Origin: Candidatus Beckwithbacteria bacterium
Lineage (GTDB): Bacteria; Patescibacteriota; Microgenomatia; UBA1400; UBA1449
NCBI GenBank assembly: GCA_012798485.1
Contig: JAAZND010000102.1
Span: forward strand, 1-61,132
Length of the DNA: 61,132 nucleotides
Direction of reading: 5' to 3'
Shown: positions 1-61,132 of the stretch, piece by piece
Position numbering within the stretch: position 1 is the stretch's first letter
How the letters are laid out: each line of letters starts with the position of its first letter
The notes under the pieces: generated by a model
Databases searched by the model: none
The model's input: the letters and a program-made list of their open reading frames with translations, nothing else
What the model was told of the DNA's origin: nothing
Position numbers and translations under genes: made by a program

Positions 1-86
1 GTATGACTACTTGTCTCTATCATCTTAACTATATCTTATCAAATGACTTAAGCTTTACGTTTTTGTGCTCATTGATTGCATTCATC

Positions 87-111
87 CCTCGCACTTACAG
101 TGCGGGGTTTT
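87..111 (+). terminator. Candidate intrinsic-terminator hairpin in plus-strand orientation, overlapping the 3' end of the minus-strand HD gene
   Basis: cctcgcact (87-95) pairs with agtgcgggg (99-107): 9 bp including one G-U, 3-nt loop, followed by TTTT at 108-111. No plus-strand ORF of 60 aa or more lies upstream inside the window, so what it would terminate is unknown. Confidence 0.3.
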
Positions 112-487
112 CTGCAATGGTTATAAATTCTGGATTATCATGAACCGAAATTATTTCACAGATTATTTTAATTTTTTCTTCACTAAAATTTAATTTTAAT
201 AATACCTTTTTGGCTAATTCAGCTCCATATTGCATATGAATTTTCTTGATTTTATTAGCCCAATGTATTTTTTTCTCTTGCTTAGAAAATTTAGAATAAC
301 CAATATCATGTAATAAAGCCGCAACCATCATTACTTCTTGATCTAAATCAGAATATTCTTTCAATAAATATTGCATCATTTTAGCAACTACTAAATGATG
401 CAAATCATCAGCTTCTCGTCCTTTTTTATAATAAGGAAGGGCAATATTATAAATATCTTGATATTTCTTATTTAAATTATAATTCAT
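95..487 (-). CDS. HD-domain metal-dependent phosphohydrolase (small, single domain)
   Basis: 130-aa ORF with ATG start and TAA stop. Contains the HD motif LLHDIGY and a later VHDN, typical of the HD superfamily. Confidence 0.7.
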   Translation of the reverse strand: MNYNLNKKYQDIYNIALPYYKKGREADDLHHLVVAKMMQYLLKEYSDLDQEVMMVAALLHDIGYSKFSKQEKKIHWANKIKKIHMQYGAELAKKVLLKLNFSEEKIKIICEIISVHDNPEFITIAENPAL

Positions 488-502
488 TTAAACTATTTTT
501 AA

Positions 503-1639
503 TTATGTTTCTAAAGTTTGCTTCCCACATTTTTCCCAACTAATCTTTTGTGCCTGTTTTTTGCCTTTAAAAATCAAGTCTTTTCTTTTATCCTCTGTTA
601 ATTGTAGCATTTTTATTAAACTTTGATAAATATTCTCAGTACTTTGCGGTTTTTCGATGTAGGCAATTGCTTCTCCTCCAATTTCCGGTAAAGACGAAAC
701 ATGACTTGCCAAAACTAACACGCCAAGTGTCATCGCTTCCAAAACCGGAATACCAAAGCCTTCATAAAGAGAAGGTAAAACCAGACAATAAGCATGTTTT
801 AAAAGTTGAATTTTCTCATATTCTGAGACAAACCCCGTAAAAATAATTTCTTTACTAAGCCCTAATTCTTTGACCTTGGCAAAAATATTTTCATAGAGCC
901 AACCTTTTTTCCCAACAATAATTAATTTTAATTTTCTATAATCTTCACTTTTTTTCATTTGAGCAAACGCTTCAATTAATCGAATTAGATTTTTACGAGG
1001 TTGCAATGTTCCAATATAGAGCAGATATTTTGACTGAAGATCAAAATTGATGGCAAATTTTTGAAAACTTTCATCCTGTTCATCATGTTCAAGTTTTTTA
1101 TAATCAAAACCAAGATAAGTAACAGTAATTTTATCTTCTGTAATTTGATAGTTTTCTATAATATCTTTTTTGGTCGCCTCTGAAATTGCAAAAATATGTT
1201 TAGCATTTTTGACACTATATTTTGTCCAAGCAACCAATTGATTCAAATCTTTGGATAAAAATTCATTTGGGAATTTAAGAAAAGCTAAATCCATAATACT
1301 GACGACTGTTGGAATCGGTGAAAATCGCGGTGCATAATGGCCCGGAGTAAAAAAAAGACTTGGTAAACTTTTACCTAATTTCTCTTGATAAAGCTTCAGT
1401 GGCAAACGCCATTGAGTCCAAAGTATGGAAGGCCCAAAAATTTCATAATTCCAAGCTTGGTCAACTTTTGGAAAATCAGTTTGAAAATATTCTTTAAGAT
1501 AAATTTTAAATTTCAGATCCTTATTTTCTTTGGTTAAATGATAAAGTTGCCACAAAATTTCATAAGCATAAATATTTGAGCCAACGCGATTCTCAAGATT
1601 TGCTTCATTGCCATCAATACCGATAAACATAAATTTCAT
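503..1639 (-). CDS. Glycosyltransferase, GT-B fold (GT4-like)
   Basis: 378-aa ORF with EGFGIPVLEAM (E-x7-E region) near the C-terminus. ATG lies 7 nt after the upstream stop. Confidence 0.8.
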   Translation of the reverse strand: MKFMFIGIDGNEANLENRVGSNIYAYEILWQLYHLTKENKDLKFKIYLKEYFQTDFPKVDQAWNYEIFGPSILWTQWRLPLKLYQEKLGKSLPSLFFTPGHYAPRFSPIPTVVSIMDLAFLKFPNEFLSKDLNQLVAWTKYSVKNAKHIFAISEATKKDIIENYQITEDKITVTYLGFDYKKLEHDEQDESFQKFAINFDLQSKYLLYIGTLQPRKNLIRLIEAFAQMKKSEDYRKLKLIIVGKKGWLYENIFAKVKELGLSKEIIFTGFVSEYEKIQLLKHAYCLVLPSLYEGFGIPVLEAMTLGVLVLASHVSSLPEIGGEAIAYIEKPQSTENIYQSLIKMLQLTEDKRKDLIFKGKKQAQKISWEKCGKQTLET

Positions 1640-1646
1640 GCTAAAT

Positions 1647-2765
1647 TTATTTCAGCATCTCCATTTTTTGATAAAGTTCTAAAGTTTGCCTAGCCATTTT
1701 TTCAAAACTAAATTGTTCTGCCCTTCGCAAACTTTTTTCTTGTAGATTTTTTTTGAGTTTACTATTTTCTAAAATTTTTTTCATTGCAGCTGCAATTTCT
1801 GCAACTTTTTTAGGGCTTATTAAAATTCCCGCATCATCAACAATTTCAGGCAAAGAAGAAAGGTTTGAAGTAATCACTGGTAAACCGCATTGCATAGCTT
1901 CAAGAACCGGCAAACCAAAGCCTTCATAAAAAGATGGATAAGCAAACATTTCGGCTCCATTGTATAAATATGGTAAATCCTGATCGGAAACAAAGCCGGT
2001 CAAAATAATATTCTGCTGTTTTACCAGATCTTCTCCCCAACCAAATTTTCCTACTAAAACTAATTGATAATCAGATAAATTTAGAGCTTGAAAAGCCTGA
2101 ATCACTGACTTCAGATTTTTCCTTGGCTCCAAAGTACACACGCTTAAAATATATTTTTTACTGATATTGTACTTATTTTTAATTTTTTCTATTTTTGCTT
2201 GATCTTTTATCTTATGAAAATTTTCACTTGCGCCTTCATAGATGACTGAAGTTTTTTCTTTGTTTATTTTGGTAAATTTTAAGAGATCTTTTTGTGTTGC
2301 TTTGGACACACAAATGACATGCTCACACTCTTTTTCAATCAATTTTAAATTATGTTCAAAGTTAAAAACAATTTTGGGATCATGATAATCACTATAAATA
2401 ATAGGGGTAAAATCATGTATTGTCGTAATCTTAATCCCAGATTGAAACGGTGGCTGACTCCAGTCGGAAGTATGAAAAATGTCAACATGTCCAATAAAAT
2501 TATTAACTGGCAAAAAATGAAGCTGATTCCAAATTAAACTTGCTACCTGTGGCGGAAAAAACTTGATATAAGCTTGGTAAGATAACTTTTCTCTATCTAA
2601 TTCCTTTAAAAATTTCTCAATTTCTTCTTTTTGTCTAAAAACACCAGCAAATAATTTATATTGATTGTTTTTATCAATGCGCAACAAATTTTTGACCAAT
2701 TCTCTGGTATAACGGGAAACGCCAGTCTGATAAACAATCTGTGAAATATCGATGCCTATAATCAC
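1647..2765 (-). CDS. Glycosyltransferase, GT-B fold (GT4-like)
   Basis: Motif EGFGLPVLEAMQCGLPVITS. The ORF track gives 1647-2801 from a TTG. GTG at 2765 gives the typical N-terminus (M)IIGIDISQ and sits 1 nt after the stop of the small ORF ending at 2767, so the 5' end is uncertain by 36 nt. Confidence 0.75.
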   Translation of the reverse strand: MIIGIDISQIVYQTGVSRYTRELVKNLLRIDKNNQYKLFAGVFRQKEEIEKFLKELDREKLSYQAYIKFFPPQVASLIWNQLHFLPVNNFIGHVDIFHTSDWSQPPFQSGIKITTIHDFTPIIYSDYHDPKIVFNFEHNLKLIEKECEHVICVSKATQKDLLKFTKINKEKTSVIYEGASENFHKIKDQAKIEKIKNKYNISKKYILSVCTLEPRKNLKSVIQAFQALNLSDYQLVLVGKFGWGEDLVKQQNIILTGFVSDQDLPYLYNGAEMFAYPSFYEGFGLPVLEAMQCGLPVITSNLSSLPEIVDDAGILISPKKVAEIAAAMKKILENSKLKKNLQEKSLRRAEQFSFEKMARQTLELYQKMEMLK

Positions 2766-2766
2766 T

Positions 2767-2964
2767 TTATTTTTTAATTTTAGTAAAAAAGCTAAAATCA
2801 AATTTTTTAAAAATTTTGATTATTCCATACCATAAAATTAACAAAATTGGCGTTCCAGGCAGTAGAAACAAAATAAACAAAATTAAAATCCTATACCATG
2901 GTCCTTTAAAAAAATAACGATATATTTTTTCAATCGAATAAAAAAGGATATTCCTATTCTTCAT
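2767..2964 (-). CDS. Hypothetical small membrane protein (65 aa)
   Basis: ATG at 2964 (track ORF starts at TTG 2970). One strongly hydrophobic segment, ILILFILFLLPGTPILLILWYGII. It fills the gap between a GT-C gene and a GT4 gene. No family recognised. Confidence 0.3.
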   Translation of the reverse strand: MKNRNILFYSIEKIYRYFFKGPWYRILILFILFLLPGTPILLILWYGIIKIFKKFDFSFFTKIKK

Positions 2965-4441
2965 ATGCAAAAAGTCTTTTGTAATTTACTAAATATTTTA
3001 AAACCAAATCGCCTTGAAAATGTTTCTCCTCAACCACTTCATAACCATAATTATTGACTAACTTCTCTTCCGTATGATTGTCTGGTTCAAAAATTGGTTG
3101 ACTATATTTGATTAACCAAATTTTATTCTCCAGTTTATTTTGCTCAATTTCTTTGTAATCTATCAACTGATGTTTGTCTCTGTCATAATACCAAAAAGGC
3201 CGAGAAACTTCACTTAGGATTATTACTTGAGAAGAAACATCTCTTTGCTTGATAAACTCGACTAAACTGCGCCAGTCTTCGCGATGAAAAACAGGATTAA
3301 AAAGATAAGTAAAGCTGCAATAAGCGCTAATTACTAAAAAAATAATATAAATTCCTTCCATTTTTTTAACACTAAAATCTTTAAGGCAATAAATCAAAAG
3401 CAAGTAAAAAGCTGGGGCAAGATATAAAAAGCGAAAATAAGTAAAAACAGATACTTTAAGAGAAACAATTATTCCTAGCAAAACTGGAATTACAAGCCAA
3501 GCCAGTAAAAAGAAAAAATAAAAAGTGTCGTTGCGAGTATCGCTTTGGAAAGACGTGATAATCTTATTCTTTATTGTTTTAATTATGAGAAAACCGAAAA
3601 GCAAAAATGGAATCGAAAGTAAAAGCAAAGTCCAAAGATTAAAATCGAGAGGTAAGCGGCCAATCAAAATTTTTGTCGGAATCAAAGCCAATTGGCGTAA
3701 TGAAAAAGTGCTCAAGTTTTGCCAAACAGCTAAACTGCCAGCAGTATTTTGTCCAATTTGCAGTTGACTAAAAAGAATTGATAAAAGCAAAATGATTGAT
3801 AAAAGAGGTAAAAATATAATTTTTAATTTATTAGATAATTCTTTTTTATCTTGATAAGAAAATAAACATAATAGTAATAACTGAGTTGGCCAAATAAACC
3901 AAGCTACATAATGAGACCAAAACATTAGTGAAGTCGCAAAAAAATATTTTAATGCATGAACAATTAGCAACCTGTTCTTTAAAATCATAATTTGCAAAAA
4001 TTCATACATTGACCAAGTACTAAAAAAAACAGCCAAGCTGTAAGGACGAGCTTCTTGGGAATAAAAAATTAACAATGGTGCAAGAGAAACAAGAAGTATT
4101 CCAAAATAAATTAAATCTACATTTTTATGTTTAGCTAAGATAAAATTTAAAATTTTGTAACTGAAAAAAACCACCCCCACTCCAGCCAAAACCGAAGGCA
4201 AACGCAAAACTATCTCATTATCACCAAAAAATTTAACAAAAACAAAAGTCAAAATATGCGATAATGGCGGATTGAAATCAGCCTTGAGATATTCAAACAC
4301 TAAATTTTTGAAAGAATATGTTTGTATCGCCCAAGCTTGAATCGCTTCATCTAGCCATAAAGATTGATTAAGAGCAATAAGTCGAATTAAAAAGGCAAAA
4401 ATTAGAATAGAGATAATAATTAAATTATTTTGTAATCTCAT
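2954..4441 (-). CDS. GT-C fold membrane glycosyltransferase (ArnT/PMT, GT39/GT83-like)
   Basis: Multi-TM ORF with an N-terminal loop motif SLWLDEA and a soluble C-terminal domain. Track start 4477 is TTG; the first ATG is at 4441 (MRLQNNLII...). Confidence 0.65.
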   Translation of the reverse strand: MRLQNNLIIISILIFAFLIRLIALNQSLWLDEAIQAWAIQTYSFKNLVFEYLKADFNPPLSHILTFVFVKFFGDNEIVLRLPSVLAGVGVVFFSYKILNFILAKHKNVDLIYFGILLVSLAPLLIFYSQEARPYSLAVFFSTWSMYEFLQIMILKNRLLIVHALKYFFATSLMFWSHYVAWFIWPTQLLLLCLFSYQDKKELSNKLKIIFLPLLSIILLLSILFSQLQIGQNTAGSLAVWQNLSTFSLRQLALIPTKILIGRLPLDFNLWTLLLLSIPFLLFGFLIIKTIKNKIITSFQSDTRNDTFYFFFLLAWLVIPVLLGIIVSLKVSVFTYFRFLYLAPAFYLLLIYCLKDFSVKKMEGIYIIFLVISAYCSFTYLFNPVFHREDWRSLVEFIKQRDVSSQVIILSEVSRPFWYYDRDKHQLIDYKEIEQNKLENKIWLIKYSQPIFEPDNHTEEKLVNNYGYEVVEEKHFQGDLVLKYLVNYKRLFAYEE

Positions 4442-4728
4442 TACAGTTTTATTATAATGGAAAATAAAAGATTTCAATAGTTCTCACTTTAATTTAGTTA
4501 TTTATAATTTAAAATTTCTACTGTAAGATGTCATTGCAATATATTAACGATTTTGATATGTTTAAATCCATGAAAACAACCCATATTCTTCAAATAAAAA
4601 TGCTTTATTCTAATTTTTTTACATTATTTCAAAATTCAGAAAAATTACTTTTCCTAAAAATAAATTTTCAACCTAAGGAGGAGCTTTAACTGTAAATAGT
4701 AAAAAATATTTACTTAAAGAAAAATCAT

Positions 4729-5508
4729 ATGAAAGTTATTATTCTTTGCGGTGGTCAAGGAACTAGGTTAAAAGAAGAAACAGAATTTAAACCAAAACCG
4801 ATGGTTTATGTCGGCAATAAACCTATTTTATGGCATATCATGAAAATTTATTCTCATTTTGGCTTTAACGAGTTTATTTTAGCTCTAGGTTATAAAGCAG
4901 ATTATATAAAAAATTTTTTCTTAAATCAGAAAGCTCTTACTTCAGATTTTACTTTACACACTAATAATTTTAAAACTCAATATCATATGGAAAATCGGGA
5001 AGATGTTGATAATTTTAAAATTACTTTTGTTGATACTGGTCTAGAAACCTTACCTGGAGAAAGAATTTTAAGATGTAAAAAATATATTCCCAAAGAAGAT
5101 AAACTTTTTATGGTGACTTACGGTGATGCTGTGACAGATTTAAATATTAAAAGCTTATTAAAATTTTATAAAAAACAAAAAACAATTGGAGTAATTACTG
5201 GAGTTCATCCAAGATCAAAATATGGCGTAGTAATAGTAGATTCAAATAATAAAGTCAAAAACTTTTCTGAAAAACCAATTTTAAAAGATTGGGTTAATGC
5301 TGGTTTTATGATATTTAATAAAAAAGTTTTTGATTATATAAAAAGAGAAGAAAGTGAACACCCTGCTCTGCAAAGATTGTCAAAGGAAAAACAATTATCT
5401 TTTTATAAACATGATGGTTTTTGGGCTTGTATGGACACTCATAAAGAATTTATGGATTTAAATGCCTGGTGGAAAGAAAAACAACCACCTTGGAAAATTT
5501 GGAAATAA
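4729..5508 (+). CDS. rfbF: Glucose-1-phosphate cytidylyltransferase
   Basis: 259 aa with end-to-end resemblance to RfbF/DdhA: MKVIILCGGQGTRL, KPKPMV, GNKPILWHIMK, GFWACMDT, and a PPWKIW C-terminus. Confidence 0.9.
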   Translation: MKVIILCGGQGTRLKEETEFKPKPMVYVGNKPILWHIMKIYSHFGFNEFILALGYKADYIKNFFLNQKALTSDFTLHTNNFKTQYHMENREDVDNFKITFVDTGLETLPGERILRCKKYIPKEDKLFMVTYGDAVTDLNIKSLLKFYKKQKTIGVITGVHPRSKYGVVIVDSNNKVKNFSEKPILKDWVNAGFMIFNKKVFDYIKREESEHPALQRLSKEKQLSFYKHDGFWACMDTHKEFMDLNAWWKEKQPPWKIWK

Positions 5509-5512
5509 GCTT

Positions 5513-6589
5513 ATGAATATTTATCATGGTAAAAACGTTTTAGTCACAGGAGGAACCGGTTTTGTCGGCTCTCATCTCGTTGAAGAACTTATTAAACTTG
5601 GAGCACATGTTGTCACTACTTATGAATATATTGATCCTAAATCTTATTTTATTACCAAAGGACTTGATAAAAATACAGTCATGGCTAAAGTAGATATTAG
5701 AAATTTTGATGCCGTCTTTGATCTTGTCACTAAACTTAATACTGAATTTATTTTTCATCTGGCTGCTCAGGCCATTGTTGAAACTGCTTATTACAATCCT
5801 CGCTGGACACTGGAATCAAATATTAATGGCACAATTAATATTGTGGAAAGCGGGAGACTCTTTCCCAAAGTAAAAGCTATTATCGTAGCTTCATCAGACA
5901 AAGCTTATGGAAAACTATGTAAAAAAATGTATATGGAAACGGATGCTTTGTGTGGCGATCATCCTTATGATGTCTCAAAATCTGCCACTGATCTTATTGC
6001 TCATAGCTATTTCGTCACTTATGGATTGCCAGTTGTCACAACTAGATTTGGCAATATCTATGGCGAGGGTGATTTAAATATGTCAAGGATTATTCCTGGT
6101 ATTATGAATACAATAATTAACAAAAATGTTTTGGAATTAAGAAGTAATGGAAAATTTGTAAGAGATTATTTATATGTAAAAGATGTCGTAGCAGGATATC
6201 TACTCCTTGCTGAAAAAATAGAAGAAGCAAAAGGTGAAGCCTATAATTTTGGGTCAGAAGAAAATTTATCAGTCATAGATTTAATTAAAGAAATCGAAAA
6301 AGCTTTAAATTTAAAAATTCCTTATAAAATTTTAAACACTGCTAAAAATGAAATTCCTAATCAAGCTTTGGACTGTAAAAAAATCAAGGCTTTGGGCTGG
6401 AAACAAAAACAAATGATAAAAGATACCATGCAATCAATTTTGTTATGGTATAAATCATACTTAAAAGGAGAAATTTCTTTCCCAATAAAAAATAATATAA
6501 ATCAACCAACGGAAAAAGAAGATAAAATAGTAAAAACCCAATTTACCATGTCTTCACCAAAAATTATTTATCTTGCTCCCAGACAATAA
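5513..6589 (+). CDS. rfbG: Extended-SDR sugar-nucleotide 4,6-dehydratase, probably CDP-glucose 4,6-dehydratase
   Basis: Rossmann motif TGGTGFVGSH, SSDKAYG, and the YDVSK catalytic Y-x3-K. ATG lies 5 nt after the rfbF stop. The track start at 5462 overlaps rfbF and was rejected. The substrate call rests mainly on position next to rfbF. Confidence 0.65.
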   Translation: MNIYHGKNVLVTGGTGFVGSHLVEELIKLGAHVVTTYEYIDPKSYFITKGLDKNTVMAKVDIRNFDAVFDLVTKLNTEFIFHLAAQAIVETAYYNPRWTLESNINGTINIVESGRLFPKVKAIIVASSDKAYGKLCKKMYMETDALCGDHPYDVSKSATDLIAHSYFVTYGLPVVTTRFGNIYGEGDLNMSRIIPGIMNTIINKNVLELRSNGKFVRDYLYVKDVVAGYLLLAEKIEEAKGEAYNFGSEENLSVIDLIKEIEKALNLKIPYKILNTAKNEIPNQALDCKKIKALGWKQKQMIKDTMQSILLWYKSYLKGEISFPIKNNINQPTEKEDKIVKTQFTMSSPKIIYLAPRQ

Positions 6590-6629
6590 AAATTGTTTTC
6601 TAATTTAGTGATTCTTCAATTTCTTTCAT

Positions 6630-8372
6630 TTATTCTTTACTTAAAAATGGAAACATTTCATTGATTGGCAAAGACATCATTTTTCCATTTTCATCTTTTC
6701 TCGATGAGACAGTCAAAATATCCTGCCAATATGGACAAACAATCTCGCAAATTACAGTTTCTTTAAGTTCTAAAATATCTTTAATTTTTTTTAAATCTTG
6801 AGTTTTATTGATTTTAAAATATTTTATTCCATAAGCTTTGGCAATTTTTTGAGTTTCTGGAATATAAACTCCAGATTTTAAGCCTTCACCAATCAATCTT
6901 TGATTAAAGAAATTTTTTTGCGTGATACGAATTGCAAGATATCCTTGGTTGTTAATCACAAAAATTTTTGCCGGAATTTTATGATGAAAAATTGAAGCCA
7001 ACTCATGAATATTCATCTGAAAAGAACCGTCTCCAGTAATACAAATAATATTATTCTTTGGGCTAGCTGCCCACACTCCCAAAATAGCAGGCAAGTTATA
7101 ACCCATAGTTAAAGTTGCTCCAGGGATGATAAATCTCTGATTTTTTTTGATTTTTAATGTTTGGGTTGTAATATAAGCTGTCACACCAGCATCTGTAATA
7201 ATATGATCTCCTTTTTTGGAAAACTGAGAAATGGCATTAATAGCATGATACATATTGACCAGCTTCTTTTGGGGTTTCGGCAAAAATAAACTATATTTCT
7301 TTTTTATAATTTGACACTTCTTAAGCCACTCTTGTTTATTTTGAATTGATTTAGCATGGACTAAAATTTTTTCTAAAAAATATTTAGCATCAGATAAAAT
7401 CAGTTTATCTATTTTGATAGTATTCTTACTGTGTTCTAATGGATCGACATCAATTACTATTTTTTTGGCTTTTGGCGCCCATTTATCATATTCATGTCCG
7501 GTAAAAGGGACTGCTAATCTAGTGCCAACAGCTAAAATTAAATCAGAATCCTGAATAATAATATTTCCTGCTCTATCTCCTTTTGTTCCTCCATGACCAA
7601 TATAATTGGGATGATCATATTCCAAAAGATCAATTCCCATATCTGGCGTCACTACTGGAATTTTAGTTTTTTCAACTAACTTTCTAAAAATTTCTACAGC
7701 GTTAGCTAATCTAACTCCTCCTCCAGCAATAATAATCGGTTTTTTGGCTTTTTTAAGTAAAGTAAATACTTCCTCAATCTTTTTTTGACTTGCTTGTGGT
7801 TTATTGTTTTGTTTAATTATCTTGCTTTTTAATTTTTTCTCATCAATTAAAGCTCCTGCCACATCTGAGGGAATATCAAGCCATACCGGCCCAGGACGAT
7901 CAGACAACATTTCACAATAAGCTTTATCAAGTTCCTGTTTAATATCTTCCGGGTTTTCCACTACAGCAGCATATTTAGTCAAAGATTTAACGACGGGAAT
8001 AATATTTACTTCCTGCACTCCAAATTGCCTTAATGGTTGAGGTTTAAGACTGGAAGACATTTGTGACTTCTTGGTTTGTGTAGAAATAAAAATTACTGAA
8101 ATAGAATTTTGCCATGCTTCCAAAAGCCCAGTAATCGCATTGGTTGAACCAGGACCAGAAGTGACAATTACCGCCCCAGGAACATTTTTGGTTTTAGCAT
8201 AAGCCTCAGCTGCCAAAGCACATGCTTGTTCATGATGACTACAAATATATTTAATTTTACCGTGAGCAATAGTAGCATCATTTAAAAACATCGCTCCACC
8301 ACCAGAAAGAGTAAAAATAGTTTCTGTACCATGACTGTAAATGTATTCGATAAGATAATCTGCTACTCTCAT
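6630..8372 (-). CDS. Thiamine-diphosphate-dependent enzyme of the acetolactate-synthase/YerE-like superfamily
   Basis: N-terminal Pyr domain (HEQACALAAEAYAK, VTSGPGSTN) and C-terminal ThDP motif GDGSFQMN...NNQGY. ATG 8372 (MRVADYLIEYI) lies 1 nt after the upstream stop. Track start 8477 would overlap the upstream gene by 104 nt. Confidence 0.8.
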   Translation of the reverse strand: MRVADYLIEYIYSHGTETIFTLSGGGAMFLNDATIAHGKIKYICSHHEQACALAAEAYAKTKNVPGAVIVTSGPGSTNAITGLLEAWQNSISVIFISTQTKKSQMSSSLKPQPLRQFGVQEVNIIPVVKSLTKYAAVVENPEDIKQELDKAYCEMLSDRPGPVWLDIPSDVAGALIDEKKLKSKIIKQNNKPQASQKKIEEVFTLLKKAKKPIIIAGGGVRLANAVEIFRKLVEKTKIPVVTPDMGIDLLEYDHPNYIGHGGTKGDRAGNIIIQDSDLILAVGTRLAVPFTGHEYDKWAPKAKKIVIDVDPLEHSKNTIKIDKLILSDAKYFLEKILVHAKSIQNKQEWLKKCQIIKKKYSLFLPKPQKKLVNMYHAINAISQFSKKGDHIITDAGVTAYITTQTLKIKKNQRFIIPGATLTMGYNLPAILGVWAASPKNNIICITGDGSFQMNIHELASIFHHKIPAKIFVINNQGYLAIRITQKNFFNQRLIGEGLKSGVYIPETQKIAKAYGIKYFKINKTQDLKKIKDILELKETVICEIVCPYWQDILTVSSRKDENGKMMSLPINEMFPFLSKE

Positions 8373-8373
8373 A

Positions 8374-9543
8374 TTAATTATTGATAATGGATAAAATTGC
8401 TTTGGCAACCACCGGAATTTGTTGAAGCGACATGCCGCCAAAATTAATTCTTCCATTTTGTAATAAATAAATACCATATTTAGTTTTTAACAAAGTAATC
8501 TGGGCTGATGTTAAATCAAGCAAACTGAAAAAGCCTTTTTGCTCTAAAACATAACTAAATCGACCTTTTGTCAGCTTATTAAATAACTCTCTTCTTTTTT
8601 TAAGATTTTTACTCATTTGTGCAAGTGATTGAAGCCATTCTTTTTTATAAGTTTTATTGGTTAGAATTTTTTTAACAATTGATTCACCAAAGGCTGGAGG
8701 AGTGGAATTACTGATTCTAAATAAATAATTAAGACAAGAATCAATGGCAAATCTCTCTTTTTCACTTTCTGCCAACACTATTAACAAACTTGTGCGATGC
8801 TGATACAAAGTCATATTTTTGGAAAAAGAAAAATTGATAGCCATTTTTATTTTATTTTCGAGTAAATATCTTCCGGAAAAACAATCGGTCTCAAAATCAT
8901 CACCAAGCCCAATGTAGGCTGAATCAAGCAAAATGGTATTATTATATTTTTTAAACAATTTAGTCAATTCTACCCATTCTGCTTCACTGGGATTAACACA
9001 AGTTGGATTATGTGTTGGTCCCCCTTGAAATAAAATAAAAGCATTGGGATTTTCTCTCATTGCTTTTTTTAAAGCGGTAAAATTAAATTTTTTATTTTTA
9101 TTAAGTTGAGGGAAATGGATAATTTTAAAACCAAAATTTTTAAAAATTTTATTATGATTATCCCAAGTAGGGTCACTCAAAATAATAGTTGGTTTTTTAA
9201 AATTGAGAGCAATCAAATTTGCCCAAACATAAATCCCGTTGGTTCCTCCGGTCACTCCCTGCTTTGCTAAAAGATGATTATATTTTTTATATAATTTGTC
9301 GCCTAGAACCAATTTAGTTGATTCTTCGATAAATTCCAAATCTCCTTTGATTGGCAAATAATTAAAATTGCTGCGATCTAATTCTGATACTACTTTAGCT
9401 ACAGTTGGAATCACAAAAGTTTTACCATCATTATCAAGATAAATACCAATGCTGGCATTAATTTTATCCGTTCTTTTGTCATCTTGATATTCATCATTTA
9501 AACTAAAAATTGTATCTGGTTCAATGACTTTGTATTTGCTCAT
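8374..9543 (-). CDS. Subgroup I-alpha aspartate/aromatic-amino-acid aminotransferase (AspC/TyrB-like)
   Basis: 389 aa with AspC landmarks in order: KINASIGIYLDNDGKT, DPTWDNH, HNPT, SFSKNMTLYQHR (Schiff-base Lys), STPPAFG, GRINFGG. ATGA overlap with the upstream gene. Confidence 0.8.
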   Translation of the reverse strand: MSKYKVIEPDTIFSLNDEYQDDKRTDKINASIGIYLDNDGKTFVIPTVAKVVSELDRSNFNYLPIKGDLEFIEESTKLVLGDKLYKKYNHLLAKQGVTGGTNGIYVWANLIALNFKKPTIILSDPTWDNHNKIFKNFGFKIIHFPQLNKNKKFNFTALKKAMRENPNAFILFQGGPTHNPTCVNPSEAEWVELTKLFKKYNNTILLDSAYIGLGDDFETDCFSGRYLLENKIKMAINFSFSKNMTLYQHRTSLLIVLAESEKERFAIDSCLNYLFRISNSTPPAFGESIVKKILTNKTYKKEWLQSLAQMSKNLKKRRELFNKLTKGRFSYVLEQKGFFSLLDLTSAQITLLKTKYGIYLLQNGRINFGGMSLQQIPVVAKAILSIINN

Positions 9544-11312
9544 TTAATTAAACTGACCAAAACATCGCAAACAAAATCGATATCTTTTTCAGTTAGATTA
9601 GCGGCTGACGGAAGATTGAAACCATTTTTTTCTACCTCACTGGCTACTGGATTTTTTAATAATTTTAAATTTTTATAAACGGGAAAACGACTCATTCTAG
9701 GGAAAGTCTCTCGTCCATGAATATTATATTCTCGCATTTTGGCAATCAATTCATTTCTGGAAATTTTCTTAGATTTGAGTAAAACTCCAGGATAACAGTA
9801 ATTGGACCGAGTGCCTTTTGGCTCAACAATTAATTCTAATTCTTTGATATCTTTTAATCTTTCATAATACCAAGAGAAAATTTTTCTTTTAATCTGAACT
9901 AATTCTTCTATTCTTTCCACTTGGGCGCGAGCCAAAGCAGCTGTCACATTCGCCATTTGATATTCGTACCCCAGAATATCACACCAAAAATTGGCCAATC
10001 GATTTGTTCTTCCCATATTACTTAACAGAATTGCCTGTTCATACATCTCTTTACTATTGGTTAAAAACATACCGCCTTCTCCAGAAGCAGCAATTTTTGC
10101 TCCATGGAAAGAAATACAACCGACATCACCAAAAGAACCAGCTTTTTTATTTTTATAAAGTGTGCCAAGAGCAGGAGCTGAATCTTCCACAATTTTTAAA
10201 TTATATTTTTTGGCAATTTTTTTGATTGCATCCCAATCAGCTGATTGGCCAAATGAATCTACCACCATAATCCCTTTAGTCTTTTTAGTAATCGCTTTTT
10301 CGATCGCCTTAGGATCAATACACCAAGTTTTGGGATCAATATCAACAAAAATTGGAGTTGCGCCGGTATAATTAATAACATAAGCTGTGGCTACCCAACT
10401 AAAATCGGTACAGATCACTTCATCACCTTTTTTAAAGCCACAAGTTAGACAAGCCAAATGCAAAGAATGAGTGGCACAAAAACCGGCAAGAGCATATTTG
10501 ACTCCTATATAATCTGCAATAGTTTTTTCTAAAGCCTTGATATCTTTATCAAACGTTTCATAAAAACCATGCTTCACGCCGTCAATCACATAATCAATTT
10601 CTTTTTTAGTAATCGATGGACCAGCAAAACTAATTTTTTTGTCTGATCTTTTAAATTGGGGTTTAATGTTTGTTTGTTTGAGTTTCATATAGATTTCATA
10701 TTTGTTTATAACTTTTTTATAACCTTTTGGAGCAGGAATCCATTCAGGAAATCCTTTCTCGTTAACTTGAATTAAGGGAACTTTTTTAAATTCCACAAAT
10801 CCAAGCTTTTGATACAAATTAAGAGCTTTTTCATTATTAGAAAATGTTTGCAAGGTATAATTTTTTAAACCCAATTCTTTTTTTCCCCAGGCTAACATAT
10901 AAGAAATAGCATTGCCCATAATCCCAGGATATTTTTCCACTCCTCGAACAATGTTATCGATTTCACAAGTCAAATTTTTAAAATCAAAACGGAATAAACC
11001 AATATGTCCAATAAATTCTCCTTTGACTTTAATTATAAAAAGCAAACGATCAGGAGTGTTAATAAGTCTTTCTTCAAGCCATTTTTTAGTTCCGGGAATA
11101 GTCACTTTAAATTGAGAAGGAAACCAGATTTCATGCTTTTTGCGCCAGTTGGCTAAAAGCTTGACAATTTGAGGTTTATTTATGCAGTCTTGAGTAATAA
11201 AAAGCAGTTCATATTTTTGCTTTTCAAAAACACCATCTATTTTTATTTCACCAAAAGTATTATTTTTAAATTTAGAAATCTGTTGAATTATTTGTTTTCT
11301 ATTCGGCTTCAT
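9540..11312 (-). CDS. Bifunctional fusion: N-terminal GNAT N-acetyltransferase (RimL/PseH-like) plus C-terminal DegT/DnrJ/EryC1 sugar aminotransferase
   Basis: 590 aa. Residues about 40-200 are GNAT (NWRKKH, GHIGLF, NLYQKLGFVEF). Residues about 215-590 are the DegT fold (ISFHGAKIAASGEGG with the Lys retained). Confidence 0.75.
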   Translation of the reverse strand: MKPNRKQIIQQISKFKNNTFGEIKIDGVFEKQKYELLFITQDCINKPQIVKLLANWRKKHEIWFPSQFKVTIPGTKKWLEERLINTPDRLLFIIKVKGEFIGHIGLFRFDFKNLTCEIDNIVRGVEKYPGIMGNAISYMLAWGKKELGLKNYTLQTFSNNEKALNLYQKLGFVEFKKVPLIQVNEKGFPEWIPAPKGYKKVINKYEIYMKLKQTNIKPQFKRSDKKISFAGPSITKKEIDYVIDGVKHGFYETFDKDIKALEKTIADYIGVKYALAGFCATHSLHLACLTCGFKKGDEVICTDFSWVATAYVINYTGATPIFVDIDPKTWCIDPKAIEKAITKKTKGIMVVDSFGQSADWDAIKKIAKKYNLKIVEDSAPALGTLYKNKKAGSFGDVGCISFHGAKIAASGEGGMFLTNSKEMYEQAILLSNMGRTNRLANFWCDILGYEYQMANVTAALARAQVERIEELVQIKRKIFSWYYERLKDIKELELIVEPKGTRSNYCYPGVLLKSKKISRNELIAKMREYNIHGRETFPRMSRFPVYKNLKLLKNPVASEVEKNGFNLPSAANLTEKDIDFVCDVLVSLIK

Positions 11313-11331
11313 AGTTTAGAGTAAATATAAC

Positions 11332-12660
11332 ATGAAAAAAAAGATAAGCAAATACTGTCTAAAATATTTTTCAAAATACTCTCATATACATCTCAGTTTT
11401 TATGGTAAACTAAAAAAGTTTATGCAAAATAAAAAGTATATTCCAGTTTCAGGCAAGGTTTTTAATCAAGAAGAAATTGATAATGCAATAGAAGCAGCCA
11501 AAGATTGTTGGTGGACTGAAGGCAAATTTAGTAAAACTTTTGAAAACGATTTTAAAAAATTTTTAGGAGTGAAGTATGTTTCTTTAGTCAATTCTGGATC
11601 AAGTGCTAACCTTCTTGCTCTTGCCTGCCTTACTTCTGAAATTTTTGGCGATAAAAAACTAAAAGCAGGAGATGAATTTATCACTACTCCTGTTGCTTTT
11701 CCTACAACTGTTAATCCGGGAATTCAATATGGACTAAAACCGGTTTTTATCGATGCTTGTGTGAATACTTTAAATATTGATGTCAAACAAATCGAAAAAG
11801 CGATTAGTAAAAAAACCAGATTGATTATGCTTGCCCACACTCTTGGTTTTTCTTACAATCTAAAAGAAATTTTAAAATTGGTCAAAAAATATAAGCTCTG
11901 GTTTATTGAAGATTGTTGTGATGCACTTGGATCAAAATATAATGACAAATTCTTAGGCACTTTTGGTCACTTGGCTACTTTCAGTTTTTATCCTGCTCAT
12001 CATATCACTATGGGCGAAGGCGGAGCTGTGATTACTAATGACCCTCTTATTCATAAATCTATACGTCAATTTAGAGATTGGGGCAGAGATTGCTGGTGTG
12101 GTACTGGCGAAGATAATACCTGTAAAAATAGATTCAAATGGAAACTAGGAGAATTACCTTTGGGCTATGATCACAAATATATTTATTCCCAAATTGGTTA
12201 TAATTTGAAACTTACAGACTTTCAGGCAGCAATTGGGGTTGCCCAGCTCAAAAAATTACCCAAATTTATCAAACAAAGAAAAACAAATTATAAAATTTTA
12301 TATGACTTTTTTAAGCAATATGAAAAATATTTTATTCTGATGAAAGAAGAAAAAAATGCCGATAATTCTTACTTTGGGTTCCCAATTATAGTAAAAGATA
12401 ACGCTCCTTTTACGAGAAATGAACTCACTGAATATTTAGAAAACAATCAAATTGCCACCAGAAATATTTTTGCTGGCAACTTACTTCGTCACCCAGCTTA
12501 CTTGAAATTAAGAAAAAATTTTAGAATAATAGGAAGTATGGAAAACGCTGACTTGATTATGAACAATGCTTTTTGGCTTGGAGTCTGGCCTGGAATAAAA
12601 AAACAAGATTACAATTTTATTTTAAAAACATTACAAAAATTTTTAAAAAAATATGAATAA
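11332..12660 (+). CDS. rfbH: PMP-dependent sugar 3-dehydrase (CDP-4-keto-6-deoxy-D-glucose 3-dehydrase, E1 type)
   Basis: DegT-family fold with His in place of the Schiff-base Lys (FSFYPAHHITMGEGG) and Cys motifs EDCCDALG and RDWGRDCWCGTGEDNTC, as in the [2Fe-2S] enzyme E1/DdhC. The start could also be ATG 11422. The long form keeps an RfbH-like N-terminal segment. Confidence 0.8.
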   Translation: MKKKISKYCLKYFSKYSHIHLSFYGKLKKFMQNKKYIPVSGKVFNQEEIDNAIEAAKDCWWTEGKFSKTFENDFKKFLGVKYVSLVNSGSSANLLALACLTSEIFGDKKLKAGDEFITTPVAFPTTVNPGIQYGLKPVFIDACVNTLNIDVKQIEKAISKKTRLIMLAHTLGFSYNLKEILKLVKKYKLWFIEDCCDALGSKYNDKFLGTFGHLATFSFYPAHHITMGEGGAVITNDPLIHKSIRQFRDWGRDCWCGTGEDNTCKNRFKWKLGELPLGYDHKYIYSQIGYNLKLTDFQAAIGVAQLKKLPKFIKQRKTNYKILYDFFKQYEKYFILMKEEKNADNSYFGFPIIVKDNAPFTRNELTEYLENNQIATRNIFAGNLLRHPAYLKLRKNFRIIGSMENADLIMNNAFWLGVWPGIKKQDYNFILKTLQKFLKKYE

Positions 12661-13591
12661 TAAACTAATTTCAGTTATTGTCGCTTGTTACAACGAAGAA
12701 GAAAATATAAAAGAAATTTATCAGCGCATTATCAAAACTTTTAAAGAAAATCCTCAGTATGATTATGAAATTATTTATGTTGACAACAATTCTATAGACA
12801 CTTCTCGAAAAATTATTCAAGATTTATGTAAAAAAGATAAAAAAGTAAAAGCCATTTATATGAGTAGAAATTTTGGTTCGCCTCAACCCAGTTTTTTAGC
12901 TGGACTTGAAAAATCTAAAGGGGATGCTGCTATCTTACTTCACGGCGATATCCAGGATCCTCCAGAATTAATCCCCCAATTTGCCAAACTGTGGGAAAAA
13001 GGCAATGATGTCGTTTATGGAGTTAGAACCAAAAGAAAAGGCTACAATTTTATCTGGAATTTTTATTATCATGCTTTTTACTGGATATTACAAAAAATCT
13101 CATATATCAAAATGCCTCTAGATGCTGGCGATTTTTCTTTAATGGACAGAAAAGTGATTAGAGAATTATTAAAATTAGATGAATATGATTATTATATTAG
13201 ATGCCTCAGAGCATATGTAGGTTTCAAACAAATTGGTTATGAATACGAAAGAGATCCAAGACTAAAAGGCAAATCAAATGAAAACTTATTATCAAGTTTA
13301 TGGTGGGCTAAAACGATTATTGCCAATTTTTCCTTTAAACCACTCGAGTATATTTCTTTTGTTGCACTTGCCGTTACTTTTTTCTCCTTCATTTTTATAA
13401 TCATAAATATTATTTTGTATTTTTTAAACCCTTCTTCTCCAAAAGGAATTCCAACTATAGTAATCCTTATTTCATTTCTTGGAGGTATACAACTACTCAG
13501 CCTTTCTATTATTGCTGAATACTTAGCCAAAATCTTTTTAGAAATTAAGAAAAGACCAAAATATATTATTGAAGAAACTATTAATCTCTAG
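12653..13591 (+). CDS. GT2 polyprenyl-phosphate glycosyltransferase (DPM1/ArnC/GtrB-like)
   Basis: VIVACYNEEENI, VDNNSIDTS and HGDIQDPPE, plus two C-terminal TM helices. ATG overlaps the rfbH stop. Confidence 0.75.
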   Translation: MNNKLISVIVACYNEEENIKEIYQRIIKTFKENPQYDYEIIYVDNNSIDTSRKIIQDLCKKDKKVKAIYMSRNFGSPQPSFLAGLEKSKGDAAILLHGDIQDPPELIPQFAKLWEKGNDVVYGVRTKRKGYNFIWNFYYHAFYWILQKISYIKMPLDAGDFSLMDRKVIRELLKLDEYDYYIRCLRAYVGFKQIGYEYERDPRLKGKSNENLLSSLWWAKTIIANFSFKPLEYISFVALAVTFFSFIFIIINIILYFLNPSSPKGIPTIVILISFLGGIQLLSLSIIAEYLAKIFLEIKKRPKYIIEETINL

Positions 13592-13593
13592 AT

Positions 13594-15153
13594 TTATTTA
13601 TAAAAAAGTATAATATCTTTTTTATTCTCTAAATCACTTTCAATAATACTTTCCTTATCCAGACCATTTTTGATTGCTATTTCTTTCCAATATTCATATG
13701 ATTTTTCCCAATAGACAGTAAAGTCTATAAACAGATAATCTGGATTAAATGCTTTAACTGCTTCTTCATTTGGAGTCTGCCAATCATTAGTAGCTTTTTT
13801 ATATAATTTTGCATTCACTGGAAGCGATGCAGAATAAAGAATATTGCTATCCTTAAAATTAATATTTGTCTGTTCTAGTTTTCTCGTAGCTCTAGAGGTA
13901 ATAAAATCCTTAAAAGAATATGCTGCTTGGATTGATTTTTGAGAAATTAGTAAATTAAAAATTACAGCTTTAATATATACAAATATTAATATCATTAAGA
14001 ATGTTAAATATAAAGCCTTATATTTAAACACTTTTTGTTTTAAGAATAAATATAAAGAAATATCAAATACATATGAGTAAAAAAATAAAGAGATTGGAAG
14101 TATTGGTATTAAATAAGCAGTAGTGCGTATTGGTCCCACTTTTAAAGTTAACCATAAAATATAAGAAATACTATATGTAGAAATTAGTGAAATGAATATA
14201 CTATTAGTATCTTTTAATTTTTTAAAGAAATTTATAATTAAAACTAAAAAAGGCGAAACTACTGTTAATAATAGTAATGGATTAATAAGATATTCTGCAA
14301 ACCACGAATTTATATTATCTCTCATGCTAGCAGAGGTCATACTAAACATTTCTCTTTGTCTTGCTATAAATAAGGAGGTTTGAATAAAAATATAAGGATG
14401 TATTAAAAAAGTTAAAAATAAAAATATTATTCCTGAAGTTAGATATACATAGATTAATTTCTGTAAATTCTGTCTCACATTCTCTTTTAGAGTAAAAATA
14501 AATCCTAAAAATAATGGAAAAATAATAAAAATATGCGGTTGTTTACAAAGAAATGCTAGTCCTCCAAAAATATTAGCTAGAATAATATTTTTTAATAATT
14601 TGGGGTTTTGCAAATAATAAAATAAATAATTAAAACAAATAAGAGAAAATAATAAACCTAAAATGTCAGGTTTAATATGAAAAGTGTAATGTAAAAAAGG
14701 AGTAAATAAACAAAAAAGAGTTAGATAAATTATTTTACTAATCTGATATTTTAAGATTTTGTTTAAGAGATTAAAAGCACTAATTAAACAACCTAAAGCA
14801 ACTATAAAGTTAAAAAGCTTAGCCGTTAAAGCAAAAATTTCTGCATTTTCAAAAGAGATCTTTAATAATATTGAAATAGCACTAAAAATCCAAAATAAAA
14901 TGCTATTAAATGGGAATCCATAATACGCAGTATGATATGGAATATTTTGATTATAATAAGAGTCTGGTTTAGATGTATCTGATAACTGTAAAATACTACT
15001 TAAAATTGAGCCGCTATCTATGTGTTCAGCAAAAACCACATTAAGATTTTGATTATTTTGAAAACATGCTGGTAAAATAAACCAACAAAAACCTATTATA
15101 TATAATATTAAAACCCAATATTTATTTATTAATTCGATTATGTTATTTTTCAT
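13594..15153 (-). CDS. Polytopic membrane protein with GT-C-like architecture
   Basis: 519 aa with many hydrophobic segments followed by a soluble C-terminal domain of about 100 aa. It converges on the polyprenyl-P GT2 gene with a 2-nt gap. No named motif recognised. Confidence 0.45.
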   Translation of the reverse strand: MKNNIIELINKYWVLILYIIGFCWFILPACFQNNQNLNVVFAEHIDSGSILSSILQLSDTSKPDSYYNQNIPYHTAYYGFPFNSILFWIFSAISILLKISFENAEIFALTAKLFNFIVALGCLISAFNLLNKILKYQISKIIYLTLFCLFTPFLHYTFHIKPDILGLLFSLICFNYLFYYLQNPKLLKNIILANIFGGLAFLCKQPHIFIIFPLFLGFIFTLKENVRQNLQKLIYVYLTSGIIFLFLTFLIHPYIFIQTSLFIARQREMFSMTSASMRDNINSWFAEYLINPLLLLTVVSPFLVLIINFFKKLKDTNSIFISLISTYSISYILWLTLKVGPIRTTAYLIPILPISLFFYSYVFDISLYLFLKQKVFKYKALYLTFLMILIFVYIKAVIFNLLISQKSIQAAYSFKDFITSRATRKLEQTNINFKDSNILYSASLPVNAKLYKKATNDWQTPNEEAVKAFNPDYLFIDFTVYWEKSYEYWKEIAIKNGLDKESIIESDLENKKDIILFYK

Positions 15154-15221
15154 TTACTATATTTTATATAATTTAAGATAGTAATATAATTATTCTACAT
15201 ATTAAATCTACTAATGTAAAA

Positions 15222-15791
15222 ATGGGAAAAAATAATATTTTTATTCACCCAACTGCTATAGTGGATACAACAAACATTGGAGAAAAATCAAAAATCTGGG
15301 CTTTTGTTCATATCTTGAAAGGTGCTAAAATTGGAAATAATGCTAATATTTGTGATCATTGTTTTATAGAAAATGAAGTAAATATAGGTAATAATGTCAC
15401 AATTAAATGTGGTGTCTGGATCTGGGATGGATTAACTATTGAAAATAATGTTTTCATTGGGCCAAGTGTTGTTTTTACAAATGACTTGTATCCAAGAAGT
15501 AAAAATATTCATTACAACAAAAAAAAGACAACTCTTAAAGAGGGGTGTTCTATAGGAGCTAATGCAACCATACTTGCAGGTATTACTATAGGAAAACATG
15601 CTATGATAGGTGCGGGATCAGTGATCACAAAAAATGTCAATGATTTTGAAATAGTTTATGGCAACCCTGCAAGACAAAAAGGGTTTGTCTGCAAATGTGG
15701 AGAAAAAATAAAATTTGATAATAATCTTTTTGTTTGTAAATGCGGAGAAAGCTTTAAAAAAGAAAATAACTTTATTAAAAATATCAATTAA
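15222..15791 (+). CDS. Left-handed beta-helix sugar N-acetyltransferase (FdtC/WlbB/WxcM N-domain type) with a Cys-rich tail
   Basis: IHPTAIV, repeated hexapeptide IG-x4 units, and FTNDLYPRS. The C-terminal tail is CKCGE-x10-CKCGE. Confidence 0.75.
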
Positions 15792-15801
15792 GTTTTTTAT
15801 C

Positions 15802-16866
15802 TTATTTTTCCTTATTAAGGAATTTTCTTATTATTTTTCTAAATTTTGTATCTTTATAGTTTATTTTTTGAGATTTACTATCAAAATTTATCTTATTTAC
15901 CAAACTAATAATATCTTTATATTGAATCGAGTAAAGAGAATTTAATAACTTTAAATTTTTGGTATCTTTAATAAAGTTTAAAATAGTTTCATATCCCCAT
16001 TTTTGACGTATCTGATCATCTGTTTTAAGAGCTATTTTCCCCAAAAAATAGGGAATAGTTTCTCTTGTTGGTTTTCCAAAAACTTTAAAATCTTGACTAA
16101 ATACTTTGATAAATAAATTAATATCCATTTTTAAAAAATTATCTAAAACAAATGGTAGCTCTAAATTCTGACGTAAAATCGACAGATTACTATGATTATC
16201 TATTTGGCTCCCATTGATCATTTGTCGATATTTAACTAATGGCTTTTGATAAATATAAATTTTATTTTTTAAAAGTGTTCTGACATGGAAATCATAGTCT
16301 TGAGTTTGAAGTAATGCTGGATTAAAAAAACCAATTTGTTTTAAAATAGATTTTCTAATAATTTCTCCAGGAGCTGGTAATCTATTCCCATAGATAAACA
16401 TTTCTCTTATAAGCTGAAATCTATTTGTATTTTTAAATTTCAAAATTTTTTGTAATTATTTATCTTTCAAAAGATGATTATTTTCATCTATTCCTTCTAA
16501 CTGAAAAAATAATGCATTATATTGTTTGTTTTTTTCTAAATAATTAATTCCTTCCTGTAAATAAGTTGGACAAACTTCATCGTCTGAAGCTATAAAAACA
16601 ATATATTCCCCTACACTATTTTTTATTCCATCATTAAAACCAATTGATGGTCCCATATTATAATGATGTTCAATTATTTTAATTCGAGAATCTTTATAAG
16701 ATTTAATAATATTTAAAGTATTGTCTAAAGATCTATCGTCAATAATTATCAACTCAAAGTCAGTAAAAGTTTGAGCTAAAATACTATTAAGAAATTTAGC
16801 CACATATTTTTCATGAAGATAGCTTGGAGAAATGATAGATACTTTCGGTTTATTCTTAGAATTCAT
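15802..16866 (-). pseudogene. GT2 glycosyltransferase interrupted by one in-frame TAA (16456-16458)
   Basis: ORFs 16456-16866 (GT2 N-domain: VSIISPSYLHEKYV, IIIDDRSLDNT, ASDDE) and 15802-16443 (GT2 C-terminal part) are in the same frame. They are separated only by TAA plus four sense codons (LQKI). Confidence 0.6.
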
Positions 16867-17953
16867 TTAAAACCTTTACTATTTTTTTAACTTCCGCTTG
16901 ATTAAGTACAGGACTTATAGGAATGCTAAGGACTTCATTATGAATTTGTTCAGTAATTGGATATTTAAATTTATTCCATTCCTTATAAGCTAATTGTTTA
17001 TGAGGAGGAATTGGATAATGAATAAGTGATCCAATTTGATTGTCTAAAAGATATTTTTGTAATTTATCTCTATTTTTTGACCTAACAACAAAAACATAAA
17101 AATTATGACCATGAAAATCTTTGACTAATGGCAGAATTATTTTTTGATTGTGAATATTTTCAAAATAATATTTTGCTATCTCTCTTCTTTTTTGATTATC
17201 TTTGTCTAAATATTTAAGTTTAACATTAAGTATTGCTGCTTGAATATCATCTAAGCGACTATTAATCCCTTTATAAATATTGATATATTTAACTGAGGAT
17301 CCATAATTAGCAAGAATTCTTATTGTTTTTGCTAATATCTGATCATTGGTAGTAATAGCTCCTCCATCTCCTAATGCTCCAAGATTTTTTCCTGGATAAA
17401 AACTAAAACCAGAAACATCTCCTAAATTCCCTGCTTTTTTATTTTTATATATAGATCCATGAGCCTGAGCAGAATCTTCAATAACTTTTAATTTATATTT
17501 TTTTGCTATTTTCCAAATTTTTTCCATTTCTACTACTTGACCATATAAATGAACTACTAAAATGGCTTTAGTTTTTCTTGTTATTTTTTTTTCAATCAAG
17601 GCTGGATTAATATTGTAATTATCAATATCTGGCTCAACTAAAATTGGCTTTAAGTTATTAGCAGAAATTGCCAAAATTGAAGCAATAAAAGTATTAGCAG
17701 GCACAATAATTTCGTCTTGAGCTTTTAATAGCCCCAATTCTCTATAACCTTTAAAAATTAAATTAAGTGCATCAAATCCATTCCCTACGCCAATGCAATA
17801 TTTCGTACCAATATATGAAGCAAAATTAATTTCAAATTCTTTAAGTTTATCACCTAAAATATAGTGACCAGAGTTTAGAAACTCTTGAAAAGTTCGCTCA
17901 ATTTCTGGGCGATATTTTTGATTAATTTGGTAAAGATCTAAAAAGGGAATCAT
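16856..17953 (-). CDS. DegT-family sugar aminotransferase, FdtB/QdtB-like (3-aminotransferase type)
   Basis: [12 protein letters not shown]-terminus, [25 protein letters not shown] with Lys. Confidence 0.8.
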
Positions 17954-17956
17954 AAA

Positions 17957-18937
17957 TTATAATAAATCTTTTAGGTATTTTTTGTAATAGAGCTTTAAGA
18001 TTTTCTTATTTTTTACTATATATCTAATTATTGGATATTTTTCTAGACGACTATATTGGGTCCATATTTTTAGATCTTTATTTGGAAATTTGATGAAATT
18101 AGTTTTGGGATTAAAAATATCAGAGTAACGATAATTTTTGTGAATATAATATAAAATCCATGCCATTTCATTCTTATAGTTGTTCTTAAAATATTGAAAG
18201 TCTGTAGGCATTATTTCTGAATAATAGTTATTATATTTGTAATTTAACATTATATTAATTAAATAAATTACAATATTATTAAATTTCTCTTGTTCTTTTC
18301 TGTCAACTGATGACCAAACCCCTTTATGGTTATAGCGATAAACTGACAAGGGTTTATCATAATAATAACAATTTCCTTTTGATAATAAATAATGATACTG
18401 AAAAATATCTCCCGGAGGTAAATTTTTTATATTACGGAAAACTCTGGCTGAAGTATGAGTATAAATTTGATTTATCAAACTAAATTTATTATTAAGAACA
18501 TTATTTCTTTTGATCAATAATTCTTTTCTATTATCTGGATATAAGATATAAGAATTATGAGCGAACATAATACAATCTGAATTCTGGTCAAGCGAATCAA
18601 CTGCTTTTTGTAATTTATATGCATCAATCCAGTAATCATCTCCTTCACAAAGAGCTATATATTTACCTTTCGCACTTGGAAGTAAAAATGTTTTTAATAT
18701 CCCAGTTTTAATTTTACTAAGTTGATTTTCTTTTTGGATAACTAATTTAATTATATTGGGAAATTTTTTTTGATATTCTTTTAGTATTTCTGGGGTTTTA
18801 TCTGTAGAAGCATCATCGTGAATCAAAATTTCATAATCAAAATTTGTTTTTTGCATCAAAAAAGAATCTATTGTTTGAGATATATACTTTTCATGATTAT
18901 AAGCAAGACATAATATTGATATTTTAGGAAACTTCAT
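17957..18937 (-). CDS. GT2 glycosyltransferase
   Basis: ISILCLAYNHEKYISQTIDSFLMQ, ILIHDDASTDKT, CEGDDYW. Confidence 0.75.
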   Translation of the reverse strand: MKFPKISILCLAYNHEKYISQTIDSFLMQKTNFDYEILIHDDASTDKTPEILKEYQKKFPNIIKLVIQKENQLSKIKTGILKTFLLPSAKGKYIALCEGDDYWIDAYKLQKAVDSLDQNSDCIMFAHNSYILYPDNRKELLIKRNNVLNNKFSLINQIYTHTSARVFRNIKNLPPGDIFQYHYLLSKGNCYYYDKPLSVYRYNHKGVWSSVDRKEQEKFNNIVIYLINIMLNYKYNNYYSEIMPTDFQYFKNNYKNEMAWILYYIHKNYRYSDIFNPKTNFIKFPNKDLKIWTQYSRLEKYPIIRYIVKNKKILKLYYKKYLKDLL

Positions 18938-19943
18938 TTTTTAAAATTATTGGATTTATCTGTTTAATACCTATAGTTCCAGTATTATATAATAAAAATT
19001 TACTATTCACTTTTTTTTGGTTAAGCATATTAATTATTGCCTTAGGAAAATTAACTCCAGCCAAATGAGAAAATGGATATTGACCACCAAAACGGCAGTT
19101 TAAATCAATTACATAATACTTATTATTATTATAAATGATATCAACATCTAAGTTGGCAACATGTTTTAACTTGTTTGATAAGGTTTTAGCTATAATTGAT
19201 ATACTTTTGTTTTTAATGATTATGGCGCTATCTGTTTCTCCAGCTCTCATAGATAATTTTTTTTTGGAAACACTAGTTAGATAATTAGAATTTAAATCAT
19301 TAAAAATATCAACTCCATATTCTGAACCATTAATTTTTTCTTGAATAATAATACTTTTTTCAATATCTTGACTTGATTCATATTTGATGTGGTTTGAGGC
19401 AATTTCTTGTTTAATTTTATTAAATAAAATTATTAATTCATGATAATTATTTACCTGATAAGTAGACAATGACCCAGTTCCCCATCTTGGTTTGATAATT
19501 AATGGATAATTTATCAATCCTCTTTTAATTTTTTTTTGACTTTCCAATATTGATAATGAAGATTCTGGTGTATTAATTTTAATCGATTTTAAAAACTTAT
19601 ACGTATTCCATTTGTCATTACAGATGTTAATAACCTTGCTATCAGAAACAACGAGTTTAATATTGTGTTTGTCAAATTTTTCCTTATTTACTGACAATTT
19701 CCATAAATCAAAATCAAACAATGGAATTATTGCTTTGATCTTATTTTTTAAACAATAATCAATTAAAAATTGAATATATTGCCTATGATTAATTAATGGT
19801 GTTATAACAGCTTTATCTGCACATTGAAGAGCATCTGACCATAATGAATTAGAAGCATGCACTTCACCATTTCCATTTAGGGCTTCTTTAAAATAATTAA
19901 TTAAATAAGATCTTCTTCCCGCAGAAGTAATTAAGATATTCAT
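18924..19943 (-). CDS. ATP-grasp ligase
   Basis: ILITSAGRRSYL pre-ATP-grasp N-terminus, PLIIKPRWGTGS, IIQEKINGSEYGVD, DLNCRFGG. Confidence 0.65.
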   Translation of the reverse strand: MNILITSAGRRSYLINYFKEALNGNGEVHASNSLWSDALQCADKAVITPLINHRQYIQFLIDYCLKNKIKAIIPLFDFDLWKLSVNKEKFDKHNIKLVVSDSKVINICNDKWNTYKFLKSIKINTPESSLSILESQKKIKRGLINYPLIIKPRWGTGSLSTYQVNNYHELIILFNKIKQEIASNHIKYESSQDIEKSIIIQEKINGSEYGVDIFNDLNSNYLTSVSKKKLSMRAGETDSAIIIKNKSISIIAKTLSNKLKHVANLDVDIIYNNNKYYVIDLNCRFGGQYPFSHLAGVNFPKAIINMLNQKKVNSKFLLYNTGTIGIKQINPIILKNEVS

Positions 19944-20896
19944 ATCAATTTATTAAGATGAGAAAGCATATTTAAAAATCCTCCAGTATGCCAAAAAATC
20001 ACCTTAGATTTGGGTTTAATTTTACCCTGAATAACATAATCCCTTAACCCAGTAAAGGCTTTACCGGTGTATATTGGATCCAATAAAAGTCCTTCGGTTT
20101 TAGCCGCCCACTTAATATTTTGAATTATGTTAGAACTACTAATTTTATAGCCTATTGAATATGAATCATCAAAAAATATTCTTTGCTTTTTGTCAGTAAT
20201 TTCGTTAGATAAATATAACTGATTAAGTAATTTTTTAATTGCCGGAATAGCAATCTCTTTCTTTCGTGCGATGGAAATGCCAATAACTTTAGTGTTAGGC
20301 AAATATTGACTACAACCAACAATTATGCCTACTTGCGTAGTTCCCATTCCACTAGCTAAAAAAATATAATCCGGATAATCTTTTTTATCGATTTGCTTTT
20401 TTAGTTCATTTACAGCCTCATAGTAAGCATAGGCTCCTTCAACTGAATAAGCTCCTCCCCATAAGTAAAATGGGTTATATTTTTGTTTTTTCAATTTAAT
20501 TATAGCTTCATCCATCTTTATCGATACCTCCGATTTATTAATAAAGATAGTTTTTGCTCCAGTTAAACAACATAATTTGTAGTTTAAATATGTATCTCTT
20601 TTTTTAGATTTAGATGAATGAATTAATAGTAATGACGGTAGGCCTAACTGCTTGGAAATAATAGCTAATGATCTTAAGTGGTTCGATTCAATATCTCCAA
20701 TGCTAACAATATAATTATAACCGTTATCTTGAACAGTTTTTAAAATATAATAGAGCATTCTTGCTTTATTACCTCCACCAGGAATCTCAAATAAATCATC
20801 ATGTTTTACCCATAGCCTTATACCTAATTCTTTTGATATTTTTGGATAATAATTAATTGGAGTTGGATTAAAATTAAAATGATCAAACTTTATCAT
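19940..20896 (-). CDS. Fold-type II PLP enzyme, ACC deaminase/D-cysteine desulfhydrase family
   Basis: GGNKARMLYYIL (family GGNK motif with the Lys) and the glycine loop ASGMGTTQVG. 318 aa. Confidence 0.7.
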   Translation of the reverse strand: MIKFDHFNFNPTPINYYPKISKELGIRLWVKHDDLFEIPGGGNKARMLYYILKTVQDNGYNYIVSIGDIESNHLRSLAIISKQLGLPSLLLIHSSKSKKRDTYLNYKLCCLTGAKTIFINKSEVSIKMDEAIIKLKKQKYNPFYLWGGAYSVEGAYAYYEAVNELKKQIDKKDYPDYIFLASGMGTTQVGIIVGCSQYLPNTKVIGISIARKKEIAIPAIKKLLNQLYLSNEITDKKQRIFFDDSYSIGYKISSSNIIQNIKWAAKTEGLLLDPIYTGKAFTGLRDYVIQGKIKPKSKVIFWHTGGFLNMLSHLNKLI

Positions 20897-21399
20897 ATTT
20901 TTTTTTCTAGATAAAAAGTAAATCTACCATCTGGTCTATCCTGAATTTTATTAATTATTTTAAAACCTAATGATTTGTACATTTTCAAAGGAATACTATT
21001 ATCCCAAGTTTTTATACCTAAGATTTTAAAGTTAAGTTTTTTTAAATAGTTTAGACAATAACAAAATAGGGTTTTCATTATTCCATTTTCTCTATAATCT
21101 TTTCTAACTCCTAGCACAGGAATATAAGAATATTTTGTTTTATGATTATTACAATAAAAACAAAGTAGAGCAATAATCTGATTATTTTTTTGGTCAAAAG
21201 CCAAAATAATTTCAGATTTAGTATATAATTTATTCGCCCAAAATTTTAAATTTACTCTTAGACTTAATGGCGGAAAAAAATCCTGATCTAATTCAACTAA
21301 CAAATTGTAAATATCTTTTTCTAAAAATTTAGTATTTTTTATAGAATTGATTAATATGTTAGGAAAAATAGATTCTTTTATTTTTTTTGACTTTTCCAT
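20893..21399 (-). CDS. GNAT N-acetyltransferase
   Basis: 168 aa. GNAT motif A region LGVRKDYRENGIMKTL and C-terminal MYKSLGFKI. Confidence 0.6.
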   Translation of the reverse strand: MEKSKKIKESIFPNILINSIKNTKFLEKDIYNLLVELDQDFFPPLSLRVNLKFWANKLYTKSEIILAFDQKNNQIIALLCFYCNNHKTKYSYIPVLGVRKDYRENGIMKTLFCYCLNYLKKLNFKILGIKTWDNSIPLKMYKSLGFKIINKIQDRPDGRFTFYLEKKI

Positions 21400-22268
21400 A
21401 TAATGTGTTTATATATCGGCTTATTATCAAAATAATCAAAAATTTTTCTTAATTTATTTTCTTTACTTTTTATTTCATCTTCAGATAACTCACCTCTAAC
21501 CATTTTAATTCTGAGAATTGATGGCAATAATGATAATCCATGCTTATCTATTATATTAAACCCGGATTTTTGTAATAATTGGCTAATTTCATCTTGACTG
21601 AATAGCTTAAACTTAAAATTTGTTTTTCCTTTTTCTTCTTTAAATTTTCTTTTCTCAAAATTTTCTATTAGATCATCAATTTCTTCAAAATAAATCGACT
21701 TGAAAATTGCACCACTTAAATCTGGCTCAGAATTAATTAATATTCCTTTTGTTTTTAACAATCTTTTAGATTCAGATATTGCCAACTCACATTTATCATT
21801 AAGATAATAAAAAACACCTATGGCTAAGGCTAAATCAACTGATTCAGTCTTTATGGGAATATCTTCAGCGCTACAATTAATTATTAATACTTTGTCTTGG
21901 AAATTATTTTTAATAATATAATTTCTTAAAGAAAGTAAAGGTTTTATATGAGAATCTGTAGCAATAATTTTTTGAAAACCTTTTTTTAATAAATATTCTG
22001 TAAATCTACCATCACCACAACCGATATCAACAGCAACTGTTTCTTTAGTAATTCTAAAATTTGAAAGAAATTTTTCTAAAGCATTATGATAATACGGTCT
22101 CTCCCAATAAGCTAAATGAAGAGGAAATTCTTGCAATTCTCTTAAAGCTGCTCCTTTGGGCATTTTGTTATGAAACTCAATAGCTAGGCTTTTTTTATAT
22201 TTACATAAATAAATTCCATCGTGCTCTTTTAACTGATTGTTAAAAATATTTTTTTTCCAATTAATCAT
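21378..22268 (-). CDS. Class I SAM-dependent methyltransferase
   Basis: Motif I VDIGCGDGRFTEYLLKKGF, and later LLKTKGILI. Confidence 0.7.
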   Translation of the reverse strand: MINWKKNIFNNQLKEHDGIYLCKYKKSLAIEFHNKMPKGAALRELQEFPLHLAYWERPYYHNALEKFLSNFRITKETVAVDIGCGDGRFTEYLLKKGFQKIIATDSHIKPLLSLRNYIIKNNFQDKVLIINCSAEDIPIKTESVDLALAIGVFYYLNDKCELAISESKRLLKTKGILINSEPDLSGAIFKSIYFEEIDDLIENFEKRKFKEEKGKTNFKFKLFSQDEISQLLQKSGFNIIDKHGLSLLPSILRIKMVRGELSEDEIKSKENKLRKIFDYFDNKPIYKHIIWKSQKK

Positions 22269-22279
22269 AATATAAGATG

Positions 22280-23365
22280 TTAAAAACTTTGTTTAATAAT
22301 TGAATATATATTATTTATCTCTTTCTTTTTTAACCTATAGTATAAAGGCAGACATAAAATTCTACTAGCAATATTTTCACTGATTGGCATTTTCTGATCT
22401 TTTATATAAGGAAGGTTAGATAAAGAAGGATAAAAATAACGACGAGGATAAATATCAGATTGATTAAGCTTTGATAGAGTTTTTAATAATTGAATTTCTG
22501 AAGGAAAAATTACTGGATAATATGAATAATTTAATTCTGCGCCTGGTAATAATTTGGGTTTAATTAAGTTTTGATCATTTTTAAATAATAATTGATTATA
22601 GTGATTACAAATTTTTCTCCGATTCTCTATGTTTTTTTTAATATATTTTAAATTAGCTAAGCCCATAGCAGCATGGAGTTCAGAATTTTTCCCATTAATA
22701 CCTAATCCAAAATAATCATATAAGCCATTATGACCAAAATTTCTTAAAAAAGAAATTTTATCAGCAATTTTTTTATCATTTGTAATAATTGCTCCACCTT
22801 CAACTGTATGAAAAATCTTCGTTGTGTGAAAACTCAAAATCGAAATATCTCCATAAGAAGTTAGTGCTTTACCTTTATATTTTGCTCCAAAAGTATGAGC
22901 TCCATCATAGATAATTTTTAAATTATATTTTTTGGCAATCTTTTTAATTTTTTCTATATTACAAGGAAAGCCAAAAACATGAGTAGGTAAAATAACTTTA
23001 GTCTTTCTAGTAATTGCCTTCTCGATAAATTCAGGATTGAGAGTAAGAGTATCTGGATCAATATCAACAAAAACTGGTTTATAACCTTCCCAGATAATAG
23101 ATGAGGTTGTTGCGACATATGAAAATGGCGTAGTTATGATTTCACTGTTTTTTGGCAAACCTAACGATTTAATTGCAATCTGCAAAGCAATAGTACCATT
23201 AGTAACAAAAAATATATATTTAACTCCAAGATATTTTTTTAGTTTTTTTTCTAAGCGTTTAACAAATTGACCGTTATTAGTCAACCATCCGGATTGCCAA
23301 ATTTTTTCTAAGTATTTTTGATATTCTGATAATGGAGGTAAAAAAGTTTTGGTTACTGGAATCAT
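22280..23365 (-). CDS. DegT/DnrJ/EryC1 sugar aminotransferase
   Basis: WLTNNGQFVKRLE, NGTIALQIA, LSFHTTKIFHTVEGG with Lys. ATG at 23365; the track start 23380 is TTG. Confidence 0.8.
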   Translation of the reverse strand: MIPVTKTFLPPLSEYQKYLEKIWQSGWLTNNGQFVKRLEKKLKKYLGVKYIFFVTNGTIALQIAIKSLGLPKNSEIITTPFSYVATTSSIIWEGYKPVFVDIDPDTLTLNPEFIEKAITRKTKVILPTHVFGFPCNIEKIKKIAKKYNLKIIYDGAHTFGAKYKGKALTSYGDISILSFHTTKIFHTVEGGAIITNDKKIADKISFLRNFGHNGLYDYFGLGINGKNSELHAAMGLANLKYIKKNIENRRKICNHYNQLLFKNDQNLIKPKLLPGAELNYSYYPVIFPSEIQLLKTLSKLNQSDIYPRRYFYPSLSNLPYIKDQKMPISENIASRILCLPLYYRLKKKEINNIYSIIKQSF

Positions 23366-23449
23366 ATTAAACTGCTGCAAATAACACAGTTTCTTTTAGA
23401 TGAATTGTTGCATGTTTTAAGTAATATTTATAATATTTATAAAGATCTT

Positions 23450-25057
23450 TTAATTGAAAAGGCTAATAAATATATAGAAAACTTGTTTGACAATTATAAA
23501 TAATGAATACAAAATTAAATTAATTTTACTTATAAATTTTACTTTAATCTTATTCTTGTTTTTAAATATTTTTTTCACAAAACTAATAAAATTAAATTGT
23601 TTATATATTTTGTGTTTTAATAGCTTATTACTCTTTTTAGCCAAAATCAATATTTTGCTAATTTGTCCACCATTAATAATTGTTTTGATATTAAAAATAA
23701 TCGTATCTCTATCAATAAAAAATTTGTTAATAACCGGAATTTGATTAATTATTAAAAGAATTAGATAAATGATCAGCTTTACTCTGGATTTAAATTGTAA
23801 ATTAGTATTTTTATCTTTTAAAACCATAATTTTAAAATCTTCGAAAGGTTCAATGACTGGATAATAATCAATTCTTTTAATAGAGCCCAAAGCTTTATTA
23901 AAAAATTTAATATTAGTAATTTGTTCTAAATCTTTTAATCTAAAAGAAAATCTAAATTTTTTATTAATAATTTCCTGACAAGAAAGAACAATTTCTCTTC
24001 TCAAATTATCTTCTTTTAATAATTTTCTGCAAACTTCATAAGCTTCATACTTGTTTTTATATGTTGGAATTTTAATTTTAGGAAATAACTGCTTCATGTC
24101 TTGTTTAAATTCGGTTACTAAACAAGCATTGCTTGCCATAATATCGCAAACTCTCCATGAAAAACCAGTTTTTGCCTGAATATGATTAATATTGATTCCT
24201 ATTTTTGAAGAATTATAAAGATTTTGATTATGTTTAAGAGAATAGACTAATTTATTTTTATAGCTTAAAATTATCTCTAACTCATTTGGTAAATCTTCAA
24301 TCCAATTTTTAGTGCCATAAATAGCTAAACCAAGACTACTAATAATAGATAAAGTTTGGATTCTATTTTTAGAAGAAAGATTCTCTATTAATTCTTTCAT
24401 TATTAAATGATTTTTTATTTTATTTGACTTTACCTTAAATTTATCAATTATTTCATTTTCATTTATAAAAGGATTTTCTTCTACATATTTTAAAATTTGT
24501 TTAAATTTATTAATTTCATTTTCGTCTGGATCGGTTGCCATAAAATTACTTATAATATTATTTGAGTTAAATTTTGTTCCAATAAAAACAATATTATTTT
24601 TGATTTGAATATCCTCTGCTACAACTGAAGTAGAAAAAGGTAAATAATGAATAAGAGATTTTTTAGGATTAAACATCTCTTCTGTAACCTTAAGAGACGA
24701 TGTTTGAGCTAGTATATAAATATACCTATTAGGATTTTCTTGAATATTTTTTATATTAGAAAAATAAAGAGGACTATCTACTTCCCAAATAATGATTGGG
24801 CAAAAAAATTCTTTTGATAAATCAAAACAACAATTATTAAATATAATAATTAAATCAGGATTAAAAAGCCTTAATTTATTTATAAAAACTTTTGGTGCTT
24901 TAGGAAAATCTTGAGCCCAGCTTCTATTATCATAATAGAGGATCTCATTCCCTGCTTTCTTAAGTTCAAAAAATAGGCTCTCGTAAAAACATGGAATAGC
25001 ATTAGAGTTTTCAAAATCAGAAATACCATTAAAAAATGAAATAAATATTTTTGCCAT
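23450..25057 (-). CDS. CgeB-like (GT-B related) glycosyltransferase with a hydrophobic C-terminal tail
   Basis: 535 aa. The central and C-terminal region (GININHIQAKTGFSWRVCDIMASNACLVTEF) resembles the CgeB/Glyco_trans_1_2 type. The last roughly 130 aa hold two hydrophobic segments. Confidence 0.4.
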   Translation of the reverse strand: MAKIFISFFNGISDFENSNAIPCFYESLFFELKKAGNEILYYDNRSWAQDFPKAPKVFINKLRLFNPDLIIIFNNCCFDLSKEFFCPIIIWEVDSPLYFSNIKNIQENPNRYIYILAQTSSLKVTEEMFNPKKSLIHYLPFSTSVVAEDIQIKNNIVFIGTKFNSNNIISNFMATDPDENEINKFKQILKYVEENPFINENEIIDKFKVKSNKIKNHLIMKELIENLSSKNRIQTLSIISSLGLAIYGTKNWIEDLPNELEIILSYKNKLVYSLKHNQNLYNSSKIGININHIQAKTGFSWRVCDIMASNACLVTEFKQDMKQLFPKIKIPTYKNKYEAYEVCRKLLKEDNLRREIVLSCQEIINKKFRFSFRLKDLEQITNIKFFNKALGSIKRIDYYPVIEPFEDFKIMVLKDKNTNLQFKSRVKLIIYLILLIINQIPVINKFFIDRDTIIFNIKTIINGGQISKILILAKKSNKLLKHKIYKQFNFISFVKKIFKNKNKIKVKFISKINLILYSLFIIVKQVFYIFISLFN

Positions 25058-25063
25058 TTTATA

Positions 25064-25462
25064 TTACTTCTTAATTGTTTTGATGAACTTTTTATAATCT
25101 CTAATATATTCTTCTTCATTATATTGTTTATTAGCCAAAACTATGAGGATGCAGTCTTTAGAAAAATTATATATTTCTCTCCATATATTTTTACCAATAT
25201 AAAGACCTACGTCAGGAGAATTTAACTCAATTACTTCTTTTTTTAATCCATCATCTAATAAAAATTTACAACTTCCATTGACACAAACTACAACTTGTTT
25301 TAGGCTAGTATGAGCATGCTTACCACGCACAACATTAGTTTTTGTACCATAAATATAATAAACACGATTAATTTTAAAAGGAATATTTTTACTCTGTTCA
25401 AGAGAAATCAATGAACCACGATCATCGCCCATAATATTAAATTTTAAGAGCTTATATTTCAT
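25064..25462 (-). CDS. fdtA: NDP-4-keto-6-deoxyhexose 3,4-ketoisomerase (FdtA/WxcM C-domain cupin)
   Basis: 132 aa with near full-length resemblance to FdtA: DDRGSLISLE, IPFKINRVYYIY, RGKHAHTSLKQVVVCVNGSC, SPDVGLYIG. Confidence 0.85.
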   Translation of the reverse strand: MKYKLLKFNIMGDDRGSLISLEQSKNIPFKINRVYYIYGTKTNVVRGKHAHTSLKQVVVCVNGSCKFLLDDGLKKEVIELNSPDVGLYIGKNIWREIYNFSKDCILIVLANKQYNEEEYIRDYKKFIKTIKK

Positions 25463-26583
25463 ATTATTTTTTGTAACCTTGTAATTGTTTTATCCCAATT
25501 CATCGCTTGTACAGTTTTATAAGAATTGGTTTGTAAATAATTATATAATTTTTGATTACTTATTAATTTATTTAGTAATTGTTTAGTTTTTTTTACATTT
25601 GAAAATTCAGTCAATAAAGCATTATATCCATCTTTTATATATTCTTCACATCCAGTCACCTGAGCAACAATTGGAACTCCACCGCAAGCCATCATTTCTA
25701 ATGGAGGACCGAAGAAGCCTTCAACTCTAGATAATTTTAACATAATATCACATGAAGAATAGATATGTCGCATTTCTTGCATAGGTACTTTTTCAAAAAA
25801 ACGGTCACAATGCCATTCTGGTTTTGGTCTTCCATCATAAGATACACACCAAACCTCACAATCACAATCTTGAACGATTTTAAAAGCTTGCTCCATTCCT
25901 TTAAAAGGAAGATTAATTGCTCCTTCCAATAAAATTCTTTTTTTGTTTTTAGGTTTTGGTGTTAATAAAGTATCAGGATAAAATATATTAGTATTAATGC
26001 CGTTTGGAATATAATAAGAATCTTGATTGAAATTATTTTTTAAAAACTTCTGGAGCCATTTAGCAATAGTTATAAACTTAAATGGAAAAGTATAAGTTCG
26101 TTTAACTCTAGTCTTTAGATAACTACCTATGGGATAAAATCTAGTTTCATCTGACTGAACTAAATACATCTTTCTTCTAACTTTAATTAACAAAAGTTCA
26201 TACGCAGTAATCCAACCAGTTGCTACAACAGTTTCATATCTTTCTATGAGTTTCTGATTCCCTTTTAAAGGAACAACTTTTACCGACTGATTAGGAAACC
26301 AAGATAAATCAGTTTTATTATCACAACTAACAATTAAAGTTTTATAACCAAGTTTTTTTAAACGATTTAAATGTTCACATACTACAGCTACTCCTCCTGT
26401 AATTTTTGTTGCAGGGATAATATAGCAAATAGATTTATCTAAAATATTTTTTGTCAAATCATTGGAATTAATGATTTTTGACTTTAAATATCTAAAAATA
26501 AATATAATATCGTCATAAATATATTGTAGATTACGAATTTGAGTACGGATAATTTCCGGAACTAATTGACGATAAATTCTCAT
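25459..26583 (-). CDS. Glycosyltransferase, GT-B fold (GT4-like)
   Basis: 374 aa. SRVEGFFGPPLEMMACGGVPIV (E-x7-E variant). ATGA overlap with fdtA. Confidence 0.6.
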   Translation of the reverse strand: MRIYRQLVPEIIRTQIRNLQYIYDDIIFIFRYLKSKIINSNDLTKNILDKSICYIIPATKITGGVAVVCEHLNRLKKLGYKTLIVSCDNKTDLSWFPNQSVKVVPLKGNQKLIERYETVVATGWITAYELLLIKVRRKMYLVQSDETRFYPIGSYLKTRVKRTYTFPFKFITIAKWLQKFLKNNFNQDSYYIPNGINTNIFYPDTLLTPKPKNKKRILLEGAINLPFKGMEQAFKIVQDCDCEVWCVSYDGRPKPEWHCDRFFEKVPMQEMRHIYSSCDIMLKLSRVEGFFGPPLEMMACGGVPIVAQVTGCEEYIKDGYNALLTEFSNVKKTKQLLNKLISNQKLYNYLQTNSYKTVQAMNWDKTITRLQKII

Positions 26584-26676
26584 TTTTTTCTAACTAAAAT
26601 AAATATTTTCTCAAGATATTTTAATATTAGCTGATTTTTCTTTAATAAGATATACTAAAATTATTTATAAATATTT

Positions 26677-27498
26677 ATGTTTATCTCAATTATTATCCCT
26701 ACTTATAACGGAAAAATGATATTAAGTAAATATTTACCTTTAATCCTAAAAGGTATGAATAAAAATACTGAAATCCTCATAGTTGACAATAACTCTACTG
26801 ATGGCACAAATGATTTAATAAATTCTTTTAAAACTGTTAAATACTTAAAATTAAATAAAAACTATGGATTTAGTGGTGCCTGTAATTCTGGAGCTAAAAA
26901 GGCTTTAGGAGAATATCTATTATTTCTTAATAATGATTGTTTGTTAGATTCACAAAATTTAAACAAGTTAGTAAAATTTTTAGAATCAAACAATAATTTA
27001 GTTGCTACTCAGCCAGTAGTTTTAAATCCTCAAAGAGAAATTGAAAATATTGGTCTTAAAGTTAATCTTAGAATAGCTAAAGCTTTCCCAATTAAGAATA
27101 AAATCTGGTTTAAAAATTTTAAAAAAAAACAAACAAATCCATTTAAAATTTCAGAAATATATGTTCTTGCAGCTACTTGCTTACTTATTCGTAGAAATAT
27201 TTTCACCAAAATTGGCATGTTCGATGAAAAATTTCATTCTTATCACGAAGACGTGGATTTATTTATAAGACTTACAAAAGCTGGATATAGTTATCTACCA
27301 TGTCTTGATGCAAGCTGTATTCATGAACACATGGCAACCAGTATTAGAATGAGTAATTATAAGCAAAAACAAGATTTTAAAAACTGGATTAGAATTATTA
27401 TAAAAAATTATCCTCTAAGTTATAAAGTTAAATATTCCCCCAGTTTATTAGTTGAAAGATTAAGAAATCTTAATGGTATTATCAAAACTTATTTATGA
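26677..27498 (+). CDS. GT2 glycosyltransferase
   Basis: ISIIIPTYNG, ILIVDNNSTDGT, NYGFSGACN, LNNDC, HEDVDL. Confidence 0.75.
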   Translation: MFISIIIPTYNGKMILSKYLPLILKGMNKNTEILIVDNNSTDGTNDLINSFKTVKYLKLNKNYGFSGACNSGAKKALGEYLLFLNNDCLLDSQNLNKLVKFLESNNNLVATQPVVLNPQREIENIGLKVNLRIAKAFPIKNKIWFKNFKKKQTNPFKISEIYVLAATCLLIRRNIFTKIGMFDEKFHSYHEDVDLFIRLTKAGYSYLPCLDASCIHEHMATSIRMSNYKQKQDFKNWIRIIIKNYPLSYKVKYSPSLLVERLRNLNGIIKTYL

Positions 27499-27513
27499 TA
27501 GAATAAAAATATT

Positions 27514-28317
27514 ATGGCTATACTCTATAAAAAATTCAGCGAAAATCTCAAACTTTTTTGGGAATTTAGAGAATTACTCAAAAATCTGGTCAAAAGAGAA
27601 ATTGCTCAAAGATATAAACAATCTATTTTGGGTTATGCTTGGATTATTTTAAATCCGCTTTTCCAACTCGTTGTTATGAGTTTTGTTTTTGGAGTAATTT
27701 TAAAAGTTTCGTCTTTGAATGTTCCCTTTATTATTTTTTTATCAGTAGCTCTACTTCCTTGGAATTTTTTTGCAACCAGTCTTTCTACTTCATCAGGAGT
27801 TTTAGTTAATAGTAGTTCTTTAATCACTAAAATTTATTTTCCTAGAGAAATTTTGGTTTATGCCAATATGTTTGCTAAATTAATTGATTTTGCTCTTTCC
27901 CTGCTTATTCTTATTGTCTTTTTCTTAATTTTCAAAATCCCCTTTACTATATATTTTTTCTGGTTTATTCCTATTTTAATTGTCCAAATTATTTTTACTA
28001 CTGGTTTATCTTTAATTACTTCTGCTTTTAATCTTTTTTATCGAGACATTCAATATTTATTAAACTTGATTCTTATTCTCTGGATGTATCTTACTCCAGT
28101 AATGTATCCTGTTGAACTAATTCCTAATAAATATCGTTTTATTTTTAAATTTAACCCTATGGCTGTGATAGTCAACGCTTATCGACAGATTTTATTAGGC
28201 AAAAGCGAACCTAATCTTGGCAGCTTATCTATTGCTTTGTTTATTTCTATATTTATCTTTATTTTTGGCTTTTTCATTTTCAAAAAATTAGAAGGGAAAT
28301 TTGCCGACTATGTCTAA
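27514..28317 (+). CDS. wzm: ABC-2 type polysaccharide/teichoic-acid exporter permease
   Basis: 267 aa with about six hydrophobic segments. N-terminal RYKQSILGYAWIILNPL is typical of Wzm/TagG. Confidence 0.8.
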   Translation: MAILYKKFSENLKLFWEFRELLKNLVKREIAQRYKQSILGYAWIILNPLFQLVVMSFVFGVILKVSSLNVPFIIFLSVALLPWNFFATSLSTSSGVLVNSSSLITKIYFPREILVYANMFAKLIDFALSLLILIVFFLIFKIPFTIYFFWFIPILIVQIIFTTGLSLITSAFNLFYRDIQYLLNLILILWMYLTPVMYPVELIPNKYRFIFKFNPMAVIVNAYRQILLGKSEPNLGSLSIALFISIFIFIFGFFIFKKLEGKFADYV

Positions 28318-29038
28318 TGATTTTATTATCAAAGCCGAAAATTTGCATAAACTCTATAGCTTAAACAAACAGCGAACGTTTAAAGAATTTTTGCCTGCAC
28401 TTTTTAGTGGGGCTGAAACGAAATATAGTTTCCATGCGCTAAACGGGATTAATTTTGAAATTAAAAAAGGCGAATCCTTAGCTATTTTAGGCAGAAATGG
28501 TAGCGGCAAATCCACTTTACTTAAAATTATTGCCGGCGTAACTAAACCATCTGATGGGAAAATTACGGTCAACGGCAAGGTTTTTCCTCTTATTGAACTT
28601 GGAGCTGGTTTCCACCCAGAACTTACTGGCAAGGAAAATGTTTATCTGAATGGATCTATCCTTGGTATCAAAGAAAAAGAAATGGATAAGCTTTATAATC
28701 AAATCGTTTCCTTTGCCGAACTAGAACAATTTATGCATGAACCAGTAAAACATTATTCTTCCGGAATGTATATGCGTCTTGCTTTTGCTGTGGCTGTGGC
28801 TAAAATCCCTAACATACTTCTAGTTGATGAAATTTTAGCTGTCGGCGATCTTAGGTTCCAAAAAAAATGTTTGAGTAGAATCAAGGAATTTCAAAATCAA
28901 GGGACTACTCTTATTATAGTTTCTCATTCTCGTAAAACAATTGAGGATTATTGCCAAAAAGGACTCTTAATTAACAATGGAAATCAATTATATTTTGGTG
29001 AAGTCAAAAAGGCTTTGGAAAAATACGCCCAGATTTAA
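28310..29038 (+). CDS. wzt: ABC polysaccharide exporter ATPase, short form without a C-terminal extension
   Basis: Walker A GRNGSGKST, signature YSSGM, Walker B LLVDE. ATG 28310 overlaps the wzm stop; the track start 28301 is TTG. Confidence 0.85.
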   Translation: MSNDFIIKAENLHKLYSLNKQRTFKEFLPALFSGAETKYSFHALNGINFEIKKGESLAILGRNGSGKSTLLKIIAGVTKPSDGKITVNGKVFPLIELGAGFHPELTGKENVYLNGSILGIKEKEMDKLYNQIVSFAELEQFMHEPVKHYSSGMYMRLAFAVAVAKIPNILLVDEILAVGDLRFQKKCLSRIKEFQNQGTTLIIVSHSRKTIEDYCQKGLLINNGNQLYFGEVKKALEKYAQI

Positions 29039-30465
29039 TTTTGCACTCTTTGTAAAATATGCAATTTTATTCCACCTTTACACGTATAAATTTTAATTTC
29101 TTCTGATTTGCCAAACTGAGTGAGTTCATTAAAACTAGTTTTATTGTGTTCATAAGTAGCATTATCAGCTACCACCACCATTTTCTGCGCTTCTGTAATT
29201 TGTGTGTCCAGATCTTTAATTGTGCAACCGGACTCTTTAAATAAATATTTAAATTCCATAGCATTATGAAGAAAATCTCTTAAACCAGATTGACCAGAAA
29301 CAAACATCGGTTCTTTTTCTTGACTACAAAACATTTCCGAGCAGCTTACAATTTCTTCCGCAGTCCTAGTTGCTGGCTGAAAATAGTCTTTTAAATTTGC
29401 AGGCTGCAAAAAAACTGAAGCTAAAACAAGAGAAATAAATAAAGAGCTTCTAATTTCTAAAAACGAAATAACCAGAAAAAGCAAAGGTAAAATCCCAAAA
29501 ATATAATGGTTTTGTACGCCTATTGGAGCAATCATGGTAATGAAAAAAGTTAATAAAGTTAAAACCAAGCTATCTTGAAGGTAAATATTCCTTTCTTTAT
29601 TTTGGAACTTTTTAAAACTTAAATAAATAAACAAAATTATTAAAAGGCAAAAACAAACGAATAAAAGAGGGCTAAAATGAGGAAAAGTAAAATTTTGCAA
29701 ATTAGTTAATTTAGTGAAAAGATCTAATCCTTGTTGTTTTATCTTTTCTTGATACAAAAGCATCTTAGTCAGAAGAAATTGATGGCGAAGTTCAAAAAAT
29801 ATTGTTGGTGAATTAACTAAGATTAAATTTAAAAAAGTAAATAAATAGATTTTGAGAACTTTTTTCTTAAAGATAAAAATAGCATAAAGCATAAAGGCCA
29901 CTAAAGTCGGTACAGCCGAATAATTAAAAGAGATTGCAAAAGCCAAACTTAAAGTAAAGCAAATTAAATATAAATTGTTAAAATTTTTCTTAAGTATTTG
30001 CCAAAAATAAAATGAGACTAAAATAAATCCAGAGACAAAAGAAGGGTTCCAGACAAAACGACTTTGTGTAATCTGTTGAGGGTGAATTGTAAGTAAAAAG
30101 AAGGTGATTAAAAGCGAAGTCTGTAAAATTGGTTTTTTACGCAAAAAATAAACTCCTAACAAAAATAAAACAGTATAAAAAAAGGCATTAGCATAAAGCG
30201 TTGCAAACAAAGAATGATTGGTAAGTAAATAAAAAGGCATCAAAAAATAAAAATAAGCTGCACTTTGATTAAACGGCAAAGCACTGGTCTGTGGTCCCAA
30301 AAGCGGAGGTTTAAGACTTTTTTCCCAGTCATAAAGAACTAGAAAGTCTCTACCAATATCATTAAAAAATAACAAAGAAGTTTGAATTTTATAAAATCTT
30401 AAGAAAAAATAAAACATCACTAAAAAAATTGTTAAACCGATAATTAGATATTGATTATTTTTCAT
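29035..30465 (-). CDS. Polytopic membrane protein with a soluble C-terminal domain (GT-C-like architecture)
   Basis: 476 aa: about 350 aa of hydrophobic segments, then a Cys-containing soluble domain. Its stop shares the palindrome TTAA with the wzt stop. Confidence 0.4.
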   Translation of the reverse strand: MKNNQYLIIGLTIFLVMFYFFLRFYKIQTSLLFFNDIGRDFLVLYDWEKSLKPPLLGPQTSALPFNQSAAYFYFLMPFYLLTNHSLFATLYANAFFYTVLFLLGVYFLRKKPILQTSLLITFFLLTIHPQQITQSRFVWNPSFVSGFILVSFYFWQILKKNFNNLYLICFTLSLAFAISFNYSAVPTLVAFMLYAIFIFKKKVLKIYLFTFLNLILVNSPTIFFELRHQFLLTKMLLYQEKIKQQGLDLFTKLTNLQNFTFPHFSPLLFVCFCLLIILFIYLSFKKFQNKERNIYLQDSLVLTLLTFFITMIAPIGVQNHYIFGILPLLFLVISFLEIRSSLFISLVLASVFLQPANLKDYFQPATRTAEEIVSCSEMFCSQEKEPMFVSGQSGLRDFLHNAMEFKYLFKESGCTIKDLDTQITEAQKMVVVADNATYEHNKTSFNELTQFGKSEEIKIYTCKGGIKLHILQRVQN

Positions 30466-30487
30466 TTTTATTTTGTCATTCTATGTT

Positions 30488-31747
30488 TTAATACAGAATC
30501 TTTCTTTTCCTGCCAAAATATATTCCTATCTCGACAAATAAAGTTAAGGTATTCACAATAAATAAACTATAAATTGGTCCATAAAAATTTTGTTTAGGAA
30601 TAAAAAATAAATTTAAAATAAAAAAGATGAGCACTTGCAAACCCAAAATCAGCGTCATTAACTGCGGTTTTTTATAAAAATAAACAATGGCATTATAAAA
30701 TGGCACAGTTAAAATAAGCGGTAAATAAGCCAAAACCAAAAACTGGAAAATTTTTACAGAAGCAGAAAACTCGCTTGAATAGGCAAACAAAATTAAATAT
30801 TTACCAAGCAAAAATAAACTAGCCAGAACAGCAAAAACCAAGGCAGAAATAGTCAAAGAAGATCTTAAATAATGATGGCATTCTTCTTTATTTTTAAACT
30901 GCGAAAACCTGGTTGAAAAAACTGCGATTAAGGAATTTATGCTTAATGGGAAAATAATCATAAATCTGGCGGCGGCAGAATAAAGACCAACTTGGTAGGC
31001 TGATAAAAAAGCTGGCAGCATCAAAATATCCAATTTGTAAAACAGATTCACAAAAATATTATTTGGCACAAACCATTTACTAAACTCAATTAAACTTTTC
31101 CATTTTTCGCGATTAAAATAAGGGAAAATAAAAAACTTTTTAAGTAAGACTAAAGTCAAGACAAAAACTAAACCATAACTAAAATTAACTATAATCAAGG
31201 CATTTTGGACATTAAAAACAAAAAAATAAAGCAAAACAGCGACAAAAATTAATCTTAAAATACAATACAAAATATCCACCAATGATCTCTGAAAAAACTT
31301 TTTTAAAGACTGAAAAACAGCTAAAAAATAAACAAACAAAGAAAAAGTAATAATAGAAATAAAAATTAAGAAGAAATAATGATCATTATAATGCCAAATT
31401 TTTTTAAGCAAAAACTCATAGACTAAACTAAAAAATAAGGATAAACCAATGGTAGAAATAAATACAGAATAAAAAGAAGTGGTAATAATTTTTTTCTTTT
31501 CTTCTTCTTTAACTTGAGCGACAAATTTTACCAAAGATTGATTAATACCAAGATCAACAATGGTTGAGAGAAATAAAATATAACTGGTAATAGTCGAATA
31601 AATGCCAAACTGCTCAGCGCCCACGCTTCTTGCAAGCAGAGATAAAAACACAAAGCCTAAAACTGAACCGACAGCCGAACTAGCCATCACTAGCAAGCTA
31701 TCTTTAAAACTCGAAGATAAAATAGTCTCTTTAATTAAATTTCCCAT
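30488..31747 (-). CDS. MOP-superfamily polysaccharide flippase (Wzx-like)
   Basis: 419 aa, hydrophobic throughout, with the N-terminal pattern of polysaccharide biosynthesis proteins (GAEQFGIYS...GINQSLVKF). Confidence 0.6.
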   Translation of the reverse strand: MGNLIKETILSSSFKDSLLVMASSAVGSVLGFVFLSLLARSVGAEQFGIYSTITSYILFLSTIVDLGINQSLVKFVAQVKEEEKKKIITTSFYSVFISTIGLSLFFSLVYEFLLKKIWHYNDHYFFLIFISIITFSLFVYFLAVFQSLKKFFQRSLVDILYCILRLIFVAVLLYFFVFNVQNALIIVNFSYGLVFVLTLVLLKKFFIFPYFNREKWKSLIEFSKWFVPNNIFVNLFYKLDILMLPAFLSAYQVGLYSAAARFMIIFPLSINSLIAVFSTRFSQFKNKEECHHYLRSSLTISALVFAVLASLFLLGKYLILFAYSSEFSASVKIFQFLVLAYLPLILTVPFYNAIVYFYKKPQLMTLILGLQVLIFFILNLFFIPKQNFYGPIYSLFIVNTLTLFVEIGIYFGRKRKILY

Positions 31748-31842
31748 AAGTTTTGAATTTTTCTATAATTACGATTATACTTACTAGAGAGAATAAATTA
31801 AACTATAAAAAAACAGACAATAAAACAAAATAATTTTGCATA

Positions 31843-32820
31843 TTGTTTGTTTTTCTTTTTATTTTGGCAAAAATTTTAATTACTGGCGGAGCAGGACTGA
31901 TTGGATCTCATTTAACTGATTCATTACTTGCCAAAGGTCATCAAATTACTTGCGTTGATAATTTTATTACTGGCAGAAAAGATAATATCGAAAATCTTTT
32001 GGGAAACGCAAATTATAATTTAATTGAAGCCGATGTCAGTAATCCTCCAGATACTTATCTTAAAGAGAAGGATTATCAATATCTTTTTCACTTAGCTTCT
32101 CCAGCTTCTCCCAAAGGTTATTTTAATAATCCGATTCTAACTTATAAAACCAATGCTTTTGGCACTCATTATCTACTTGAATTTGCTAGAAATATCAACG
32201 CTCGACTTCTCTATTCTTCAACATCTGAAAGCTATGGTGACCCACTCGAACATCCACAAAAAGAAACTTATTGGGGCAACGTCAATCCTGTCGGTATCCG
32301 TTCTTGCTATGATGTTTCCAAACGCTTTGGAGAAATGGCTTGTATGACCAATTTTAGGCAATTTAAACAAGATGTTCGAATTGTTAGGATTTTTAACACT
32401 TATGGTCCACGCAACGATCCTTATGATGGCAGAGTTATTCCTGCTTTTATTATGCAGGCGCTTAAAAATGAACCAATTACTATTTACGGAGATGGCTCTC
32501 ATACTCGCAGTTATTGTTATGTAGCTGACTTAGTAGAAAGCCTCGAAAAAATGATGTTTGGTGAAAACCTTGCTGGAGAAATAATTAATCTTGGCAATCC
32601 TGAAGAATATAGTATTTTGGATACAGCTAATATTATAAAAAAACTGACTAATTCAAATTCAGAAATAATTTTTAAAACTATGGAAGGAGTCAGAAGCGAA
32701 GATCCTCAAAAAAGACAACCAGACATAACTAAAGCTAATACTATGCTCTCATGGTCTCCTTCGACTGATTTTGAAACCGGACTTAAAAAAACTATCGAAT
32801 ATTTCAAAAAATATATTTAA
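31843..32820 (+). CDS. uxs: UDP-glucuronate decarboxylase (UDP-xylose synthase)
   Basis: GGAGLIGSH, and GDPLEHPQKETYWGNVNPVGIRSCYDVSKRFGE, which is characteristic of UXS. The true start may be TTG 31864, giving (M)AKILITGG. Confidence 0.8.
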   Translation: MFVFLFILAKILITGGAGLIGSHLTDSLLAKGHQITCVDNFITGRKDNIENLLGNANYNLIEADVSNPPDTYLKEKDYQYLFHLASPASPKGYFNNPILTYKTNAFGTHYLLEFARNINARLLYSSTSESYGDPLEHPQKETYWGNVNPVGIRSCYDVSKRFGEMACMTNFRQFKQDVRIVRIFNTYGPRNDPYDGRVIPAFIMQALKNEPITIYGDGSHTRSYCYVADLVESLEKMMFGENLAGEIINLGNPEEYSILDTANIIKKLTNSNSEIIFKTMEGVRSEDPQKRQPDITKANTMLSWSPSTDFETGLKKTIEYFKKYI

Positions 32821-32840
32821 ATAAAATTTAAAAATGTGTC

Positions 32841-32899
32841 ATTTCCGCGCCTGCCTGCGACTCATATTGTGTAGCAATTTTGAGCAGGAAAGTGGGAAT
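32841..32899 (+). other. GC-enriched imperfect hairpin in the uxs-to-epimerase spacer (candidate structured RNA or attenuator)
   Basis: atttccgc (32841-32848) can pair with gtgggaat (32892-32899) using two G-U pairs. Inner cctgc (32850-32854) pairs with gcagg (32884-32888). It is locally far more GC-rich than the rest of the window. Confidence 0.2.
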
Positions 32900-32950
32900 C
32901 TATAAAATAAACTCTGTTAATGAATTACAGATTAAATCCAAAATGACAAC

Positions 32951-33925
32951 ATGACAATGCTAAAAACTCTACTTATTACTGGCTGTGCCGGTTTTATTGG
33001 CTCTAGTCTCGTTGAAAAAATTGTTGATGATTATCAAATTATTGGTGTAGATGAATTTAACGATTACTATAATCCACTCTGGAAAGAAGAGAATGTTAAA
33101 AATTTTCTAAACCATCCTCATTTCAAATTATATCGAACCGATATAAGAGATTACCAAATTTTAGAGGAAATTTTTAGGCAAAACAAAATTGACAAAATTA
33201 TCCATCTGGCTGCTCGTGCCGGCGTCAGACCATCTTTAAAAGATCCACTACTTTATGAAGAGGTTAATGTCAAAGGCACCTTAAACCTTTTGGAGTTATC
33301 CAGAAAAAACCAAATTAAACATTTCATTTTTGCTTCAAGTTCCAGTGTTTATGGAAATCAAAACAAAGTGCCTTTTTCTGAAACTGACCCAACTGATCAA
33401 CCAATTTCTCCTTATGCTGCTACTAAAAAAGCTGGAGAGTTATTCTGTCGTCTTTATAATGAAAATTATCAGATTAAAATGACTTGTCTTCGCTTTTTTA
33501 CTGTTTATGGTCCCAAAGGTAGACCTGATATGGCGCCTTATTTATTTACCAAAGCCATTTTAAACGGAGAAGAAATCCAAAAATTTGGAGATGGACAAAC
33601 TCAACGAGACTATACTTATATTGATGATATTATAGAGGGGATTAATAAAGTTATTGAAAAAGAATTCGATTTTGAAATTTTCAATCTTGGCAATAATAAT
33701 CCTGTCAGTCTTAATGATTTTATTAAAAACTTGGAAGAAATAACTGGAAAACAAATGCAGATTAAACAAATGCCAATTCCTGCTGGTGATGTTGTTAAGA
33801 CCTACGCCGATATTGCCAAAGCTAAAAAATTGCTTGGTTGGCAACCACAAACCAACTTTAAAACTGGTTTAGAAAAATTTGTAGCTTGGTACAAAAATAA
33901 TAGATTATTAAATATGTCATCCTGA
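32951..33925 (+). CDS. UDP-glucuronate 4-epimerase-like SDR
   Basis: GCAGFIGS, HLAARAGVRPS, ASSSSVYG, PISPYAATKKAGE, LRFFTVYGPKGRPDMA, QRDYTYIDDI. Confidence 0.75.
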   Translation: MTMLKTLLITGCAGFIGSSLVEKIVDDYQIIGVDEFNDYYNPLWKEENVKNFLNHPHFKLYRTDIRDYQILEEIFRQNKIDKIIHLAARAGVRPSLKDPLLYEEVNVKGTLNLLELSRKNQIKHFIFASSSSVYGNQNKVPFSETDPTDQPISPYAATKKAGELFCRLYNENYQIKMTCLRFFTVYGPKGRPDMAPYLFTKAILNGEEIQKFGDGQTQRDYTYIDDIIEGINKVIEKEFDFEIFNLGNNNPVSLNDFIKNLEEITGKQMQIKQMPIPAGDVVKTYADIAKAKKLLGWQPQTNFKTGLEKFVAWYKNNRLLNMSS

Positions 33926-33945
33926 ATTCATTTCAGGATCTTTCT

Positions 33946-34884
33946 ATGAATCCAAAATTCTGGCAAGACAAAAAAGTTTTAATTACCGGTGGAACTGGTT
34001 TTTTAGGAACTCATTTAGTAAAAAAAATTAAAAAACTTAATCCTGAGAAAATTTATACTCCTTCATCAAAAGATTTAAATTTTATTAAGCTTGCAGATTG
34101 CCAAAAGGCAGTTAAAGATATTGATATCGTTATTCATTTAGCAGCTATTGTCGGCGGCATTGGCTATAACCAAAAAATTCCAGGAAAAATGTTTTATGAC
34201 AATATTATGATGGGTACTCAACTTATGGAAGAAGCCCGAAAAGCCAAAGTTAAAAAATTTGTCTCTATTGGCACTATTTGCGCTTATCCTAAATTTACTC
34301 CTACTCCATTTAAAGAAGAAGATTTATGGAATGGCTATCCGGAAGAAACTAATGCGCCTTATGGTCTTGCCAAAAAAATGCTGCTTGTTCAAGGTCAGGC
34401 ATACAGACAACAATATGATTTTAATGCTATTTACTTACTTTTAGTTAACTTGTACGGCCCAGGTGATAATTTTAATCCAGATTCTTCTCATGTCATTCCC
34501 GCTATGATTAAAAAATTTGTTGAAGCAAAAAGGAATCGAAATAAAAATGTCACACTTTGGGGAACAGGGAAACCAACCAGAGAATTCTTGTATGTGGAAG
34601 ACGCAGCTCAAGGTATTATCTTAGCAACAGAAAAATATAATGAAGGAGAACCTGTCAATCTTGGAAGTAGCTTTGAAATATCTATTAAAAAATTAGCAGA
34701 AACAATCAAAGAAGAAGTTGGTTTTGAAGGCAAAATTATTTGGGATCACACTAAACCAGATGGTCAGCTAAGAAGAAAATTAGATGTAGCAAAAGCTAAA
34801 AAATATTTTAACTTTGAATCTAAAACTGACTTTAAAAAAGGTCTTAAAAAAACTATCGATTGGTATAAAGAAAGCTATCATTAA
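33946..34884 (+). CDS. fcl: GDP-L-fucose synthase-like SDR (GDP-4-keto-6-deoxymannose 3,5-epimerase/4-reductase)
   Basis: HLAAIVGGIGYN, IGTICAYPK, ETNAPYGLAKK, VNLYGPGDNF, SSHVIPAMIKKF. Confidence 0.7.
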   Translation: MNPKFWQDKKVLITGGTGFLGTHLVKKIKKLNPEKIYTPSSKDLNFIKLADCQKAVKDIDIVIHLAAIVGGIGYNQKIPGKMFYDNIMMGTQLMEEARKAKVKKFVSIGTICAYPKFTPTPFKEEDLWNGYPEETNAPYGLAKKMLLVQGQAYRQQYDFNAIYLLLVNLYGPGDNFNPDSSHVIPAMIKKFVEAKRNRNKNVTLWGTGKPTREFLYVEDAAQGIILATEKYNEGEPVNLGSSFEISIKKLAETIKEEVGFEGKIIWDHTKPDGQLRRKLDVAKAKKYFNFESKTDFKKGLKKTIDWYKESYH

Positions 34885-34892
34885 TTCTAATT

Positions 34893-35599
34893 ATGAAACT
34901 ATCTATTTTTATTACAAATATAATTATTGATCTTTTCCATAAATATCAAGAAAATAAAAACAAGAAGAAAACTATTAAAGAAATTTATAGGCTTAAACAT
35001 TATCTGAAAAATAAAGATTCTCTAAAGATTCATTTTGGTTGTGGTCCAAGAATTTTAAAAGATTGGATTAATATTGATTTAAATTATATGGATCATAAAT
35101 ATTATTTTAAAAATTGTAAAGATAAATATTATCCACCAGAAATAAAAGGTAATAAAGATGATTTTTTTGCAATAAATATCACAAAAACTAAGTTTCCCTT
35201 AAAAGATAATTCTGTTGATCTTATCTTTCATGAAGATTTTATTGAACATTTAAATCAAAAGGAACAAGTTATTTTTTTAGCCGAAACTTATAGAATCTTA
35301 AAAAAGGATCTATACATAGAATCAATACGCCAGATTTAATATTTTCCATGAAACAGAATTCATATTTTAAAAAAGGATTTGACGGAGTTTATAAAGAAGA
35401 ATGGGAAAACTATAATCATAAAAATCTATTATCAAAAAAATCATTAGAAGAACTTGCGAAAATAATTGGATATTCTAAAATAATCTTTAACCAAAGAGAT
35501 CAAAGTATTTCTAAACTTATCCCATTAGAATTTCGTCCAGCTCCTGATGATTTTTCCAGAGGAGCAAACGGCAATATTTTTGCTGATTTAATTAAATAA
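34893..35599 (+). pseudogene. Class I SAM methyltransferase with a -1 frameshift in an A6 tract (35300-35305); paralogue of 38497-39153
   Basis: ORFs 34893-35339 and 35348-35599 together align along the whole of ORF 38497-39153. Adding one A to the A6 run restores LKKGSIHRINTPDLIFSMKQNS, matching LKKNHVHRINTPNLLISMKQNS in the paralogue. Confidence 0.65.
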
Positions 35600-35602
35600 A
35601 CT

Positions 35603-36421
35603 ATGTCTCAAACAATTACTATTATCAAACCAAAATCAAAATTAACTCTTCTAGACCTCAAAGAAATTTGGCAATTTAAAGAATTATTCTTTACCTTTGC
35701 CCATAGAGATATCAAACTTAGATATAAACAAACTATCATTGGGGGACTTTGGGCAATAATTCAACCATTAACTACGATGATAATTTTTAGTTTCTTTTTT
35801 GGGAAACTTGCCAAAATCCCTTCTGACGGAGTACCTTATCCTATTTTTTCTTATTCTGGACTTTTATTATGGACTTTTTTTGCCAATGCTATTTCCATGG
35901 CTAGTGTCAGTATGATCAATAGCGCTTCAATTATTACCAAAGTTTATTTTCCACGCCTTATTGTCCCTGTTTCTGCAACTATAGTTTTCTTTATTGATTA
36001 TTTTATTTCTTTTTTTATCTTATTATTCTTAATCTTTTTTTATAAATTCCCCCTGAGAATAGAATTACTTTTACTTCCTTTAATTTTATTTTTCACTTGG
36101 ATTTTAGCTTGTGGGATTGGTTTAATCTTATCTGCTCTTAATGTTAAATACCGCGATGTCAGATACGCCATCCCTTTTTTATTACAGATCTTAATTTATA
36201 TTACACCGGTTATTTATCCAACTTCTGTTTCTGGAAAATTTCAATGGCTCGTTAACCTTAACCCAATGACTGGATATATCGAAGCTCATCGCGCTTTAAT
36301 TCTAGGACTACCATTTAATTATGGAGAGTTATTAATTTCTATTGGATTAACAATGATTATTTTAGTTTGTGGCATTTTCTATTTCAAATCAGTAGAGAAA
36401 AAATTTGCTGACATTATTTAA
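35603..36421 (+). CDS. wzm: ABC-2 type polysaccharide exporter permease (second copy)
   Basis: 272 aa. RYKQTIIGGLWAIIQPL, about six TM segments. Paralogue of 27514-28317. Confidence 0.8.
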   Translation: MSQTITIIKPKSKLTLLDLKEIWQFKELFFTFAHRDIKLRYKQTIIGGLWAIIQPLTTMIIFSFFFGKLAKIPSDGVPYPIFSYSGLLLWTFFANAISMASVSMINSASIITKVYFPRLIVPVSATIVFFIDYFISFFILLFLIFFYKFPLRIELLLLPLILFFTWILACGIGLILSALNVKYRDVRYAIPFLLQILIYITPVIYPTSVSGKFQWLVNLNPMTGYIEAHRALILGLPFNYGELLISIGLTMIILVCGIFYFKSVEKKFADII

Positions 36422-36426
36422 AAAAT

Positions 36427-37425
36427 ATGAAACCAAATACAGCCATTCAAATTACCAATTTAAGTAAAAAATATATTATCTCTCATCATAAAACTGCTTA
36501 TAATACTTTGAGAGATTCCTTTGTTTCTTTCTGGAAAAATTTATTCACTCAGAAAAAAAAAGAAGAATTCCTAGCACTCAAAAATATCAATTTGGAAATT
36601 ACCCAAGGCTCTATTCTTGGTGTGATTGGAAAAAATGGAGCTGGAAAATCAACTCTTTTAAAAATCTTATCCCGTATTGTTGAGCCCACTAATGGTGAAA
36701 TAAAAATAAGGGGAAAAGTAGCTTCACTTCTCGAAGTTGGTACCGGATTTAATCCAGAACTCACAGGAAGAGAAAATATTTATTTAAACGGTTCAATTCT
36801 TGGTATGACTCGCAAAGAAATCAATGCCAAATTTTCTGATATCGTTAAATTTAGCGAAATAGAAAAATTTCTAGACACTCCAGTCAAACGCTATTCTTCT
36901 GGTATGTACGTAAGACTAGCTTTCGCTGTAGCTGCTCATCTTGATAGCGACATTCTTTTGGTGGACGAAGTTTTAGCTGTTGGCGATATTGCTTTCCAAA
37001 AAAAATCTCTCGGCAAAATGAATAAACTAGCTAAAGATGGCAGAACTGTCATTTTTGTCAGTCACAACATGGGAGCGATTCAAGATTTATGTGATCAGTG
37101 TTTGTTTTTAGAGAATGGGGAAATAAAAGCTATAGGAAAAACTGACAAGGTTATCAAACAATATTTGAACAATAAAAAAAATATTAATTTAAATTCTTCT
37201 GATTTTAAAGGTACTTTAAAAGAATTAATAAAAATAAAGGAAATAGTTATCAATGATAATAAAAATAAAGAAGAAGTAATTCTTTCGCCAAAAGAAGAAT
37301 TAGAAATTAAAATTACTTTTAGTATATTTGAAAATTTTGATAAATTTAGACTTACTTTATCAATTTTTCAAAACAGCATAAGAATTTTAACCCTTCATGA
37401 TTGCCTTAATTTTCAAAAAGTATAA
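36427..37425 (+). CDS. wzt: ABC polysaccharide exporter ATPase (second copy) carrying the first part of a C-terminal extension
   Basis: Walker A GKNGAGKST, signature YSSGM, Walker B LLVDE. About 80 aa follow the nucleotide-binding domain before the TAA at 37423-37425. Confidence 0.85.
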   Translation: MKPNTAIQITNLSKKYIISHHKTAYNTLRDSFVSFWKNLFTQKKKEEFLALKNINLEITQGSILGVIGKNGAGKSTLLKILSRIVEPTNGEIKIRGKVASLLEVGTGFNPELTGRENIYLNGSILGMTRKEINAKFSDIVKFSEIEKFLDTPVKRYSSGMYVRLAFAVAAHLDSDILLVDEVLAVGDIAFQKKSLGKMNKLAKDGRTVIFVSHNMGAIQDLCDQCLFLENGEIKAIGKTDKVIKQYLNNKKNINLNSSDFKGTLKELIKIKEIVINDNKNKEEVILSPKEELEIKITFSIFENFDKFRLTLSIFQNSIRILTLHDCLNFQKV

Positions 37426-37650
37426 AAAAATAAAATATATCAATCAACATTTAACATTCCTAAATATTTGTTAAGACCAGGAAGTTATAGTTTAGCCCTT
37501 GGAGGGCATACAGATAATAATATTCATGAGTGGTTCTGGGGAGAAAATCTTGCTTATTTTTCTATTTTAGAGCAATGGTCAGAAGAGTATCCCAAAATCA
37601 ACTTGGGAATAATTAATATAAAGAATATTGCTAAAAGAAAAGAATCATGA
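37426..37650 (+). pseudogene. Detached remainder of the Wzt C-terminal domain, in frame with 36427-37425
   Basis: Same frame as wzt with only the single TAA between them. It reads KNKIYQSTFNIPKYLLRPGSYSLALGGHT..., and its stop overlaps the next ATG (ATGA at 37647-37650). Confidence 0.5.
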
Positions 37651-38504
37651 TCAAAATTATCTTCACTCAAATTATAAAAACCTTAAACAAAGTTTATATA
37701 AAATTATTTGGTATTCAATCTTTATTTAAGTTATTTGACCAGATTAGCACAAACAACAAGTTTAATCCCTTAGTTGGCTATTATAAAAATATCGGAATTC
37801 TTAATTCAGGAAATATTTATCAGACTGGAGAATCGTTTTTTATTGAAAAAATAGTTAATCGATATTTATCAAAAAATAACTTAGTTTTTTTTGATGTTGG
37901 AGCTAATATTGGTGATTATAGTTTATTCCTAAACCAGATTTACCCACAAGCTCAAATTCACGCTTTTGAACCCAATCCTAACGCTTTTAAAAAATTATCT
38001 GAAAAAACTAAAATAGTAAAAAATATTATCGCTAATAATTATGGATTAGGAGAAGAAAAAAAACAAATAAAGCTATATAGCTATAAAAAAATGAAAAATA
38101 CCCAGTTAGGAACTTGTAAAAAAGATATTCTAAACAATTTATTTGATGTTAAAGATCAAATTATAAGTCATAAAATTAATATCCAAACTCTTGATTATTA
38201 TTGTAATGAAAGAAAAATTGAGAAAATTGATTTACTTAAAATTGATGTTGAAGGTTACGAATTAGCCGTTTTAAAAGGTGCGAAAAAAATTTTACCCAAA
38301 ACCAGAATAATTCAATTTGAGTTTAATGAATATAATATTTTTTATAAAATTTTTCTTAAAGATTTCTATGATTTACTCTACCCTCAATTTCAATTATTTC
38401 GTTTAGATCTAAAAAGGCTTATCCCTCTTGGGGGATATCAGACTATCAATGAAATTTTCAAGTTTCAAAATATTATTGCTATCAATCAACCAAAATATGA
38501 TTAA
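37647..38504 (+). CDS. FkbM-family methyltransferase
   Basis: FFDVGANIGDYSLFL, HAFEPNPNAFKKL, LLKIDVEGYELAVLKG. Confidence 0.75.
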   Translation: MIKIIFTQIIKTLNKVYIKLFGIQSLFKLFDQISTNNKFNPLVGYYKNIGILNSGNIYQTGESFFIEKIVNRYLSKNNLVFFDVGANIGDYSLFLNQIYPQAQIHAFEPNPNAFKKLSEKTKIVKNIIANNYGLGEEKKQIKLYSYKKMKNTQLGTCKKDILNNLFDVKDQIISHKINIQTLDYYCNERKIEKIDLLKIDVEGYELAVLKGAKKILPKTRIIQFEFNEYNIFYKIFLKDFYDLLYPQFQLFRLDLKRLIPLGGYQTINEIFKFQNIIAINQPKYD

Positions 38505-39153
38505 TTTCGAAAAAATAATTAATAAAGAAAAAAAAGCAGAGTTAATAAGACTAAAAAAATTCGTCAGCGAACAAAAAGTTGTTAAAATCCAGTTTGGTTG
38601 TGGGCCTAGAATTTTAAAAAAATGGATTAATATTGATTTACATTATTGTCATTATCAGAATTATCTAAAGTATTATACTGATAAATATTATCCTCCTGAA
38701 ATTAGAGGAGACAAAAATGATTTCTTTACTTTTGATATTACCAAAGCCAAACTGCCACTTAAAGATAATTCAGTTGATTTAATTTTTCATGAAGATTTTC
38801 TTGAACATCTCAATCAAAAACAGCAAATTATCTTTCTAGCTGAAACTTATCGCGTGTTAAAAAAAAATCATGTCCACCGAATCAACACCCCAAACTTATT
38901 AATATCTATGAAACAAAATTCACATTTTAAAAAAGGGATTGCTGGTGTTTTTCAAAATGAATGGGACAAAAATCATCACCTTAATGTTTTAACTCCAAAA
39001 ACACTCCAGGAATTGTCTGAACTAATAGGTTATTCACAAATAATCTTTCAAAAAAGAAATCTGAGTGTGTCTAAATTAATTCCTTTAGAATACAGACCTG
39101 ATCCCAAAGATAGACCAGAAAATGGCAATATTTTTGCAGATCTTATCAAATGA
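38497..39153 (+). CDS. Class I SAM methyltransferase (intact paralogue of 34893-35599)
   Basis: QFGCGPRILKKWINIDL, DNSVDLIFHEDFLEHL, YRVLKKN. ATG 38497 overlaps the upstream stop; the track start 38428 is TTG. Confidence 0.65.
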   Translation: MINFEKIINKEKKAELIRLKKFVSEQKVVKIQFGCGPRILKKWINIDLHYCHYQNYLKYYTDKYYPPEIRGDKNDFFTFDITKAKLPLKDNSVDLIFHEDFLEHLNQKQQIIFLAETYRVLKKNHVHRINTPNLLISMKQNSHFKKGIAGVFQNEWDKNHHLNVLTPKTLQELSELIGYSQIIFQKRNLSVSKLIPLEYRPDPKDRPENGNIFADLIK

Positions 39154-40013
39154 AAATTTACATTTTACCAATAAATAAAATCTTTCAGCCAGAAAAAAGC
39201 CAAATTATCTACCCTTCTTATAATCAAGATTACGGAGTTGAACAAGATTTTCTTGCCTTTCTTATCAAAAATTCCCAATTTCTAACAGAAAATCAGAAGC
39301 AAGCAAATTGGCATTATCTGCCAATTTTTTGGACTAGATACTTCTTAAATAATAATTATAGTAAAAATAATCTAGATATCTTAAAAACTGAATGTCAGCA
39401 AAAAATTATCGATGATAAAAAAACTTTTACCATTTGTCAATATGATGATGGTCCATTGGTAGCTTTAGGTAAAACCAGAATCTTTCTCTCAGCTCGAAAA
39501 ACGGAAAAAGGTAATGACATTCCTCTTTTAGCTAAAAAAATTTACCCTCCTTTTCCTTATTATTTCCCCAAAAAATACCTTGCCTCTTTTGTCGGAAGAA
39601 TTAATACTCATCCAATTCGAAAAAAAATGACAGAAAGTATAAAAAATAAAAATATTAAAATAATTGATCAAAATTTAAAATTTTCCAAATATAAAAAAAT
39701 ATTATTACAATCTTATATTTCTCTTTGTCCTAGGGGTTATGGTGGCAATTCTTTCAGATTTTATGAATCTATGCAGCTTGGAGTTGTGCCTTTACTCATT
39801 TCCGATATAGACAATCGACCATTTAAAAATTATATTGGTTGGGATCAGTGTAGTCTTTTTTTTTCAAGCAGTAGGATCGAAAATATTAATCAATTTTTAG
39901 AAAAGCAGGATTTAACAAAAATGATACAAATGGGTAAACAAGCAAAAAAAATATATAAACATAAATTGGAATATCAGAAATGGTGTCAATTATTAATAAA
40001 TGAATTAGAATAA
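39150..40013 (+). CDS. Exostosin-like (GT47-type) glycosyltransferase
   Basis: LASFVGRINTHPIRKKM and CPRGYGGNSFRFYESMQLGVVPLLISD resemble the exostosin C-terminal domain. Confidence 0.45.
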   Translation: MKIYILPINKIFQPEKSQIIYPSYNQDYGVEQDFLAFLIKNSQFLTENQKQANWHYLPIFWTRYFLNNNYSKNNLDILKTECQQKIIDDKKTFTICQYDDGPLVALGKTRIFLSARKTEKGNDIPLLAKKIYPPFPYYFPKKYLASFVGRINTHPIRKKMTESIKNKNIKIIDQNLKFSKYKKILLQSYISLCPRGYGGNSFRFYESMQLGVVPLLISDIDNRPFKNYIGWDQCSLFFSSSRIENINQFLEKQDLTKMIQMGKQAKKIYKHKLEYQKWCQLLINELE

Positions 40014-40017
40014 ACCA

Positions 40018-40839
40018 ATGTCAATTCAAAATATTTCTTTTATTATTCCGGCTTATAACTCAAGCAACACAATTAAAGAGGCAATTGACTCCATTTTAAA
40101 TCAAAATTTTTCTAAAGGTGATGAAATTATTATTGTAAATGATGGATCAATTGATCAAACTAAAAAGATCTTAAACAAACTAAAAAAAATGAATAAATAT
40201 CACAACAATCTTATTATTATTAATCATGATAAAAATTATGGTGGAGGCAAAGCCAGAAATACTGCAGTTAAAAATAGCAAAAATGATTTAATTTTTTGTC
40301 TCGATGCTGATAATATTTTATTACCAAAAACTATCAAACCCTTAAAAAATAAACTATTTAAAGAAAAAACAGATATAGCAGCTTTTGAAAAAATCGATTT
40401 TTTTCTTATTAAAAAATTCTTTAAAATTTTCAAATATAAAAAGATCACTCATCAATGGAAGTTTAAATTTAATAAAAATTATAAATTAAAAGATTATTTT
40501 AATAATAAAATTAATCCTGGATCAAGTGGCAATTATCTTTTTACTAAACAAAGTTGGCAAAAAACTGGAGGTTATCCAGAAGATTCTGGTGCCTTAGATA
40601 CCTGGGGTTTTGGTTTTAGACAAATGGCACATAATTGCCGTTTATGCCTTTTAAGAAATTATTCTTATTTACACCGCTATGGTTATAAATCGTATTGGAT
40701 AAGAGATAGTCAAAACAAAAATTTATCTAAAGAAGCTTTTAAATTTGTAAGGCCTTATCTAAACTTAATTGATGATAAAACTAAAAATCACATCAAAAAA
40801 AATCCCGAAACTTGGTTTAATGATTATTACAAAATTTAA
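40018..40839 (+). CDS. GT2 glycosyltransferase
   Basis: ISFIIPAYNSSNTIKEAIDSILNQ, IIIVNDGSIDQT, CLDADN. Confidence 0.7.
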   Translation: MSIQNISFIIPAYNSSNTIKEAIDSILNQNFSKGDEIIIVNDGSIDQTKKILNKLKKMNKYHNNLIIINHDKNYGGGKARNTAVKNSKNDLIFCLDADNILLPKTIKPLKNKLFKEKTDIAAFEKIDFFLIKKFFKIFKYKKITHQWKFKFNKNYKLKDYFNNKINPGSSGNYLFTKQSWQKTGGYPEDSGALDTWGFGFRQMAHNCRLCLLRNYSYLHRYGYKSYWIRDSQNKNLSKEAFKFVRPYLNLIDDKTKNHIKKNPETWFNDYYKI

Positions 40840-40843
40840 AAAT

Positions 40844-41575
40844 ATGAAGCTAAAACAAATAATTTACTACTTGATTTTTATGTTTAGAAATTGGTTTTTA
40901 TATCTATTTAATTTTTATCGCTTTAATAAATTAAACAATCATCGTTTTAGTTTAAAATGGAGTGATCGCTATCCCTGCATTAAAGATGCAACTGCCAATA
41001 CTAATTTTGACCGGCATTATGTTTACCACACAGCTTGGGCTATAAGGAAACTTAAAGAGATAAAACCTAAAAAACATATTGATATTGCTTCATCTTTATA
41101 CTTCCCAGCACTGGCTTCTGCTTTTATTCCGATAGAATTTTATGATTACCGTCCAGCAAAAATAGAACTGTCTGGTCTTAAATCCAAAAAAGGTGATTTG
41201 CTAAATTTACCCTTTAAGAATGAATCAGTTGAATCCTTATCTTGTATGCATACGATTGAACACGTCGGGCTTGGCAGATATGGAGATAAACTTGATCCAG
41301 ATGGAGATCTCAAAGCAATTGCTGAACTTAAAAGAGTTATTGAAAAAAACGGAAGTCTTCTTTTTGTCGTTCCCATTGGTAAAAAAGCTAAAATTATGTA
41401 TAACGCTCATAGGATTTACACTGTTAAACAAATTAAAAGTTATTTTACTGATTTAAAGCTAAAAGAGTTTTGTCTTATTTCCGAAGATCCAAAATTAGGA
41501 ATAATCAAAAATCCAGATAAAAAACTGCTCAAAAAGCAAACGTATGCTTGCGGCTGTTTTTGGTTTGTCAAATGA
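40844..41575 (+). CDS. Class I methyltransferase-like protein (resembles the DUF268 type)
   Basis: LSCMHTIEHVGLGRYGDKLDPDGD, NGSLLFVVPIG. ATG 40844 lies 5 nt after the upstream stop. Confidence 0.45.
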   Translation: MKLKQIIYYLIFMFRNWFLYLFNFYRFNKLNNHRFSLKWSDRYPCIKDATANTNFDRHYVYHTAWAIRKLKEIKPKKHIDIASSLYFPALASAFIPIEFYDYRPAKIELSGLKSKKGDLLNLPFKNESVESLSCMHTIEHVGLGRYGDKLDPDGDLKAIAELKRVIEKNGSLLFVVPIGKKAKIMYNAHRIYTVKQIKSYFTDLKLKEFCLISEDPKLGIIKNPDKKLLKKQTYACGCFWFVK

Positions 41576-42453
41576 AAACTAAATTAAATAAAAAATTTCA
41601 AGATAAATTATGCTGCCCCATTTGTCTGTCAAATTTAGAATATAAAAGTAATTTTAGTTGTCCAAACTGCGGTGCTAAATTTTTTCAAAAAAATAATATT
41701 TGGGATTTTCGTCTCAATCCTCCAAAATGTGCTTATAGTTTGGATAGAAAATTTTGGCAACATGGACAAGAGAATTACGAATATTTTTCTCAAAAATGGA
41801 GATCTCAGGATAACTTTGATAATTATCTAAGTGAACTAAGAGGAGTCAGAGAAATATATGAAGAAGTTTTTAAACTTGAAGGAGAAATACTTGATATTGG
41901 AGGTAATTGTGGAACCTTAAGATATTTTCTAAAAAAAAAAGAAAAATATCTTAGCGTTGATCCTTATTTAAATGCTTTCGAAAATCTTGGTCCAAATTAT
42001 AAGAAAGTCTATCCATGTTTAAACGAATCTTGCAATTTTTTAACTTGTTTCGGCGAATTTCTACCTTTCAAAAATAAAAGTTTTGACTGGATTCATCTTC
42101 GTTCAGTCTTGGATCACTTTTTTGACCCATATTTAGTGATGAAACAAAGTTACAGAGTTTTAAAAAATAATGGCAAAGTTCTTATTGGTATCAATACCAA
42201 TGCTAAACCAGTTTTAAAAATAGACGAAGTGAGTTTAAATAAAAAAGAACAAGTTCAGGCTATAGGTAAATTTTTTATTAATTTTTTAAAACCTATTGCA
42301 ACTGTTAAATTTGCAATCAAAGATCATCATACTTTTTCTTGGTCATTAGATGATCTCAAAATTTTAATCAAAAGCACTGGTTTTAAAATTGAAAAAATTC
42401 ATTGGCAAAAAAGTAATCCCAGTTGCGCCTATATTAGTTTAATAAAAGGATAA
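41572..42453 (+). CDS. SAM methyltransferase with an N-terminal Trm112-like zinc ribbon
   Basis: CCPICLSNLEY...CPNCGAKF, then ILDIGGNCGTL and LKNNGKVLI. ATGA overlap with the upstream gene. Confidence 0.65.
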   Translation: MKTKLNKKFQDKLCCPICLSNLEYKSNFSCPNCGAKFFQKNNIWDFRLNPPKCAYSLDRKFWQHGQENYEYFSQKWRSQDNFDNYLSELRGVREIYEEVFKLEGEILDIGGNCGTLRYFLKKKEKYLSVDPYLNAFENLGPNYKKVYPCLNESCNFLTCFGEFLPFKNKSFDWIHLRSVLDHFFDPYLVMKQSYRVLKNNGKVLIGINTNAKPVLKIDEVSLNKKEQVQAIGKFFINFLKPIATVKFAIKDHHTFSWSLDDLKILIKSTGFKIEKIHWQKSNPSCAYISLIKG

Positions 42454-42456
42454 TTT

Positions 42457-43161
42457 ATGACAATAATAAAAGACAAAAACTCATATACAAGAAATCAATG
42501 GCTAAAAAAAACTTTAGCTAAAATCCCAAAAAACCACAAAATTCTTGATGCAGGAGCAGGGCAATTACAGTTTAAAAAATATTGTAAACACTTAAAATAT
42601 ACTTCTCAGGATTTTGGAGAATATGATGGTAAAGGCGATAATAAAGGACTACAAACAAAAACTTGGGATAATTCCAAAATTGATATTAAATCAGATATTA
42701 TTAAAATTCCTGTTCAAGATAAGTCTTTTGACGTCATTATGTGCACCGAAGTTTTGGAACATTTACCAGAACCTATAAAAGCCATAAAAGAATTTTCTAG
42801 AATTTTAAAATCAAATGGAAAATTAATTATCACAGCTCCTTTTTGCTCTCTTACACATTTTACTCCATATTATTTTTATAATGGTTTTAGTAAATATTGG
42901 TATGAAAAAATTTTACCCCAAAATGGTTTTATTATAGAAGAAGTTTCTTTTAATGGAAATTTTTTTGATTATCTTTCTCAAGAAATATGTAGAATTCCCT
43001 ATATGGCCTCAAAATACAGTAAAATCAATATAATTCAAAATATTTTTTATAGATTAGTTAATTTTATTTTGCTTAAAATACTTAATAATTTATCAAAAAA
43101 TAGTAAAAATTCTGAAGAAATGCTTTGCTTTGGTTTACATATTTTAGCAACTAAAAAATAA
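42457..43161 (+). CDS. Class I SAM methyltransferase
   Basis: ILDAGAGQLQF, FDVIMCTEVLEHLPEP, LKSNGKLIITAP. Confidence 0.7.
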   Translation: MTIIKDKNSYTRNQWLKKTLAKIPKNHKILDAGAGQLQFKKYCKHLKYTSQDFGEYDGKGDNKGLQTKTWDNSKIDIKSDIIKIPVQDKSFDVIMCTEVLEHLPEPIKAIKEFSRILKSNGKLIITAPFCSLTHFTPYYFYNGFSKYWYEKILPQNGFIIEEVSFNGNFFDYLSQEICRIPYMASKYSKINIIQNIFYRLVNFILLKILNNLSKNSKNSEEMLCFGLHILATKK

Positions 43162-43167
43162 ATATTT

Positions 43168-44055
43168 ATGATTATTTCAAAACTTTCCGGCGGATTAGGT
43201 AATCAAATGTTTCAATATGCAGCTGGTAGAGCTTTGGCTAAAAGGCTTAAAACTGATTTTAAAATCGATAATAATTTCTATAAACATCAACCCGTAAATA
43301 TCACCCATAGAAAATATGAACTAGAGTGTTTCAAGCTTAAAGCTGAAATCGCCAGTGATCAAGAAATTAGAAAGCTTAATTATTTTCATTTTAAAAATCA
43401 AAACAGATTGCTAAATGTTCTTCATTACCATCTCGCTCCGGTTTTTGAAAAAAATTATCTACAGGAAAAAAATCCTCACAATTTAGACGAAAAATTTTTT
43501 AAAACAAAAAAGAAAAATTTATATTTACAAGGATCTTGGCAAAGTGAAAAATATTTCAAAAATATTGAAAACATAATTCGTAAAGATTTTGATTTTAAAA
43601 ATAAAGTAAATCAGCATGCTAATAAAATTTTAAATAAAATAAAAAGTACTAATTCGATCTCTTTGCACGTTAGAAGAACTGATTATATTAGCAATACAAA
43701 CACTAATAAAATTCACGGAGTCTGTTCTATTGAATATTATAAACAGGCAATAAATCTAATTATTAAAGAAACTAAAGATCCTATTTTTTTTATTTTCTCT
43801 GATGATATTTCTTGGTGTAAACAAAATTTGCAATTAAATTACTCTCATTTTTATATTGAAAACAATAAGAATTGGGAAGATTTAAAACTAATGTCAAACT
43901 GTAAACATAATATTATTGCCAACAGCTCTTTTAGTTGGTGGGGAGCGTGGCTTAATCAAAATAAAGAAAAAATTATTTATGCACCCCAAAAATGGTTCAA
44001 TCTTGATAAATTAGATATAAAAGATAGAATTCCGGAAAAATGGTATTTAATATGA
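43168..44055 (+). CDS. GT11 alpha-1,2-fucosyltransferase-like glycosyltransferase
   Basis: GGLGNQMFQYAAGRALAKRL N-terminus, SLHVRRTDY, ANSSFSWWGAWLN. Confidence 0.8.
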   Translation: MIISKLSGGLGNQMFQYAAGRALAKRLKTDFKIDNNFYKHQPVNITHRKYELECFKLKAEIASDQEIRKLNYFHFKNQNRLLNVLHYHLAPVFEKNYLQEKNPHNLDEKFFKTKKKNLYLQGSWQSEKYFKNIENIIRKDFDFKNKVNQHANKILNKIKSTNSISLHVRRTDYISNTNTNKIHGVCSIEYYKQAINLIIKETKDPIFFIFSDDISWCKQNLQLNYSHFYIENNKNWEDLKLMSNCKHNIIANSSFSWWGAWLNQNKEKIIYAPQKWFNLDKLDIKDRIPEKWYLI

Positions 44056-45332
44056 AAATCAAACCAAAAAATATTTATCTTAAACTCAAAGAAATCATAA
44101 TCAAAAAAAAGCTTGTTGATCTTGAAAAAAGCCAATACTGGACCATAAATGAACTTAAGAACTTTCAAAATGAAAGACTAAAAAAAATTATTAATTATGC
44201 TTATAAAAATATTAAAGGCTATAGAGATAAATTTAATCAAGTTAAAATAAAACCTAATGACATCAATTCAAGTAATGATTTATACAAGATTCCAATTCTA
44301 ACTAGAGAAGAAATTCAAGAAAATCCAGCTTTTATTAATCCGAAATTAATACATACAACTTTGTATACTGGTGGATCTACAGGAAAATCTTTGATTTATT
44401 ATGATGATCAACAAGCTGGTATTATGAGATGGAATTGCCATTATCGAGGTTGGAAATATCAAGGATATAATGTTTCCAAAAAACTGGCAGTTATTTCTGC
44501 TGCCAAAAAAATATCAATTAATCATAAAATCTTAACTTTAAACGGACAACTCGAAGATAAATATCTTAGGCAAAATATAGAAGCTATAGTTAAATTTAGG
44601 CCTGAATTTTTACGAGGCTACGTAGGTTCAATCTATATCTTGGGAAAATATATCTTAGAAAAAAATATTAAAATTGATTTTATTAAAGCTATTGATCCAG
44701 TCTCTGAAAATTTATATGAGTATCAAAAAAAAATTATGCAAAAAGCTTTTAACGCTCCGGTTTTTGAAGAATACTGTTGTAATGACGGAGGTGCATGTGC
44801 TTGGGAATGTGAAAAACACCAAGGTCTTCACTGGGCCATGGAAAGAGCTATTATTGAAGAAAAAAATGGAGAAATGATCACAACGGACCTTTGGAATAAA
44901 GCTATGCCATTTATTAGATATAAAAATGGAGACAAAGTCAAATTTTTAAAAAACAAATGCTGCTGTGGCAGAACTTTACCATTGATAAAAGTGAAAGGCA
45001 GAGACAATGATATCATTATAGCTCCAAAAGGACCGATTGGAGCCACTTTTCTTATGTATCATGGAATTGGTTATGGAGATAAAAATTCATTTAGAACAGG
45101 AATTAGAATAGTTCAATATGTTCAAGAAAAAAATTATCAACTCAATGTCAATATTGTTAAAAGTGCCAATTGTACTCAAAAACAAATAGATGGATTTAAA
45201 AAAGCTGTCAAAACAACTTGCCATCAAATGAAAATTAAATTTAATTTTATTAAAGACATTAAAGGCACTAAAATAGGCAAAAGACAATTTATTATAAATA
45301 ATGACCATAAATTACTTGAAAAATGGAAATAA
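44052..45332 (+). CDS. Adenylate-forming enzyme of the PaaK/CapK (phenylacetate-CoA ligase-like) family
   Basis: About 426 aa. P-loop-like YTGGSTGKS, with overall length and layout as in CapK-type proteins. ATGA overlap with the GT11 stop. Confidence 0.55.
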   Translation: MKIKPKNIYLKLKEIIIKKKLVDLEKSQYWTINELKNFQNERLKKIINYAYKNIKGYRDKFNQVKIKPNDINSSNDLYKIPILTREEIQENPAFINPKLIHTTLYTGGSTGKSLIYYDDQQAGIMRWNCHYRGWKYQGYNVSKKLAVISAAKKISINHKILTLNGQLEDKYLRQNIEAIVKFRPEFLRGYVGSIYILGKYILEKNIKIDFIKAIDPVSENLYEYQKKIMQKAFNAPVFEEYCCNDGGACAWECEKHQGLHWAMERAIIEEKNGEMITTDLWNKAMPFIRYKNGDKVKFLKNKCCCGRTLPLIKVKGRDNDIIIAPKGPIGATFLMYHGIGYGDKNSFRTGIRIVQYVQEKNYQLNVNIVKSANCTQKQIDGFKKAVKTTCHQMKIKFNFIKDIKGTKIGKRQFIINNDHKLLEKWK

Positions 45333-45333
45333 T

Positions 45334-46263
45334 ATGAATCCAGTAGTTTCTGTAATCATGCCGGTTTTCAATGCAGAAAAATATCTTAAAAAAGCTATTG
45401 AAAGCATTCTGTCTCAAACTTTTACTGATTTTGAATTTATTATTATCAATGATGGATCTAGTGATAACAGCGAAAAAATAATCAAATCATATCCAGATAA
45501 AAGAATCAGATATTTCAAAAACAAAAAAAATCAAAATTTAGCTAGATGTTTAAATTTTGCAATTAAAAAAGCTAAAGGCAGATATATTGCCCGTATGGAT
45601 GCTGATGATATTTCCTATAAAAACAGATTTAAAAAACAATATCAATTTCTACAGCAAAATAGTCAAATTAACATCTGTGGGACATTTGCAGATATTATTA
45701 ATGAAAAAGGGCAAATCATTAAAAATTTTAAAAAACCGACTCAGGATAATGAAATTAAACTAAGTTTATTTTTCGGAAATCAACTTATTCATTCTTCTGT
45801 CTTTGTCAGAAAAGAAATTTTTGAGAAATATCAATATAATCCTAATTTAAAAAAGGGTCAAGATTACGAACTTTGGGTACGATTAGCTTTTGCTAAAAAT
45901 ATTTATTTTGCAAATCTTGACGAAAACTTACTTAAATATAGGCTTTATTATACTCAAAAAAGAATTGCTGATTTAAAATATTATGACAAGGTTTATAAAC
46001 TAAATTTTGAAAAATTTATGAATAATTATAATATTTCTTATCAAAAAAATGATTTTAAGGTTTATCTAAATTTCTTAAAAAATCAAGCAAGTATTTTCCA
46101 AATTTTTAATTTGGCTCACTTAAGCAAAAAAATAATCAGTTCAAAAAATTTTACAGAAAAATACAAAAATATTGATACCGTAAAGTTCTTTTCCCAAAAA
46201 CTCGGAAGATATAATTTTTTCTTAGAAAAATTATTATATTTATATTTGAATCAACTAAGATGA
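45334..46263 (+). CDS. GT2 glycosyltransferase
   Basis: VSVIMPVFNAEKYLKKAIESILSQTF, IIINDGSSDNS, RMDADD. Confidence 0.75.
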   Translation: MNPVVSVIMPVFNAEKYLKKAIESILSQTFTDFEFIIINDGSSDNSEKIIKSYPDKRIRYFKNKKNQNLARCLNFAIKKAKGRYIARMDADDISYKNRFKKQYQFLQQNSQINICGTFADIINEKGQIIKNFKKPTQDNEIKLSLFFGNQLIHSSVFVRKEIFEKYQYNPNLKKGQDYELWVRLAFAKNIYFANLDENLLKYRLYYTQKRIADLKYYDKVYKLNFEKFMNNYNISYQKNDFKVYLNFLKNQASIFQIFNLAHLSKKIISSKNFTEKYKNIDTVKFFSQKLGRYNFFLEKLLYLYLNQLR

Positions 46264-46937
46264 TTAAAAAAATAACTATAAATAATTTCAAACATTTTCT
46301 TTTTCCCTTTGAAAAACAATCATATGCGCTGGAAGGCGAGGATCTTCTTCTAGAATATATTTTTACAGGTCAAAATCAAGGTTTTTACATTGATGTTGGA
46401 GCTCATCATCCGAAAAGATTTTCCAATACTTTTTTGTTTTATCAAAAAGGCTGGCATGGTATAAATATCGATGCTACGCCCAAAAGCATGAATCTATTTA
46501 AAAAAATTCGACCTAGAGATATTAACCTAGAAACAGCTATCTCTGATAAAAAAGAAAGGCTTGATTTTTATATTTTTAATGAGCCAGCTCTTAATACTTT
46601 TGACCATAAAAAAGCAGAAGAATATGAGAGAAAAAAAGACTATTTTATTGAAAAAATAATTAAAATGAAAACTCAAACGCTTGAAAAAATTTTAGATGAA
46701 TATTTAAAAAATCAAAAAATAGATTTTCTTACTATCGATGTTGAAGGTTTTGATTTTAAAGTTTTAAAATCTTTAAACCTTAAAAAATATCAACCGAAAA
46801 TAATTCTCATTGAATCATCTGACCAAGATATCGAAAAGGCTCTAAATTCCAGCATTGCCGAATATCTAAAAAAATTTAATTACAGCTTTTATCTCAAAAC
46901 CTTTAACACTTTATTTTTTAAAAATAATTTTTTATGA
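46260..46937 (+). CDS. FkbM-family methyltransferase
   Basis: FYIDVGAHHPKRFSNT, GWHGINIDATP, FLTIDVEGFDFKVLKS. Confidence 0.7.
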   Translation: MIKKITINNFKHFLFPFEKQSYALEGEDLLLEYIFTGQNQGFYIDVGAHHPKRFSNTFLFYQKGWHGINIDATPKSMNLFKKIRPRDINLETAISDKKERLDFYIFNEPALNTFDHKKAEEYERKKDYFIEKIIKMKTQTLEKILDEYLKNQKIDFLTIDVEGFDFKVLKSLNLKKYQPKIILIESSDQDIEKALNSSIAEYLKKFNYSFYLKTFNTLFFKNNFL

Positions 46938-47836
46938 ATCTAGCGCCTATTATTCTTTTTGTCTATAACCGACCACAGCACGCTTTAAAAACACTAGAAA
47001 TGCTACAAAAAAATGATTTAGCTTCTCAAAGCGAGCTTTTTATTTTTGCTGATGGCGCCAAAAATCAAAATGATGATCAGAAAATACGAGAAGTCAGAAA
47101 AATAATTAGAAAAGCAAAAGATTTTAAAAAGATCAAAATCACTGAGCAAAATCAGAATCTTGGTCTAAAAAATTCCATTATTAAAGGTGTCGCAGAAATT
47201 ATCAAAAAATCAAAAAAGGTTATCGTTTTGGAAGATGACATTCTTACTTCTCCTTATTTCTTAAACTATATGAATCAGGCTCTTGAATTTTATGAAAACG
47301 ATAAAAAAATAGCCATGATTGGCGCTTGGTCGCCAAAAAATAAAAATCTTAATCAAGATATTTATCTTACTCAACGAGCTTGCTCATGGGGTTGGGCTAC
47401 ATGGATCGATCGATTTATTCAAATCGACTGGGAAATAAAAAACATTACTAAATTTTTCAAAAATCAAAAGCTACAAAAACAATTCAATCAAAGAGGTTAT
47501 AATCTAACTGATATTCTCAAAAAACAAAGTGAGGGCAAAATCGATACTTGGGATATTTATTGGGATTTCTGGCAATTTAAAAGGCAAGCTTTTTGTCTCA
47601 GACCAAAACATTCGCTAGTAAAAAATATTGGCACTGATGGGACTGGCACACATTACAAAAATAAGACAGAATATCAAATTATTTTTGATAAAAATTTTAA
47701 ACCGAAATTAACTCAATTAAATTTTAACCCTAAATTTGATCAATTATTTCAAAACAGTTTAGATAAGAGAAATTATCTTTACTATCTTGTCAAAATTAAA
47801 AATAAAATTTATGAATATTTTACAAATCAACACTAA
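46934..47836 (+). CDS. GT-A fold glycosyltransferase resembling the GNT-I (GT13) type
   Basis: APIILFVYNRPQH, ELFIFADG, VIVLEDDILTSPYFLNYM and IGAWSP follow the order of GNT-I landmarks. Confidence 0.4.
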   Translation: MNLAPIILFVYNRPQHALKTLEMLQKNDLASQSELFIFADGAKNQNDDQKIREVRKIIRKAKDFKKIKITEQNQNLGLKNSIIKGVAEIIKKSKKVIVLEDDILTSPYFLNYMNQALEFYENDKKIAMIGAWSPKNKNLNQDIYLTQRACSWGWATWIDRFIQIDWEIKNITKFFKNQKLQKQFNQRGYNLTDILKKQSEGKIDTWDIYWDFWQFKRQAFCLRPKHSLVKNIGTDGTGTHYKNKTEYQIIFDKNFKPKLTQLNFNPKFDQLFQNSLDKRNYLYYLVKIKNKIYEYFTNQH

Positions 47837-49058
47837 AGATTTTGGCGGTGGTGCAGCCAAGATTGCCCTCATTCTTCATCAAAACATTAATAAAGAAAAA
47901 AAGTATCGTTCTGTTTTTTTTGTCAAAGAAAAATTTTCTCAAGATCCAAAAATTTTTTATATCAATAAACATTCTGAAATTAGCAAAAAATTATGTAAAA
48001 AAGATTTTGTCAGCTTTTGGGATAATCAAACTAAGCCAATTTTAGCTAATGATTTAGCAAATTTTAATATTAATAATTTGCTCAAAAGTGAAAAATTTCA
48101 AAAAGCTGACCTTATCCATTGTCATAATCTTCATGGGCTTTATTTTAATCTTGACAGTCTCGTCGAAATTTCTAAATTCAAACCAGTTATTTGGACACTT
48201 CATGATATGTGGGCTATTACAGGACATTGTGCTCATTCTTTTGACTGTAATAAATGGCAAAAAGGCTGCCACAATTGTCCTTATTTATCAGTTTATCAAA
48301 AATTATTTTGGGATAATACTAAATATTTGTGGGAAAAAAAGAAACAAATTTATCAAAACAGCAAACTAAGCCTTGTGGTTCCAAGTCTCTGGCTCAAAGA
48401 AAAAATAAACAAAAGTATTTTACAAAAACAAGAAGTCAATCTTATTTATAACGGTGTTGATCATAATATTTTTAAAAAGCTTAATCAAAAAGAACTAAGA
48501 AAAAAAAATGATTTACCTAATGATAAAAAAATTATCTTAAGTTTTAATTATGGGTCAAAAAATTCATGGAAAGGTTTTGAATATATAGAAAAAATTATTG
48601 CGTTGCCAGAAAATAAAAATTGCTTATTTTTACTTATTGGCGGTGAAAAAAAGATCAAGGCTCAAAATATTGTTTATCTTAATACTAGTAATAAACCTGA
48701 AATCTTAAACCAATATTATAATCTTGCTGACTTATTTTTATACACTTCTCTTGCTGACAATTTTCCTTTAGTAATCCCAGAAACTTTGGCTACGGGACTG
48801 CCAGTTGTCAGTTTTTCCACTGGAGGAATCAAGGAAATTATCACACATAAACAAAACGGCTATCTGGCTAAATATCAAAATAGTAAAGATTTGCAAAATG
48901 GGATTAATTACATTTTAAATTTAAATGAGAAAAAATTAAAGAAAATGCAAACAGAAAATATTGCTAAAATTAAACAATTTTTTACGCAGGAGATAATGTG
49001 CAAAAATTATTTCAAACTATATAATGAGGTTTATGAAACTTTCTGTAGTGCTCGGTAG
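47811..49058 (+). CDS. Glycosyltransferase, GT-B fold (GT4-like) with a Cys cluster
   Basis: MNILQINTKDFGGGAAKIA, CAHSFDCNKWQKGCHNCP, LADNFPLVIPETLATGLPVVS. Confidence 0.7.
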   Translation: MNILQINTKDFGGGAAKIALILHQNINKEKKYRSVFFVKEKFSQDPKIFYINKHSEISKKLCKKDFVSFWDNQTKPILANDLANFNINNLLKSEKFQKADLIHCHNLHGLYFNLDSLVEISKFKPVIWTLHDMWAITGHCAHSFDCNKWQKGCHNCPYLSVYQKLFWDNTKYLWEKKKQIYQNSKLSLVVPSLWLKEKINKSILQKQEVNLIYNGVDHNIFKKLNQKELRKKNDLPNDKKIILSFNYGSKNSWKGFEYIEKIIALPENKNCLFLLIGGEKKIKAQNIVYLNTSNKPEILNQYYNLADLFLYTSLADNFPLVIPETLATGLPVVSFSTGGIKEIITHKQNGYLAKYQNSKDLQNGINYILNLNEKKLKKMQTENIAKIKQFFTQEIMCKNYFKLYNEVYETFCSAR

Positions 49059-49941
49059 CTACAATCGCAAAGATTTTCTTAAAGAAACTATTTATTCTAT
49101 CAGAAAAGAACTATTAAACTGCAATTTCAAAAGTGAAATTATTATAGTTGATGGCGGTTCTCAAGATGGAACTCTTAAGTGGCTTATTAAACAAAAAGAT
49201 ATAATTACTGTTGTGCAGCATAACCGAGGAACATGGCAAGGCAAAAAAATTGAAAAAAAAACATGGGGTTATTTTATGAATCTAGGATTTAAAATTGCTC
49301 AGGGAAAATATCTTCTTATGATTAGTGACGATTGTTTAATTGTTCCAAATGCTATTAACAATGGTGTTAAACTTTTTGAAGAAAAATTAAAACAGAAAGA
49401 AAAAATCGGCGGTATTGCTTTTTATTGGCGTAACTGGCCTGAAGACAAATATTATTTTGTCGGCAAAACTCTTGGGGATAAAATGGTTATCAATCATGGT
49501 TTATATTTAACCAAAGCTTTAAAAGAGGTTGATTATCTTGATGAAAAAATTATCAATTTTTATTATGGCGATGGTGATTTAAGTCTTAAAATCTTGAATG
49601 CTGGATATAAAATTATTGACTGTCCCACCTCATTTATTGAACATTGTTATCATTTAAATTTAAAATTGAGAAAAGGCAATGAACAAACCGAAAAAAATGA
49701 TTGGCAAAATTATATAAGTAAATGGAACAAAACTTTTTACAAAAATAAATTTAAAGGCAGTTGGCAAAAAATAGTTTTTGAAGATAGAGCTAAAACTTAT
49801 CGTAATTTTTTCAAAGCTTTTACTATCAAAAATTATTTTATTTATTTTATTTTAATCTTAAGAAAATATCTCAAAAATCATCATTACCCTTTGTACCAAA
49901 AAATGGAAAAATTCAATCCTTACAAAACTTCTTTAAAATAA
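49033..49941 (+). CDS. GT2-like GT-A glycosyltransferase
   Basis: LSVVLGSYNRKDFLKETIYSI, IIVDGGSQDGT, ISDDC. Confidence 0.55.
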   Translation: MKLSVVLGSYNRKDFLKETIYSIRKELLNCNFKSEIIIVDGGSQDGTLKWLIKQKDIITVVQHNRGTWQGKKIEKKTWGYFMNLGFKIAQGKYLLMISDDCLIVPNAINNGVKLFEEKLKQKEKIGGIAFYWRNWPEDKYYFVGKTLGDKMVINHGLYLTKALKEVDYLDEKIINFYYGDGDLSLKILNAGYKIIDCPTSFIEHCYHLNLKLRKGNEQTEKNDWQNYISKWNKTFYKNKFKGSWQKIVFEDRAKTYRNFFKAFTIKNYFIYFILILRKYLKNHHYPLYQKMEKFNPYKTSLK

Positions 49942-50674
49942 TTCTAATCCAATAATAAATCACTTTATAAAAATTTTTTAAATAAGCAGCGTGATTAGCT
50001 AAAATAATTTTGATTAATAAACTGAAGCGCTTTTTATCAGAGTTTTTCAACATAGAAAGACGGCGAATTCTATAGAAAAATAAAGGCTCTTTAACCACCT
50101 CCCATTTATATCCTAAACAAGTCAGTTTAATCCATAGCTGCCAATCTTGATAGCCACTTAATTTTTCATCATATCCTGCTACTTTTTGCCACAGATTTTT
50201 ACGAAAAATTGAAGAGACATGAATTTGATTGCCAGCTAAAAGTCTTGGCAAATTGTAATCATATGGTTTTATTAATTTTTGCTCTTGTCCAAAAGTTTGG
50301 AAAAAACTTGTCACAAAAGCCAAATTAGAATTGTTATTTAAAATTTGATAAGTCTTTTGCAAATAGTCTACAGCTAATTTATCATCACTGTCCAAACAGC
50401 AGATAAATTTTCCAGAGGCTTTTTGAATTGCCTTATTTCTGGCTTTGGCAACGCCTTGATTTTCTTGATCAATAAATTGAATTTTATCTTTATATTTTGT
50501 TTTTAACTCTGATAATTTTTCTAGTGATTTTTTTTCGTTTGAGCCATCATTAACTAGAATAATTTCAAAATTGGCAAAAGTCTGGCTAAAGCAACTTTTG
50601 ATTGCTTCATCAATATATTGACCCAAATTATAATAAGTGATAATAATACTGATTTCTATCTTTTTATTTTTCAT
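49913..50674 (-). CDS. GT2 glycosyltransferase
   Basis: ISIIITYYNLGQYIDEAIKSCFSQTF, ILVNDGS, CLDSDD. Its 3' end overlaps the convergent gene by 29 nt. Confidence 0.75.
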   Translation of the reverse strand: MKNKKIEISIIITYYNLGQYIDEAIKSCFSQTFANFEIILVNDGSNEKKSLEKLSELKTKYKDKIQFIDQENQGVAKARNKAIQKASGKFICCLDSDDKLAVDYLQKTYQILNNNSNLAFVTSFFQTFGQEQKLIKPYDYNLPRLLAGNQIHVSSIFRKNLWQKVAGYDEKLSGYQDWQLWIKLTCLGYKWEVVKEPLFFYRIRRLSMLKNSDKKRFSLLIKIILANHAAYLKNFYKVIYYWIRIILKKFCKD

Positions 50675-51716
50675 TTTGTAAAACTTCTAAATAAATCTGA
50701 TAAGTTTTTTCTGCCATTTTTTCCCATGAATAATTTTTAACATATAAAAAAGCCTTTTCACCAACAAAAGTTGCTTTTTTGAAATTTGTAAAAATCCAGA
50801 CAATTTTTTTTCTTAAATCATTAATTTTATTTGGCTCTACTAAAAAACCAGTTTTATTATTTTCGATCATATCAGGATTAGCTCCAACCTTTGTTGCTAA
50901 AACCGGCAATTTAAAACTCATCGCTTCCAGAATAGTTAAGGGAAAACCTTCAGACAATGATGGCAAAATAAATAAATCTGAATTTTTATATTCTTTTTCT
51001 AAATCAATGCCAATTTTTTTACCAAGGAAATTAATCATTTTATCTATTTTTAAAGTTTTACTTAAAGCCACTAAATTTTCTTTTTCTTGACCTTCACCTA
51101 TAATTCTTAATTCAAAAGCAAAAGGAAAATTATGCAAAGCTTTAAATAAAATCTCTAAACCTTTAATTTTTTCTAAACGTCCAACAAACAAAATAATCTT
51201 TTTATCATGATTAAATTGTTTGACAAAATCTTTTTTATCATTAACTCCATTGGAAATAACATAAATTTTATTATTGACATTTGGATATTGTAAAAAATTA
51301 GCTGCCACAGTAATCTGCGCATCATATTTAATTTGAGTTAAAAAATAATTTTCCAGAAAATAAATCAAGGTTTTTTTTCTTAAATTCATTTTGACTAAAT
51401 CAAGATTATTACAACCATGAATAGTATAAACAACCGGTTTTTTCAAAATTAAACTCAAAATTTTAGCTGGAATTGCTGGAGAGTAAGCATGGGCATGAAT
51501 AAGATCAAAAGGATTTTTTATATGATTATAAATAACTACTGGAATTATCCAAAAATTATAAAGCAAACGAGCAAAAAAAGAAGGAAAAGGCTGAGAAAAA
51601 ATCAAAATTTCGCAACTATAATTTTTCTTTAGATATTTAGTTAGATTTTTTATATGTACAATTCCACCACCAACATATACTCCTCCATACACATCAATAA
51701 GCATTGCAATTCTCAT
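50664..51716 (-). CDS. Glycosyltransferase, GT-B fold (GT4)
   Basis: LSEGFPLTILEAMSFKLPVLATKVG. Confidence 0.8.
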   Translation of the reverse strand: MRIAMLIDVYGGVYVGGGIVHIKNLTKYLKKNYSCEILIFSQPFPSFFARLLYNFWIIPVVIYNHIKNPFDLIHAHAYSPAIPAKILSLILKKPVVYTIHGCNNLDLVKMNLRKKTLIYFLENYFLTQIKYDAQITVAANFLQYPNVNNKIYVISNGVNDKKDFVKQFNHDKKIILFVGRLEKIKGLEILFKALHNFPFAFELRIIGEGQEKENLVALSKTLKIDKMINFLGKKIGIDLEKEYKNSDLFILPSLSEGFPLTILEAMSFKLPVLATKVGANPDMIENNKTGFLVEPNKINDLRKKIVWIFTNFKKATFVGEKAFLYVKNYSWEKMAEKTYQIYLEVLQNEK

Positions 51717-51732
51717 TTTATTTAAAAAATTG

Positions 51733-52884
51733 TTATGACAATTTTTTTACTATTTCTTTATAAACTTCTTCTGTATCTTGAGTTAATTTTTTCCAATCAA
51801 AATATTCAATATTTTTCATTCCATTCGTTTGTAATCTTTTATATTCTTTATCATTATTTAAAATTATTTTTGTTTGGTCTAAAAAATCATCAAAGTCATT
51901 TTTTTTAAAAACTAATCCTGAGTTTAACTGCTTTTGTAAATAAAGAGAGGTCGGAATATCACTGGCAATAAAGGGAGTTTGTAAAGCTGTTGCTTCTAGA
52001 AGAACAATTCCAAAACCCTCAACTAAAGAAGGATGTAAAAGCAATTTTGACTTTGCTATTTCTTCGTATAATTGCATTGATTTTATATTTTTCACGAATT
52101 CAACTTTTTTATTCAATCTTAACTTACCTGTTAAAAATATTAATTTTTTTTCTTCTGGACCTATTCCAATAATTTTCAGTTTTAACTTGGGAAATTTTTC
52201 TCTAATTTGATTAATTAAATTAATAGTCCAATCAACCCTTTTATAATTAATTAAACGCGAAACTACTATTATTTGATCTTCTTTTTTTATGAATTTAGAT
52301 TTATTAATCAGTTGTAAATCTACGCCACATGCAATAATCTTTATTTTATTCTTAGAAACTCTATTTTTTATCAATTTTTCTTTAACATATAAAGAAATGG
52401 TAATAAATTGATCCCAAGATAATTTTAAAAAAATAAACTCTCCTAACTCGCCAAAAAAACCTAAAAACAATCCAAATTGTTCTTGCCAACTACCTTTTAA
52501 AACATCAGGATACCATGCTACTTTAGGAATTCTTTTGAAAAAGCCAACAAAAAATGCAGGCAAAAAACAAATATAATTTGAGCCTTCAACTAAATCAATT
52601 CTTAATTGTAAACCCTTAAAAAAAGCCAAAAACTGAAAAATCAACCGATCTATTATCGAAAAAATGTTTGCTTCTGTCGATTGTATTTCTCTCCCAAGGC
52701 GATAAATTATCAAATTATCTTTTTGTTCAAATTTTAATTCCTCTTTTCTTCTTCGGCAAATCACAAATACTTGATTTTGTGATGATAAATATTTAGCTAT
52801 ATAAAAACATCTTGTTTCTACTCCGCCAGAAAAAATTTGTTTTTCAGGACTGGTGAAGAATTCTGTAATCAGGAGAATTTTCAT
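51733..52884 (-). CDS. Glycosyltransferase, GT-B fold (GT4)
   Basis: LVEGFGIVLLEATALQTPFIASD. Confidence 0.75.
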   Translation of the reverse strand: MKILLITEFFTSPEKQIFSGGVETRCFYIAKYLSSQNQVFVICRRRKEELKFEQKDNLIIYRLGREIQSTEANIFSIIDRLIFQFLAFFKGLQLRIDLVEGSNYICFLPAFFVGFFKRIPKVAWYPDVLKGSWQEQFGLFLGFFGELGEFIFLKLSWDQFITISLYVKEKLIKNRVSKNKIKIIACGVDLQLINKSKFIKKEDQIIVVSRLINYKRVDWTINLINQIREKFPKLKLKIIGIGPEEKKLIFLTGKLRLNKKVEFVKNIKSMQLYEEIAKSKLLLHPSLVEGFGIVLLEATALQTPFIASDIPTSLYLQKQLNSGLVFKKNDFDDFLDQTKIILNNDKEYKRLQTNGMKNIEYFDWKKLTQDTEEVYKEIVKKLS

Positions 52885-52957
52885 AGTTTTATTTTACCCG
52901 AAAATTCATTTTTCTGTTATTATATATTTATCAATCAAATAAAACCCTGTTAAAGCT

Positions 52958-53896
52958 ATGAAAACAGACATCTCTATCATCATTCCAGTCTATAATGAAG
53001 AAGGAAATATCAGTAAACTTTTTCAAAAAATTCAGGCAATTTTTGAAAAAATTGATAAAACATGGGAAATAATCTTTATTAACGATGGCAGTTCTGATAA
53101 AAGTGAAGCAGAAATTCTTAATCTTTCCAAAAATAATCCTCAAATTAAACTTATTTCTTTTGTCCGAAATTTTGGTCAAACAGCTGCTTGGTCTGCTGGT
53201 TTCGATTATGCTCAAGGCAAAATCTTAATTACTATGGATGCAGATTTACAAAATGATCCAGAAGACATCCCTATGATGCTTGAAATTATGGAGAAAGAAA
53301 AAGCTGATATTGTCAATGGCTGGAGGAAAAATCGCCAAGATCCATTTTTAAGATCAATTGTCTCTAAAATGGCTAATAAAATTATCAACTGGATGATGGA
53401 GTCAAACATCAAAGATTCCGGTTGTTCTCTTCGAATTATCAAAAAATCTGCTATTCAAGATTTAAAACTTTATGGTGAGATGCACCGTCTGCTGCCTTTT
53501 TTACTGGCTGGATACGGAGCTAAAACTATTCAAATTCCAGTTAAACATCACCCTCGCATTATTGGTAAATCAAAATATGGTTTTTCTCGTACTTTCAAGG
53601 TTTTGCTTGACATGATTACTATCAAATTTCTCATTTCTTATCAGACCAAACCAATATATATGTTTGGTCAAGTTGGTTTTGGTTTTCTAGTTTTGAGTGT
53701 GTTAACAGCCTTATTGGTCATTGTGAGAAGAATCTTTTTTAATGGAGCTTGGATTTCTCCTTTATTTTTTGTCATGTCCAATTTTTTTACCGTTGGAATT
53801 TTATGTGTGTTAATGGGACTTTTGGCTGAAATTCAAGTACGCTCATGGTTTGAAGGGACTGGTAAAAAACCTTATCTAATCAAAAAAATGTCTTAA
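52958..53896 (+). CDS. GT2 polyprenyl-phosphate glycosyltransferase (DPM1/ArnC/GtrB-like)
   Basis: ISIIIPVYNEEGNI, FINDGSSDKS, MDADLQNDPEDI, plus two C-terminal TM helices. Confidence 0.8.
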   Translation: MKTDISIIIPVYNEEGNISKLFQKIQAIFEKIDKTWEIIFINDGSSDKSEAEILNLSKNNPQIKLISFVRNFGQTAAWSAGFDYAQGKILITMDADLQNDPEDIPMMLEIMEKEKADIVNGWRKNRQDPFLRSIVSKMANKIINWMMESNIKDSGCSLRIIKKSAIQDLKLYGEMHRLLPFLLAGYGAKTIQIPVKHHPRIIGKSKYGFSRTFKVLLDMITIKFLISYQTKPIYMFGQVGFGFLVLSVLTALLVIVRRIFFNGAWISPLFFVMSNFFTVGILCVLMGLLAEIQVRSWFEGTGKKPYLIKKMS

Positions 53897-53913
53897 TTAT
53901 TTTCCAAACTTTT

Positions 53914-55818
53914 ATGTGTGGTATCACTGGCTTTGCAAACTTCAACAATCAATCTCCTGATCGCAAAATTATTCAAGATATGACTAATGCCATCATTCAT
54001 CGTGGTCCAGATGATGGGGGAACTGAAGTAAAACAAAATGTAGCTTTTGGGAATCGCAGACTTGCAATCATTGATTTGTCAAAAAATGGGCATATGCCCA
54101 TGTGGTCAACGGATAAAAATTTTCTCATTACTTATAATGGCGAAATCTATAATTTTTTAAGTTTGAAAAAACTATTACAGCAAAAAGGCTACAAATTTTT
54201 TTCTAATTCCGACACTGAAGTAATTTTAAATTTATACCAGGAATTTGGGCAAAAAAGTATCACAATGTTCAAAGGTATGTTTGTTTTTGCCATTTTTGAT
54301 TGTAAAAAACAAGAACTTTTTTTGGCTCGTGATCATTTTGGTATTAAACCTTTACATTACTTTCTTAATGATAAAATTTTTATTTTTGGTTCAGAAATAA
54401 AATCTATTTTACTCCACCCTGAAATAAAAAGAGAAATCAACCCAACTGCCATTTCTCATTATTTTTCTCTTGGTTTTGGTTGTATTGCTTCTCCAGAAAC
54501 AATTTTTAAAAATATTAAAAAATTACCTCCAGGACATTTTGCTATCTTAAAGAATAAAAAATTAAAAATTCAAAATTATTGGAATTTAGCAAATATTAAA
54601 CAACAGAAAATCGATTATAAAGAGGCAGCTGACAAAATAAAAAATTTGCTTGAAAACTCAGTCAAAGAGCAACTAGTTTCTGATGTTCCTCTTGGCTGTT
54701 TTTTATCAGGAGGGATTGATTCTTCTTTGATTAGCACTTTTACCTCGCAGCATACTAGTCATAAACTCAAAACTTTGTCAATTGGTTTTGAGGATAAAAA
54801 TTTTGACGAAAGTAGATATGCAGAGCAGGTAGCAAAACATTTGCAAACCGAACATTATCACAAATCTTTCAAAATCACAGAACTTTTGCAAACTTTACCC
54901 AAAGTTATAGAGAAACTCGATGAACCTTTTGCTGATGCCTCAATTTTACCTACTTTTCTTTTATCAGAATTTACCAAAGAAAATGTCACAGTTTCACTTT
55001 CCGGAGATGGTGGCGATGAAATTTTTGCCGGCTACCCTACTTATATTGCTCATCATTTTGCCAATATTTTTAATAAATTTCCATCATCTTTAAATAATAT
55101 TTTCAAAAACCTAGCTTATCTTTCTTCTGACTTTCTCAAAATTTTACCAGTAGCTTCTCATGCTCCCAGTTTATCGATGAAAATGAAAATTGATAAATTT
55201 ATTGATGGACTAGATAAAAATCCGGCAAAACAATATCTTAATTATATGGCTCCGCTTAATACAGATTTAAAAAATAGTTTAATTAAAAATCACAAAGAAA
55301 AAGCCTTAATTCATACCCAAAATTTATTAGATAAAGTCAAAAATTGGGATAAACAAAGCCAGTTGCAATATTTGGATTTCTATCTTTATATGATAGAAGA
55401 TTGTCTGGTCAAAACTGACCGAGCCAGTTCTTTTAATTCTTTGGAGGTCAGGCCGCCATTTTTAGATAAGGATTTAGTTGAATTTGCTTTTTCTCTGCCT
55501 GCAAATTATAAATTTGATCCAGTAAATTTAACACTTAAAAAAATTCTTAAAACTGCCACCAAAGATCTTTTGCCCCAAAATATTATTGATAGACCCAAAA
55601 AAGGTTTTGGTATTCCAACACATCTTTGGCTCAAAAATGAACTAAATCAAACTCTAAAAGATCTGAATAGTAAAGAAAGGATTGAAAAACAGGGTTTATT
55701 TAATTATCAATTTATCAAGGATAAAATTGAAGAACACGGAAATAATAAATATGATCATCGTTTATTTTTATGGAGCCTACTTATCTTCCAGCTTTGGTGG
55801 GATAAATGGATGAAATAA
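53914..55818 (+). CDS. asnB: Glutamine-hydrolysing asparagine synthetase-type amidotransferase
   Basis: MCGITGF (Cys2 nucleophile), SGGIDSS PP-loop. 634 aa. Confidence 0.85.
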   Translation: MCGITGFANFNNQSPDRKIIQDMTNAIIHRGPDDGGTEVKQNVAFGNRRLAIIDLSKNGHMPMWSTDKNFLITYNGEIYNFLSLKKLLQQKGYKFFSNSDTEVILNLYQEFGQKSITMFKGMFVFAIFDCKKQELFLARDHFGIKPLHYFLNDKIFIFGSEIKSILLHPEIKREINPTAISHYFSLGFGCIASPETIFKNIKKLPPGHFAILKNKKLKIQNYWNLANIKQQKIDYKEAADKIKNLLENSVKEQLVSDVPLGCFLSGGIDSSLISTFTSQHTSHKLKTLSIGFEDKNFDESRYAEQVAKHLQTEHYHKSFKITELLQTLPKVIEKLDEPFADASILPTFLLSEFTKENVTVSLSGDGGDEIFAGYPTYIAHHFANIFNKFPSSLNNIFKNLAYLSSDFLKILPVASHAPSLSMKMKIDKFIDGLDKNPAKQYLNYMAPLNTDLKNSLIKNHKEKALIHTQNLLDKVKNWDKQSQLQYLDFYLYMIEDCLVKTDRASSFNSLEVRPPFLDKDLVEFAFSLPANYKFDPVNLTLKKILKTATKDLLPQNIIDRPKKGFGIPTHLWLKNELNQTLKDLNSKERIEKQGLFNYQFIKDKIEEHGNNKYDHRLFLWSLLIFQLWWDKWMK

Positions 55819-55822
55819 ATAT

Positions 55823-56751
55823 ATGAATAATCTTAAACTTTTAAAACAATTACTGCTTATTGGTCCAAGATGCGCAGACAAAGAAATTGTAGCTGTTAAA
55901 ATTATTGCCGATTATTTAGAAAGTTTAAAAATTACTTATAAACTTCAAACCTTTAACAGTTTTTTTCCTTTGTGTGAAAATAAAAGGTTAATTGTTGATC
56001 ATGAAGAAATCTCATGTCTAGGCAGTAGTTTAGTTAGCGGTACTATTCCCAATAATCAATTTCTGTTTAGCCATTTGGGATCTATTCCTGATAATCTGCC
56101 TTATAATCTTGCCTATAGTCCTCTGACAGACGAAATTAGTGTAGTCGATCATTTTGAAGTTCCCAGTTTAACCATTTCCAGAAATGATATCTTGAAAATT
56201 TTAATGGCAAAAGAGATTAAAGGTGAAATCAAAGTCAGAAAACAAAAATTTGACTCAGCCAATATTCTAGTTGGTAATTTAACTAAACCTAAAAATATTA
56301 TTTTTGCACATTTTGATTCTATTATCGGTCAAGGAGCTTCTGACAACGCTGCTGCTATTTTGGTTTTGGTAAACTTAATAACTCAAAATGTTAATATATT
56401 AACAAATTCATTGTTTGTTTTTTGTGGTAATGAAGAAATGTCTTATGATAGTTATAAAAAAAGCGGCTATGGTTTCAGGGTTTTTGAAAGTATATATAGT
56501 CAAATTTTAAAAAGTTGTCAAAAAGTCTATGTTTTAGATGGCTTAGGAATAACCGAGCCAGCTTTTAGCCAGAAAGGGTTAGATTGGGTTTTACAATTAA
56601 AAATGTTAAGTCAAATAGAACAAAAAATTTCTGGCTTCAGGGTGATCAAAATAAAGTTATGCAATTTTTTCACACTAAAAAAGATGTAGTAAAAAACCTA
56701 AGTAATAAATATCTAAAAGCTACGGAAATACTACTTAGAAATAGTTTATAA
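55823..56751 (+). pseudogene. M28-like peptidase with an apparent -1 frameshift in an A6 tract (56622-56627)
   Basis: FAHFDSIIGQGASDNAAAILVLVNL is M28-like. Track ORF ends at 56689. Adding one A gives EQKNFWLQGDQNKVMQFFHTKKDVV...RNSL, ending at TAA 56749-56751 directly at the terminator. Confidence 0.5.
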
Positions 56752-56779
56752 AAGTGGCGGGCTTTTAGCCCGCCACTTT
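56751..56779. terminator. Bidirectional intrinsic terminator between convergent genes
   Basis: Perfect 12-bp stem, aaagtggcgggc (56751-56762) with gcccgccacttt (56768-56779), 5-nt loop. It is flanked by A-run/T-run sequence, so it reads as hairpin plus U-tract on both strands. Confidence 0.8.
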
Positions 56780-56784
56780 TATTA

Positions 56785-57198
56785 TTAACTTGCCTTTACC
56801 TTAATTTTTTTAGGCTGAGTTTGTGGATGTTTGGCAAAGGTAATTTTCATAATCCCATTTTTACTCGTAGCTTCTGGTTCTTTGGTTGGATCTACTTCTA
56901 TAGGTAGCATAGTTTTGTATTGAAATGTCGTGGTAGCTGAACGATAATATTTTTTCTTTTTATCTTCTTCAGTTTCTTTCTTTTCTCCTTTAATCCAAAG
57001 CATCCCTTTATCAAAAGTAATTTCTACGTCTTCTGGATTTATACCTGGAACGGCAGCTTCTACATAAACATTTTTCTCATCTTCAGAAATTGATAATCCA
57101 CTTGGCATAGTACTTACAGCCATTTCTTCATCATCCCAATCAAACCATCGAAAAGCAGGCATATTCCAAAAATTTCTTAAAGCTAAATCTCTAGCCAT
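56785..57198 (-). CDS. hsp20: Small heat-shock protein (Hsp20/alpha-crystallin family)
   Basis: Alpha-crystallin domain (VEAAVPGINPEDVEITFDKGMLWIKGEKK ... GIMKITFAK). ATG 57198 is preceded by AAAGGAGG with 8-nt spacing. The track start 57207 is a GTG inside the RBS. Confidence 0.85.
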   Translation of the reverse strand: MARDLALRNFWNMPAFRWFDWDDEEMAVSTMPSGLSISEDEKNVYVEAAVPGINPEDVEITFDKGMLWIKGEKKETEEDKKKKYYRSATTTFQYKTMLPIEVDPTKEPEATSKNGIMKITFAKHPQTQPKKIKVKAS

Positions 57199-57227
57199 AT
57201 TACTCACCTCCTTTCATTAATAAAAAT

Positions 57228-57256
57228 ATTATATTGTAAATTTTTTATTTTAGCAA
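57228..57256 (-). promoter_or_regulatory. Candidate sigma70-type promoter of hsp20
   Basis: On the minus strand: TTGCTA (57256-57251), 17-nt spacer, TATAAT (57233-57228), about 30 nt upstream of the ATG. Confidence 0.4.
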
Positions 57257-57276
57257 TATCACTTATTGATTGCTAA
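57250..57276 (-). promoter_or_regulatory. CIRCE-like inverted repeat (9-N9-9) overlapping the -35 element
   Basis: Minus strand reads TTAGCAATC-N9-TATTGCTAA. The arms match 8 of 9 positions. The outer hexamers TTAGCA/TGCTAA are identical to the CIRCE consensus TTAGCACTC-N9-GAGTGCTAA. Confidence 0.4.
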
Positions 57277-57354
57277 TTAATTTATTTTAAAATAAAAAGA
57301 TGAAAAAATAATGAAAAAACTCGTATTTTTTAAGATATAATTAACTTATAATAA

Positions 57355-58046
57355 TTTATCCAAAATGTAAAATATATTCGCTATTCAATAAAAAAAAGCA
57401 AAGACCAAATCTCTATTTGTCAGCATTGTAGTTATCAACAAAATTTCCAATTCCCAAAATATCAAAATTATCTTAAGCAAAAATATAATAAAAAAAGAAC
57501 AGAAGATAATGACCCTCTTTTAAAGAAAACCATTGAAATTTTAAAAATTAAAACAACAGATGTTGTCTTGGATTATGGCTGTAGAGCTGGAGATTACTTA
57601 AACGCTAGTAAAAAATATAGTCAAAATTTAATTGGAATAGATATAGATATTCAGCCCGCACAAAAACGCTATCCTCAAATCAAATTTATTAAACAAAAAG
57701 GAGAAAAAATAAAGCTTCAATCTAATTCAATTAATCAAATTATCTGTATAAATACAATTGAAAATATTTATGATTTTGAATTTTGTTTACAAGAATTTGT
57801 CAGAATTTTAAAACCCAATGGAAAACTATTTATAACTACCGCAGATCATAATTTTTTATTCTATTCCCTGATACTACTCATATTATTGAATGGAATAAAC
57901 AAGAATTTGAAAAACTAATTAGTAAATATTTTAAGATAAAAAAATCTTTTAGTTATGGCTCTTTTTTTAATCTTTATCCTTTAAATATGTTGCTTGTCAA
58001 AATTTTAAAACCGGAATTATGTATCCTGGCACAAAAATCATCTTAA
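57355..58046 (+). pseudogene. Class I SAM methyltransferase with a -1 frameshift in a T6 tract (57852-57857) and no clear start codon
   Basis: Track ORF 57568-57918 (LDYGCRAGDY, ILKPNGKLFITT). Adding one T restores ADHNFFILFPDTTHIIEWNKQEFEKLISKYF..., ending at TAA 58044-58046. The frame is open upstream to 57355 and includes CQHCS, but it has no in-frame ATG, so the 5' boundary is uncertain. Confidence 0.5.
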
Positions 58047-58310
58047 AATTTCAAAGCTTGCAAAATTTTTGATCTTAACTTCTTCTATTTTGAAATCCTG
58101 AACTTTAGCATTTCTTGGCCCTTGTTTAATTTTTACTAAAAATTCTTCAATATTTGGAGTATCGCCTTCAATTTCTAAATAAACACTTCCATTAATTTGA
58201 TTCTTAACAAATCCTGACAAATTGAATTTGGTAGCTAAAGATTTGACAAAAAAACGAAAACCAACTCCTTGAACCCTGCCAGTAATAGTAATATTAAGAT
58301 GCTTTTTCAT
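58038..58310 (-). CDS. acyP: Acylphosphatase
   Basis: 90 aa with the ITGRVQGVGFRFF signature and GFVKNQINGSVYLEIEG. Confidence 0.85.
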   Translation of the reverse strand: MKKHLNITITGRVQGVGFRFFVKSLATKFNLSGFVKNQINGSVYLEIEGDTPNIEEFLVKIKQGPRNAKVQDFKIEEVKIKNFASFEILR

Positions 58311-58449
58311 TAGCTTTCTTTAAAAAATTATTATTTTTTACCAAAATTTTCTCTTTTATTTTCCCAGCAAATTGGTCGCGAGCAGATTTAAGAAACCATC
58401 TTGGAGTTCTAAAATTAAGTGAAAAAAAATGAGCTTTAAAATTTTTCAT
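58294..58449 (-). CDS. Possible small basic protein (51 aa), hypothetical
   Basis: Below the track cut-off. ATG 58449 lies 2 nt after the upstream stop, and the ORF ends 17 nt inside acyP. It reads MKNFKAHFFSLNFRTPRWFLKSARDQFAGKIKEKILVKNNNFLKKANEKAS. No family recognised. Confidence 0.2.
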   Translation of the reverse strand: MKNFKAHFFSLNFRTPRWFLKSARDQFAGKIKEKILVKNNNFLKKANEKAS

Positions 58450-58451
58450 TT

Positions 58452-58802
58452 TCACTTTTGTTTATTTTTCTCTTCCATGAGAGCAATCTCTCTTACTAAT
58501 TTAGAAATATCATGACGAACATTTTCCATATTTACATTAATTCTAAAAATTAAATAAAACAAAATCAATAAGGCGCAATATACTGCCAAGTCACTGCCTC
58601 TGCCAACCCCAACTAAATGAGCAAAATAAGTTAAAGAATCAGGATAAAAAATCACAAAAACTCCAGCCAGCCAAAAACCTGTCCAAAAAAGAAAATCTCC
58701 CAGTTTTACTGTATTTTCTTTAAATCTTAACCAGACTCTGGAAATCGGCCATAAAAAAGCAACAAAAAGTAAAATTTGGATTGGCAAATAATTAAAATTC
58801 AT
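58452..58802 (-). CDS. Small membrane protein resembling DUF2304
   Basis: 116 aa with three to four TM segments, then a charged C-terminal helix (DISKLVREIALMEEK). It lies immediately downstream of a GT2 gene, as is typical for DUF2304. Confidence 0.5.
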   Translation of the reverse strand: MNFNYLPIQILLFVAFLWPISRVWLRFKENTVKLGDFLFWTGFWLAGVFVIFYPDSLTYFAHLVGVGRGSDLAVYCALLILFYLIFRINVNMENVRHDISKLVREIALMEEKNKQK

Positions 58803-58803
58803 A

Positions 58804-59493
58804 TTATCTAAATAATCTCAAAAATAATTTTATTAAAATATTAATACTATTTAAATTTCGCTGACCTTTCTGTCTAGAGTACTCGGTATAGATTACTTTA
58901 ATCGGAACTTCACAAAATTGCAAATGGTTTTTTTTAATCTCAGCAAAAATTTCAGTTGAGACCTCCATTCTTTGCGTTTTTAGATTTAACAAAGTTAAAG
59001 CTTTTTTATTAAAAACTCTAAAACCAGATTGAGAGTCTGTAGTCCAAATCCCAAAAAGAAGCAATGTGATTAGACTACTTAAAAAATTAATCACCACTCT
59101 ATCAAAAGGCATATCTCGATACTTGGACATTCGAGAACCAATAACTACATCAGCCTGATTGGCTAAAACTGGTTTGATTGCTTTGGGAATGTCAGTAAAA
59201 CTATGTTGACCATCACTATCCATAGTCAGAGCCAAATCAAAATTGTTTTTTTTGGCAAATTCCAATCCGGTAGCCAAAGCACCACCAAGTCCCCGATTAA
59301 TAATATGATGTAAAACAATTACTTTTGCTTTTTGTGCAATCTCCAAAGTATCATCACTACTTCCATCATCAATTACTAAAATAGAAATATCTAGATCTTT
59401 CAACTTCGTTCTAATGAAATCTTGTAAATCTATTAAAACCTTACCTATTACTTGGGCTTCATTATATGCTGGTAAAATAATACAAAGTTTCAT
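58804..59493 (-). CDS. GT2 glycosyltransferase, short polyprenyl-phosphate glycosyltransferase type
   Basis: CIILPAYNEAQVI, LVIDDGSSDDT, TMDSDGQH. ATGA overlap with the upstream epimerase gene. Confidence 0.8.
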   Translation of the reverse strand: MKLCIILPAYNEAQVIGKVLIDLQDFIRTKLKDLDISILVIDDGSSDDTLEIAQKAKVIVLHHIINRGLGGALATGLEFAKKNNFDLALTMDSDGQHSFTDIPKAIKPVLANQADVVIGSRMSKYRDMPFDRVVINFLSSLITLLLFGIWTTDSQSGFRVFNKKALTLLNLKTQRMEVSTEIFAEIKKNHLQFCEVPIKVIYTEYSRQKGQRNLNSINILIKLFLRLFR

Positions 59494-60425
59494 TTTAAAT
59501 TTTGAAAATAAGCTAATGTTTCTTTCAATCCTTTCTTTAAAGAATATAATGGTTGCCAGCCTAAATTTAACTTTATTTTTTTATTGTCAAGTAAGCTTCT
59601 TTCAATATCTCCTGGTCTTTTTGATAAATATTGAGGATTCATATTATGAGAATTAAGTTTTACAAGTAAAAAATATAAATCATTAACACTTACTTCTTTC
59701 TGGCTTGAAACATTAAAAATTCCTGCTAAATTTTTTTGCGTTGCCAAAAGATTAGCTTGAACCACATCTTTAACATAAATAAAATCTCTGGTTTGCTTTC
59801 CATCACCATAAATAATAGAATTTTTATTCTTAGCTAAATTCTCTGAAAAAATTGCTACTACACCTCCCTCAGCCCCACTATCTTGAAAGGGACCAAAAAC
59901 ATTAGCATAACGAAAAATAGTTGTTGTAAAATTATTTTGGTACAAAGAAATTATTTTTTCGCAAACATATTTTTGCAAACCATAAAAAGATTCAGGATTC
60001 CCTTCAATCTCCTCACTAATTGGATATGAATAGGTTTTCCCATTTTTTAACTTTGATCCATAAACTGCTACAGACGAAGGAAAAATAAACTGTTTAATTT
60101 GATATTTTTTACAAAGCTCCAGAAGTTTAAAAGTTACCAAAACATTATTATTTTCATAATCGAGTGTTTGTTGCATTGAAGTAGCTACATTAATTAAGGC
60201 TGCATGATGGCTCACTATTTGAGGTTTAAATTGAGCAAAAATTTTTTCAACCGCTTTCTCCTCAGTTAAATCAACTTGAAAATAATCAATATTAGCAAGA
60301 TCCAATTTCACTTCTTTCTTTTCTTTTTTATCTAAAACTGCCACCTGAAAACCAGCGACCAAATAAGTATTAACCAAATGCGTCCCAATAAATCCAGCGC
60401 CACCAGTAATTAAAATTTTTGTCAT
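59490..60425 (-). CDS. NAD-dependent sugar-nucleotide epimerase (GalE-like SDR)
   Basis: ILITGGAGFIGTH, PSSVAVYG, the YGLQK catalytic Y-x3-K, TRDFIYVKDV. Confidence 0.75.
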   Translation of the reverse strand: MTKILITGGAGFIGTHLVNTYLVAGFQVAVLDKKEKKEVKLDLANIDYFQVDLTEEKAVEKIFAQFKPQIVSHHAALINVATSMQQTLDYENNNVLVTFKLLELCKKYQIKQFIFPSSVAVYGSKLKNGKTYSYPISEEIEGNPESFYGLQKYVCEKIISLYQNNFTTTIFRYANVFGPFQDSGAEGGVVAIFSENLAKNKNSIIYGDGKQTRDFIYVKDVVQANLLATQKNLAGIFNVSSQKEVSVNDLYFLLVKLNSHNMNPQYLSKRPGDIERSLLDNKKIKLNLGWQPLYSLKKGLKETLAYFQNLK

Positions 60426-60434
60426 AATTTAAGT

Positions 60435-61132
60435 TTAACTAACCCAATAACCGCGAGTAAACATCGCTGTACAGATAAATAACAAAATTAAATTAATGCT
60501 TAAAATAAGATATTTAAAATATTTATTTTCTATCATAGCAAGAGCAATAAATCCAGGAAAGATGACTAAAACATAGCGAGGCATAGAAGAAAGAACTCCT
60601 GTTAAAGTCGGTAAAGCTAAACAAAGAATTCCATAAACCACATAACTTGGACGAATTTTTTTAAAATAACCCCAAACTAAAAGAGCAAGAAAAGAAAAAG
60701 AACTAATAAATTCTAACCAAAGGGTAAAATAAATTGGATTTTTGGGAGAAACCGTTGCAAACATTTTAAAATAACGCCAGATAATTTGATAGAAAAACAC
60801 TATCTGTCCTGTTTCTCTTCCCGCTCCAAAACCAGACTGAACATGTGTAAATAACAGAGGATCTTGGAAATGAACATAAAGATAAGACATATACGAAAAT
60901 AACCCAAAACAAACAATAATTAGAATATAAAAATTTTTAATAATAAATTTCACTCGTTCATTATTATTTTTCATTTTTAATAATTTATCTTTTTGTTGAT
61001 TCCAAACTTCTATCAAAAAAGCAGGAGCTAAAAATATACCAATTACCCGAGTAGCTGAAACAATCCCTCCACAAATTCCCGCCTTTAAAGCCTGATTAGT
61101 TCTTAAAAAATAAAAAGCGCTTAAAGTTAAAA
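60435..61132 (-). CDS. GT-C-like integral membrane protein, 5'-truncated by the window edge
   Basis: The frame stays open from 61016 to the window end (..LTLSAFYFLRTNQALKAGICGGIVSATRVIGIFLAPAFLIEVW..). Several TM segments. The track start 61016 is an internal TTG. Confidence 0.5.
   Translation of the reverse strand, partial: LTLSAFYFLRTNQALKAGICGGIVSATRVIGIFLAPAFLIEVWNQQKDKLLKMKNNNERVKFIIKNFYILIIVCFGLFSYMSYLYVHFQDPLLFTHVQSGFGAGRETGQIVFFYQIIWRYFKMFATVSPKNPIYFTLWLEFISSFSFLALLVWGYFKKIRPSYVVYGILCLALPTLTGVLSSMPRYVLVIFPGFIALAMIENKYFKYLILSINLILLFICTAMFTRGYWVS

Follow-up and report, generated by a model that had tools for sequence, protein, structure and literature searches.

The DNA analyzed here derives from an uncultivated member of the CPR, Candidatus Beckwithbacteria (GCA_012798485.1, contig JAAZND010000102.1, positions 1-61,132), and this full 61-kb stretch, the sole part of the genome visible to us, is referred to as the window. 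Its cassette spanning positions 4729-13591 appears, with what we judge to be about an even chance of being correct, to encode an E3-less YerE-type pathway for an acyl-branched 3,6-dideoxyhexose in which two modules have been swapped. As in yersiniose and erwiniose, the 3,6-dideoxy sugar would bear a carbon branch; the product is probably a CDP-3,6-dideoxy-4-C-(1-acetamidoalkyl)hexose destined for transfer to polyprenyl phosphate as the carrier. While the described clusters contain a donor-supplying aldolase, an aminotransferase occupies this slot in the window, and a GNAT-DegT fusion is present instead of the YerF-type branch ketoreductase of the described pathways. YerE-like enzymes are known to join 2-oxo-acid-derived acyl groups to CDP-4-keto-3,6-dideoxyglucose, with the donor provided by neighboring genes (PMC9306805), and a review (PMC12247030) refers to a survey carried out in silico that covered more than 200 acyl-branched clusters. 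The initial annotation could match the gene combination to no characterized pathway, a view that is not supported, since the literature already describes a scheme for acyl-branched 3,6-dideoxyhexoses, represented by YerE/YerF and ErwE/ErwF/ErwI/ErwJ (PMC9306805), into which the cassette fits. Most likely, the novelty is that of a variant within a recently described pathway family and not that of an unprecedented system. The cassette and its flanking genes comprise the following features:

2954-4477, minus strand: polytopic membrane protein of 507 aa upstream of rfbF, second candidate GT-C-type transferase (MT1671)
4729-5508, plus strand: RfbF/DdhA-type glucose-1-phosphate cytidylyltransferase-like gene, putative CDP-glucose maker (Pfam NTP_transferase; TIGR02623)
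5513-6589, plus strand: RfbG/DdhB-type CDP-glucose 4,6-dehydratase-like SDR (Pfam GDP_Man_Dehyd and Epimerase; TIGR02622)
6630-8372, minus strand: YerE-like ThDP-dependent carboligase, predicted C-4 branching enzyme (Pfam TPP_enzyme_N/M/C; JanthE 8RPH)
8374-9543, minus strand: class I-alpha aminotransferase of the AspC type from a clade specific to CPR, predicted 2-oxo-acid donor supplier (Pfam Aminotran_1_2)
9540-11312, minus strand: fusion of a GNAT N-acetyltransferase (about residues 1-215) and a DegT-family sugar aminotransferase (about 225-590) (Pfam Acetyltransf_3/1 and DegT_DnrJ_EryC1)
11332-12660, plus strand: E1/RfbH-type PMP/[2Fe-2S] CDP-4-keto-6-deoxyglucose 3-dehydrase (NF011936; PDB 3BCX)
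12653-13591, plus strand: GT2 polyprenyl-phosphate glycosyltransferase of the GtrB/ArnC/PgfS type (Pfam Glycos_transf_2)
13594-15153, minus strand: polytopic membrane protein of 519 aa, candidate GT-C-type transferase for the lipid-linked sugar (by position only)

All six cassette genes were found where the initial annotation had placed them, and together with the synteny over dozens of independent loci this confirms that the arrangement is real and not due to chance. Among the 48 related loci fetched for comparison, the majority of them from CPR, relatives of the ThDP enzyme adjoined rfbF/rfbG/E1 genes in about 40, and loci with this pairing were present in CPR, Sporomusa, Melainabacteria and Micrarchaeota. 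The proposed translational coupling of the three minus-strand genes was also evident, as the end of the fusion gene and the beginning of the AspC-like gene share an ATGA (9540-9543), and a distance of 1 nt separates the stop codon of the latter (8374-8376) from the ATG of the ThDP gene at 8372. On the plus strand, the E1 stop and the GT2 start overlap by 8 nt (12653-12660). Sequence and synteny establish the enzyme families of the RfbF/RfbG, E1, ThDP and GT2 steps as well as the lack of an E3; the electron donor, the 2-oxo acid, the site aminated by the DegT domain and the final acceptor given below are proposals.

In the first step, the RfbF-like and RfbG-like proteins would generate CDP-4-keto-6-deoxyglucose. 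The rfbF-like gene matched TIGR02623 with 263 bits (cut-off 300; the runner-up nucleotidyltransferase model reached 98 bits) and the rfbG-like gene matched TIGR02622 with 205 bits (cut-off 278), and because both scores are below the equivalog cut-offs, CDP as the nucleotide is likely but short of proven. Orthologues in the related loci were 62-78% identical for the rfbF-like and 48-70% identical for the rfbG-like gene, the latter always in the company of its rfbF partner. The rfbG-like ORF opens at 5462 (5462-6589, plus strand), with the ATG at 5513, 4 nt past the rfbF stop, as its probable start.

ORF 11332, predicted to take off the 3-OH and thus yield CDP-4-keto-3,6-dideoxyglucose, was correctly recognized as a true E1. 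It matched the RfbH profile NF011936 with 630 bits against a cut-off of 423, and in PDB it scored 461 bits with 3BCX (Yersinia E1) versus 205 bits with ColD. The catalytic histidine occupies the position of the Schiff-base Lys in YPAHHITMGEGG, the Fe-S cysteines C193, C251, C253 and C261 are retained in EDCCDALG and RDCWCGTGEDNTC, and 15 distinct orthologues share this His and the motif C-x-C-x7-C without exception. As called, the ORF encodes 442 aa and starts 19 nt from the fusion start; translation may in fact begin at Met31 (11422), in line with orthologue lengths of 409-419 aa.

The reported lack of an E3 in the window was borne out by a Pfam scan of every window ORF of at least 100 aa, in which none of the E3 domains Fer2, FAD_binding_6 and NAD_binding_1 was detected, as well as by a motif search that found the plant-type Cx4Cx2C...C pattern in no ORF of the 61-kb window. 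The weight previously given to this absence was misplaced, as none of the 48 related loci, the textbook yersiniose-like Sporomusa cluster included, has an E3, which makes its absence typical for the group. SpnQ likewise is a 3-dehydrase working without a dedicated E3, and such E1-type dehydrases are able to run on general ferredoxin/flavodoxin systems (PMC8987622). We infer that the electrons for the E1 step would come from a system of this kind with its genes located elsewhere. The parallel statement that the window lacks a 4-reductase was too strong, considering that four extended SDR genes (31843-32820, 32951-33925, 33946-34884 and 59490-60425) are located 18-46 kb from the cassette. None of them is orthologous to the branch-reductase type of the related loci (at most 24% identity).

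The SDR at 33946-34884 is GDP-fucose-synthase-like (Fcl-like), and together with the fact that the visible genome amounts to 61 kb only, this would suit an ordinary 3,6-dideoxyhexose pathway whose E3 and 4-reductase genes have other genomic locations, the three minus-strand genes being part of an unrelated pathway placed between rfbG and E1 by coincidence. We regard this as extremely improbable; it is already contradicted by synteny, as about 40 independent loci spread over several phyla have the ThDP gene together with rfbF/rfbG/E1, whether or not an aminotransferase accompanies it, and all of them lack an E3. The earlier view that the cassette does not follow the standard abequose/paratose/tyvelose route is supported.

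In PDB, the ThDP enzyme was most similar to JanthE (8RPH, cited in the JanthE paper), a YerE-like ketone-accepting carboligase, with 333 bits, followed by AHAS (224 bits) and PpYerE (5AHK, 199 bits); as PpYerE scores below plant AHAS, the YerE-likeness of the window enzyme depends on JanthE and on synteny. The GDGS (ThDP) and HHEQ motifs, the latter with the catalytic Glu, are present. Members of the window's subclade are at least 62% identical and every one of them adjoins rfbF/rfbG/E1. A C-branched, yersiniose-like product, one of the options initially considered, is thus strongly supported by the JanthE match and the synteny in about 40 loci. The enzyme would decarboxylate the 2-oxo-acid donor and join the resulting acyl anion to C-4, so that C-4 becomes a tertiary alcohol and the branch carries a 1'-ketone. 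The database call of this gene starts at 8477 and reaches 104 nt into the upstream gene.

The ThDP subclades follow the neighboring donor module, which is an aldolase pair, a DHQS-like gene, or an aminotransferase with or without homoserine genes, and an aldolase was never seen beside the window's subclade. Its AspC-like neighbor matched PRK09257 with 298 bits, under the cut-off of 377, as well as AspC/TyrB in PDB (about 1e-50), and the equivalents of Lys258, Arg292 and Arg386 were invariant in 46 clade members. Identity within the clade ranges from 40 to 75%, while canonical AspC falls to about 30%. At least 13 loci have the AspC-like gene directly next to that for the ThDP enzyme, and the closest pairs, in L048 (75/74% identity) and L018 (69/72%), lie next to ASADH, homoserine dehydrogenase and aspartate kinase genes. 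In three loci (L003, L005 and L008) the same slot is filled by a different class-I aminotransferase. We infer that the AspC-type enzyme converts an amino acid to the 2-oxo-acid donor, for which the best guess would be L-homoserine to 4-hydroxy-2-oxobutanoate and the simplest alternative aspartate to oxaloacetate. ErwE and MyGE take 4-hydroxy-2-oxobutanoate in vitro, and amino-acid transamination was proposed by the same authors as an alternative biocatalytic access to YerE-type donors (PMC9306805). Against this assignment, aspartate kinase, ASADH and homoserine dehydrogenase are all absent from the window, which leaves the homoserine supply unexplained, and at least eight loci carry the AspC-like gene beside the ThDP gene despite also having a DmpG/DmpF aldolase pair, so that the role of a donor supplier is not straightforward.

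The occurrence of the AspC-like gene whatever the donor module, aldolase loci included, and the lack of E3 in all loci could also indicate that this aminotransferase serves E1 by renewing PMP or its amino donor, with E1 turning over without E3 in the manner of ColD, which renews PMP from glutamate (PMC8987622). We consider this very improbable, since E1 has kept all Fe-S ligands, which ColD is missing, the AspC-like gene shows coupling with that of the ThDP enzyme and not with E1, its identity to the window protein declines in parallel with the ThDP subclades, and six E3-less loci (L001, L009, L013, L016, L045 and L046) are without any aminotransferase.

Bacterial amino sugars commonly bear unusual N-acyl groups. 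Given the operon that they share with the GNAT domain, the aminotransferase and the ThDP enzyme might not act on the sugar at all and instead build an unusual amino-acid-derived acyl group that the GNAT domain loads onto a 4-amino-3,4,6-trideoxy sugar, which corresponds to the N-acyl sugar option of the initial annotation. This appears quite improbable, considering that a CoA ligase, an ACP and any acyl-activating gene are absent from the cassette, that orthologous ThDP/aminotransferase pairs occur in many GNAT/DegT-free loci with E1 and a reductase, and that the closest characterized relative of the ThDP enzyme accepts ketones.

In the favored acyl-branched pathway, the DegT domain of the fusion would transaminate the branch ketone and the GNAT domain would then N-acetylate the amine, replacing the YerF/ErwF reduction. 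The fusion matched LegC/PseC-like profiles and, weakly, PseH; its DegT domain most resembles perosamine synthetase (3DR7, 232 bits), with the catalytic Lys kept and aligned, and amine N-acetyltransferases are the nearest relatives of its GNAT domain. Relatives form about 30 clusters with 49-79% identity, and split versions also occur. All six loci sampled from a search with the fusion have E1 and the ThDP enzyme or its donor module; E1 adjoins the fusion in five of them, and in the P0135 locus the two are about 7.5 kb apart. Of 19 loci without DegT, 17 had a reductase of the SDR300 or YerF type, compared with 2-3 of 8 loci with DegT (Fisher p 0.002-0.011), and the window has none. This anticorrelation is not absolute, as both occur together in L016/L017 and the P0135 locus, and two further points speak against amination of the branch: the nearest relatives of the DegT domain act on ring C-4, and we know of no DegT enzyme that aminates a side-chain ketone of the branched 1'-keto type.

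These points would be accommodated if the cassette made two products, a 4-acetamido-3,4,6-trideoxyhexose following a forosamine-like logic, in which DegT aminates ring C-4 of CDP-4-keto-3,6-dideoxyglucose and GNAT acetylates it, and separately a 4-C-acyl sugar from the ThDP and AspC-type enzymes, whose branch ketone either persists or is reduced by an SDR encoded far from the cassette. The perosamine synthetase and LegC/PseC matches, the immediate vicinity of E1 and the fusion in most fusion loci, the coexistence of the fusion with an SDR300-type gene in some loci and the precedent of SpnQ/SpnR, where a 3-dehydrase is followed by a 4-aminotransferase, make this a possible yet rather doubtful reading. 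It leaves unexplained why the reductase is usually absent where DegT/GNAT is present and why the ThDP enzyme or donor module accompanies every sampled fusion; moreover, the three minus-strand genes are coupled in one operon, and L047 and L027 interleave DegT/GNAT genes with donor and ThDP genes. The 4-amino-3,4,6-trideoxy N-acyl sugar suggested initially remains a live rival that fits the cross-locus pattern less well than the C-branched product, because DegT/GNAT swaps with the branch ketoreductase and always accompanies the ThDP enzyme.

In the last cytoplasmic step of the acyl-branched pathway, the GT2 enzyme would transfer the sugar to polyprenyl phosphate, after which a membrane glycosyltransferase would join it to a putative surface acceptor outside the cytoplasm. 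The GT2 protein, which is translationally coupled to E1 and has two C-terminal transmembrane helices, matched the profiles of PgfS (231 bits) and ArnC (120 bits) and, in PDB, GtrB (5EKP, 196 bits), ArnC (94 bits) and DPMS (62 bits), and its orthologues adjoin E1 in most related loci. The 519-aa membrane protein had no match in Pfam, NCBIfam or PDB, and its single-sequence AlphaFold model (pLDDT 44) was too low in confidence for use; other large membrane proteins occupy the same position in related loci, among them a PMT_2 GT-C in L045. The 507-aa membrane protein, without a match in PDB, showed a weak NCBIfam match to mannosyltransferase MT1671 (E 1.8e-5) and has one homologue, in L009.

The cassette at 4729-13591 very probably encodes the core of a YerE-type pathway to a branched 3,6-dideoxyhexose, as judged from the relationships of its genes and their neighborhoods. 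The contig has a G+C content of approximately 28%, and the NCBI record of its ThDP protein (P0001) is assigned to Candidatus Beckwithbacteria, a CPR/Patescibacteria lineage. The six genes described in the initial annotation were recovered with the same coordinates in the ORF calls for the window, and the translational coupling proposed for the three minus-strand genes was evident from an ATGA overlap (9540-9543) and a single nucleotide between the stop codon at 8374-8376 and the ATG at 8372. The cassette and its flanks are arranged as follows.

2954-4477 (-): 507-aa membrane protein, flanking candidate for a GT-C-type transferase
4729-5508 (+): rfbF-like gene; 263 bits with the glucose-1-phosphate cytidylyltransferase model, below its cut-off of 300, and at most 98 bits with other nucleotidyltransferase models
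5513-6589 (+): rfbG-like gene, with the ATG at 5513, 4 nt past the rfbF stop, as probable start; 205 bits with the CDP-glucose 4,6-dehydratase model, below its cut-off of 278
6630-8372 (-): ThDP enzyme
8374-9543 (-): AspC-like aminotransferase
9540-11312 (-): GNAT-DegT fusion
11332-12660 (+): ORF 11332, E1/RfbH-type 3-dehydrase
12653-13591 (+): GT2, GtrB/ArnC-type polyprenyl-phosphate glycosyltransferase
13594-15153 (-): 519-aa membrane protein, flanking candidate for a GT-C-type transferase

The ThDP gene is convergent with rfbG (40 nt from stop to stop) and approximately 3 kb from E1, the last 8 nt of which also belong to the gene that follows. The database ThDP protein P0001 (615 aa; 6630-8477, -) begins 104 nt inside the AspC-like gene; with homologues of 589-601 aa, the ATG at 8372, 1 nt past the upstream stop, appears to be the more likely start.

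The earlier identification of ORF 11332 as an E1 enzyme held. The protein matched the RfbH equivalog model NF011936 over its full length (630.6 bits, cut-off 423), and among solved structures it scored 461 bits with Yersinia E1 (3BCX), 205 with ColD and at most 160 with ordinary DegT aminotransferases, which makes E1 clearly the best placement. A histidine replaces the Schiff-base lysine (FYPAHHITMGEGG in ORF 11332 aligned to FYPAHHITMGEGG in E1; longer stretch YPAHHITMGEGG), and the [2Fe-2S] ligands of Yersinia E1 (C193, C251, C253 and C261) have their equivalents in EDCCDALG and RDCWCGTGEDNTC, which align with E1 residue for residue. The catalytic His as well as the CDA(L/V)G and C-x-C-x7-C patterns were unchanged in 15 distinct orthologues. 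A ColD-type assignment was rejected, since the protein has the cluster cysteines and ColD reached less than half of the E1 score, and because the Fe-S ligands are kept a ColD-type mechanism seems unlikely. Two E1 orthologues of 897 aa on CPR metagenome contigs (L027, 4225-6918, -; L041, 472-3165, -) have their DegT fold broken by a LAGLIDADG-type intein (Intein_splicing, LAGLIDADG_3). This intein accounts for the extra sequence, and an E1-E3 fusion was therefore dismissed; to our knowledge no intein has been reported in a sugar 3-dehydrase.

For comparison, a single-protein scan of genome contigs yielded eight loci, and an alignment of the AspC-like clade, run against metagenome contigs, added 27; in all, 48 related loci were fetched, and their ORFs were labelled by BLAST comparison with a reference set and spot-checked with Pfam. 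The dedicated reductase E3 (DdhD/AscD) had been reported as missing from the window, and both types of scan agreed: Pfam detected no Fer2, FAD_binding_6 or NAD_binding_1 domain in any window ORF of at least 100 aa, and the plant-type ferredoxin motif Cx4Cx2C...C occurred in none of the 1064 ORFs of the window and the 48 loci. Since none of these 48 loci, including a plain yersiniose-like Sporomusa cluster, contained an E3-like ORF, the absence of E3 characterizes the group as a whole and is not particular to the window. SpnQ, another E1-type PMP/[2Fe-2S] enzyme, uses general ferredoxin or flavodoxin reductase pairs (PMC8987622). The constant absence of E3 raises the question of which electron donors serve E1-type dehydrases in minimal genomes. 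The accompanying claim that the window has no 4-reductase was too strong, as the window also encodes four extended SDRs at a distance from the cassette, one of them GDP-fucose-synthase-like (33946-34884). Orthologues of SDR300, the branch-reductase-type SDR of related loci, or of the YerF-like SDR of Sporomusa were absent from the window, where the best matches (24% and 34% identity) were distant SDRs at least 18 kb away.

The ThDP enzyme has the three-domain architecture TPP_enzyme_N/M/C (Pfam), and its HHEQ (catalytic Glu) and GDGS (ThDP) motifs aligned with JanthE. Among solved structures it scored 333 bits with 8RPH (full length), 224 with plant AHAS, 199 with PpYerE (5AHK) and approximately 185 with glyoxylate carboligase. 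The structure 8RPH is cited in a JanthE-engineering paper, and its sequence bears the CDG motif reported for JanthE, a YerE-like enzyme that takes ketones as acceptors and 2-oxo acids of short to long chain as donors (sources including a 2025 review, PMC12247030). In this comparison with solved structures, JanthE outscored AHAS and PpYerE fell below it. A housekeeping acetolactate synthase was rejected as the identity of this protein (362 bits with the large-subunit model at a cut-off of 538, no small-subunit gene seen, and synteny with sugar genes).

Genomic context supported the predicted YerE-like assignment, since homologues sit in rfbF/rfbG/E1 arrays in Sporomusa, CPR, Melainabacteria and Micrarchaeota. 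In total, ThDP relatives were linked to rfbF, rfbG and E1 in approximately 40 loci. The homologue of Sporomusa acidovorans (47% identity) lies in a yersiniose-like array, also without E3, with the order NTP-transferase, dehydratase, E1-size DegT, ThDP and SDR, and the ThDP homologues of the CPR, Melainabacteria and Micrarchaeota loci were again found beside rfbF, rfbG and E1 orthologues. Subclades of the ThDP enzyme followed the neighboring module, one being accompanied by a DmpG/DmpF aldolase pair and a second by a DHQS-like gene and a short SDR. The subclade of the window enzyme (at least 62% identity; L003, L005, L007, L008, L009, L013, L018 and L048) had an aminotransferase and/or a reductase beside it and never an aldolase. 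Four CPR loci (L009, L024, L026 and L037) carried two YerE-like paralogues of different subclades, each with its own candidate donor/tailoring module, which suggests that such an organism makes two distinct branched sugars.

Steitz et al. 2022 (PMC9306805) proposed, with surrogate ketone and aldehyde acceptors as support, that YerE-like enzymes join a 2-oxo-acid-derived acyl group to C-4 of CDP-4-keto-3,6-dideoxyglucose, with the donor made by neighboring genes such as ErwI/ErwJ (aldolase and acetaldehyde dehydrogenase, yielding 4-hydroxy-2-oxopentanoate) and the branch ketone then reduced by YerF/ErwF. According to the same study, amino-acid transamination is an alternative access to donors, 4-hydroxy-2-oxobutanoate is accepted by ErwE and MyGE, and acetyl branches can be modified by 'reductases, transaminases, or oxygenases' (PMC9306805). 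The C-branched sugar that the initial annotation had listed among the possible products is consistent with this YerE-type scheme. Its further statement that the gene combination could not be matched to a characterized pathway did not stand, because the scheme (PMC9306805) fits and more than 200 YerE-like clusters have already been described in an in-silico study cited in a 2025 review (PMC12247030), which makes the cassette one of a known kind. Compared with known YerE-type pathways, the predicted variation lies in the donor slot, occupied by an aminotransferase, and in the tailoring slot, where a DegT/GNAT unit is encoded.

Alignment of the AspC-like aminotransferase with AspC/TyrB revealed that the equivalents of Lys258, Arg386 (alpha-carboxylate) and Arg292 (distal carboxylate) are kept (SFSKN, NGRINF and FRISNSTPP, respectively), and all three were unchanged in 46 clade members. 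Because its PRK09257 score of 298 falls under the cut-off of 377, the protein belongs to a divergent clade of the AspC/TyrB type. This clade was CPR-specific (approximately 70 clusters at 40-75% identity), with canonical AspC/TyrB next at approximately 30%. In at least 13 loci a gene of this clade immediately adjoined the ThDP gene, in every case together with rfbF, rfbG and E1. Within the window's ThDP subclade, the aminotransferase was AspC-like in L018 and L048, whereas that of L003, L005 and L008 came from another class-I family; the class-I enzymes of L003 and L005 were rejected as AspC orthologues (different family, BLAST E above 1).

In four aminotransferase loci of this subclade the ThDP gene abutted genes for ASADH, homoserine dehydrogenase and aspartate kinase, and the two loci nearest to the window, L048 (AspC-like 75%, ThDP 74% identity) and L018 (69% and 72%), both display this homoserine-gene arrangement. 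The simplest reading is a donor route from aspartate via homoserine to 4-hydroxy-2-oxobutanoate and the ThDP enzyme. Since Pfam detected none of the three homoserine genes in the 61-kb window, this route is predicted for the window by orthology only. Oxaloacetate formed from aspartate is a plausible alternative donor, as the distal-carboxylate Arg is conserved. The AspC-like gene adjoined the ThDP gene despite the presence of an aldolase pair in at least eight loci, and its product may there supply a 2-oxo acid for aldolase extension or have another role. In L019 (1542-3302, +) and L043 (6439-8199, +) a single protein of 586 aa combines the DmpG-type aldolase with a C-terminal domain that resembles MptE (6-hydroxymethylpterin diphosphokinase-like).

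The DegT domain of the fusion keeps the catalytic Lys (SFHGAKIAASGEGG, aligned with SFFGNKIITTGEGG of perosamine synthetase) and is predicted to be of the transaminase type and not a dehydratase. The fusion matched the LegC and PseC models and weakly PseH, all with scores under the family cut-offs, and its GNAT domain resembles amine N-acetyltransferases. It recurred in approximately 30 clusters at 49-79% identity; split GNAT and DegT forms exist, and stand-alone DegT orthologues reached 87%. Six loci were sampled from the fusion search. Each contained E1, which was adjacent to the fusion in five, as well as a ThDP-dependent enzyme or donor module. The enzyme was YerE-like in L016, L045, L047 and the P0135 locus, the contig of L015 had an aldolase pair at its end, and L046 had a split transketolase. 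The latter (11804-13545, -) consists of Transketolase_N followed by Transket_pyr/Transketolase_C in the YerE-like slot beside E1, the fusion, rfbG and rfbF; L046 additionally encodes an SDR and an RmlC-like epimerase.

Among loci of adequate length, those without DegT/GNAT encoded SDR300 or the Sporomusa YerF-like SDR in 17 of 19 cases, and those with DegT/GNAT in two of eight with a third ambiguous (Fisher p = 0.002 to 0.011). Fusion and branch reductase tend to be mutually exclusive, with two fusion loci that also have an SDR300-type reductase. A serious alternative is that the DegT/GNAT unit instead makes a 4-acetamido-3,4,6-trideoxyhexose directly by amination at ring C-4, in line with ring C-4 aminotransferases such as perosamine synthetase being the nearest relatives of the DegT domain; the anticorrelation of DegT/GNAT with the branch reductase points indirectly to branch C-1'.

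The GT2 encoded next to E1 matched GtrB (PDB 5EKP, 196 bits) and ArnC (94 bits) over residues 4-310 and also PgfS, and two hydrophobic helices are legible in its C-terminal 90 residues. A GtrB/ArnC-type GT2 adjoined E1 in most loci, followed by large polytopic membrane proteins, one of which, in L045, is a PMT_2 GT-C enzyme. As candidates for such an enzyme, the 519-aa and 507-aa flanking proteins of the window had no Pfam or PDB sequence match and no confident NCBIfam match, and neither was homologous to the other or to the PMT_2 protein of L045. A single-sequence AlphaFold model of the 519-aa protein had a pLDDT of 44. Any GT-C partner for the GT2 is a guess from position.

In the pathway that we propose, RfbF, RfbG and E1, for which the enzyme families are evident, would form CDP-glucose and carry out 4,6-dehydration and 3-deoxygenation, the AspC-type enzyme would form the 2-oxo-acid donor, and the ThDP enzyme, placed by family and context, would perform the C-4 carboligation. 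The DegT domain would then transaminate the 1'-ketone of the branch and the GNAT domain N-acetylate the resulting amine, steps that we infer from the reductase swap, the retained catalytic Lys and the likeness of the GNAT domain to amine N-acetyltransferases. Finally, the GtrB-like GT2 would move the sugar to polyprenyl phosphate and a membrane transferase would finish the route. The product may be a 4-C-(1-acetamidoalkyl) sugar whose branch derives from homoserine, and the case for it is at best evenly balanced.

As in the yersiniose A pathway of Yersinia pseudotuberculosis (DdhA-D, YerE and YerF), CDP-glucose would be converted to CDP-4-keto-3,6-dideoxyglucose and receive a C-4 acyl branch from an ALS-like ThDP enzyme. 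In contrast, the window lacks E3 (DdhD) and a YerF-type reductase beside the ThDP gene and has an aminotransferase and the GNAT-DegT fusion instead; its donor is probably not pyruvate, and its enzyme is nearer to JanthE than to PpYerE. JanthE itself (Janthinobacterium sp. HH01; 8RPH/8RPJ) differs by its CDG ThDP motif from the canonical GDG of the window enzyme. The erwiniose pathway of Pectobacterium atrosepticum (ErwE/ErwF and ErwI/ErwJ) also relies on a neighboring module that makes a functionalized 2-oxo acid for YerE-like ligation, and DmpG/DmpF-type pairs are present in many related CPR loci, whereas the window has an aminotransferase and not an aldolase as candidate donor module, putative amination/acetylation in place of ErwF reduction, a CPR host and a predicted polyprenyl-phosphate GT2 route. 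SpnQ/SpnR of spinosyn forosamine share the E1-type PMP/[2Fe-2S] 3-dehydrase without dedicated E3. SpnR is a DegT aminotransferase that acts after SpnQ and is followed by N-modification; this sugar, however, is a TDP-linked 2,6-dideoxy sugar without C-branching, and its amine is N,N-dimethylated and not N-acetylated. PseC/PseH and LegC-type pairs likewise combine a nucleotide-sugar aminotransferase with a subsequent GNAT N-acetyltransferase, but in the window both are one polypeptide tied to E1 and ThDP genes, with a different predicted substrate. The window GT2 resembles GtrB, ArnC and PgfS, which act with a GT-C partner (GtrC, ArnT), including the C-terminal transmembrane helices, but its donor would be a CDP-linked branched sugar.

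CPR episymbionts rely on cell-surface contact with their hosts, and we know of no chemical characterization of CPR/Patescibacteria surface glycans. C-branched 3,6-dideoxy sugars have so far been tied to O-antigens and lipooligosaccharides of a few proteobacteria and mycobacteria, and the locus and its relatives predict them on the surface of many CPR lineages. Tentatively, and with more doubt than confidence, we consider these loci a mix-and-match CPR toolkit for C-branched 3,6-dideoxyhexoses, in which donor modules (the homoserine route via an aminotransferase, DmpG/DmpF or HpcH aldolases, and DHQS-like enzymes) would be combined with tailoring modules (ketoreductases, or an aminotransferase with an N-acetyltransferase). 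The sugar of the window would then be a 3,6-dideoxy-4-C-(1-acetamido-3-hydroxypropyl)hexose with an amino-acid-derived branch, made without E3 and delivered via polyprenyl phosphate to the cell surface, and would represent a class undescribed from any organism. Two features are open to direct testing: a putative natural aminotransferase route to the 2-oxo-acid donor of a YerE-like enzyme, which in the literature appears only as a biocatalytic alternative, and a DegT/GNAT unit that may convert a branch ketone to an acetamido group. YerE-like enzymes are wanted as catalysts for chiral tertiary alcohols, and the donor-specific ThDP subclades with their matched donor modules constitute a ready panel for such catalysis.

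Nearly all ORFs of the contig encode functions in glycan biosynthesis or export (Pfam), including glycosyltransferases, methyltransferases, sugar aminotransferases, two Wzm/Wzt-type ABC exporter pairs (27514-29038, +, and 35603-37425, +) and a Wzx-type flippase (30488-31747); several glycan export routes therefore coexist. A DegT aminotransferase and an FdtA-type 3,4-ketoisomerase with a GT1-like gene between them (22280-25462, -) indicate a putative separate pathway to a 3-amino-3,6-dideoxyhexose within this island. Three consecutive genes flanked by those for a GT2 and a methyltransferase (18924-21399, -) encode a PylC-like ATP-grasp ligase, a PALP-family PLP enzyme and a GNAT, which may serve the amino-acid-ligating decoration of another sugar. 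The island may use more than one polyprenyl-phosphate sugar route, since it encodes another GtrB-like GT2 that has C-terminal transmembrane helices and precedes an asparagine-synthase-like amidotransferase (52958-55818, +), as well as a third GT2 whose partner is a DUF2304 membrane protein (58452-59493, -). Two adjacent ORFs of 136 and 213 aa (15802-16866, -), the first of which covers only the N-terminal half of a GT2 domain, may represent a frameshifted or split glycosyltransferase gene.

Follow-up and report, generated by a model that had tools for sequence, protein, structure and literature searches.

A conserved aminotransferase and ATP-grasp cassette in a Candidatus Beckwithbacteria contig, predicted to build an N-acylated 4-amino-4,6-dideoxyhexose

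ATP-dependent ligation of an acid to the amine or carboxylate of a sugar occurs in several systems, such as mycothiol MshC/MshD, the ATP-grasp domain of Neisseria PglB2 (glyceramido-trideoxyhexose), and the C. jejuni amidoligase Cj1438. Mycothiol synthesis follows its ligation step with N-acetylation of the newly joined amino acid by a GNAT; MshC is a Cys-tRNA-synthetase homologue, the ligase families and acceptors of these systems differ from those of the cassette described here, and we know of no DcyD-like PLP enzyme in any of the three. WecD (GNAT-type) and VioF (formyltransferase-type) act directly on dTDP-4-amino sugars. The closest characterised analogue of the cassette, in terms of the described steps, is the Pat/Pyl system of B. 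cereus, in which an ATP-grasp enzyme ligates 2-oxoglutarate to a UDP-4-amino sugar and, in strain ATCC 14579, UDP-yelosamine is the product (Hwang 2014, as cited in PMC11626204). There, a 4,6-dehydratase product is aminated at C4 by a DegT-family enzyme before an ATP-grasp enzyme joins a small carboxylic acid, as would be the case here, and the neighbourhood (small phosphoglycosyl transferase, DegT, ATP-grasp) is that of Firmicutes versions of the cassette. The Pyl donor is 2-oxoglutarate and the carrier UDP-HexNAc; the version studied here, by contrast, appears to work on a dTDP/Qui4N-type sugar and has three additional enzymes: a DcyD-like PLP enzyme, a GNAT, and a methyltransferase.

Routes of the VioA/VioB and WbqC type to N-acyl Qui4N (E. 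coli O7, O121, and O123; S. dysenteriae 7) share with the cassette an rmlB-rmlA-wzx-aminotransferase start and, as predicted, the product class, namely Qui4N with an acyl or N-acyl-aminoacyl group. The E. coli O123 O antigen contains N-acyl-D-alanyl Qui4N, and N-acetyl-D-alanyl Qui4N and Qui3N are known in Pseudoalteromonas polysaccharides (PMC3210612). Unlike the cassette, the O123 cluster encodes a WbqC-family protein, a hypothetical protein without a Pfam match, an Acetyltransf_3 GNAT, and a MaoC dehydratase, with neither an ATP-grasp enzyme nor a fold-type II PLP enzyme; its route is a non-homologous solution to the cassette's task.

The cassette lies in a 61,132-nucleotide contig (JAAZND010000102.1, assembly GCA_012798485.1; hereafter the window, meaning this whole stretch), where six minus-strand genes span 17957-23365. 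Families were assigned with Pfam and NCBIfam models, and the cassette genes, followed by three others of relevance, are as follows:

22280..23365, minus strand: DegT_b, VioA/DesI-like sugar aminotransferase (Pfam DegT)
21378..22268, minus strand: class I SAM-dependent methyltransferase, accessory tailoring (Pfam Methyltransf_11/25/23)
20893..21399, minus strand: GNAT N-acetyltransferase (Pfam Acetyltransf_1)
19940..20896, minus strand: fold-type II PLP enzyme, D-cysteine desulfhydrase / ACC deaminase family (PALP, TIGR01275-like)
18924..19943, minus strand: PylC-like ATP-grasp carboxylate-amine ligase, cassette core (PF21360 + PF02655, NF009404)
17957..18937, minus strand: GT2 glycosyltransferase (Pfam GT2)
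25064-25462: FdtA, part of a 3-amino-sugar route
16856-17953: DegT_a, QdtB-like, part of the same 3-amino-sugar route
53914-55818: AsnB-like amidotransferase, elsewhere in the window

Neighbouring cassette genes overlap by 4 to 22 nt or are parted by an 11 nt gap. The first-pass annotation had reported this tight packing, and all of its coordinates were borne out on the sequence: ATGA overlaps join the PLP stop to the ATP-grasp start (19940-19943) and the GNAT stop to the PLP start (20893-20896), 22 nt are shared by the methyltransferase and GNAT genes (21378-21399) and 14 nt by the ATP-grasp and GT2 genes (18924-18937), and the gap separates DegT_b from the methyltransferase gene (22269-22279). 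The DegT_b reading frame starts at ATG 23365, the start taken in the first-pass annotation, or alternatively at TTG 23380. The genes of the five-gene operon then described are indeed consecutive, but they belong to a minus-strand operon that is longer still (15802-26583) and comprises GT4, FdtA, GT1-like, the cassette with its GT2, a second DegT, and a broken GT2; a complete 3-amino-sugar route is encoded alongside. Such packing is by itself an ordinary operon feature, and the cassette is taken to be more than a chance arrangement because its gene order recurs in unrelated genomes.

Sampling through the PLP protein covered 79 genomes and gave 34 loci with a PLP identity of at least 35%, in 32 of which the ATP-grasp gene lies within 2.6 kb of the PLP gene (10/10 loci at 40% identity or above and 22/24 at 35-40%); the neighbourhood search that had been proposed thus found strongly conserved linkage. 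A second sampling, through the ATP-grasp protein, comprised 38 loci for partner counts and 54 for the downstream gene. Here a DegT_b homologue occurs within 4.5 kb of the ATP-grasp gene in 32 of 38 loci (84%), a far better tracking than that of any other gene, while the PLP gene adjoins in 14/38 and a GNAT or formyltransferase is present in 21/38. The PLP enzyme thus depends on the ATP-grasp enzyme and the reverse is untrue; in the tree, ATP-grasps with and without a PLP partner interleave. Aminotransferase and ATP-grasp form the constant core, of which the PLP enzyme is an optional accessory and not the centre, and the GNAT is swappable for a formyltransferase (found at its position in L001, L005, L009, L026, L125, L142, and L167). 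Because DegT is the constant partner and minimal DegT-ATP-grasp pairs exist without any other N-acyltransferase (L130, L137, L139, and L160), the ATP-grasp enzyme appears to fill the place held by the acetyltransferase in ordinary amino-sugar pathways.

Four E. coli plasmids carry the cassette; on these, and in Providencia and Pseudoalteromonas, it is preceded by rmlB-rmlA-wzx and followed by a GT2 or a WecF-like TDP-Fuc4NAc-type transferase (WecF-like in Providencia), a setting that fits dTDP-Qui4N. The metagenome contig L169 has the full order DegT-MT-GNAT-[IS]-PLP-ATP-grasp-GT2, methyltransferase included, and distant versions, which represent equivalent logic on UDP-4-amino-4,6-dideoxy-HexNAc, stand beside a PglF-like dehydratase and a small phosphoglycosyl transferase. 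Public data hold thousands of homologues with a matching neighbourhood, labelled 'D-cysteine desulfhydrase' (PLP) and 'carbamoyl-phosphate synthase large subunit' (ATP-grasp), so the cassette is not unique; it is widespread and biochemically unstudied, of a family known in outline. The five-gene combination had earlier not been recognised from any characterised glycan pathway; the PLP-containing variant is indeed uncharacterised, but Pat/Pyl is a characterised relative of the logic.

Every family call made at first was confirmed with Pfam and NCBIfam. DegT_b (Pfam DegT, 316 bits) has DesI as its best NCBIfam model (231 bits, below cutoff) and shares 44% identity with the gene that occupies the vioA position in the O123 cluster of E. 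coli, 42% with the Providencia cassette's DegT, and 60% with that of L083; it is predicted to be a C4 aminotransferase acting on an NDP-4-keto-6-deoxyhexose. The ATP-grasp enzyme comprises PF21360 (PylC-like_N) and PF02655 (ATP-grasp_3), scores 325.5 bits against the NF009404 cutoff of 316, and retains 64 invariant alignment columns across 34 homologues. Its AF2 model (pLDDT 92.4) has only one close solved structure, the uncharacterised 2pn1; next come biotin carboxylases and the L-amino-acid ligase BL00235 (3vot), whose fold it resembles. It shares both domains with PylC (3-methyl-D-ornithine--L-lysine ligase) and, as in PylC and L-amino-acid ligases, is predicted to activate an amino-acid carboxylate and join it to a non-alpha amine; the PylC model nevertheless gives 27.9 bits (cutoff 248), and the acceptor of PylC is lysine rather than the predicted nucleotide-sugar amine. 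Identity as a D-Ala-D-Ala ligase was rejected (about 30 bits versus a cutoff of 243).

The PLP enzyme (PALP, 123 bits; TIGR01275, 189.7 bits, below the 289.4 cutoff) gave an AF2 model (pLDDT 91.8) with a TM of 0.92 to S. typhimurium DcyD (4d8t) at 28% identity, and its conserved motifs are GGNK (K44), S71-N72-H73, Y276-T277, and H303-T304-G-G. It has in common with DcyD (Salmonella/E. coli) and ACC deaminase the fold, the PLP lysine, the S-N-H carboxylate loop, the phosphate loop, and the Tyr-Thr pair, although at this last feature it departs from ACC deaminases, which are typically Tyr-Glu. It differs from both in scoring below family and equivalog cutoffs and in belonging to a clade that is almost always beside an ATP-grasp gene and often GNAT-fused, that is, a cassette-specific clade within the DcyD/ACC deaminase family. 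The DcyD pocket is kept, with both the Lys/Tyr pair and the S-N-H loop that binds the carboxylate, which makes a small free amino acid the predicted substrate. With every pocket residue conserved, however, the enzyme may simply carry out the family's deaminating beta-elimination, which keeps no amine and would count against the reading favoured below. Such an elimination yields a 2-oxo acid and ammonia, plus sulfide if cysteine is the substrate. As for housekeeping identities, the scores of 153-156 bits with D-cysteine desulfhydrase equivalogs fall short of the cutoffs (429-610), and no cysteine synthase model matches.

The GNAT (Acetyltransf_1, 35.7 bits versus a cutoff of 20.7), among whose weak NCBIfam matches is MshD, has homologues that form the N-terminal part of PLP-enzyme fusions (P0003, P0014, P0051, and others) or are joined to the ATP-grasp enzyme at one end or the other (P0169, P0220, and P0234), which points to functional coupling. 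A dTDP-Qui4N-type sugar has one amine; two N-acylating enzymes therefore suggest that a further amine resides on the acyl group, the free amine that the GNAT is predicted to cap, and the exchange of GNAT for formyltransferase at one position points the same way. The methyltransferase has a 57% identical counterpart at the matching position on L169 and a 40% identical one directly upstream of PLP-ATP-grasp in L025, with none in the other approximately 160 loci examined. GT2 (Pfam, 70 bits) has homologues of 35-55% identity directly after the ATP-grasp gene in L002, L003, L005, L009, L011, L013, L014, L169, and an E. coli plasmid; the next gene downstream is a GT2 or WecF-like transferase in 24/54 loci of the second sampling, and transfer of the completed N-acyl amino sugar is the predicted role of GT2.

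On balance, the cassette is probably a nucleotide-sugar tailoring module for making an N-acylated 4-amino-4,6-dideoxyhexose and placing it in a glycan; most likely, the amine of a rare cell-surface sugar receives a small amino acid that is itself capped. By homology and synteny, the 4-amino sugar would arise through DegT_b transamination of an NDP-4-keto-6-deoxyhexose (most likely dTDP-4-keto-6-deoxyglucose), and the ATP-grasp enzyme would then ligate a small acid to it through the acyl phosphate of that acid. The donor is most likely an amino acid, at best guess of the C3 Ala/Ser/Cys type and possibly of D configuration; the sole characterised analogue, Pyl, is a biochemical precedent for ATP-grasp ligation of an acid to a UDP-4-amino sugar but takes 2-oxoglutarate, which counts against such a donor. 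Acetylation by the GNAT would fall on the amino acid's free alpha-amine, before or after attachment, and the methyltransferase would methylate the acyl group or the sugar. Weakest among the steps, the optional PLP enzyme might supply or edit the donor with retention of the amine, via racemisation or beta-replacement. GT2 would move the finished sugar into the glycan, with export by the neighbouring ABC transporter. The family assignments, conserved synteny, gene fusions, and modular swaps are observed, and the substrates and products of the pathway are predictions. An amide-linked acyl or aminoacyl group on an amino sugar, then acetylated and methylated, had been suggested at the outset and is favoured by the comparative genomics; of the two acceptors then named, amino sugar or uronic acid, the 4-amine that DegT_b generates is much the likelier. 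The synthesis of a non-standard amino acid, also put forward then, is conjectural. A dTDP carrier is tentative for the window itself, as rmlA is absent there and the best rmlB-like gene (32951-33925) is only 34% identical. In principle, the ATP-grasp enzyme could instead use the 3-amine from the FdtA/QdtB-like route.

The ATP-grasp enzyme might instead join a 2-oxo acid to the sugar 4-amine as in Pyl, with 2-oxoglutarate (the DegT by-product) or with pyruvate or 2-oxobutyrate from a DcyD-like elimination, while the GNAT and methyltransferase act elsewhere. Minimal DegT-ATP-grasp pairs, which require no donor-supply gene, fit this proposal, as do the intact DcyD pocket, given that known DcyD and ACC deaminase products are 2-oxo acids, and the nearest folds after 2pn1, which are carboxylases and ligases using small acids. 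We consider it unlikely: a 2-oxoacyl group has no amine for a GNAT or formyltransferase to act on, even though enzymes of these types are fused to the PLP and ATP-grasp enzymes and present in over half of the partner-count loci, a dTDP-type sugar lacks a second amine, and pyruvate and 2-oxoglutarate are abundant enough to require no dedicated supply enzyme.

Rather improbable, in our judgement, is a division into two modules, wherein DegT and the GNAT or formyltransferase yield an N-acetyl or N-formyl 4-amino sugar (a role known for WecD- and VioF-type enzymes and compatible with the WecF-like transferase of Providencia) and the PLP and ATP-grasp enzymes independently attach an amino acid through an amide bond to a uronic-acid carboxylate or some other acceptor. 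O antigens often carry amino acids amide-linked to uronic acids (PMC7685785), and the AsnB-like amidotransferase makes uronic-acid chemistry plausible in the locus; nevertheless, no UDP-sugar dehydrogenase is consistently linked to the cassette in the loci examined, DegT-ATP-grasp pairs without a GNAT or formyltransferase would leave a bare amine, and both the GNAT fusions and the close tracking of DegT by ATP-grasp tie the supposed modules together. A last proposal, for which the public labels speak, makes the PLP enzyme (D-cysteine desulfhydrase or cysteine synthase) and the ATP-grasp enzyme (D-Ala-D-Ala ligase or carbamoyl-phosphate synthase fragment) housekeeping proteins present in a glycan locus by chance, a reading to which we assign almost no probability and which is already contradicted by scores far below every housekeeping equivalog cutoff, translational-coupling overlaps with neighbouring genes, sugar-gene synteny kept across phyla and on plasmids, and the existence of GNAT fusions.

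The constant core of the cassette is an aminotransferase and an ATP-grasp ligase, usually with a glycosyltransferase encoded after them. The genes of the cassette and of its immediate surroundings are as follows:

25064-25462, minus strand, FdtA 3,4-ketoisomerase
22280-23365, minus strand, DegT_b, the aminotransferase of the cassette (open reading frame)
21378-22268, minus strand, methyltransferase (open reading frame)
20893-21399, minus strand, GNAT (open reading frame)
19940-20896, minus strand, PLP enzyme (open reading frame)
18924-19943, minus strand, ATP-grasp ligase (open reading frame)
17957-18937, minus strand, GT2 glycosyltransferase, downstream of the ATP-grasp gene
16856-17953, minus strand, DegT_a, a second aminotransferase
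15802-16866, minus strand, GT2 broken by an in-frame stop codon
15222-15791, opposite strand to the cassette, LbH acetyltransferase of the NeuD/VioB family

Each of the five minus-strand genes proposed in the first-pass annotation is a real open reading frame, and the junctions described there are exact to the nucleotide (ATGA overlaps at 19940-19943 and 20893-20896, a 22-nt overlap at 21378-21399, an 11-nt gap at 22269-22279, and a 14-nt overlap between the ATP-grasp and GT2 genes at 18924-18937). The sole ambiguity among the cassette coordinates concerns the start of DegT_b, for which ATG at 23365 and TTG at 23380 are the two options. The cassette is embedded in a longer minus-strand operon (15802-26583), with a GT4, FdtA and a GT1-like protein encoded upstream, and the GT2, DegT_a and the broken GT2 downstream. 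In the last of these, a single in-frame TAA (approximately 16453-16455) leaves open reading frames of 136 and 213 aa; the interruption marks either a pseudogene of recent origin or a variant within the population or the assembly. With a GC content of about 25-30%, the window is AT-rich; it is devoted almost throughout to glycan biosynthesis, and no tRNA genes were found in its 61 kb.

DegT_b is, as judged from its sequence, a candidate 4-aminotransferase of the VioA/DesI type and the cassette's own aminotransferase. Its best NCBIfam model is DesI (231 bits vs. a cutoff of 650), it shares 44% identity with the vioA-position gene of the Escherichia coli O123 cluster, and its best PDB match, 7b0d, scores only 215 bits. 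DegT_a strongly matches solved 3-aminotransferases (7n63, 504 bits; WlaRG, 5u1z; QdtB, 3frk, 416 bits) and, together with FdtA and the LbH acetyltransferase, constitutes a separate and complete predicted route to a 3-acetamido-3,6-dideoxyhexose, the genes of which are split around the cassette. A search of the window for rmlA, rmlB, wzx and a small phosphoglycosyl transferase (PGT) gene returned only weak RmlB-like SDRs.

The housekeeping identities raised in the first-pass annotation, namely a D-Ala-D-Ala ligase for the ATP-grasp and a cysteine synthase for the PLP enzyme, both fail, as the ligase models score about 30 bits (NF002378, 29.9 bits vs. 243; NF011169, 27.1 vs. 404) and no cysteine synthase model is found among the NCBIfam matches of the PLP enzyme at E <= 0.01, where only the SbnA family appears, at 15 bits. 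The ATP-grasp passes NF009404 (325.5 bits vs. a cutoff of 316), a "carbamoyl phosphate synthase-like" model of the PRK12767 subgroup that carries no assigned function, and contains the PylC-like N-domain PF21360 (83.9 bits) and the ATP-grasp_3 domain PF02655 (65.8 bits). Its AF2 model (pLDDT 92.4) aligns with 2pn1 at a TM score of 0.81 and matches biotin carboxylases at E values of about 1e-18. The structural-genomics entry 2pn1 is its sole close relative of known structure, followed by biotin carboxylases and the L-amino-acid ligase 3vot; sequence and fold searches of solved structures for a relative that has been characterised yielded only 2pn1, which is itself uncharacterised. Residues K151, E208, D266, D268, N282 and R284 are invariant across 34 homologues and are predicted, by analogy only, to bind ATP and Mg.

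The PLP enzyme belongs by fold and catalytic motifs to the fold-type II D-cysteine desulfhydrase/ACC deaminase family (TIGR01275). Its model superposes on Salmonella DcyD (4d8t) with a TM score of 0.92 at only 28% identity, and alignment to 4d8t and 30 homologues reveals retention of the PLP lysine K44, the S71-N72-H73 loop, Y276-T277 and the HTGG motif. It nevertheless scores below the TIGR01275 cutoff (189.7 bits vs. 289.4) and below the equivalog cutoffs for DcyD (153-156 vs. 429-610), ACC deaminase (123.9 vs. 392) and CuyA (182.3 vs. 450). An identical protein is encoded on a 1.9 kb contig (L084) of the ENA metagenome assembly ERZ928041 (PRJEB19890). The GNAT exceeds the gathering threshold of Pfam Acetyltransf_1 (35.7 bits vs. 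20.7), and its homologues in other organisms occur as fusions with the PLP enzyme, at the N-terminus of the latter, or with the ATP-grasp, at either end.

The protein database contains 3986 PLP-enzyme homologues and 2384 ATP-grasp homologues, many of them encoded on the same contigs. When loci were sampled through the PLP enzyme with one genome per species, 79 were returned, and an ATP-grasp gene lay within 2.6 kb of the PLP gene in 10/10 loci with at least 40% PLP identity, 22/24 loci at 35-40% and 19/45 below 35%, usually directly downstream on the same strand. The linkage proposed from the window is thus conserved in other genomes (32/34 loci with PLP identity of at least 35%). Providencia sp. 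Me31A and three Pseudoalteromonas species share the order rmlB-rmlA-wzx-DegT-GNAT-PLP-ATP-grasp, with a gene for a GT2 or a WecF-like transferase coming next. A block of this cassette, flanked by IS elements and annotated with generic PGAP names, is also carried by four clinical E. coli plasmids of approximately 37 kb, such as pLAU-OXA3 (L080; NZ_CP045280.1, 6667-15541: epimerase, rmlB, rmlA, wzx, DegT, GNAT, PLP, ATP-grasp, GT2). The plasmid block is a mobile copy of the cassette that might give its host an extra surface glycan; the examined stretch of pLAU-OXA3 has no annotated gene for a polymerase or an initiating transferase. More distant pairs of PLP enzyme and ATP-grasp occur in Bacillota, Chloroflexota and others with a small PGT, an Acetyltransf_3 GNAT, a DegT and a PglF-like dehydratase, a context that is bacillosamine-type.

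To avoid the bias of a PLP-based search, 80 metagenome loci were sampled through ATP-grasps 47-57% identical to that of the window, and neighbors were counted in the 38 with at least 2.6 kb of upstream sequence. A DegT_b-like gene lies within 4.5 kb of the ATP-grasp in 32 of the 38, and 21 encode a capping enzyme (GNAT, formyltransferase or LbH acyltransferase); only 14 have the PLP gene immediately upstream of the ATP-grasp. The cassette is modular, with interchangeable capping and donor-editing enzymes, and its architectures, with AG denoting the ATP-grasp, are combinatorial (DegT-AG, DegT-GNAT-AG, DegT-PLP-AG, DegT-GNAT-PLP-AG, DegT-formyltransferase-AG, PLP-formyltransferase-AG, DegT-GNAT-methyltransferase-AG, DegT-LbH-AG, and DegT-AG with an intervening Orn/DAP-decarboxylase-fold PLP enzyme). 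In some relatives (L112, L128, L133, L152 and L153), an Orn/DAP/Arg-decarboxylase-fold PLP enzyme of approximately 410 aa replaces the DcyD-like enzyme directly upstream of the ATP-grasp. Contig L169 (38% GC) repeats the full cassette order of the window, from DegT through to GT2; there, an IS element separates GNAT and PLP and identities to the window are 57% for the methyltransferase, 45% for the GNAT, 50% for the PLP enzyme, 54% for the ATP-grasp and 50% for the GT2. A second locus, L025, reads methyltransferase-PLP-ATP-grasp, its methyltransferase being 40% identical to that of the window. The methyltransferase is a rarer add-on, and its recurrence in these two loci shows it to be part of the cassette. 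The two closest ATP-grasp relatives (L083 and L170, 61% identity) have methyltransferases and lack the PLP gene. Loci of other relatives contain a second, larger ATP-grasp (approximately 415 aa), FemAB-like genes and AsnB-like genes, a hint of acyl chains on the sugar that are longer and peptide-like.

Among characterised systems, the closest is Pat/Pyl of Bacillus cereus, in which, according to the title of Hwang 2014 (cited in PMC11626204), an ATP-grasp joins 2-oxoglutarate to UDP-4-amino-FucNAc; this UDP-yelosamine pathway was the only relevant lead in a full-text literature search. A passage of PMC11626204 from Imperiali's group describes such ATP-grasp genes as clustering with small PGTs, and Firmicutes versions of the cassette match that description. 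Like Pyl, the ATP-grasp of the window is encoded together with an aminotransferase of the DegT family, in this case DegT_b of the same operon, which would make the 4-amino acceptor. As Bacillaceae homologues of the ATP-grasp occupy the same kind of locus as Pyl, the two ligases are probably homologous; a homologue of B. cereus Pyl was sought among plasmids and not found. The E. coli O123 cluster, considered as a model (Qui4N-D-Ala-3-hydroxybutanoyl), shares the rmlB-rmlA-wzx-aminotransferase start and makes an N-acyl-D-alanyl Qui4N, but it then employs WbqC and unrelated proteins that include one without similarity to the cassette's ATP-grasp; it was rejected and represents a non-homologous alternative to the cassette. 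The sulfonated peptidylamido glycan of Clostridioides difficile type B flagellin (Fuc3N-Gly-Ala-taurine) is analogous and was likewise set aside, as the paper describing it offers nothing on genes that would tie it to the cassette.

In its simplest reading, the sugar amine made by DegT_b would be acylated by the ATP-grasp, as this enzyme occupies the place of the N-acetyltransferase in ordinary amino-sugar pathways and is sometimes the only candidate acylating enzyme. A sugar of the dTDP-Qui4N type has one amine. Given that GNATs and formyltransferases are frequent, fused and interchangeable in these loci, a second amine is expected on the acyl group, which would make that group an amino acid; the linkage of the ATP-grasp to such capping genes favors, for this variant, a donor that carries an amine. 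The main rival, built on Pyl itself, holds that the donor is a 2-oxo acid, perhaps derived from the canonical elimination reaction of the DcyD-like enzyme. We consider this unlikely, and it leaves the tightly coupled amine-capping enzymes unexplained. The first-pass interpretation, in which a non-standard amino acid could be ligated to an amino sugar or uronic acid with further N-acetylation and methylation, is right in outline. The cassette also occurs beyond the window, as a member of a large modular family for which there is a single biochemical precedent.

We see the PLP enzyme as a donor-supplying or donor-editing accessory rather than a core step, because it is tied to the ATP-grasp and not the reverse, and because it is gained and lost among close ATP-grasp relatives. 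A split of the ATP-grasp tree into enzymes with and without a PLP partner, as a sign of different donors, was rejected, as the two types interleave by neighbor-joining. The DcyD-type pocket, including its carboxylate-binding loop, favors a small free amino acid of the Ala/Ser/Cys type. Pseudoalteromonas polysaccharides contain N-acetyl-D-alanyl Qui4N and Qui3N (PMC3210612), and many aminoacyl groups of O antigens are D-configured (PMC7685785). Together with the pocket, these sugars make supply of a C3 amino acid that is D-configured or beta-modified the role we consider most likely for the PLP enzyme. It is quite improbable, in our estimation, that the enzyme is something other than a simple donor supplier, with chemistry new to glycan pathways. 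Such an enzyme may be a racemase or epimerase of fold type II, generating the D-aminoacyl groups present in many O antigens; it may act on the nucleotide-sugar-bound aminoacyl group, with beta-elimination or replacement yielding acyl sugars that bear a dehydroalanyl, thiol or other beta-substituted group; or it may free sulfide from cysteine, which the ATP-grasp would use in a step that forms a thio-acid or thioamide. Any of the three would constitute a new and phylogenetically very broad enzyme activity and would account for a class of unassigned O-antigen substituents. No report of a DcyD-like enzyme tied to a glycan cluster was found in the full-text literature search.

N-acyl and N-aminoacyl 6-deoxy-amino sugars are common serotype determinants of O antigens and capsules (e.g., Qui4N, Qui3N and bacillosamine with acetyl-alanyl, acetyl-seryl, acetyl-aspartyl or hydroxyglutaryl groups); to our knowledge, most of them lack an assigned set of genes for attachment of the acyl group. 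The cassette, which ranges over Bacteroidota, Gammaproteobacteria, Bacillota, Cyanobacteria, candidate phyla and Methanosarcina as well as the E. coli plasmids, is a strong candidate for one general route to this attachment. Once assigned, its chemistry would improve the prediction of structure from sequence for serotyping, phage and vaccine targeting, and glycoengineering, and would provide a real function for a clade annotated as "D-cysteine desulfhydrase-like." The value of the window itself is modest, as it adds one more copy from an uncultured low-GC organism, with the methyltransferase as its main distinction; the interest resides in the family-level biochemical gap (what the DcyD-like accessory does and which acyl group is attached) more than in this locus.

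Elsewhere in the window, a second, unusual sugar module comprises the following genes:

4729-5508, glucose-1-phosphate cytidylyltransferase-like
5462-6589, CDP-glucose 4,6-dehydratase-like
6630-8477, acetolactate-synthase-like TPP enzyme
8374-9543, class I aminotransferase
9540-11312, GNAT-DegT fusion protein
11332-12660, RfbH/E1-type 3-dehydrase (630 bits, above cutoff)

This module suggests a branched or 3,6-dideoxy amino sugar built on CDP, for which the TPP enzyme could be of the YerE type, adding a two-carbon branch. Two ABC-2 permease/ATPase pairs (27514-29038 and 35603-37425) point to ABC-transporter-dependent export of the glycan. Lastly, an AsnB-type glutamine amidotransferase of 634 aa (53914-55818), encoded among glycosyltransferases, may amidate a uronic acid.

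Follow-up and report, generated by a model that had tools for sequence, protein, structure and literature searches.

The O-antigen of Rhizobium etli CE3, a diderm bacterium with LPS, is specified by the wre genes and contains 2-O-methylfucose, 3-O-methyl-6-deoxytalose and a tri-O-methylfucose cap. In ABC-dependent systems such as E. coli O8/O9a and Klebsiella pneumoniae O3/O5/O7 (wzm-wzt-wbdD), the export signal is a terminal cap, for example a methyl or methyl-phosphate group, that is read by the carbohydrate-binding module of Wzt (PMC11231755, PMC3482155). The ABC-exported rhamnan of Pseudomonas aeruginosa involves small stand-alone methyltransferases, at least one of which is required for polymer production (PMC3560663). 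The locus described here resembles each of these systems in part. With the wzm-wzt-wbdD loci it shares an ABC-2 permease, an ATPase that has a Wzt_C-type domain at its C-terminus, the placement of a methyltransferase gene immediately 3' of wzt and, presumably, cytoplasmic assembly by several glycosyltransferases. However, neither a WbdD-type kinase domain nor a long coiled-coil 'ruler' protein is present at the locus; its methyltransferases are small, stand-alone and of other families (FkbM, MTb family, DUF268), six of them are intact compared to one in the WbdD systems, the host is probably devoid of LPS and the Wzt domain is broken by a stop codon. The P. aeruginosa common polysaccharide antigen cluster (pa5455-pa5459) likewise is Wzm/Wzt-dependent and has stand-alone class I methyltransferases, lacking WbdD-like extra domains, that adjoin glycosyltransferases, but there are only two of them, the polymer is a rhamnan homopolymer, and GT11, GT47 and DUF268 genes are missing. 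The likeness to R. etli is one of description and not of compared sequences: an ABC-exported, fucose-containing glycan with several O-methyl groups and several dedicated methyltransferases. Unlike R. etli, our host is probably not a diderm with LPS, and to our knowledge GT47, DUF268 and MTb families do not occur in the wre locus.

The window, i.e. the whole stretch of 61,132 nt that was analysed, stems from a low-GC sludge bacterium. For a GT2/DUF2304 pair located at the contig end, the best matches with a name come from Patescibacteria and Beckwithbacteria (63-67% identity), and the host probably belongs to the Patescibacteria. A tight operon of co-directional genes, all on the (+) strand, spans positions 31843-49941. 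It opens with a UDP-glucuronate decarboxylase (UDP-xylose synthase) gene (31843-32820; Pfam Epimerase and GDP_Man_Dehyd), the product of which matches structures of human UXS1 (4gll/2b69) with 345 bits (E 4e-102); judged by this match it is a bona fide UDP-xylose synthase, and the glycan probably contains xylose. The first-pass annotation had made no mention of xylose or uronic acid as inputs. The following SDR nucleotide-sugar 4-epimerase (32951-33925; Epimerase, 198 bits) has among its PDB matches 6zl6 ('epimerase domain-containing protein', 183.6 bits), which we take to be the UDP-GlcA 4-epimerase of Bacillus cereus; the enzyme is thus possibly a UDP-glucuronate 4-epimerase. The third gene (33946-34884) codes for an SDR whose top NCBIfam match is the GDP-L-fucose synthase model NF047922, with 271 bits at a model cut-off of 500 bits, and which is 72% identical to the protein encoded at the same place, before wzm, in locus L032. 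Genes for Gmd and Ugd, required upstream of Fcl and UXS, are absent within the window. Since a GT11 gene (123.7 bits) accompanies this Fcl-like gene, a fucose-type sugar is likely in the product, as the first-pass annotation had proposed. Wzm (35603-36421; ABC2_membrane, 65.4 bits; 50-58% identity to Wzm of related loci) and Wzt (36427-37650; ABC_tran, 83 bits) follow. The co-directional arrangement with tight junctions was confirmed, the latter ranging from -8 to +8 nt between the Fcl-like and the PaaK-like gene. The same island holds a second, short Wzm/Wzt (27514-29038) and a Wzx-type flippase (30488-31747), and a further methyltransferase remnant of 116 aa is located at 57568-57918.

Seven methyltransferase genes had been proposed, and indeed, out of 14 consecutive ORFs, seven match methyltransferase HMMs above the Pfam gathering score, many more than would be expected on a genome-wide basis; none of those proposed failed, but only six are intact genes and one is a pseudogene. 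They fall into six families, two being FkbM and five class I proteins (one also DUF268), and are not recent duplicates of each other. The pseudogene, MTa (34893-35599), is a member of the MTb family and is frameshifted, as had been noted: the first piece (34893-35339; Methyltransf_11, 30.6 bits) breaks at an A6 tract (35300-35305), the C-terminal half runs on in another frame (35312-35599), and relative to the intact paralogue MTb the two parts show 66% and 62% identity. FkbM1 (37647-38504) scores 82.7 bits against PF05050 (FkbM/Methyltransf_21) and 108.9 bits against TIGR01444. MTb itself (38497-39153; Methyltransf_11, 31.2 bits) represents a highly conserved, uncharacterised class I family with orthologues of 55-69% identity across bacterial phyla and archaea; its AF2 model (pLDDT 90.8) shows a class I SAM-methyltransferase fold. 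After an exostosin-like GT47 gene (39150-40013; Exostosin_GT47, 65.9 bits) and GT2a (40018-40839; Glycos_transf_2, 109.9 bits) comes the DUF268-like class I methyltransferase (40844-41575; PF03269, 56.1 bits; Methyltransf_11, 22.7 bits). It has the conserved motifs EHxGLGRYGD and NAHR and a degenerate glycine loop (D-I-A-S-S), and its confident AF2 model (pLDDT 90.1) adopts the class I fold, its PDB matches being SAM methyltransferases, among them AtmM and RebM, which O-methylate sugars. For the next class I enzyme (41572-42453; Methyltransf_11, 39.7 bits; Methyltransf_23, 36.1 bits) a Trm112-like zinc ribbon had been suggested; a Cys4 zinc-ribbon-like motif is present at the N-terminus, but this region matches no Trm112 model and other zinc-ribbon matches are weak and non-significant. 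MTc (42457-43161; Methyltransf_11, 51.9 bits) lies upstream of the GT11 fucosyltransferase-family gene (43168-44055; Glyco_transf_11). The latter is followed by a PaaK/F390-synthetase-type adenylate-forming enzyme (44052-45332), which has no Pfam match and only sub-cut-off NCBIfam matches (DVU1553-family AMP-dependent ligase, 89 bits; PaaK, 78 bits), by GT2b (45301-46263; Glycos_transf_2, 126.2 bits) and by FkbM2 (46260-46937; PF05050, 91.8 bits), which is only 28% identical to FkbM1. Pfam and NCBIfam profiles thus bear out the FkbM, DUF268, GT2, exostosin-like, GT11 and adenylating-enzyme labels of the first-pass annotation and the interleaving of these genes. The operon ends with a GNT-I-like gene (46934-47836; GNT-I, 26.8 bits), GT4 (47787-49058; Glycos_transf_1, 76.8 bits) and GT2c (49024-49941; Glycos_transf_2, 52.7 bits).

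Much of this arrangement recurs elsewhere. The core of the order [Fcl]-Wzm-Wzt (with carbohydrate-binding domain)-[FkbM]-MTb-GT47-GT2-DUF268 methyltransferase-[MTc]-GT11 was found in no fewer than 15 public loci, with proteins 40-72% identical to those encoded here. They come from Saccharibacteria (L021, L018, L017, L015), Nomurabacteria (L028, L012), Paceibacteria (L029), a gammaproteobacterial MAG (L014), Spirochaetes (Spirochaetota; L011), Anaerolineae (Chloroflexota; L009), Bacteroidota, including the cultured Mucilaginibacter antarcticus (L026) and Pedobacter yonginense (L036), and the archaea Methanolobus (L007) and Altiarchaeales (L003/L004). Wzt is encoded just upstream of the MTb orthologue in 13 of the 27 loci with enough upstream flank; directly downstream, 15 of the 38 loci with enough flank have GT47 and five have a GNT-I-like glycosyltransferase. 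In L011, L014, L018 and L021 an FkbM1 orthologue (43-49% identity) is the only gene that separates Wzt from MTb, and MTc orthologues (58-59% identity) occupy the same slot between DUF268 and GT11 in L014 and L021. In some relatives the domains, verified by Pfam, are fused: FkbM to MTb (L009), GT2(a) to DUF268 (L012, L017), GT2 to MTb (L032) and MTb to MTc (L030), and L033 encodes a protein of 2201 aa with Methyltransf_24, GT2 and three Methyltransf_11 stretches. Both these fusions, of one methyltransferase with another or with GT2, and the conserved gene order with glycosyltransferases tie the methyltransferases to glycan assembly, which agrees with the function first assumed for them.

We consider it likely that the region is the working core of a Wzm/Wzt ABC-dependent surface-glycan operon, a variant of this cassette, that makes a multiply O-methylated chain. 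Several glycosyltransferases, each matched with its own SAM-dependent O-methyltransferase, would work on the cytoplasmic side of the membrane and use GDP-fucose, UDP-xylose and possibly also UDP-galacturonate to build a polyprenol-linked glycan. The pairs that we infer, like the sugars and the sites of methylation, would be FkbM1 and MTb with GT47, the DUF268-like enzyme with GT2a, and MTc with GT11. One methyltransferase per glycosyltransferase would give a product with several different O-methyl groups, and the finished chain would leave through Wzm/Wzt. Since Wzt carries a Wzt_C-type domain, the reading of a cap is a reasonable hypothesis, and recognition of a putative methyl cap by Wzt is plausible; FkbM1 and MTb, encoded directly 3' of wzt, would be the best candidates for methylating the non-reducing end recognised by its C-terminal domain. 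Points against this reading are the degenerate glycine loop of the DUF268-like enzyme, the absence of Gmd and Ugd from the window, the lack of a WbdD-type kinase domain and ruler, the differing types of Wzt C-domain, the three genes that have no conserved partner elsewhere (zinc-ribbon methyltransferase, FkbM2, PaaK-like enzyme) and the lesions in Wzt and MTa.

The methyltransferases could also serve the cap only. Most of them would then per-O-methylate one terminal sugar, the internal residues would stay undecorated and Wzt would have no export signal other than the cap. There is a precedent in the 2,3,4-tri-O-methylfucose end of the R. etli CE3 O-antigen, and Ojeda and colleagues reportedly attributed this cap in 2010 to a small gene group with several predicted methyltransferases and one glycosyltransferase. 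The GT11 and Fcl-like genes, the Wzt_C-type domain and the position of FkbM1 and MTb next to wzt, together with their fusion in L009, would fit. However, the methyltransferase genes are scattered among glycosyltransferase genes, which agrees better with one enzyme per glycosyltransferase than with several on one residue, and in relatives GT2a is joined to DUF268 and other GT2 modules are joined to MTb. Moreover, loci that share FkbM and MTb have at least two unrelated sequence types of Wzt C-domains, so that a single conserved cap does not fit; we therefore regard a function limited to the cap as unlikely. Still less probable are non-glycan substrates for some of the enzymes, namely the zinc-ribbon methyltransferase, FkbM2 and perhaps MTc, whose substrate might be the lipid carrier, a protein, or an acyl or amino-acid group that the PaaK-like enzyme has activated. 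The presence of the adenylating enzyme in the operon is consistent with this idea; BLASTP (E<=1e-8) found no counterpart of it in the other glycan loci compared, and neither it nor the zinc-ribbon methyltransferase nor FkbM2 has a conserved partner there. The zinc-ribbon enzyme is also the least conserved of the set (four relatives found, at most 38% identity), and the class I fold, with top PDB matches of the MTb and DUF268-like models at a TM-score of ~0.5, is uninformative on the substrate. Yet the L033 megaprotein contains, between its MTb-like and MTc-like domains, one that shares 29% identity with the zinc-ribbon methyltransferase, MTc adjoins GT11 in two other loci, and FkbM2 overlaps GT2b on one side and the GNT-I-like gene on the other, each time by 4 nt.

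The integrity of the operon in the source strain is a further point. The extended Wzt that had been described does have a Wzt_C-type carbohydrate-binding domain (29.6 bits, residues 268-381, with the stop read as X), but the domain is cut by an in-frame TAA (37423-37425). Read-through by an alternative code is unlikely because TAA is the normal stop, ending 42 of the 59 ORFs. Given this stop and the frameshift in MTa, the site of which has the identical sequence in a contig from a different study, the glycan pathway may be impaired in the source strain. It is doubtful, in our view, that the whole operon is an inactive remnant, the glycan being no longer exported and the short Wzm/Wzt or the Wzx-type flippase having taken over, even though these and the methyltransferase remnant are at hand in the same window. 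The 74 codons beyond the TAA are still open, encode a sequence 33-44% identical to the C-termini of intact Wzt proteins of 398-421 aa and finish with an ATGA shared with the following gene, so that the stop is a recent lesion or an assembly error; no independent contig covering position 37423 was found. The remaining 18 ORFs of the run are intact and either overlap or lie close together, and MTa is an extra copy of the MTb family whose loss need not matter.

The first-pass annotation had placed the methyltransferase density well beyond that of other glycan loci, a view that did not hold. Across 35 related glycan loci, each 15 kb or longer, the best count in 12 kb has a median of two and a maximum of eight. 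Eight Pfam-confirmed methyltransferases are encoded in 11.5 kb in the Saccharibacteria locus L021, and the Patescibacteria locus L002 has seven, together with four radical-SAM genes, within 20.7 kb; compared to these loci the density is equal or lower here, and it is high but not unique. The Patescibacteria loci L001/L002, L021 and L023, all from public MAGs, share the MTb family, FkbM, DUF268, MTc, GT11 and GNT-I-like genes with our locus. L001/L002 have radical-SAM/B12 enzymes and CmcI-type methyltransferases in addition, whereas the PaaK-like enzyme, the zinc-ribbon methyltransferase and the broken second MTb copy are extras of the present locus.

On the preferred reading, the operon most likely makes an ABC-exported polymer that bears several O-methyl groups and contains fucose and probably xylose. 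Patescibacteria are not known to have LPS; therefore 'O-antigen' is probably the wrong word for such a host and 'surface glycan' fits better. The cassette, of which the locus represents a single variant, is widespread and horizontally shared among many bacteria and some archaea.

Twenty consecutive ORFs on the + strand (31843-49941) make up the operon, and all seven of those that the first-pass annotation had regarded as methyltransferase-like (7/7) exceed the Pfam gathering score in methyltransferase families. Assignment of each to an HMM family gave two FkbM proteins and five members of Methyltransf_11 (gathering score 21.2), one of the five belonging also to DUF268 (gathering score 25). FkbM1 (37647-38504) matches PF05050 with 82.7 bits and TIGR01444 with 108.9 bits, and FkbM2 (46260-46937) with 91.8 and 45.2 bits, respectively. 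Methyltransf_11 is matched by the ORF at 34893-35339, the first part of MTa (30.6 bits), by MTb (38497-39153; 31.2 bits), the zinc-ribbon methyltransferase (41572-42453; 39.7 bits), MTc (42457-43161; 51.9 bits) and the DUF268-like protein (40844-41575; 22.7 bits, with 56.1 bits to DUF268), all on the + strand. NCBIfam backs both FkbM assignments and offers no specific name for the remaining methyltransferase ORFs; an exact-sequence search with FkbM1 matched no record. Inspection of the SAM-binding motifs agreed in six of the seven ORFs, where motif I is canonical, but not in the DUF268-like protein, where it is degenerate (DIASS). The SAM loop of the FkbM proteins is of the DVGAxxG type (FFDVGANIGDYS in FkbM1, YIDVGAHHP in FkbM2), and the class I motif I reads FGCGPR in MTa and MTb, DIGGNCG in the zinc-ribbon methyltransferase and DAGAGQ in MTc.

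The genes said to be interleaved with the methyltransferases were all found: GT47/exostosin (39150-40013), GT2a (40018-40839), GT11 (43168-44055), a PaaK/F390-type adenylating enzyme (44052-45332) and GT2b (45301-46263), followed distally to the methyltransferase run by a GNT-I-like gene, a GT4 and a GT2. The GT11 product reaches 123.7 bits against Glyco_transf_11 (gathering score 23.9), a score that bears on the family and not on donor or linkage. Junctions are as tight as described (overlaps or gaps of 10 nt or less), ranging from -8 to +8 nt between the Fcl-like gene and the PaaK-like gene. The Wzm (35603-36421; ABC2_membrane, 65.4 bits) and Wzt (36427-37650; ABC_tran, 83 bits) genes lie side by side, and their best NCBIfam matches are teichoic-acid and galactan Wzm/Wzt exporters. 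Neither tRNAs nor Rfam elements were matched within the window, which has a GC content of 28%.

The window's methyltransferases fall into six families, with MTa and MTb as the only like pair (62-66% identity); FkbM1 and FkbM2 share 28% identity, and the remaining pairs show no significant similarity. The run therefore did not arise by recent tandem duplication. AlphaFold predicts a class I SAM-methyltransferase fold for both MTb (pLDDT 90.8) and the DUF268-like protein (pLDDT 90.1). A fold search of the PDB with these models returned generic class I methyltransferases with a best TM-score of only about 0.5, among them, for the DUF268-like protein, the sugar O-methyltransferases AtmM and RebM (TM-score about 0.5); a PDB search with the two sequences gave marginal matches only and no real relative. 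The DUF268 match covers profile positions 66-127 of 176 only, and the orthologues in a Saccharibacteria (L021) and a Nomurabacteria locus (L012) match positions 68-141; EHxGLGRYGD and NAHR motifs are strongly conserved in this protein. The Trm112-like zinc ribbon that had been ascribed to the ORF at 41572 is present as a Cys4 CxxC...CxxC motif, but no Trm112 model matches it, and the first 70 residues give weak generic zinc-ribbon matches (best zf-Mss51, 18.9 bits against a gathering score of 27).

To place the run in a wider context we scanned GTDB genomes with an alignment of the MTb family, which returned 52 loci, the window's own genome not among them, and compared the 20 proteins of the operon by BLASTP with all ORFs of these loci. 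Relatives of MTb number in the hundreds at 55-69% identity and occur in Patescibacteria, Bacteroidota, Spirochaetes, Chloroflexota and archaea, the same range of identity extending from Patescibacteria to Asgard, methanogen and Altiarchaeales archaea. A common gene order recurs, Wzm-Wzt-(FkbM)-MTb-GT47-GT2a-DUF268-(MTc)-GT11, with optional genes in brackets and protein identities of 40-72%, and it is often continued by GT2b and a GNT-I-like gene. Among the public loci compared (L numbers), this order is seen in Saccharibacteria (L015, L017, L018, L021), Nomurabacteria (L012, L028), Paceibacteria (L029) and another Patescibacteria MAG (L032), a gammaproteobacterial MAG (L014), Spirochaetes (L011), Anaerolineae (L009), Bacteroidota (L016, L019, L043) including the cultured Mucilaginibacter antarcticus KCTC 52232 (L026) and Pedobacter yonginense KCTC 22721 (L036), and the archaea Methanolobus (L007) and Altiarchaeales (L003/L004). 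Wzt lies just upstream of MTb in 13 of the 27 orthologue loci with enough upstream sequence, and FkbM stands between the two in 5; directly after MTb there is GT47 in 15 and a GNT-I-like glycosyltransferase in 5 of the 38 loci with enough downstream sequence. Judged by gene order and protein identity, the methyltransferase run is a copy of a conserved cassette shared across phyla and domains rather than a one-off.

Gene fusions give the strongest indication that the methyltransferases take part in glycan assembly, each presumably with a particular glycosyltransferase. Pfam-verified cases comprise FkbM with MTb (L009, Anaerolineae), GT2 with DUF268 (L012, Nomurabacteria; L017, Saccharibacteria), GT2 with MTb (L032, Patescibacteria; in L029, Paceibacteria, by BLAST only) and MTb with MTc (L030, Planctomycetota). 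A protein of 2201 aa in the planctomycetal locus L033 joins Methyltransf_24, GT2 and three Methyltransf_11 stretches, as verified with Pfam, and BLAST reveals MTb-like, zinc-ribbon-methyltransferase-like and MTc-like domains in it. Giant proteins of 2201, 2324 and 1547 aa are encoded in these Planctomycetota and Pirellulales loci (L033, 7010-13615 and 13633-20604; L030, 1610-8559), and in them GT2 domains alternate with or adjoin several methyltransferase domains that have MTb, MTc and the zinc-ribbon methyltransferase as relatives.

The earlier proposal of a methylated glycan product is borne out as far as a role in glycan assembly is concerned, through the fusions and the cassette order, but not in the claim that the methyltransferase density lies well beyond that of other glycan loci. 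Using profiles built from the window's own methyltransferases, we counted methyltransferase ORFs per 12 kb in 35 related loci that are 15 kb or longer; DUF268 members were taken from phmmer-level matches only, the iterative profile having drifted into GT2 via the GT2-DUF268 fusions and been dropped. The window has 7, whereas the median of the related loci is 2 and their highest count, from Saccharibacteria locus L021, is 8 in 11.5 kb, all Pfam-confirmed. The Patescibacteria locus L002 carries seven methyltransferases and four radical-SAM genes, labelled by Pfam, in 20.7 kb. In density the window thus ranks among the highest of its family without exceeding known loci. The literature searched yielded nothing on R. 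etli wre genes, nor on glycan loci rich in methyltransferases in the candidate phyla radiation. In L002 and a second Patescibacteria locus, L001, the glycosyltransferase genes are accompanied by a CmcI-type methyltransferase and by four or five radical-SAM enzymes, of which some have B12-binding or SPASM domains, an indication that this kind of glycan also undergoes C-methylation or other radical chemistry.

Two genes of the operon carry lesions. The frameshift noted in the ORF at 34893 is real: the second half of MTa resumes in another frame at 35312-35599, the break falls on an A6 tract (35300-35305), and its first and second pieces share 66% and 62% identity, respectively, with the intact gene at 38497. 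MTa is a pseudogene. The frameshift is not an error private to one assembly, because a contig from a different sludge study is identical in sequence across the break. The Wzt had been described as extended; in this assembly its frame is cut by an in-frame TAA (37423-37425), after which 74 codons stay open and run into the next gene with an ATGA overlap. Wzt_C is recognisable only with the TAA read as X, and it is then matched over residues 268-381 with 29.6 bits, the gathering score being 30.4. Both halves of the C-terminus are homologous to intact Wzt C-termini, the post-stop piece with 33-44% identity to those of intact proteins of 398-421 aa, and the encoded protein ends mid-domain. No public contig matched a 231-nt stretch around the TAA, and over a wider stretch none spans 37367-37541 to give independent coverage of this codon. 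An alternative genetic code was ruled out and recoding of this codon is unlikely, since TAA is the usual stop in the window (42 of 59 ORFs, with TGA in 13). Directly before the start codon of FkbM1, position 37644 shows A>G in run X1 at low depth (2.7), a sign of strain variation in the population. Taken together, the MTa frameshift and the Wzt stop suggest that this copy of the operon may be impaired.

The sugars can be approached from the first genes of the run. The first (31843-32820) encodes a UDP-xylose synthase (345 bits to human UXS1) and the second (32951-33925) a 4-epimerase, possibly for UDP-glucuronate; the third (33946-34884) is Fcl-like, with NF047922 as best match at 271 bits against a cut-off of 500. 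Neither Gmd nor Ugd was found within the window, where a dehydratase of the CDP-glucose 4,6-dehydratase type lies at 5462-6589. Ugd and UXS sit between MTb and GT47 in the Altiarchaeales loci, a gene order that hints at UDP-xylose or a uronic acid as donor of GT47. The 61-kb contig, which matches sludge metagenome runs, is wholly a glycan island; besides many glycosyltransferases it holds another methyltransferase, a Wzx-type flippase and a second, short Wzm/Wzt. In the stretch 27514-31747, this second Wzm/Wzt, whose short ATPase of 245 aa lacks the binding domain, is accompanied by the Wzx/Polysacc_synt flippase and by a protein of 476 aa that Pfam does not match; the island thus holds several export routes. 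A separate operon on the - strand contains an intact class I methyltransferase (21378-22268; Methyltransf_11, 53 bits), and a 116-aa ORF outside the operon (57568-57918), consisting of the class I core alone (Methyltransf_11, 48 bits) and devoid of the N-terminal part, looks like the remnant of a further methyltransferase gene. The contig end (58452-61130, - strand) encodes a GT2 and a small membrane protein of the DUF2304 type (83.8 bits), along with an SDR epimerase and a multi-pass membrane protein that is truncated; the best named relatives of the GT2/DUF2304 pair are in Patescibacteria and Beckwithbacteria. This group served as the best taxonomic hint, and with the low GC content and the many best matches in Patescibacteria it makes a Patescibacteria host probable.

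The best-supported reading of the predicted gene products is an ABC-exported heteroglycan that contains fucose and probably xylose and bears O-methylated residues. Residues would be O-methylated by methyltransferases paired with glycosyltransferases, FkbM1 and MTb with GT47, the DUF268-like protein with GT2a and MTc with GT11, and the heteroglycan would leave by the Wzm/Wzt route. Patescibacteria, to which the host probably belongs, are not known to have LPS, so the term 'O-antigen' is probably a misnomer here. In ABC-exported polymers, O-methyl sugars can serve as chain-stop and export signal. The carbohydrate-binding module of Wzt reads the terminal cap in characterised systems (PMC11231755, PMC3482155), and in E. 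coli O9a wbdD follows directly after wzt, the position that FkbM1 and MTb occupy in the window. By this analogy a methylated cap read by Wzt is plausible. A simple equivalence with WbdD is weighed against by several features. WbdD has a kinase domain and a coiled-coil ruler, whereas the window's methyltransferases have neither: no kinase match was obtained in any methyltransferase ORF with Pfam or NCBIfam, the longest of these ORFs is at most 293 aa, and a check for a coiled-coil spacer in the MTb model showed a single predicted N-terminal helix (residues 4-24). Moreover, at least two sequence types of Wzt C-domain occur among loci with the same methyltransferases, and the small stand-alone enzymes of the window are closer to those of the P. 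aeruginosa CPA system (PMC3560663) than to WbdD. In an Altiarchaeales locus (L004, 165-4701), a Wzt with Wzt_C is followed by an unknown protein of 523 aa, a Methyltransf_12 protein and, encoded separately, a protein-kinase-like protein of 240 aa, an arrangement that could be a split WbdD-like kinase and methyltransferase terminator in an archaeal MAG.

The operon is a predicted locus for a methylated ABC-dependent glycan and, more specifically, a member of a conserved but unstudied cassette. O-methyl sugars alter the recognition of surface glycans by phages, predators, lectins and immune systems. A wider reading, which we regard as rather unlikely, is that the MTb and bacterial DUF268-like families are dedicated glycan O-methyltransferases and that exchangeable glycosyltransferase and methyltransferase modules move between bacteria and archaea in one mobile ABC-export cassette. 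The nematode glycan O-methyltransferases are, to our knowledge, still unidentified. DUF268 was defined on Caenorhabditis proteins in nematode 'glycoclusters' (PMC7614267), and if the wider reading is true, the GT2-DUF268 fusions would offer a first clue to the function of a family that is a candidate for these enzymes. Both MTb and the DUF268-like proteins are key enzymes of the cassette and belong to families without a characterised or structurally solved member. The presence of the cassette in cultured Pedobacter and Mucilaginibacter makes its product and the specificity of each methyltransferase accessible by ordinary genetics and carbohydrate chemistry, and results from these carriers would be transferable to the uncultured Patescibacteria and archaea. 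The locus is valuable mainly for drawing attention to glycan methyltransferase families that are uncharacterised and open to testing in cultured carriers.
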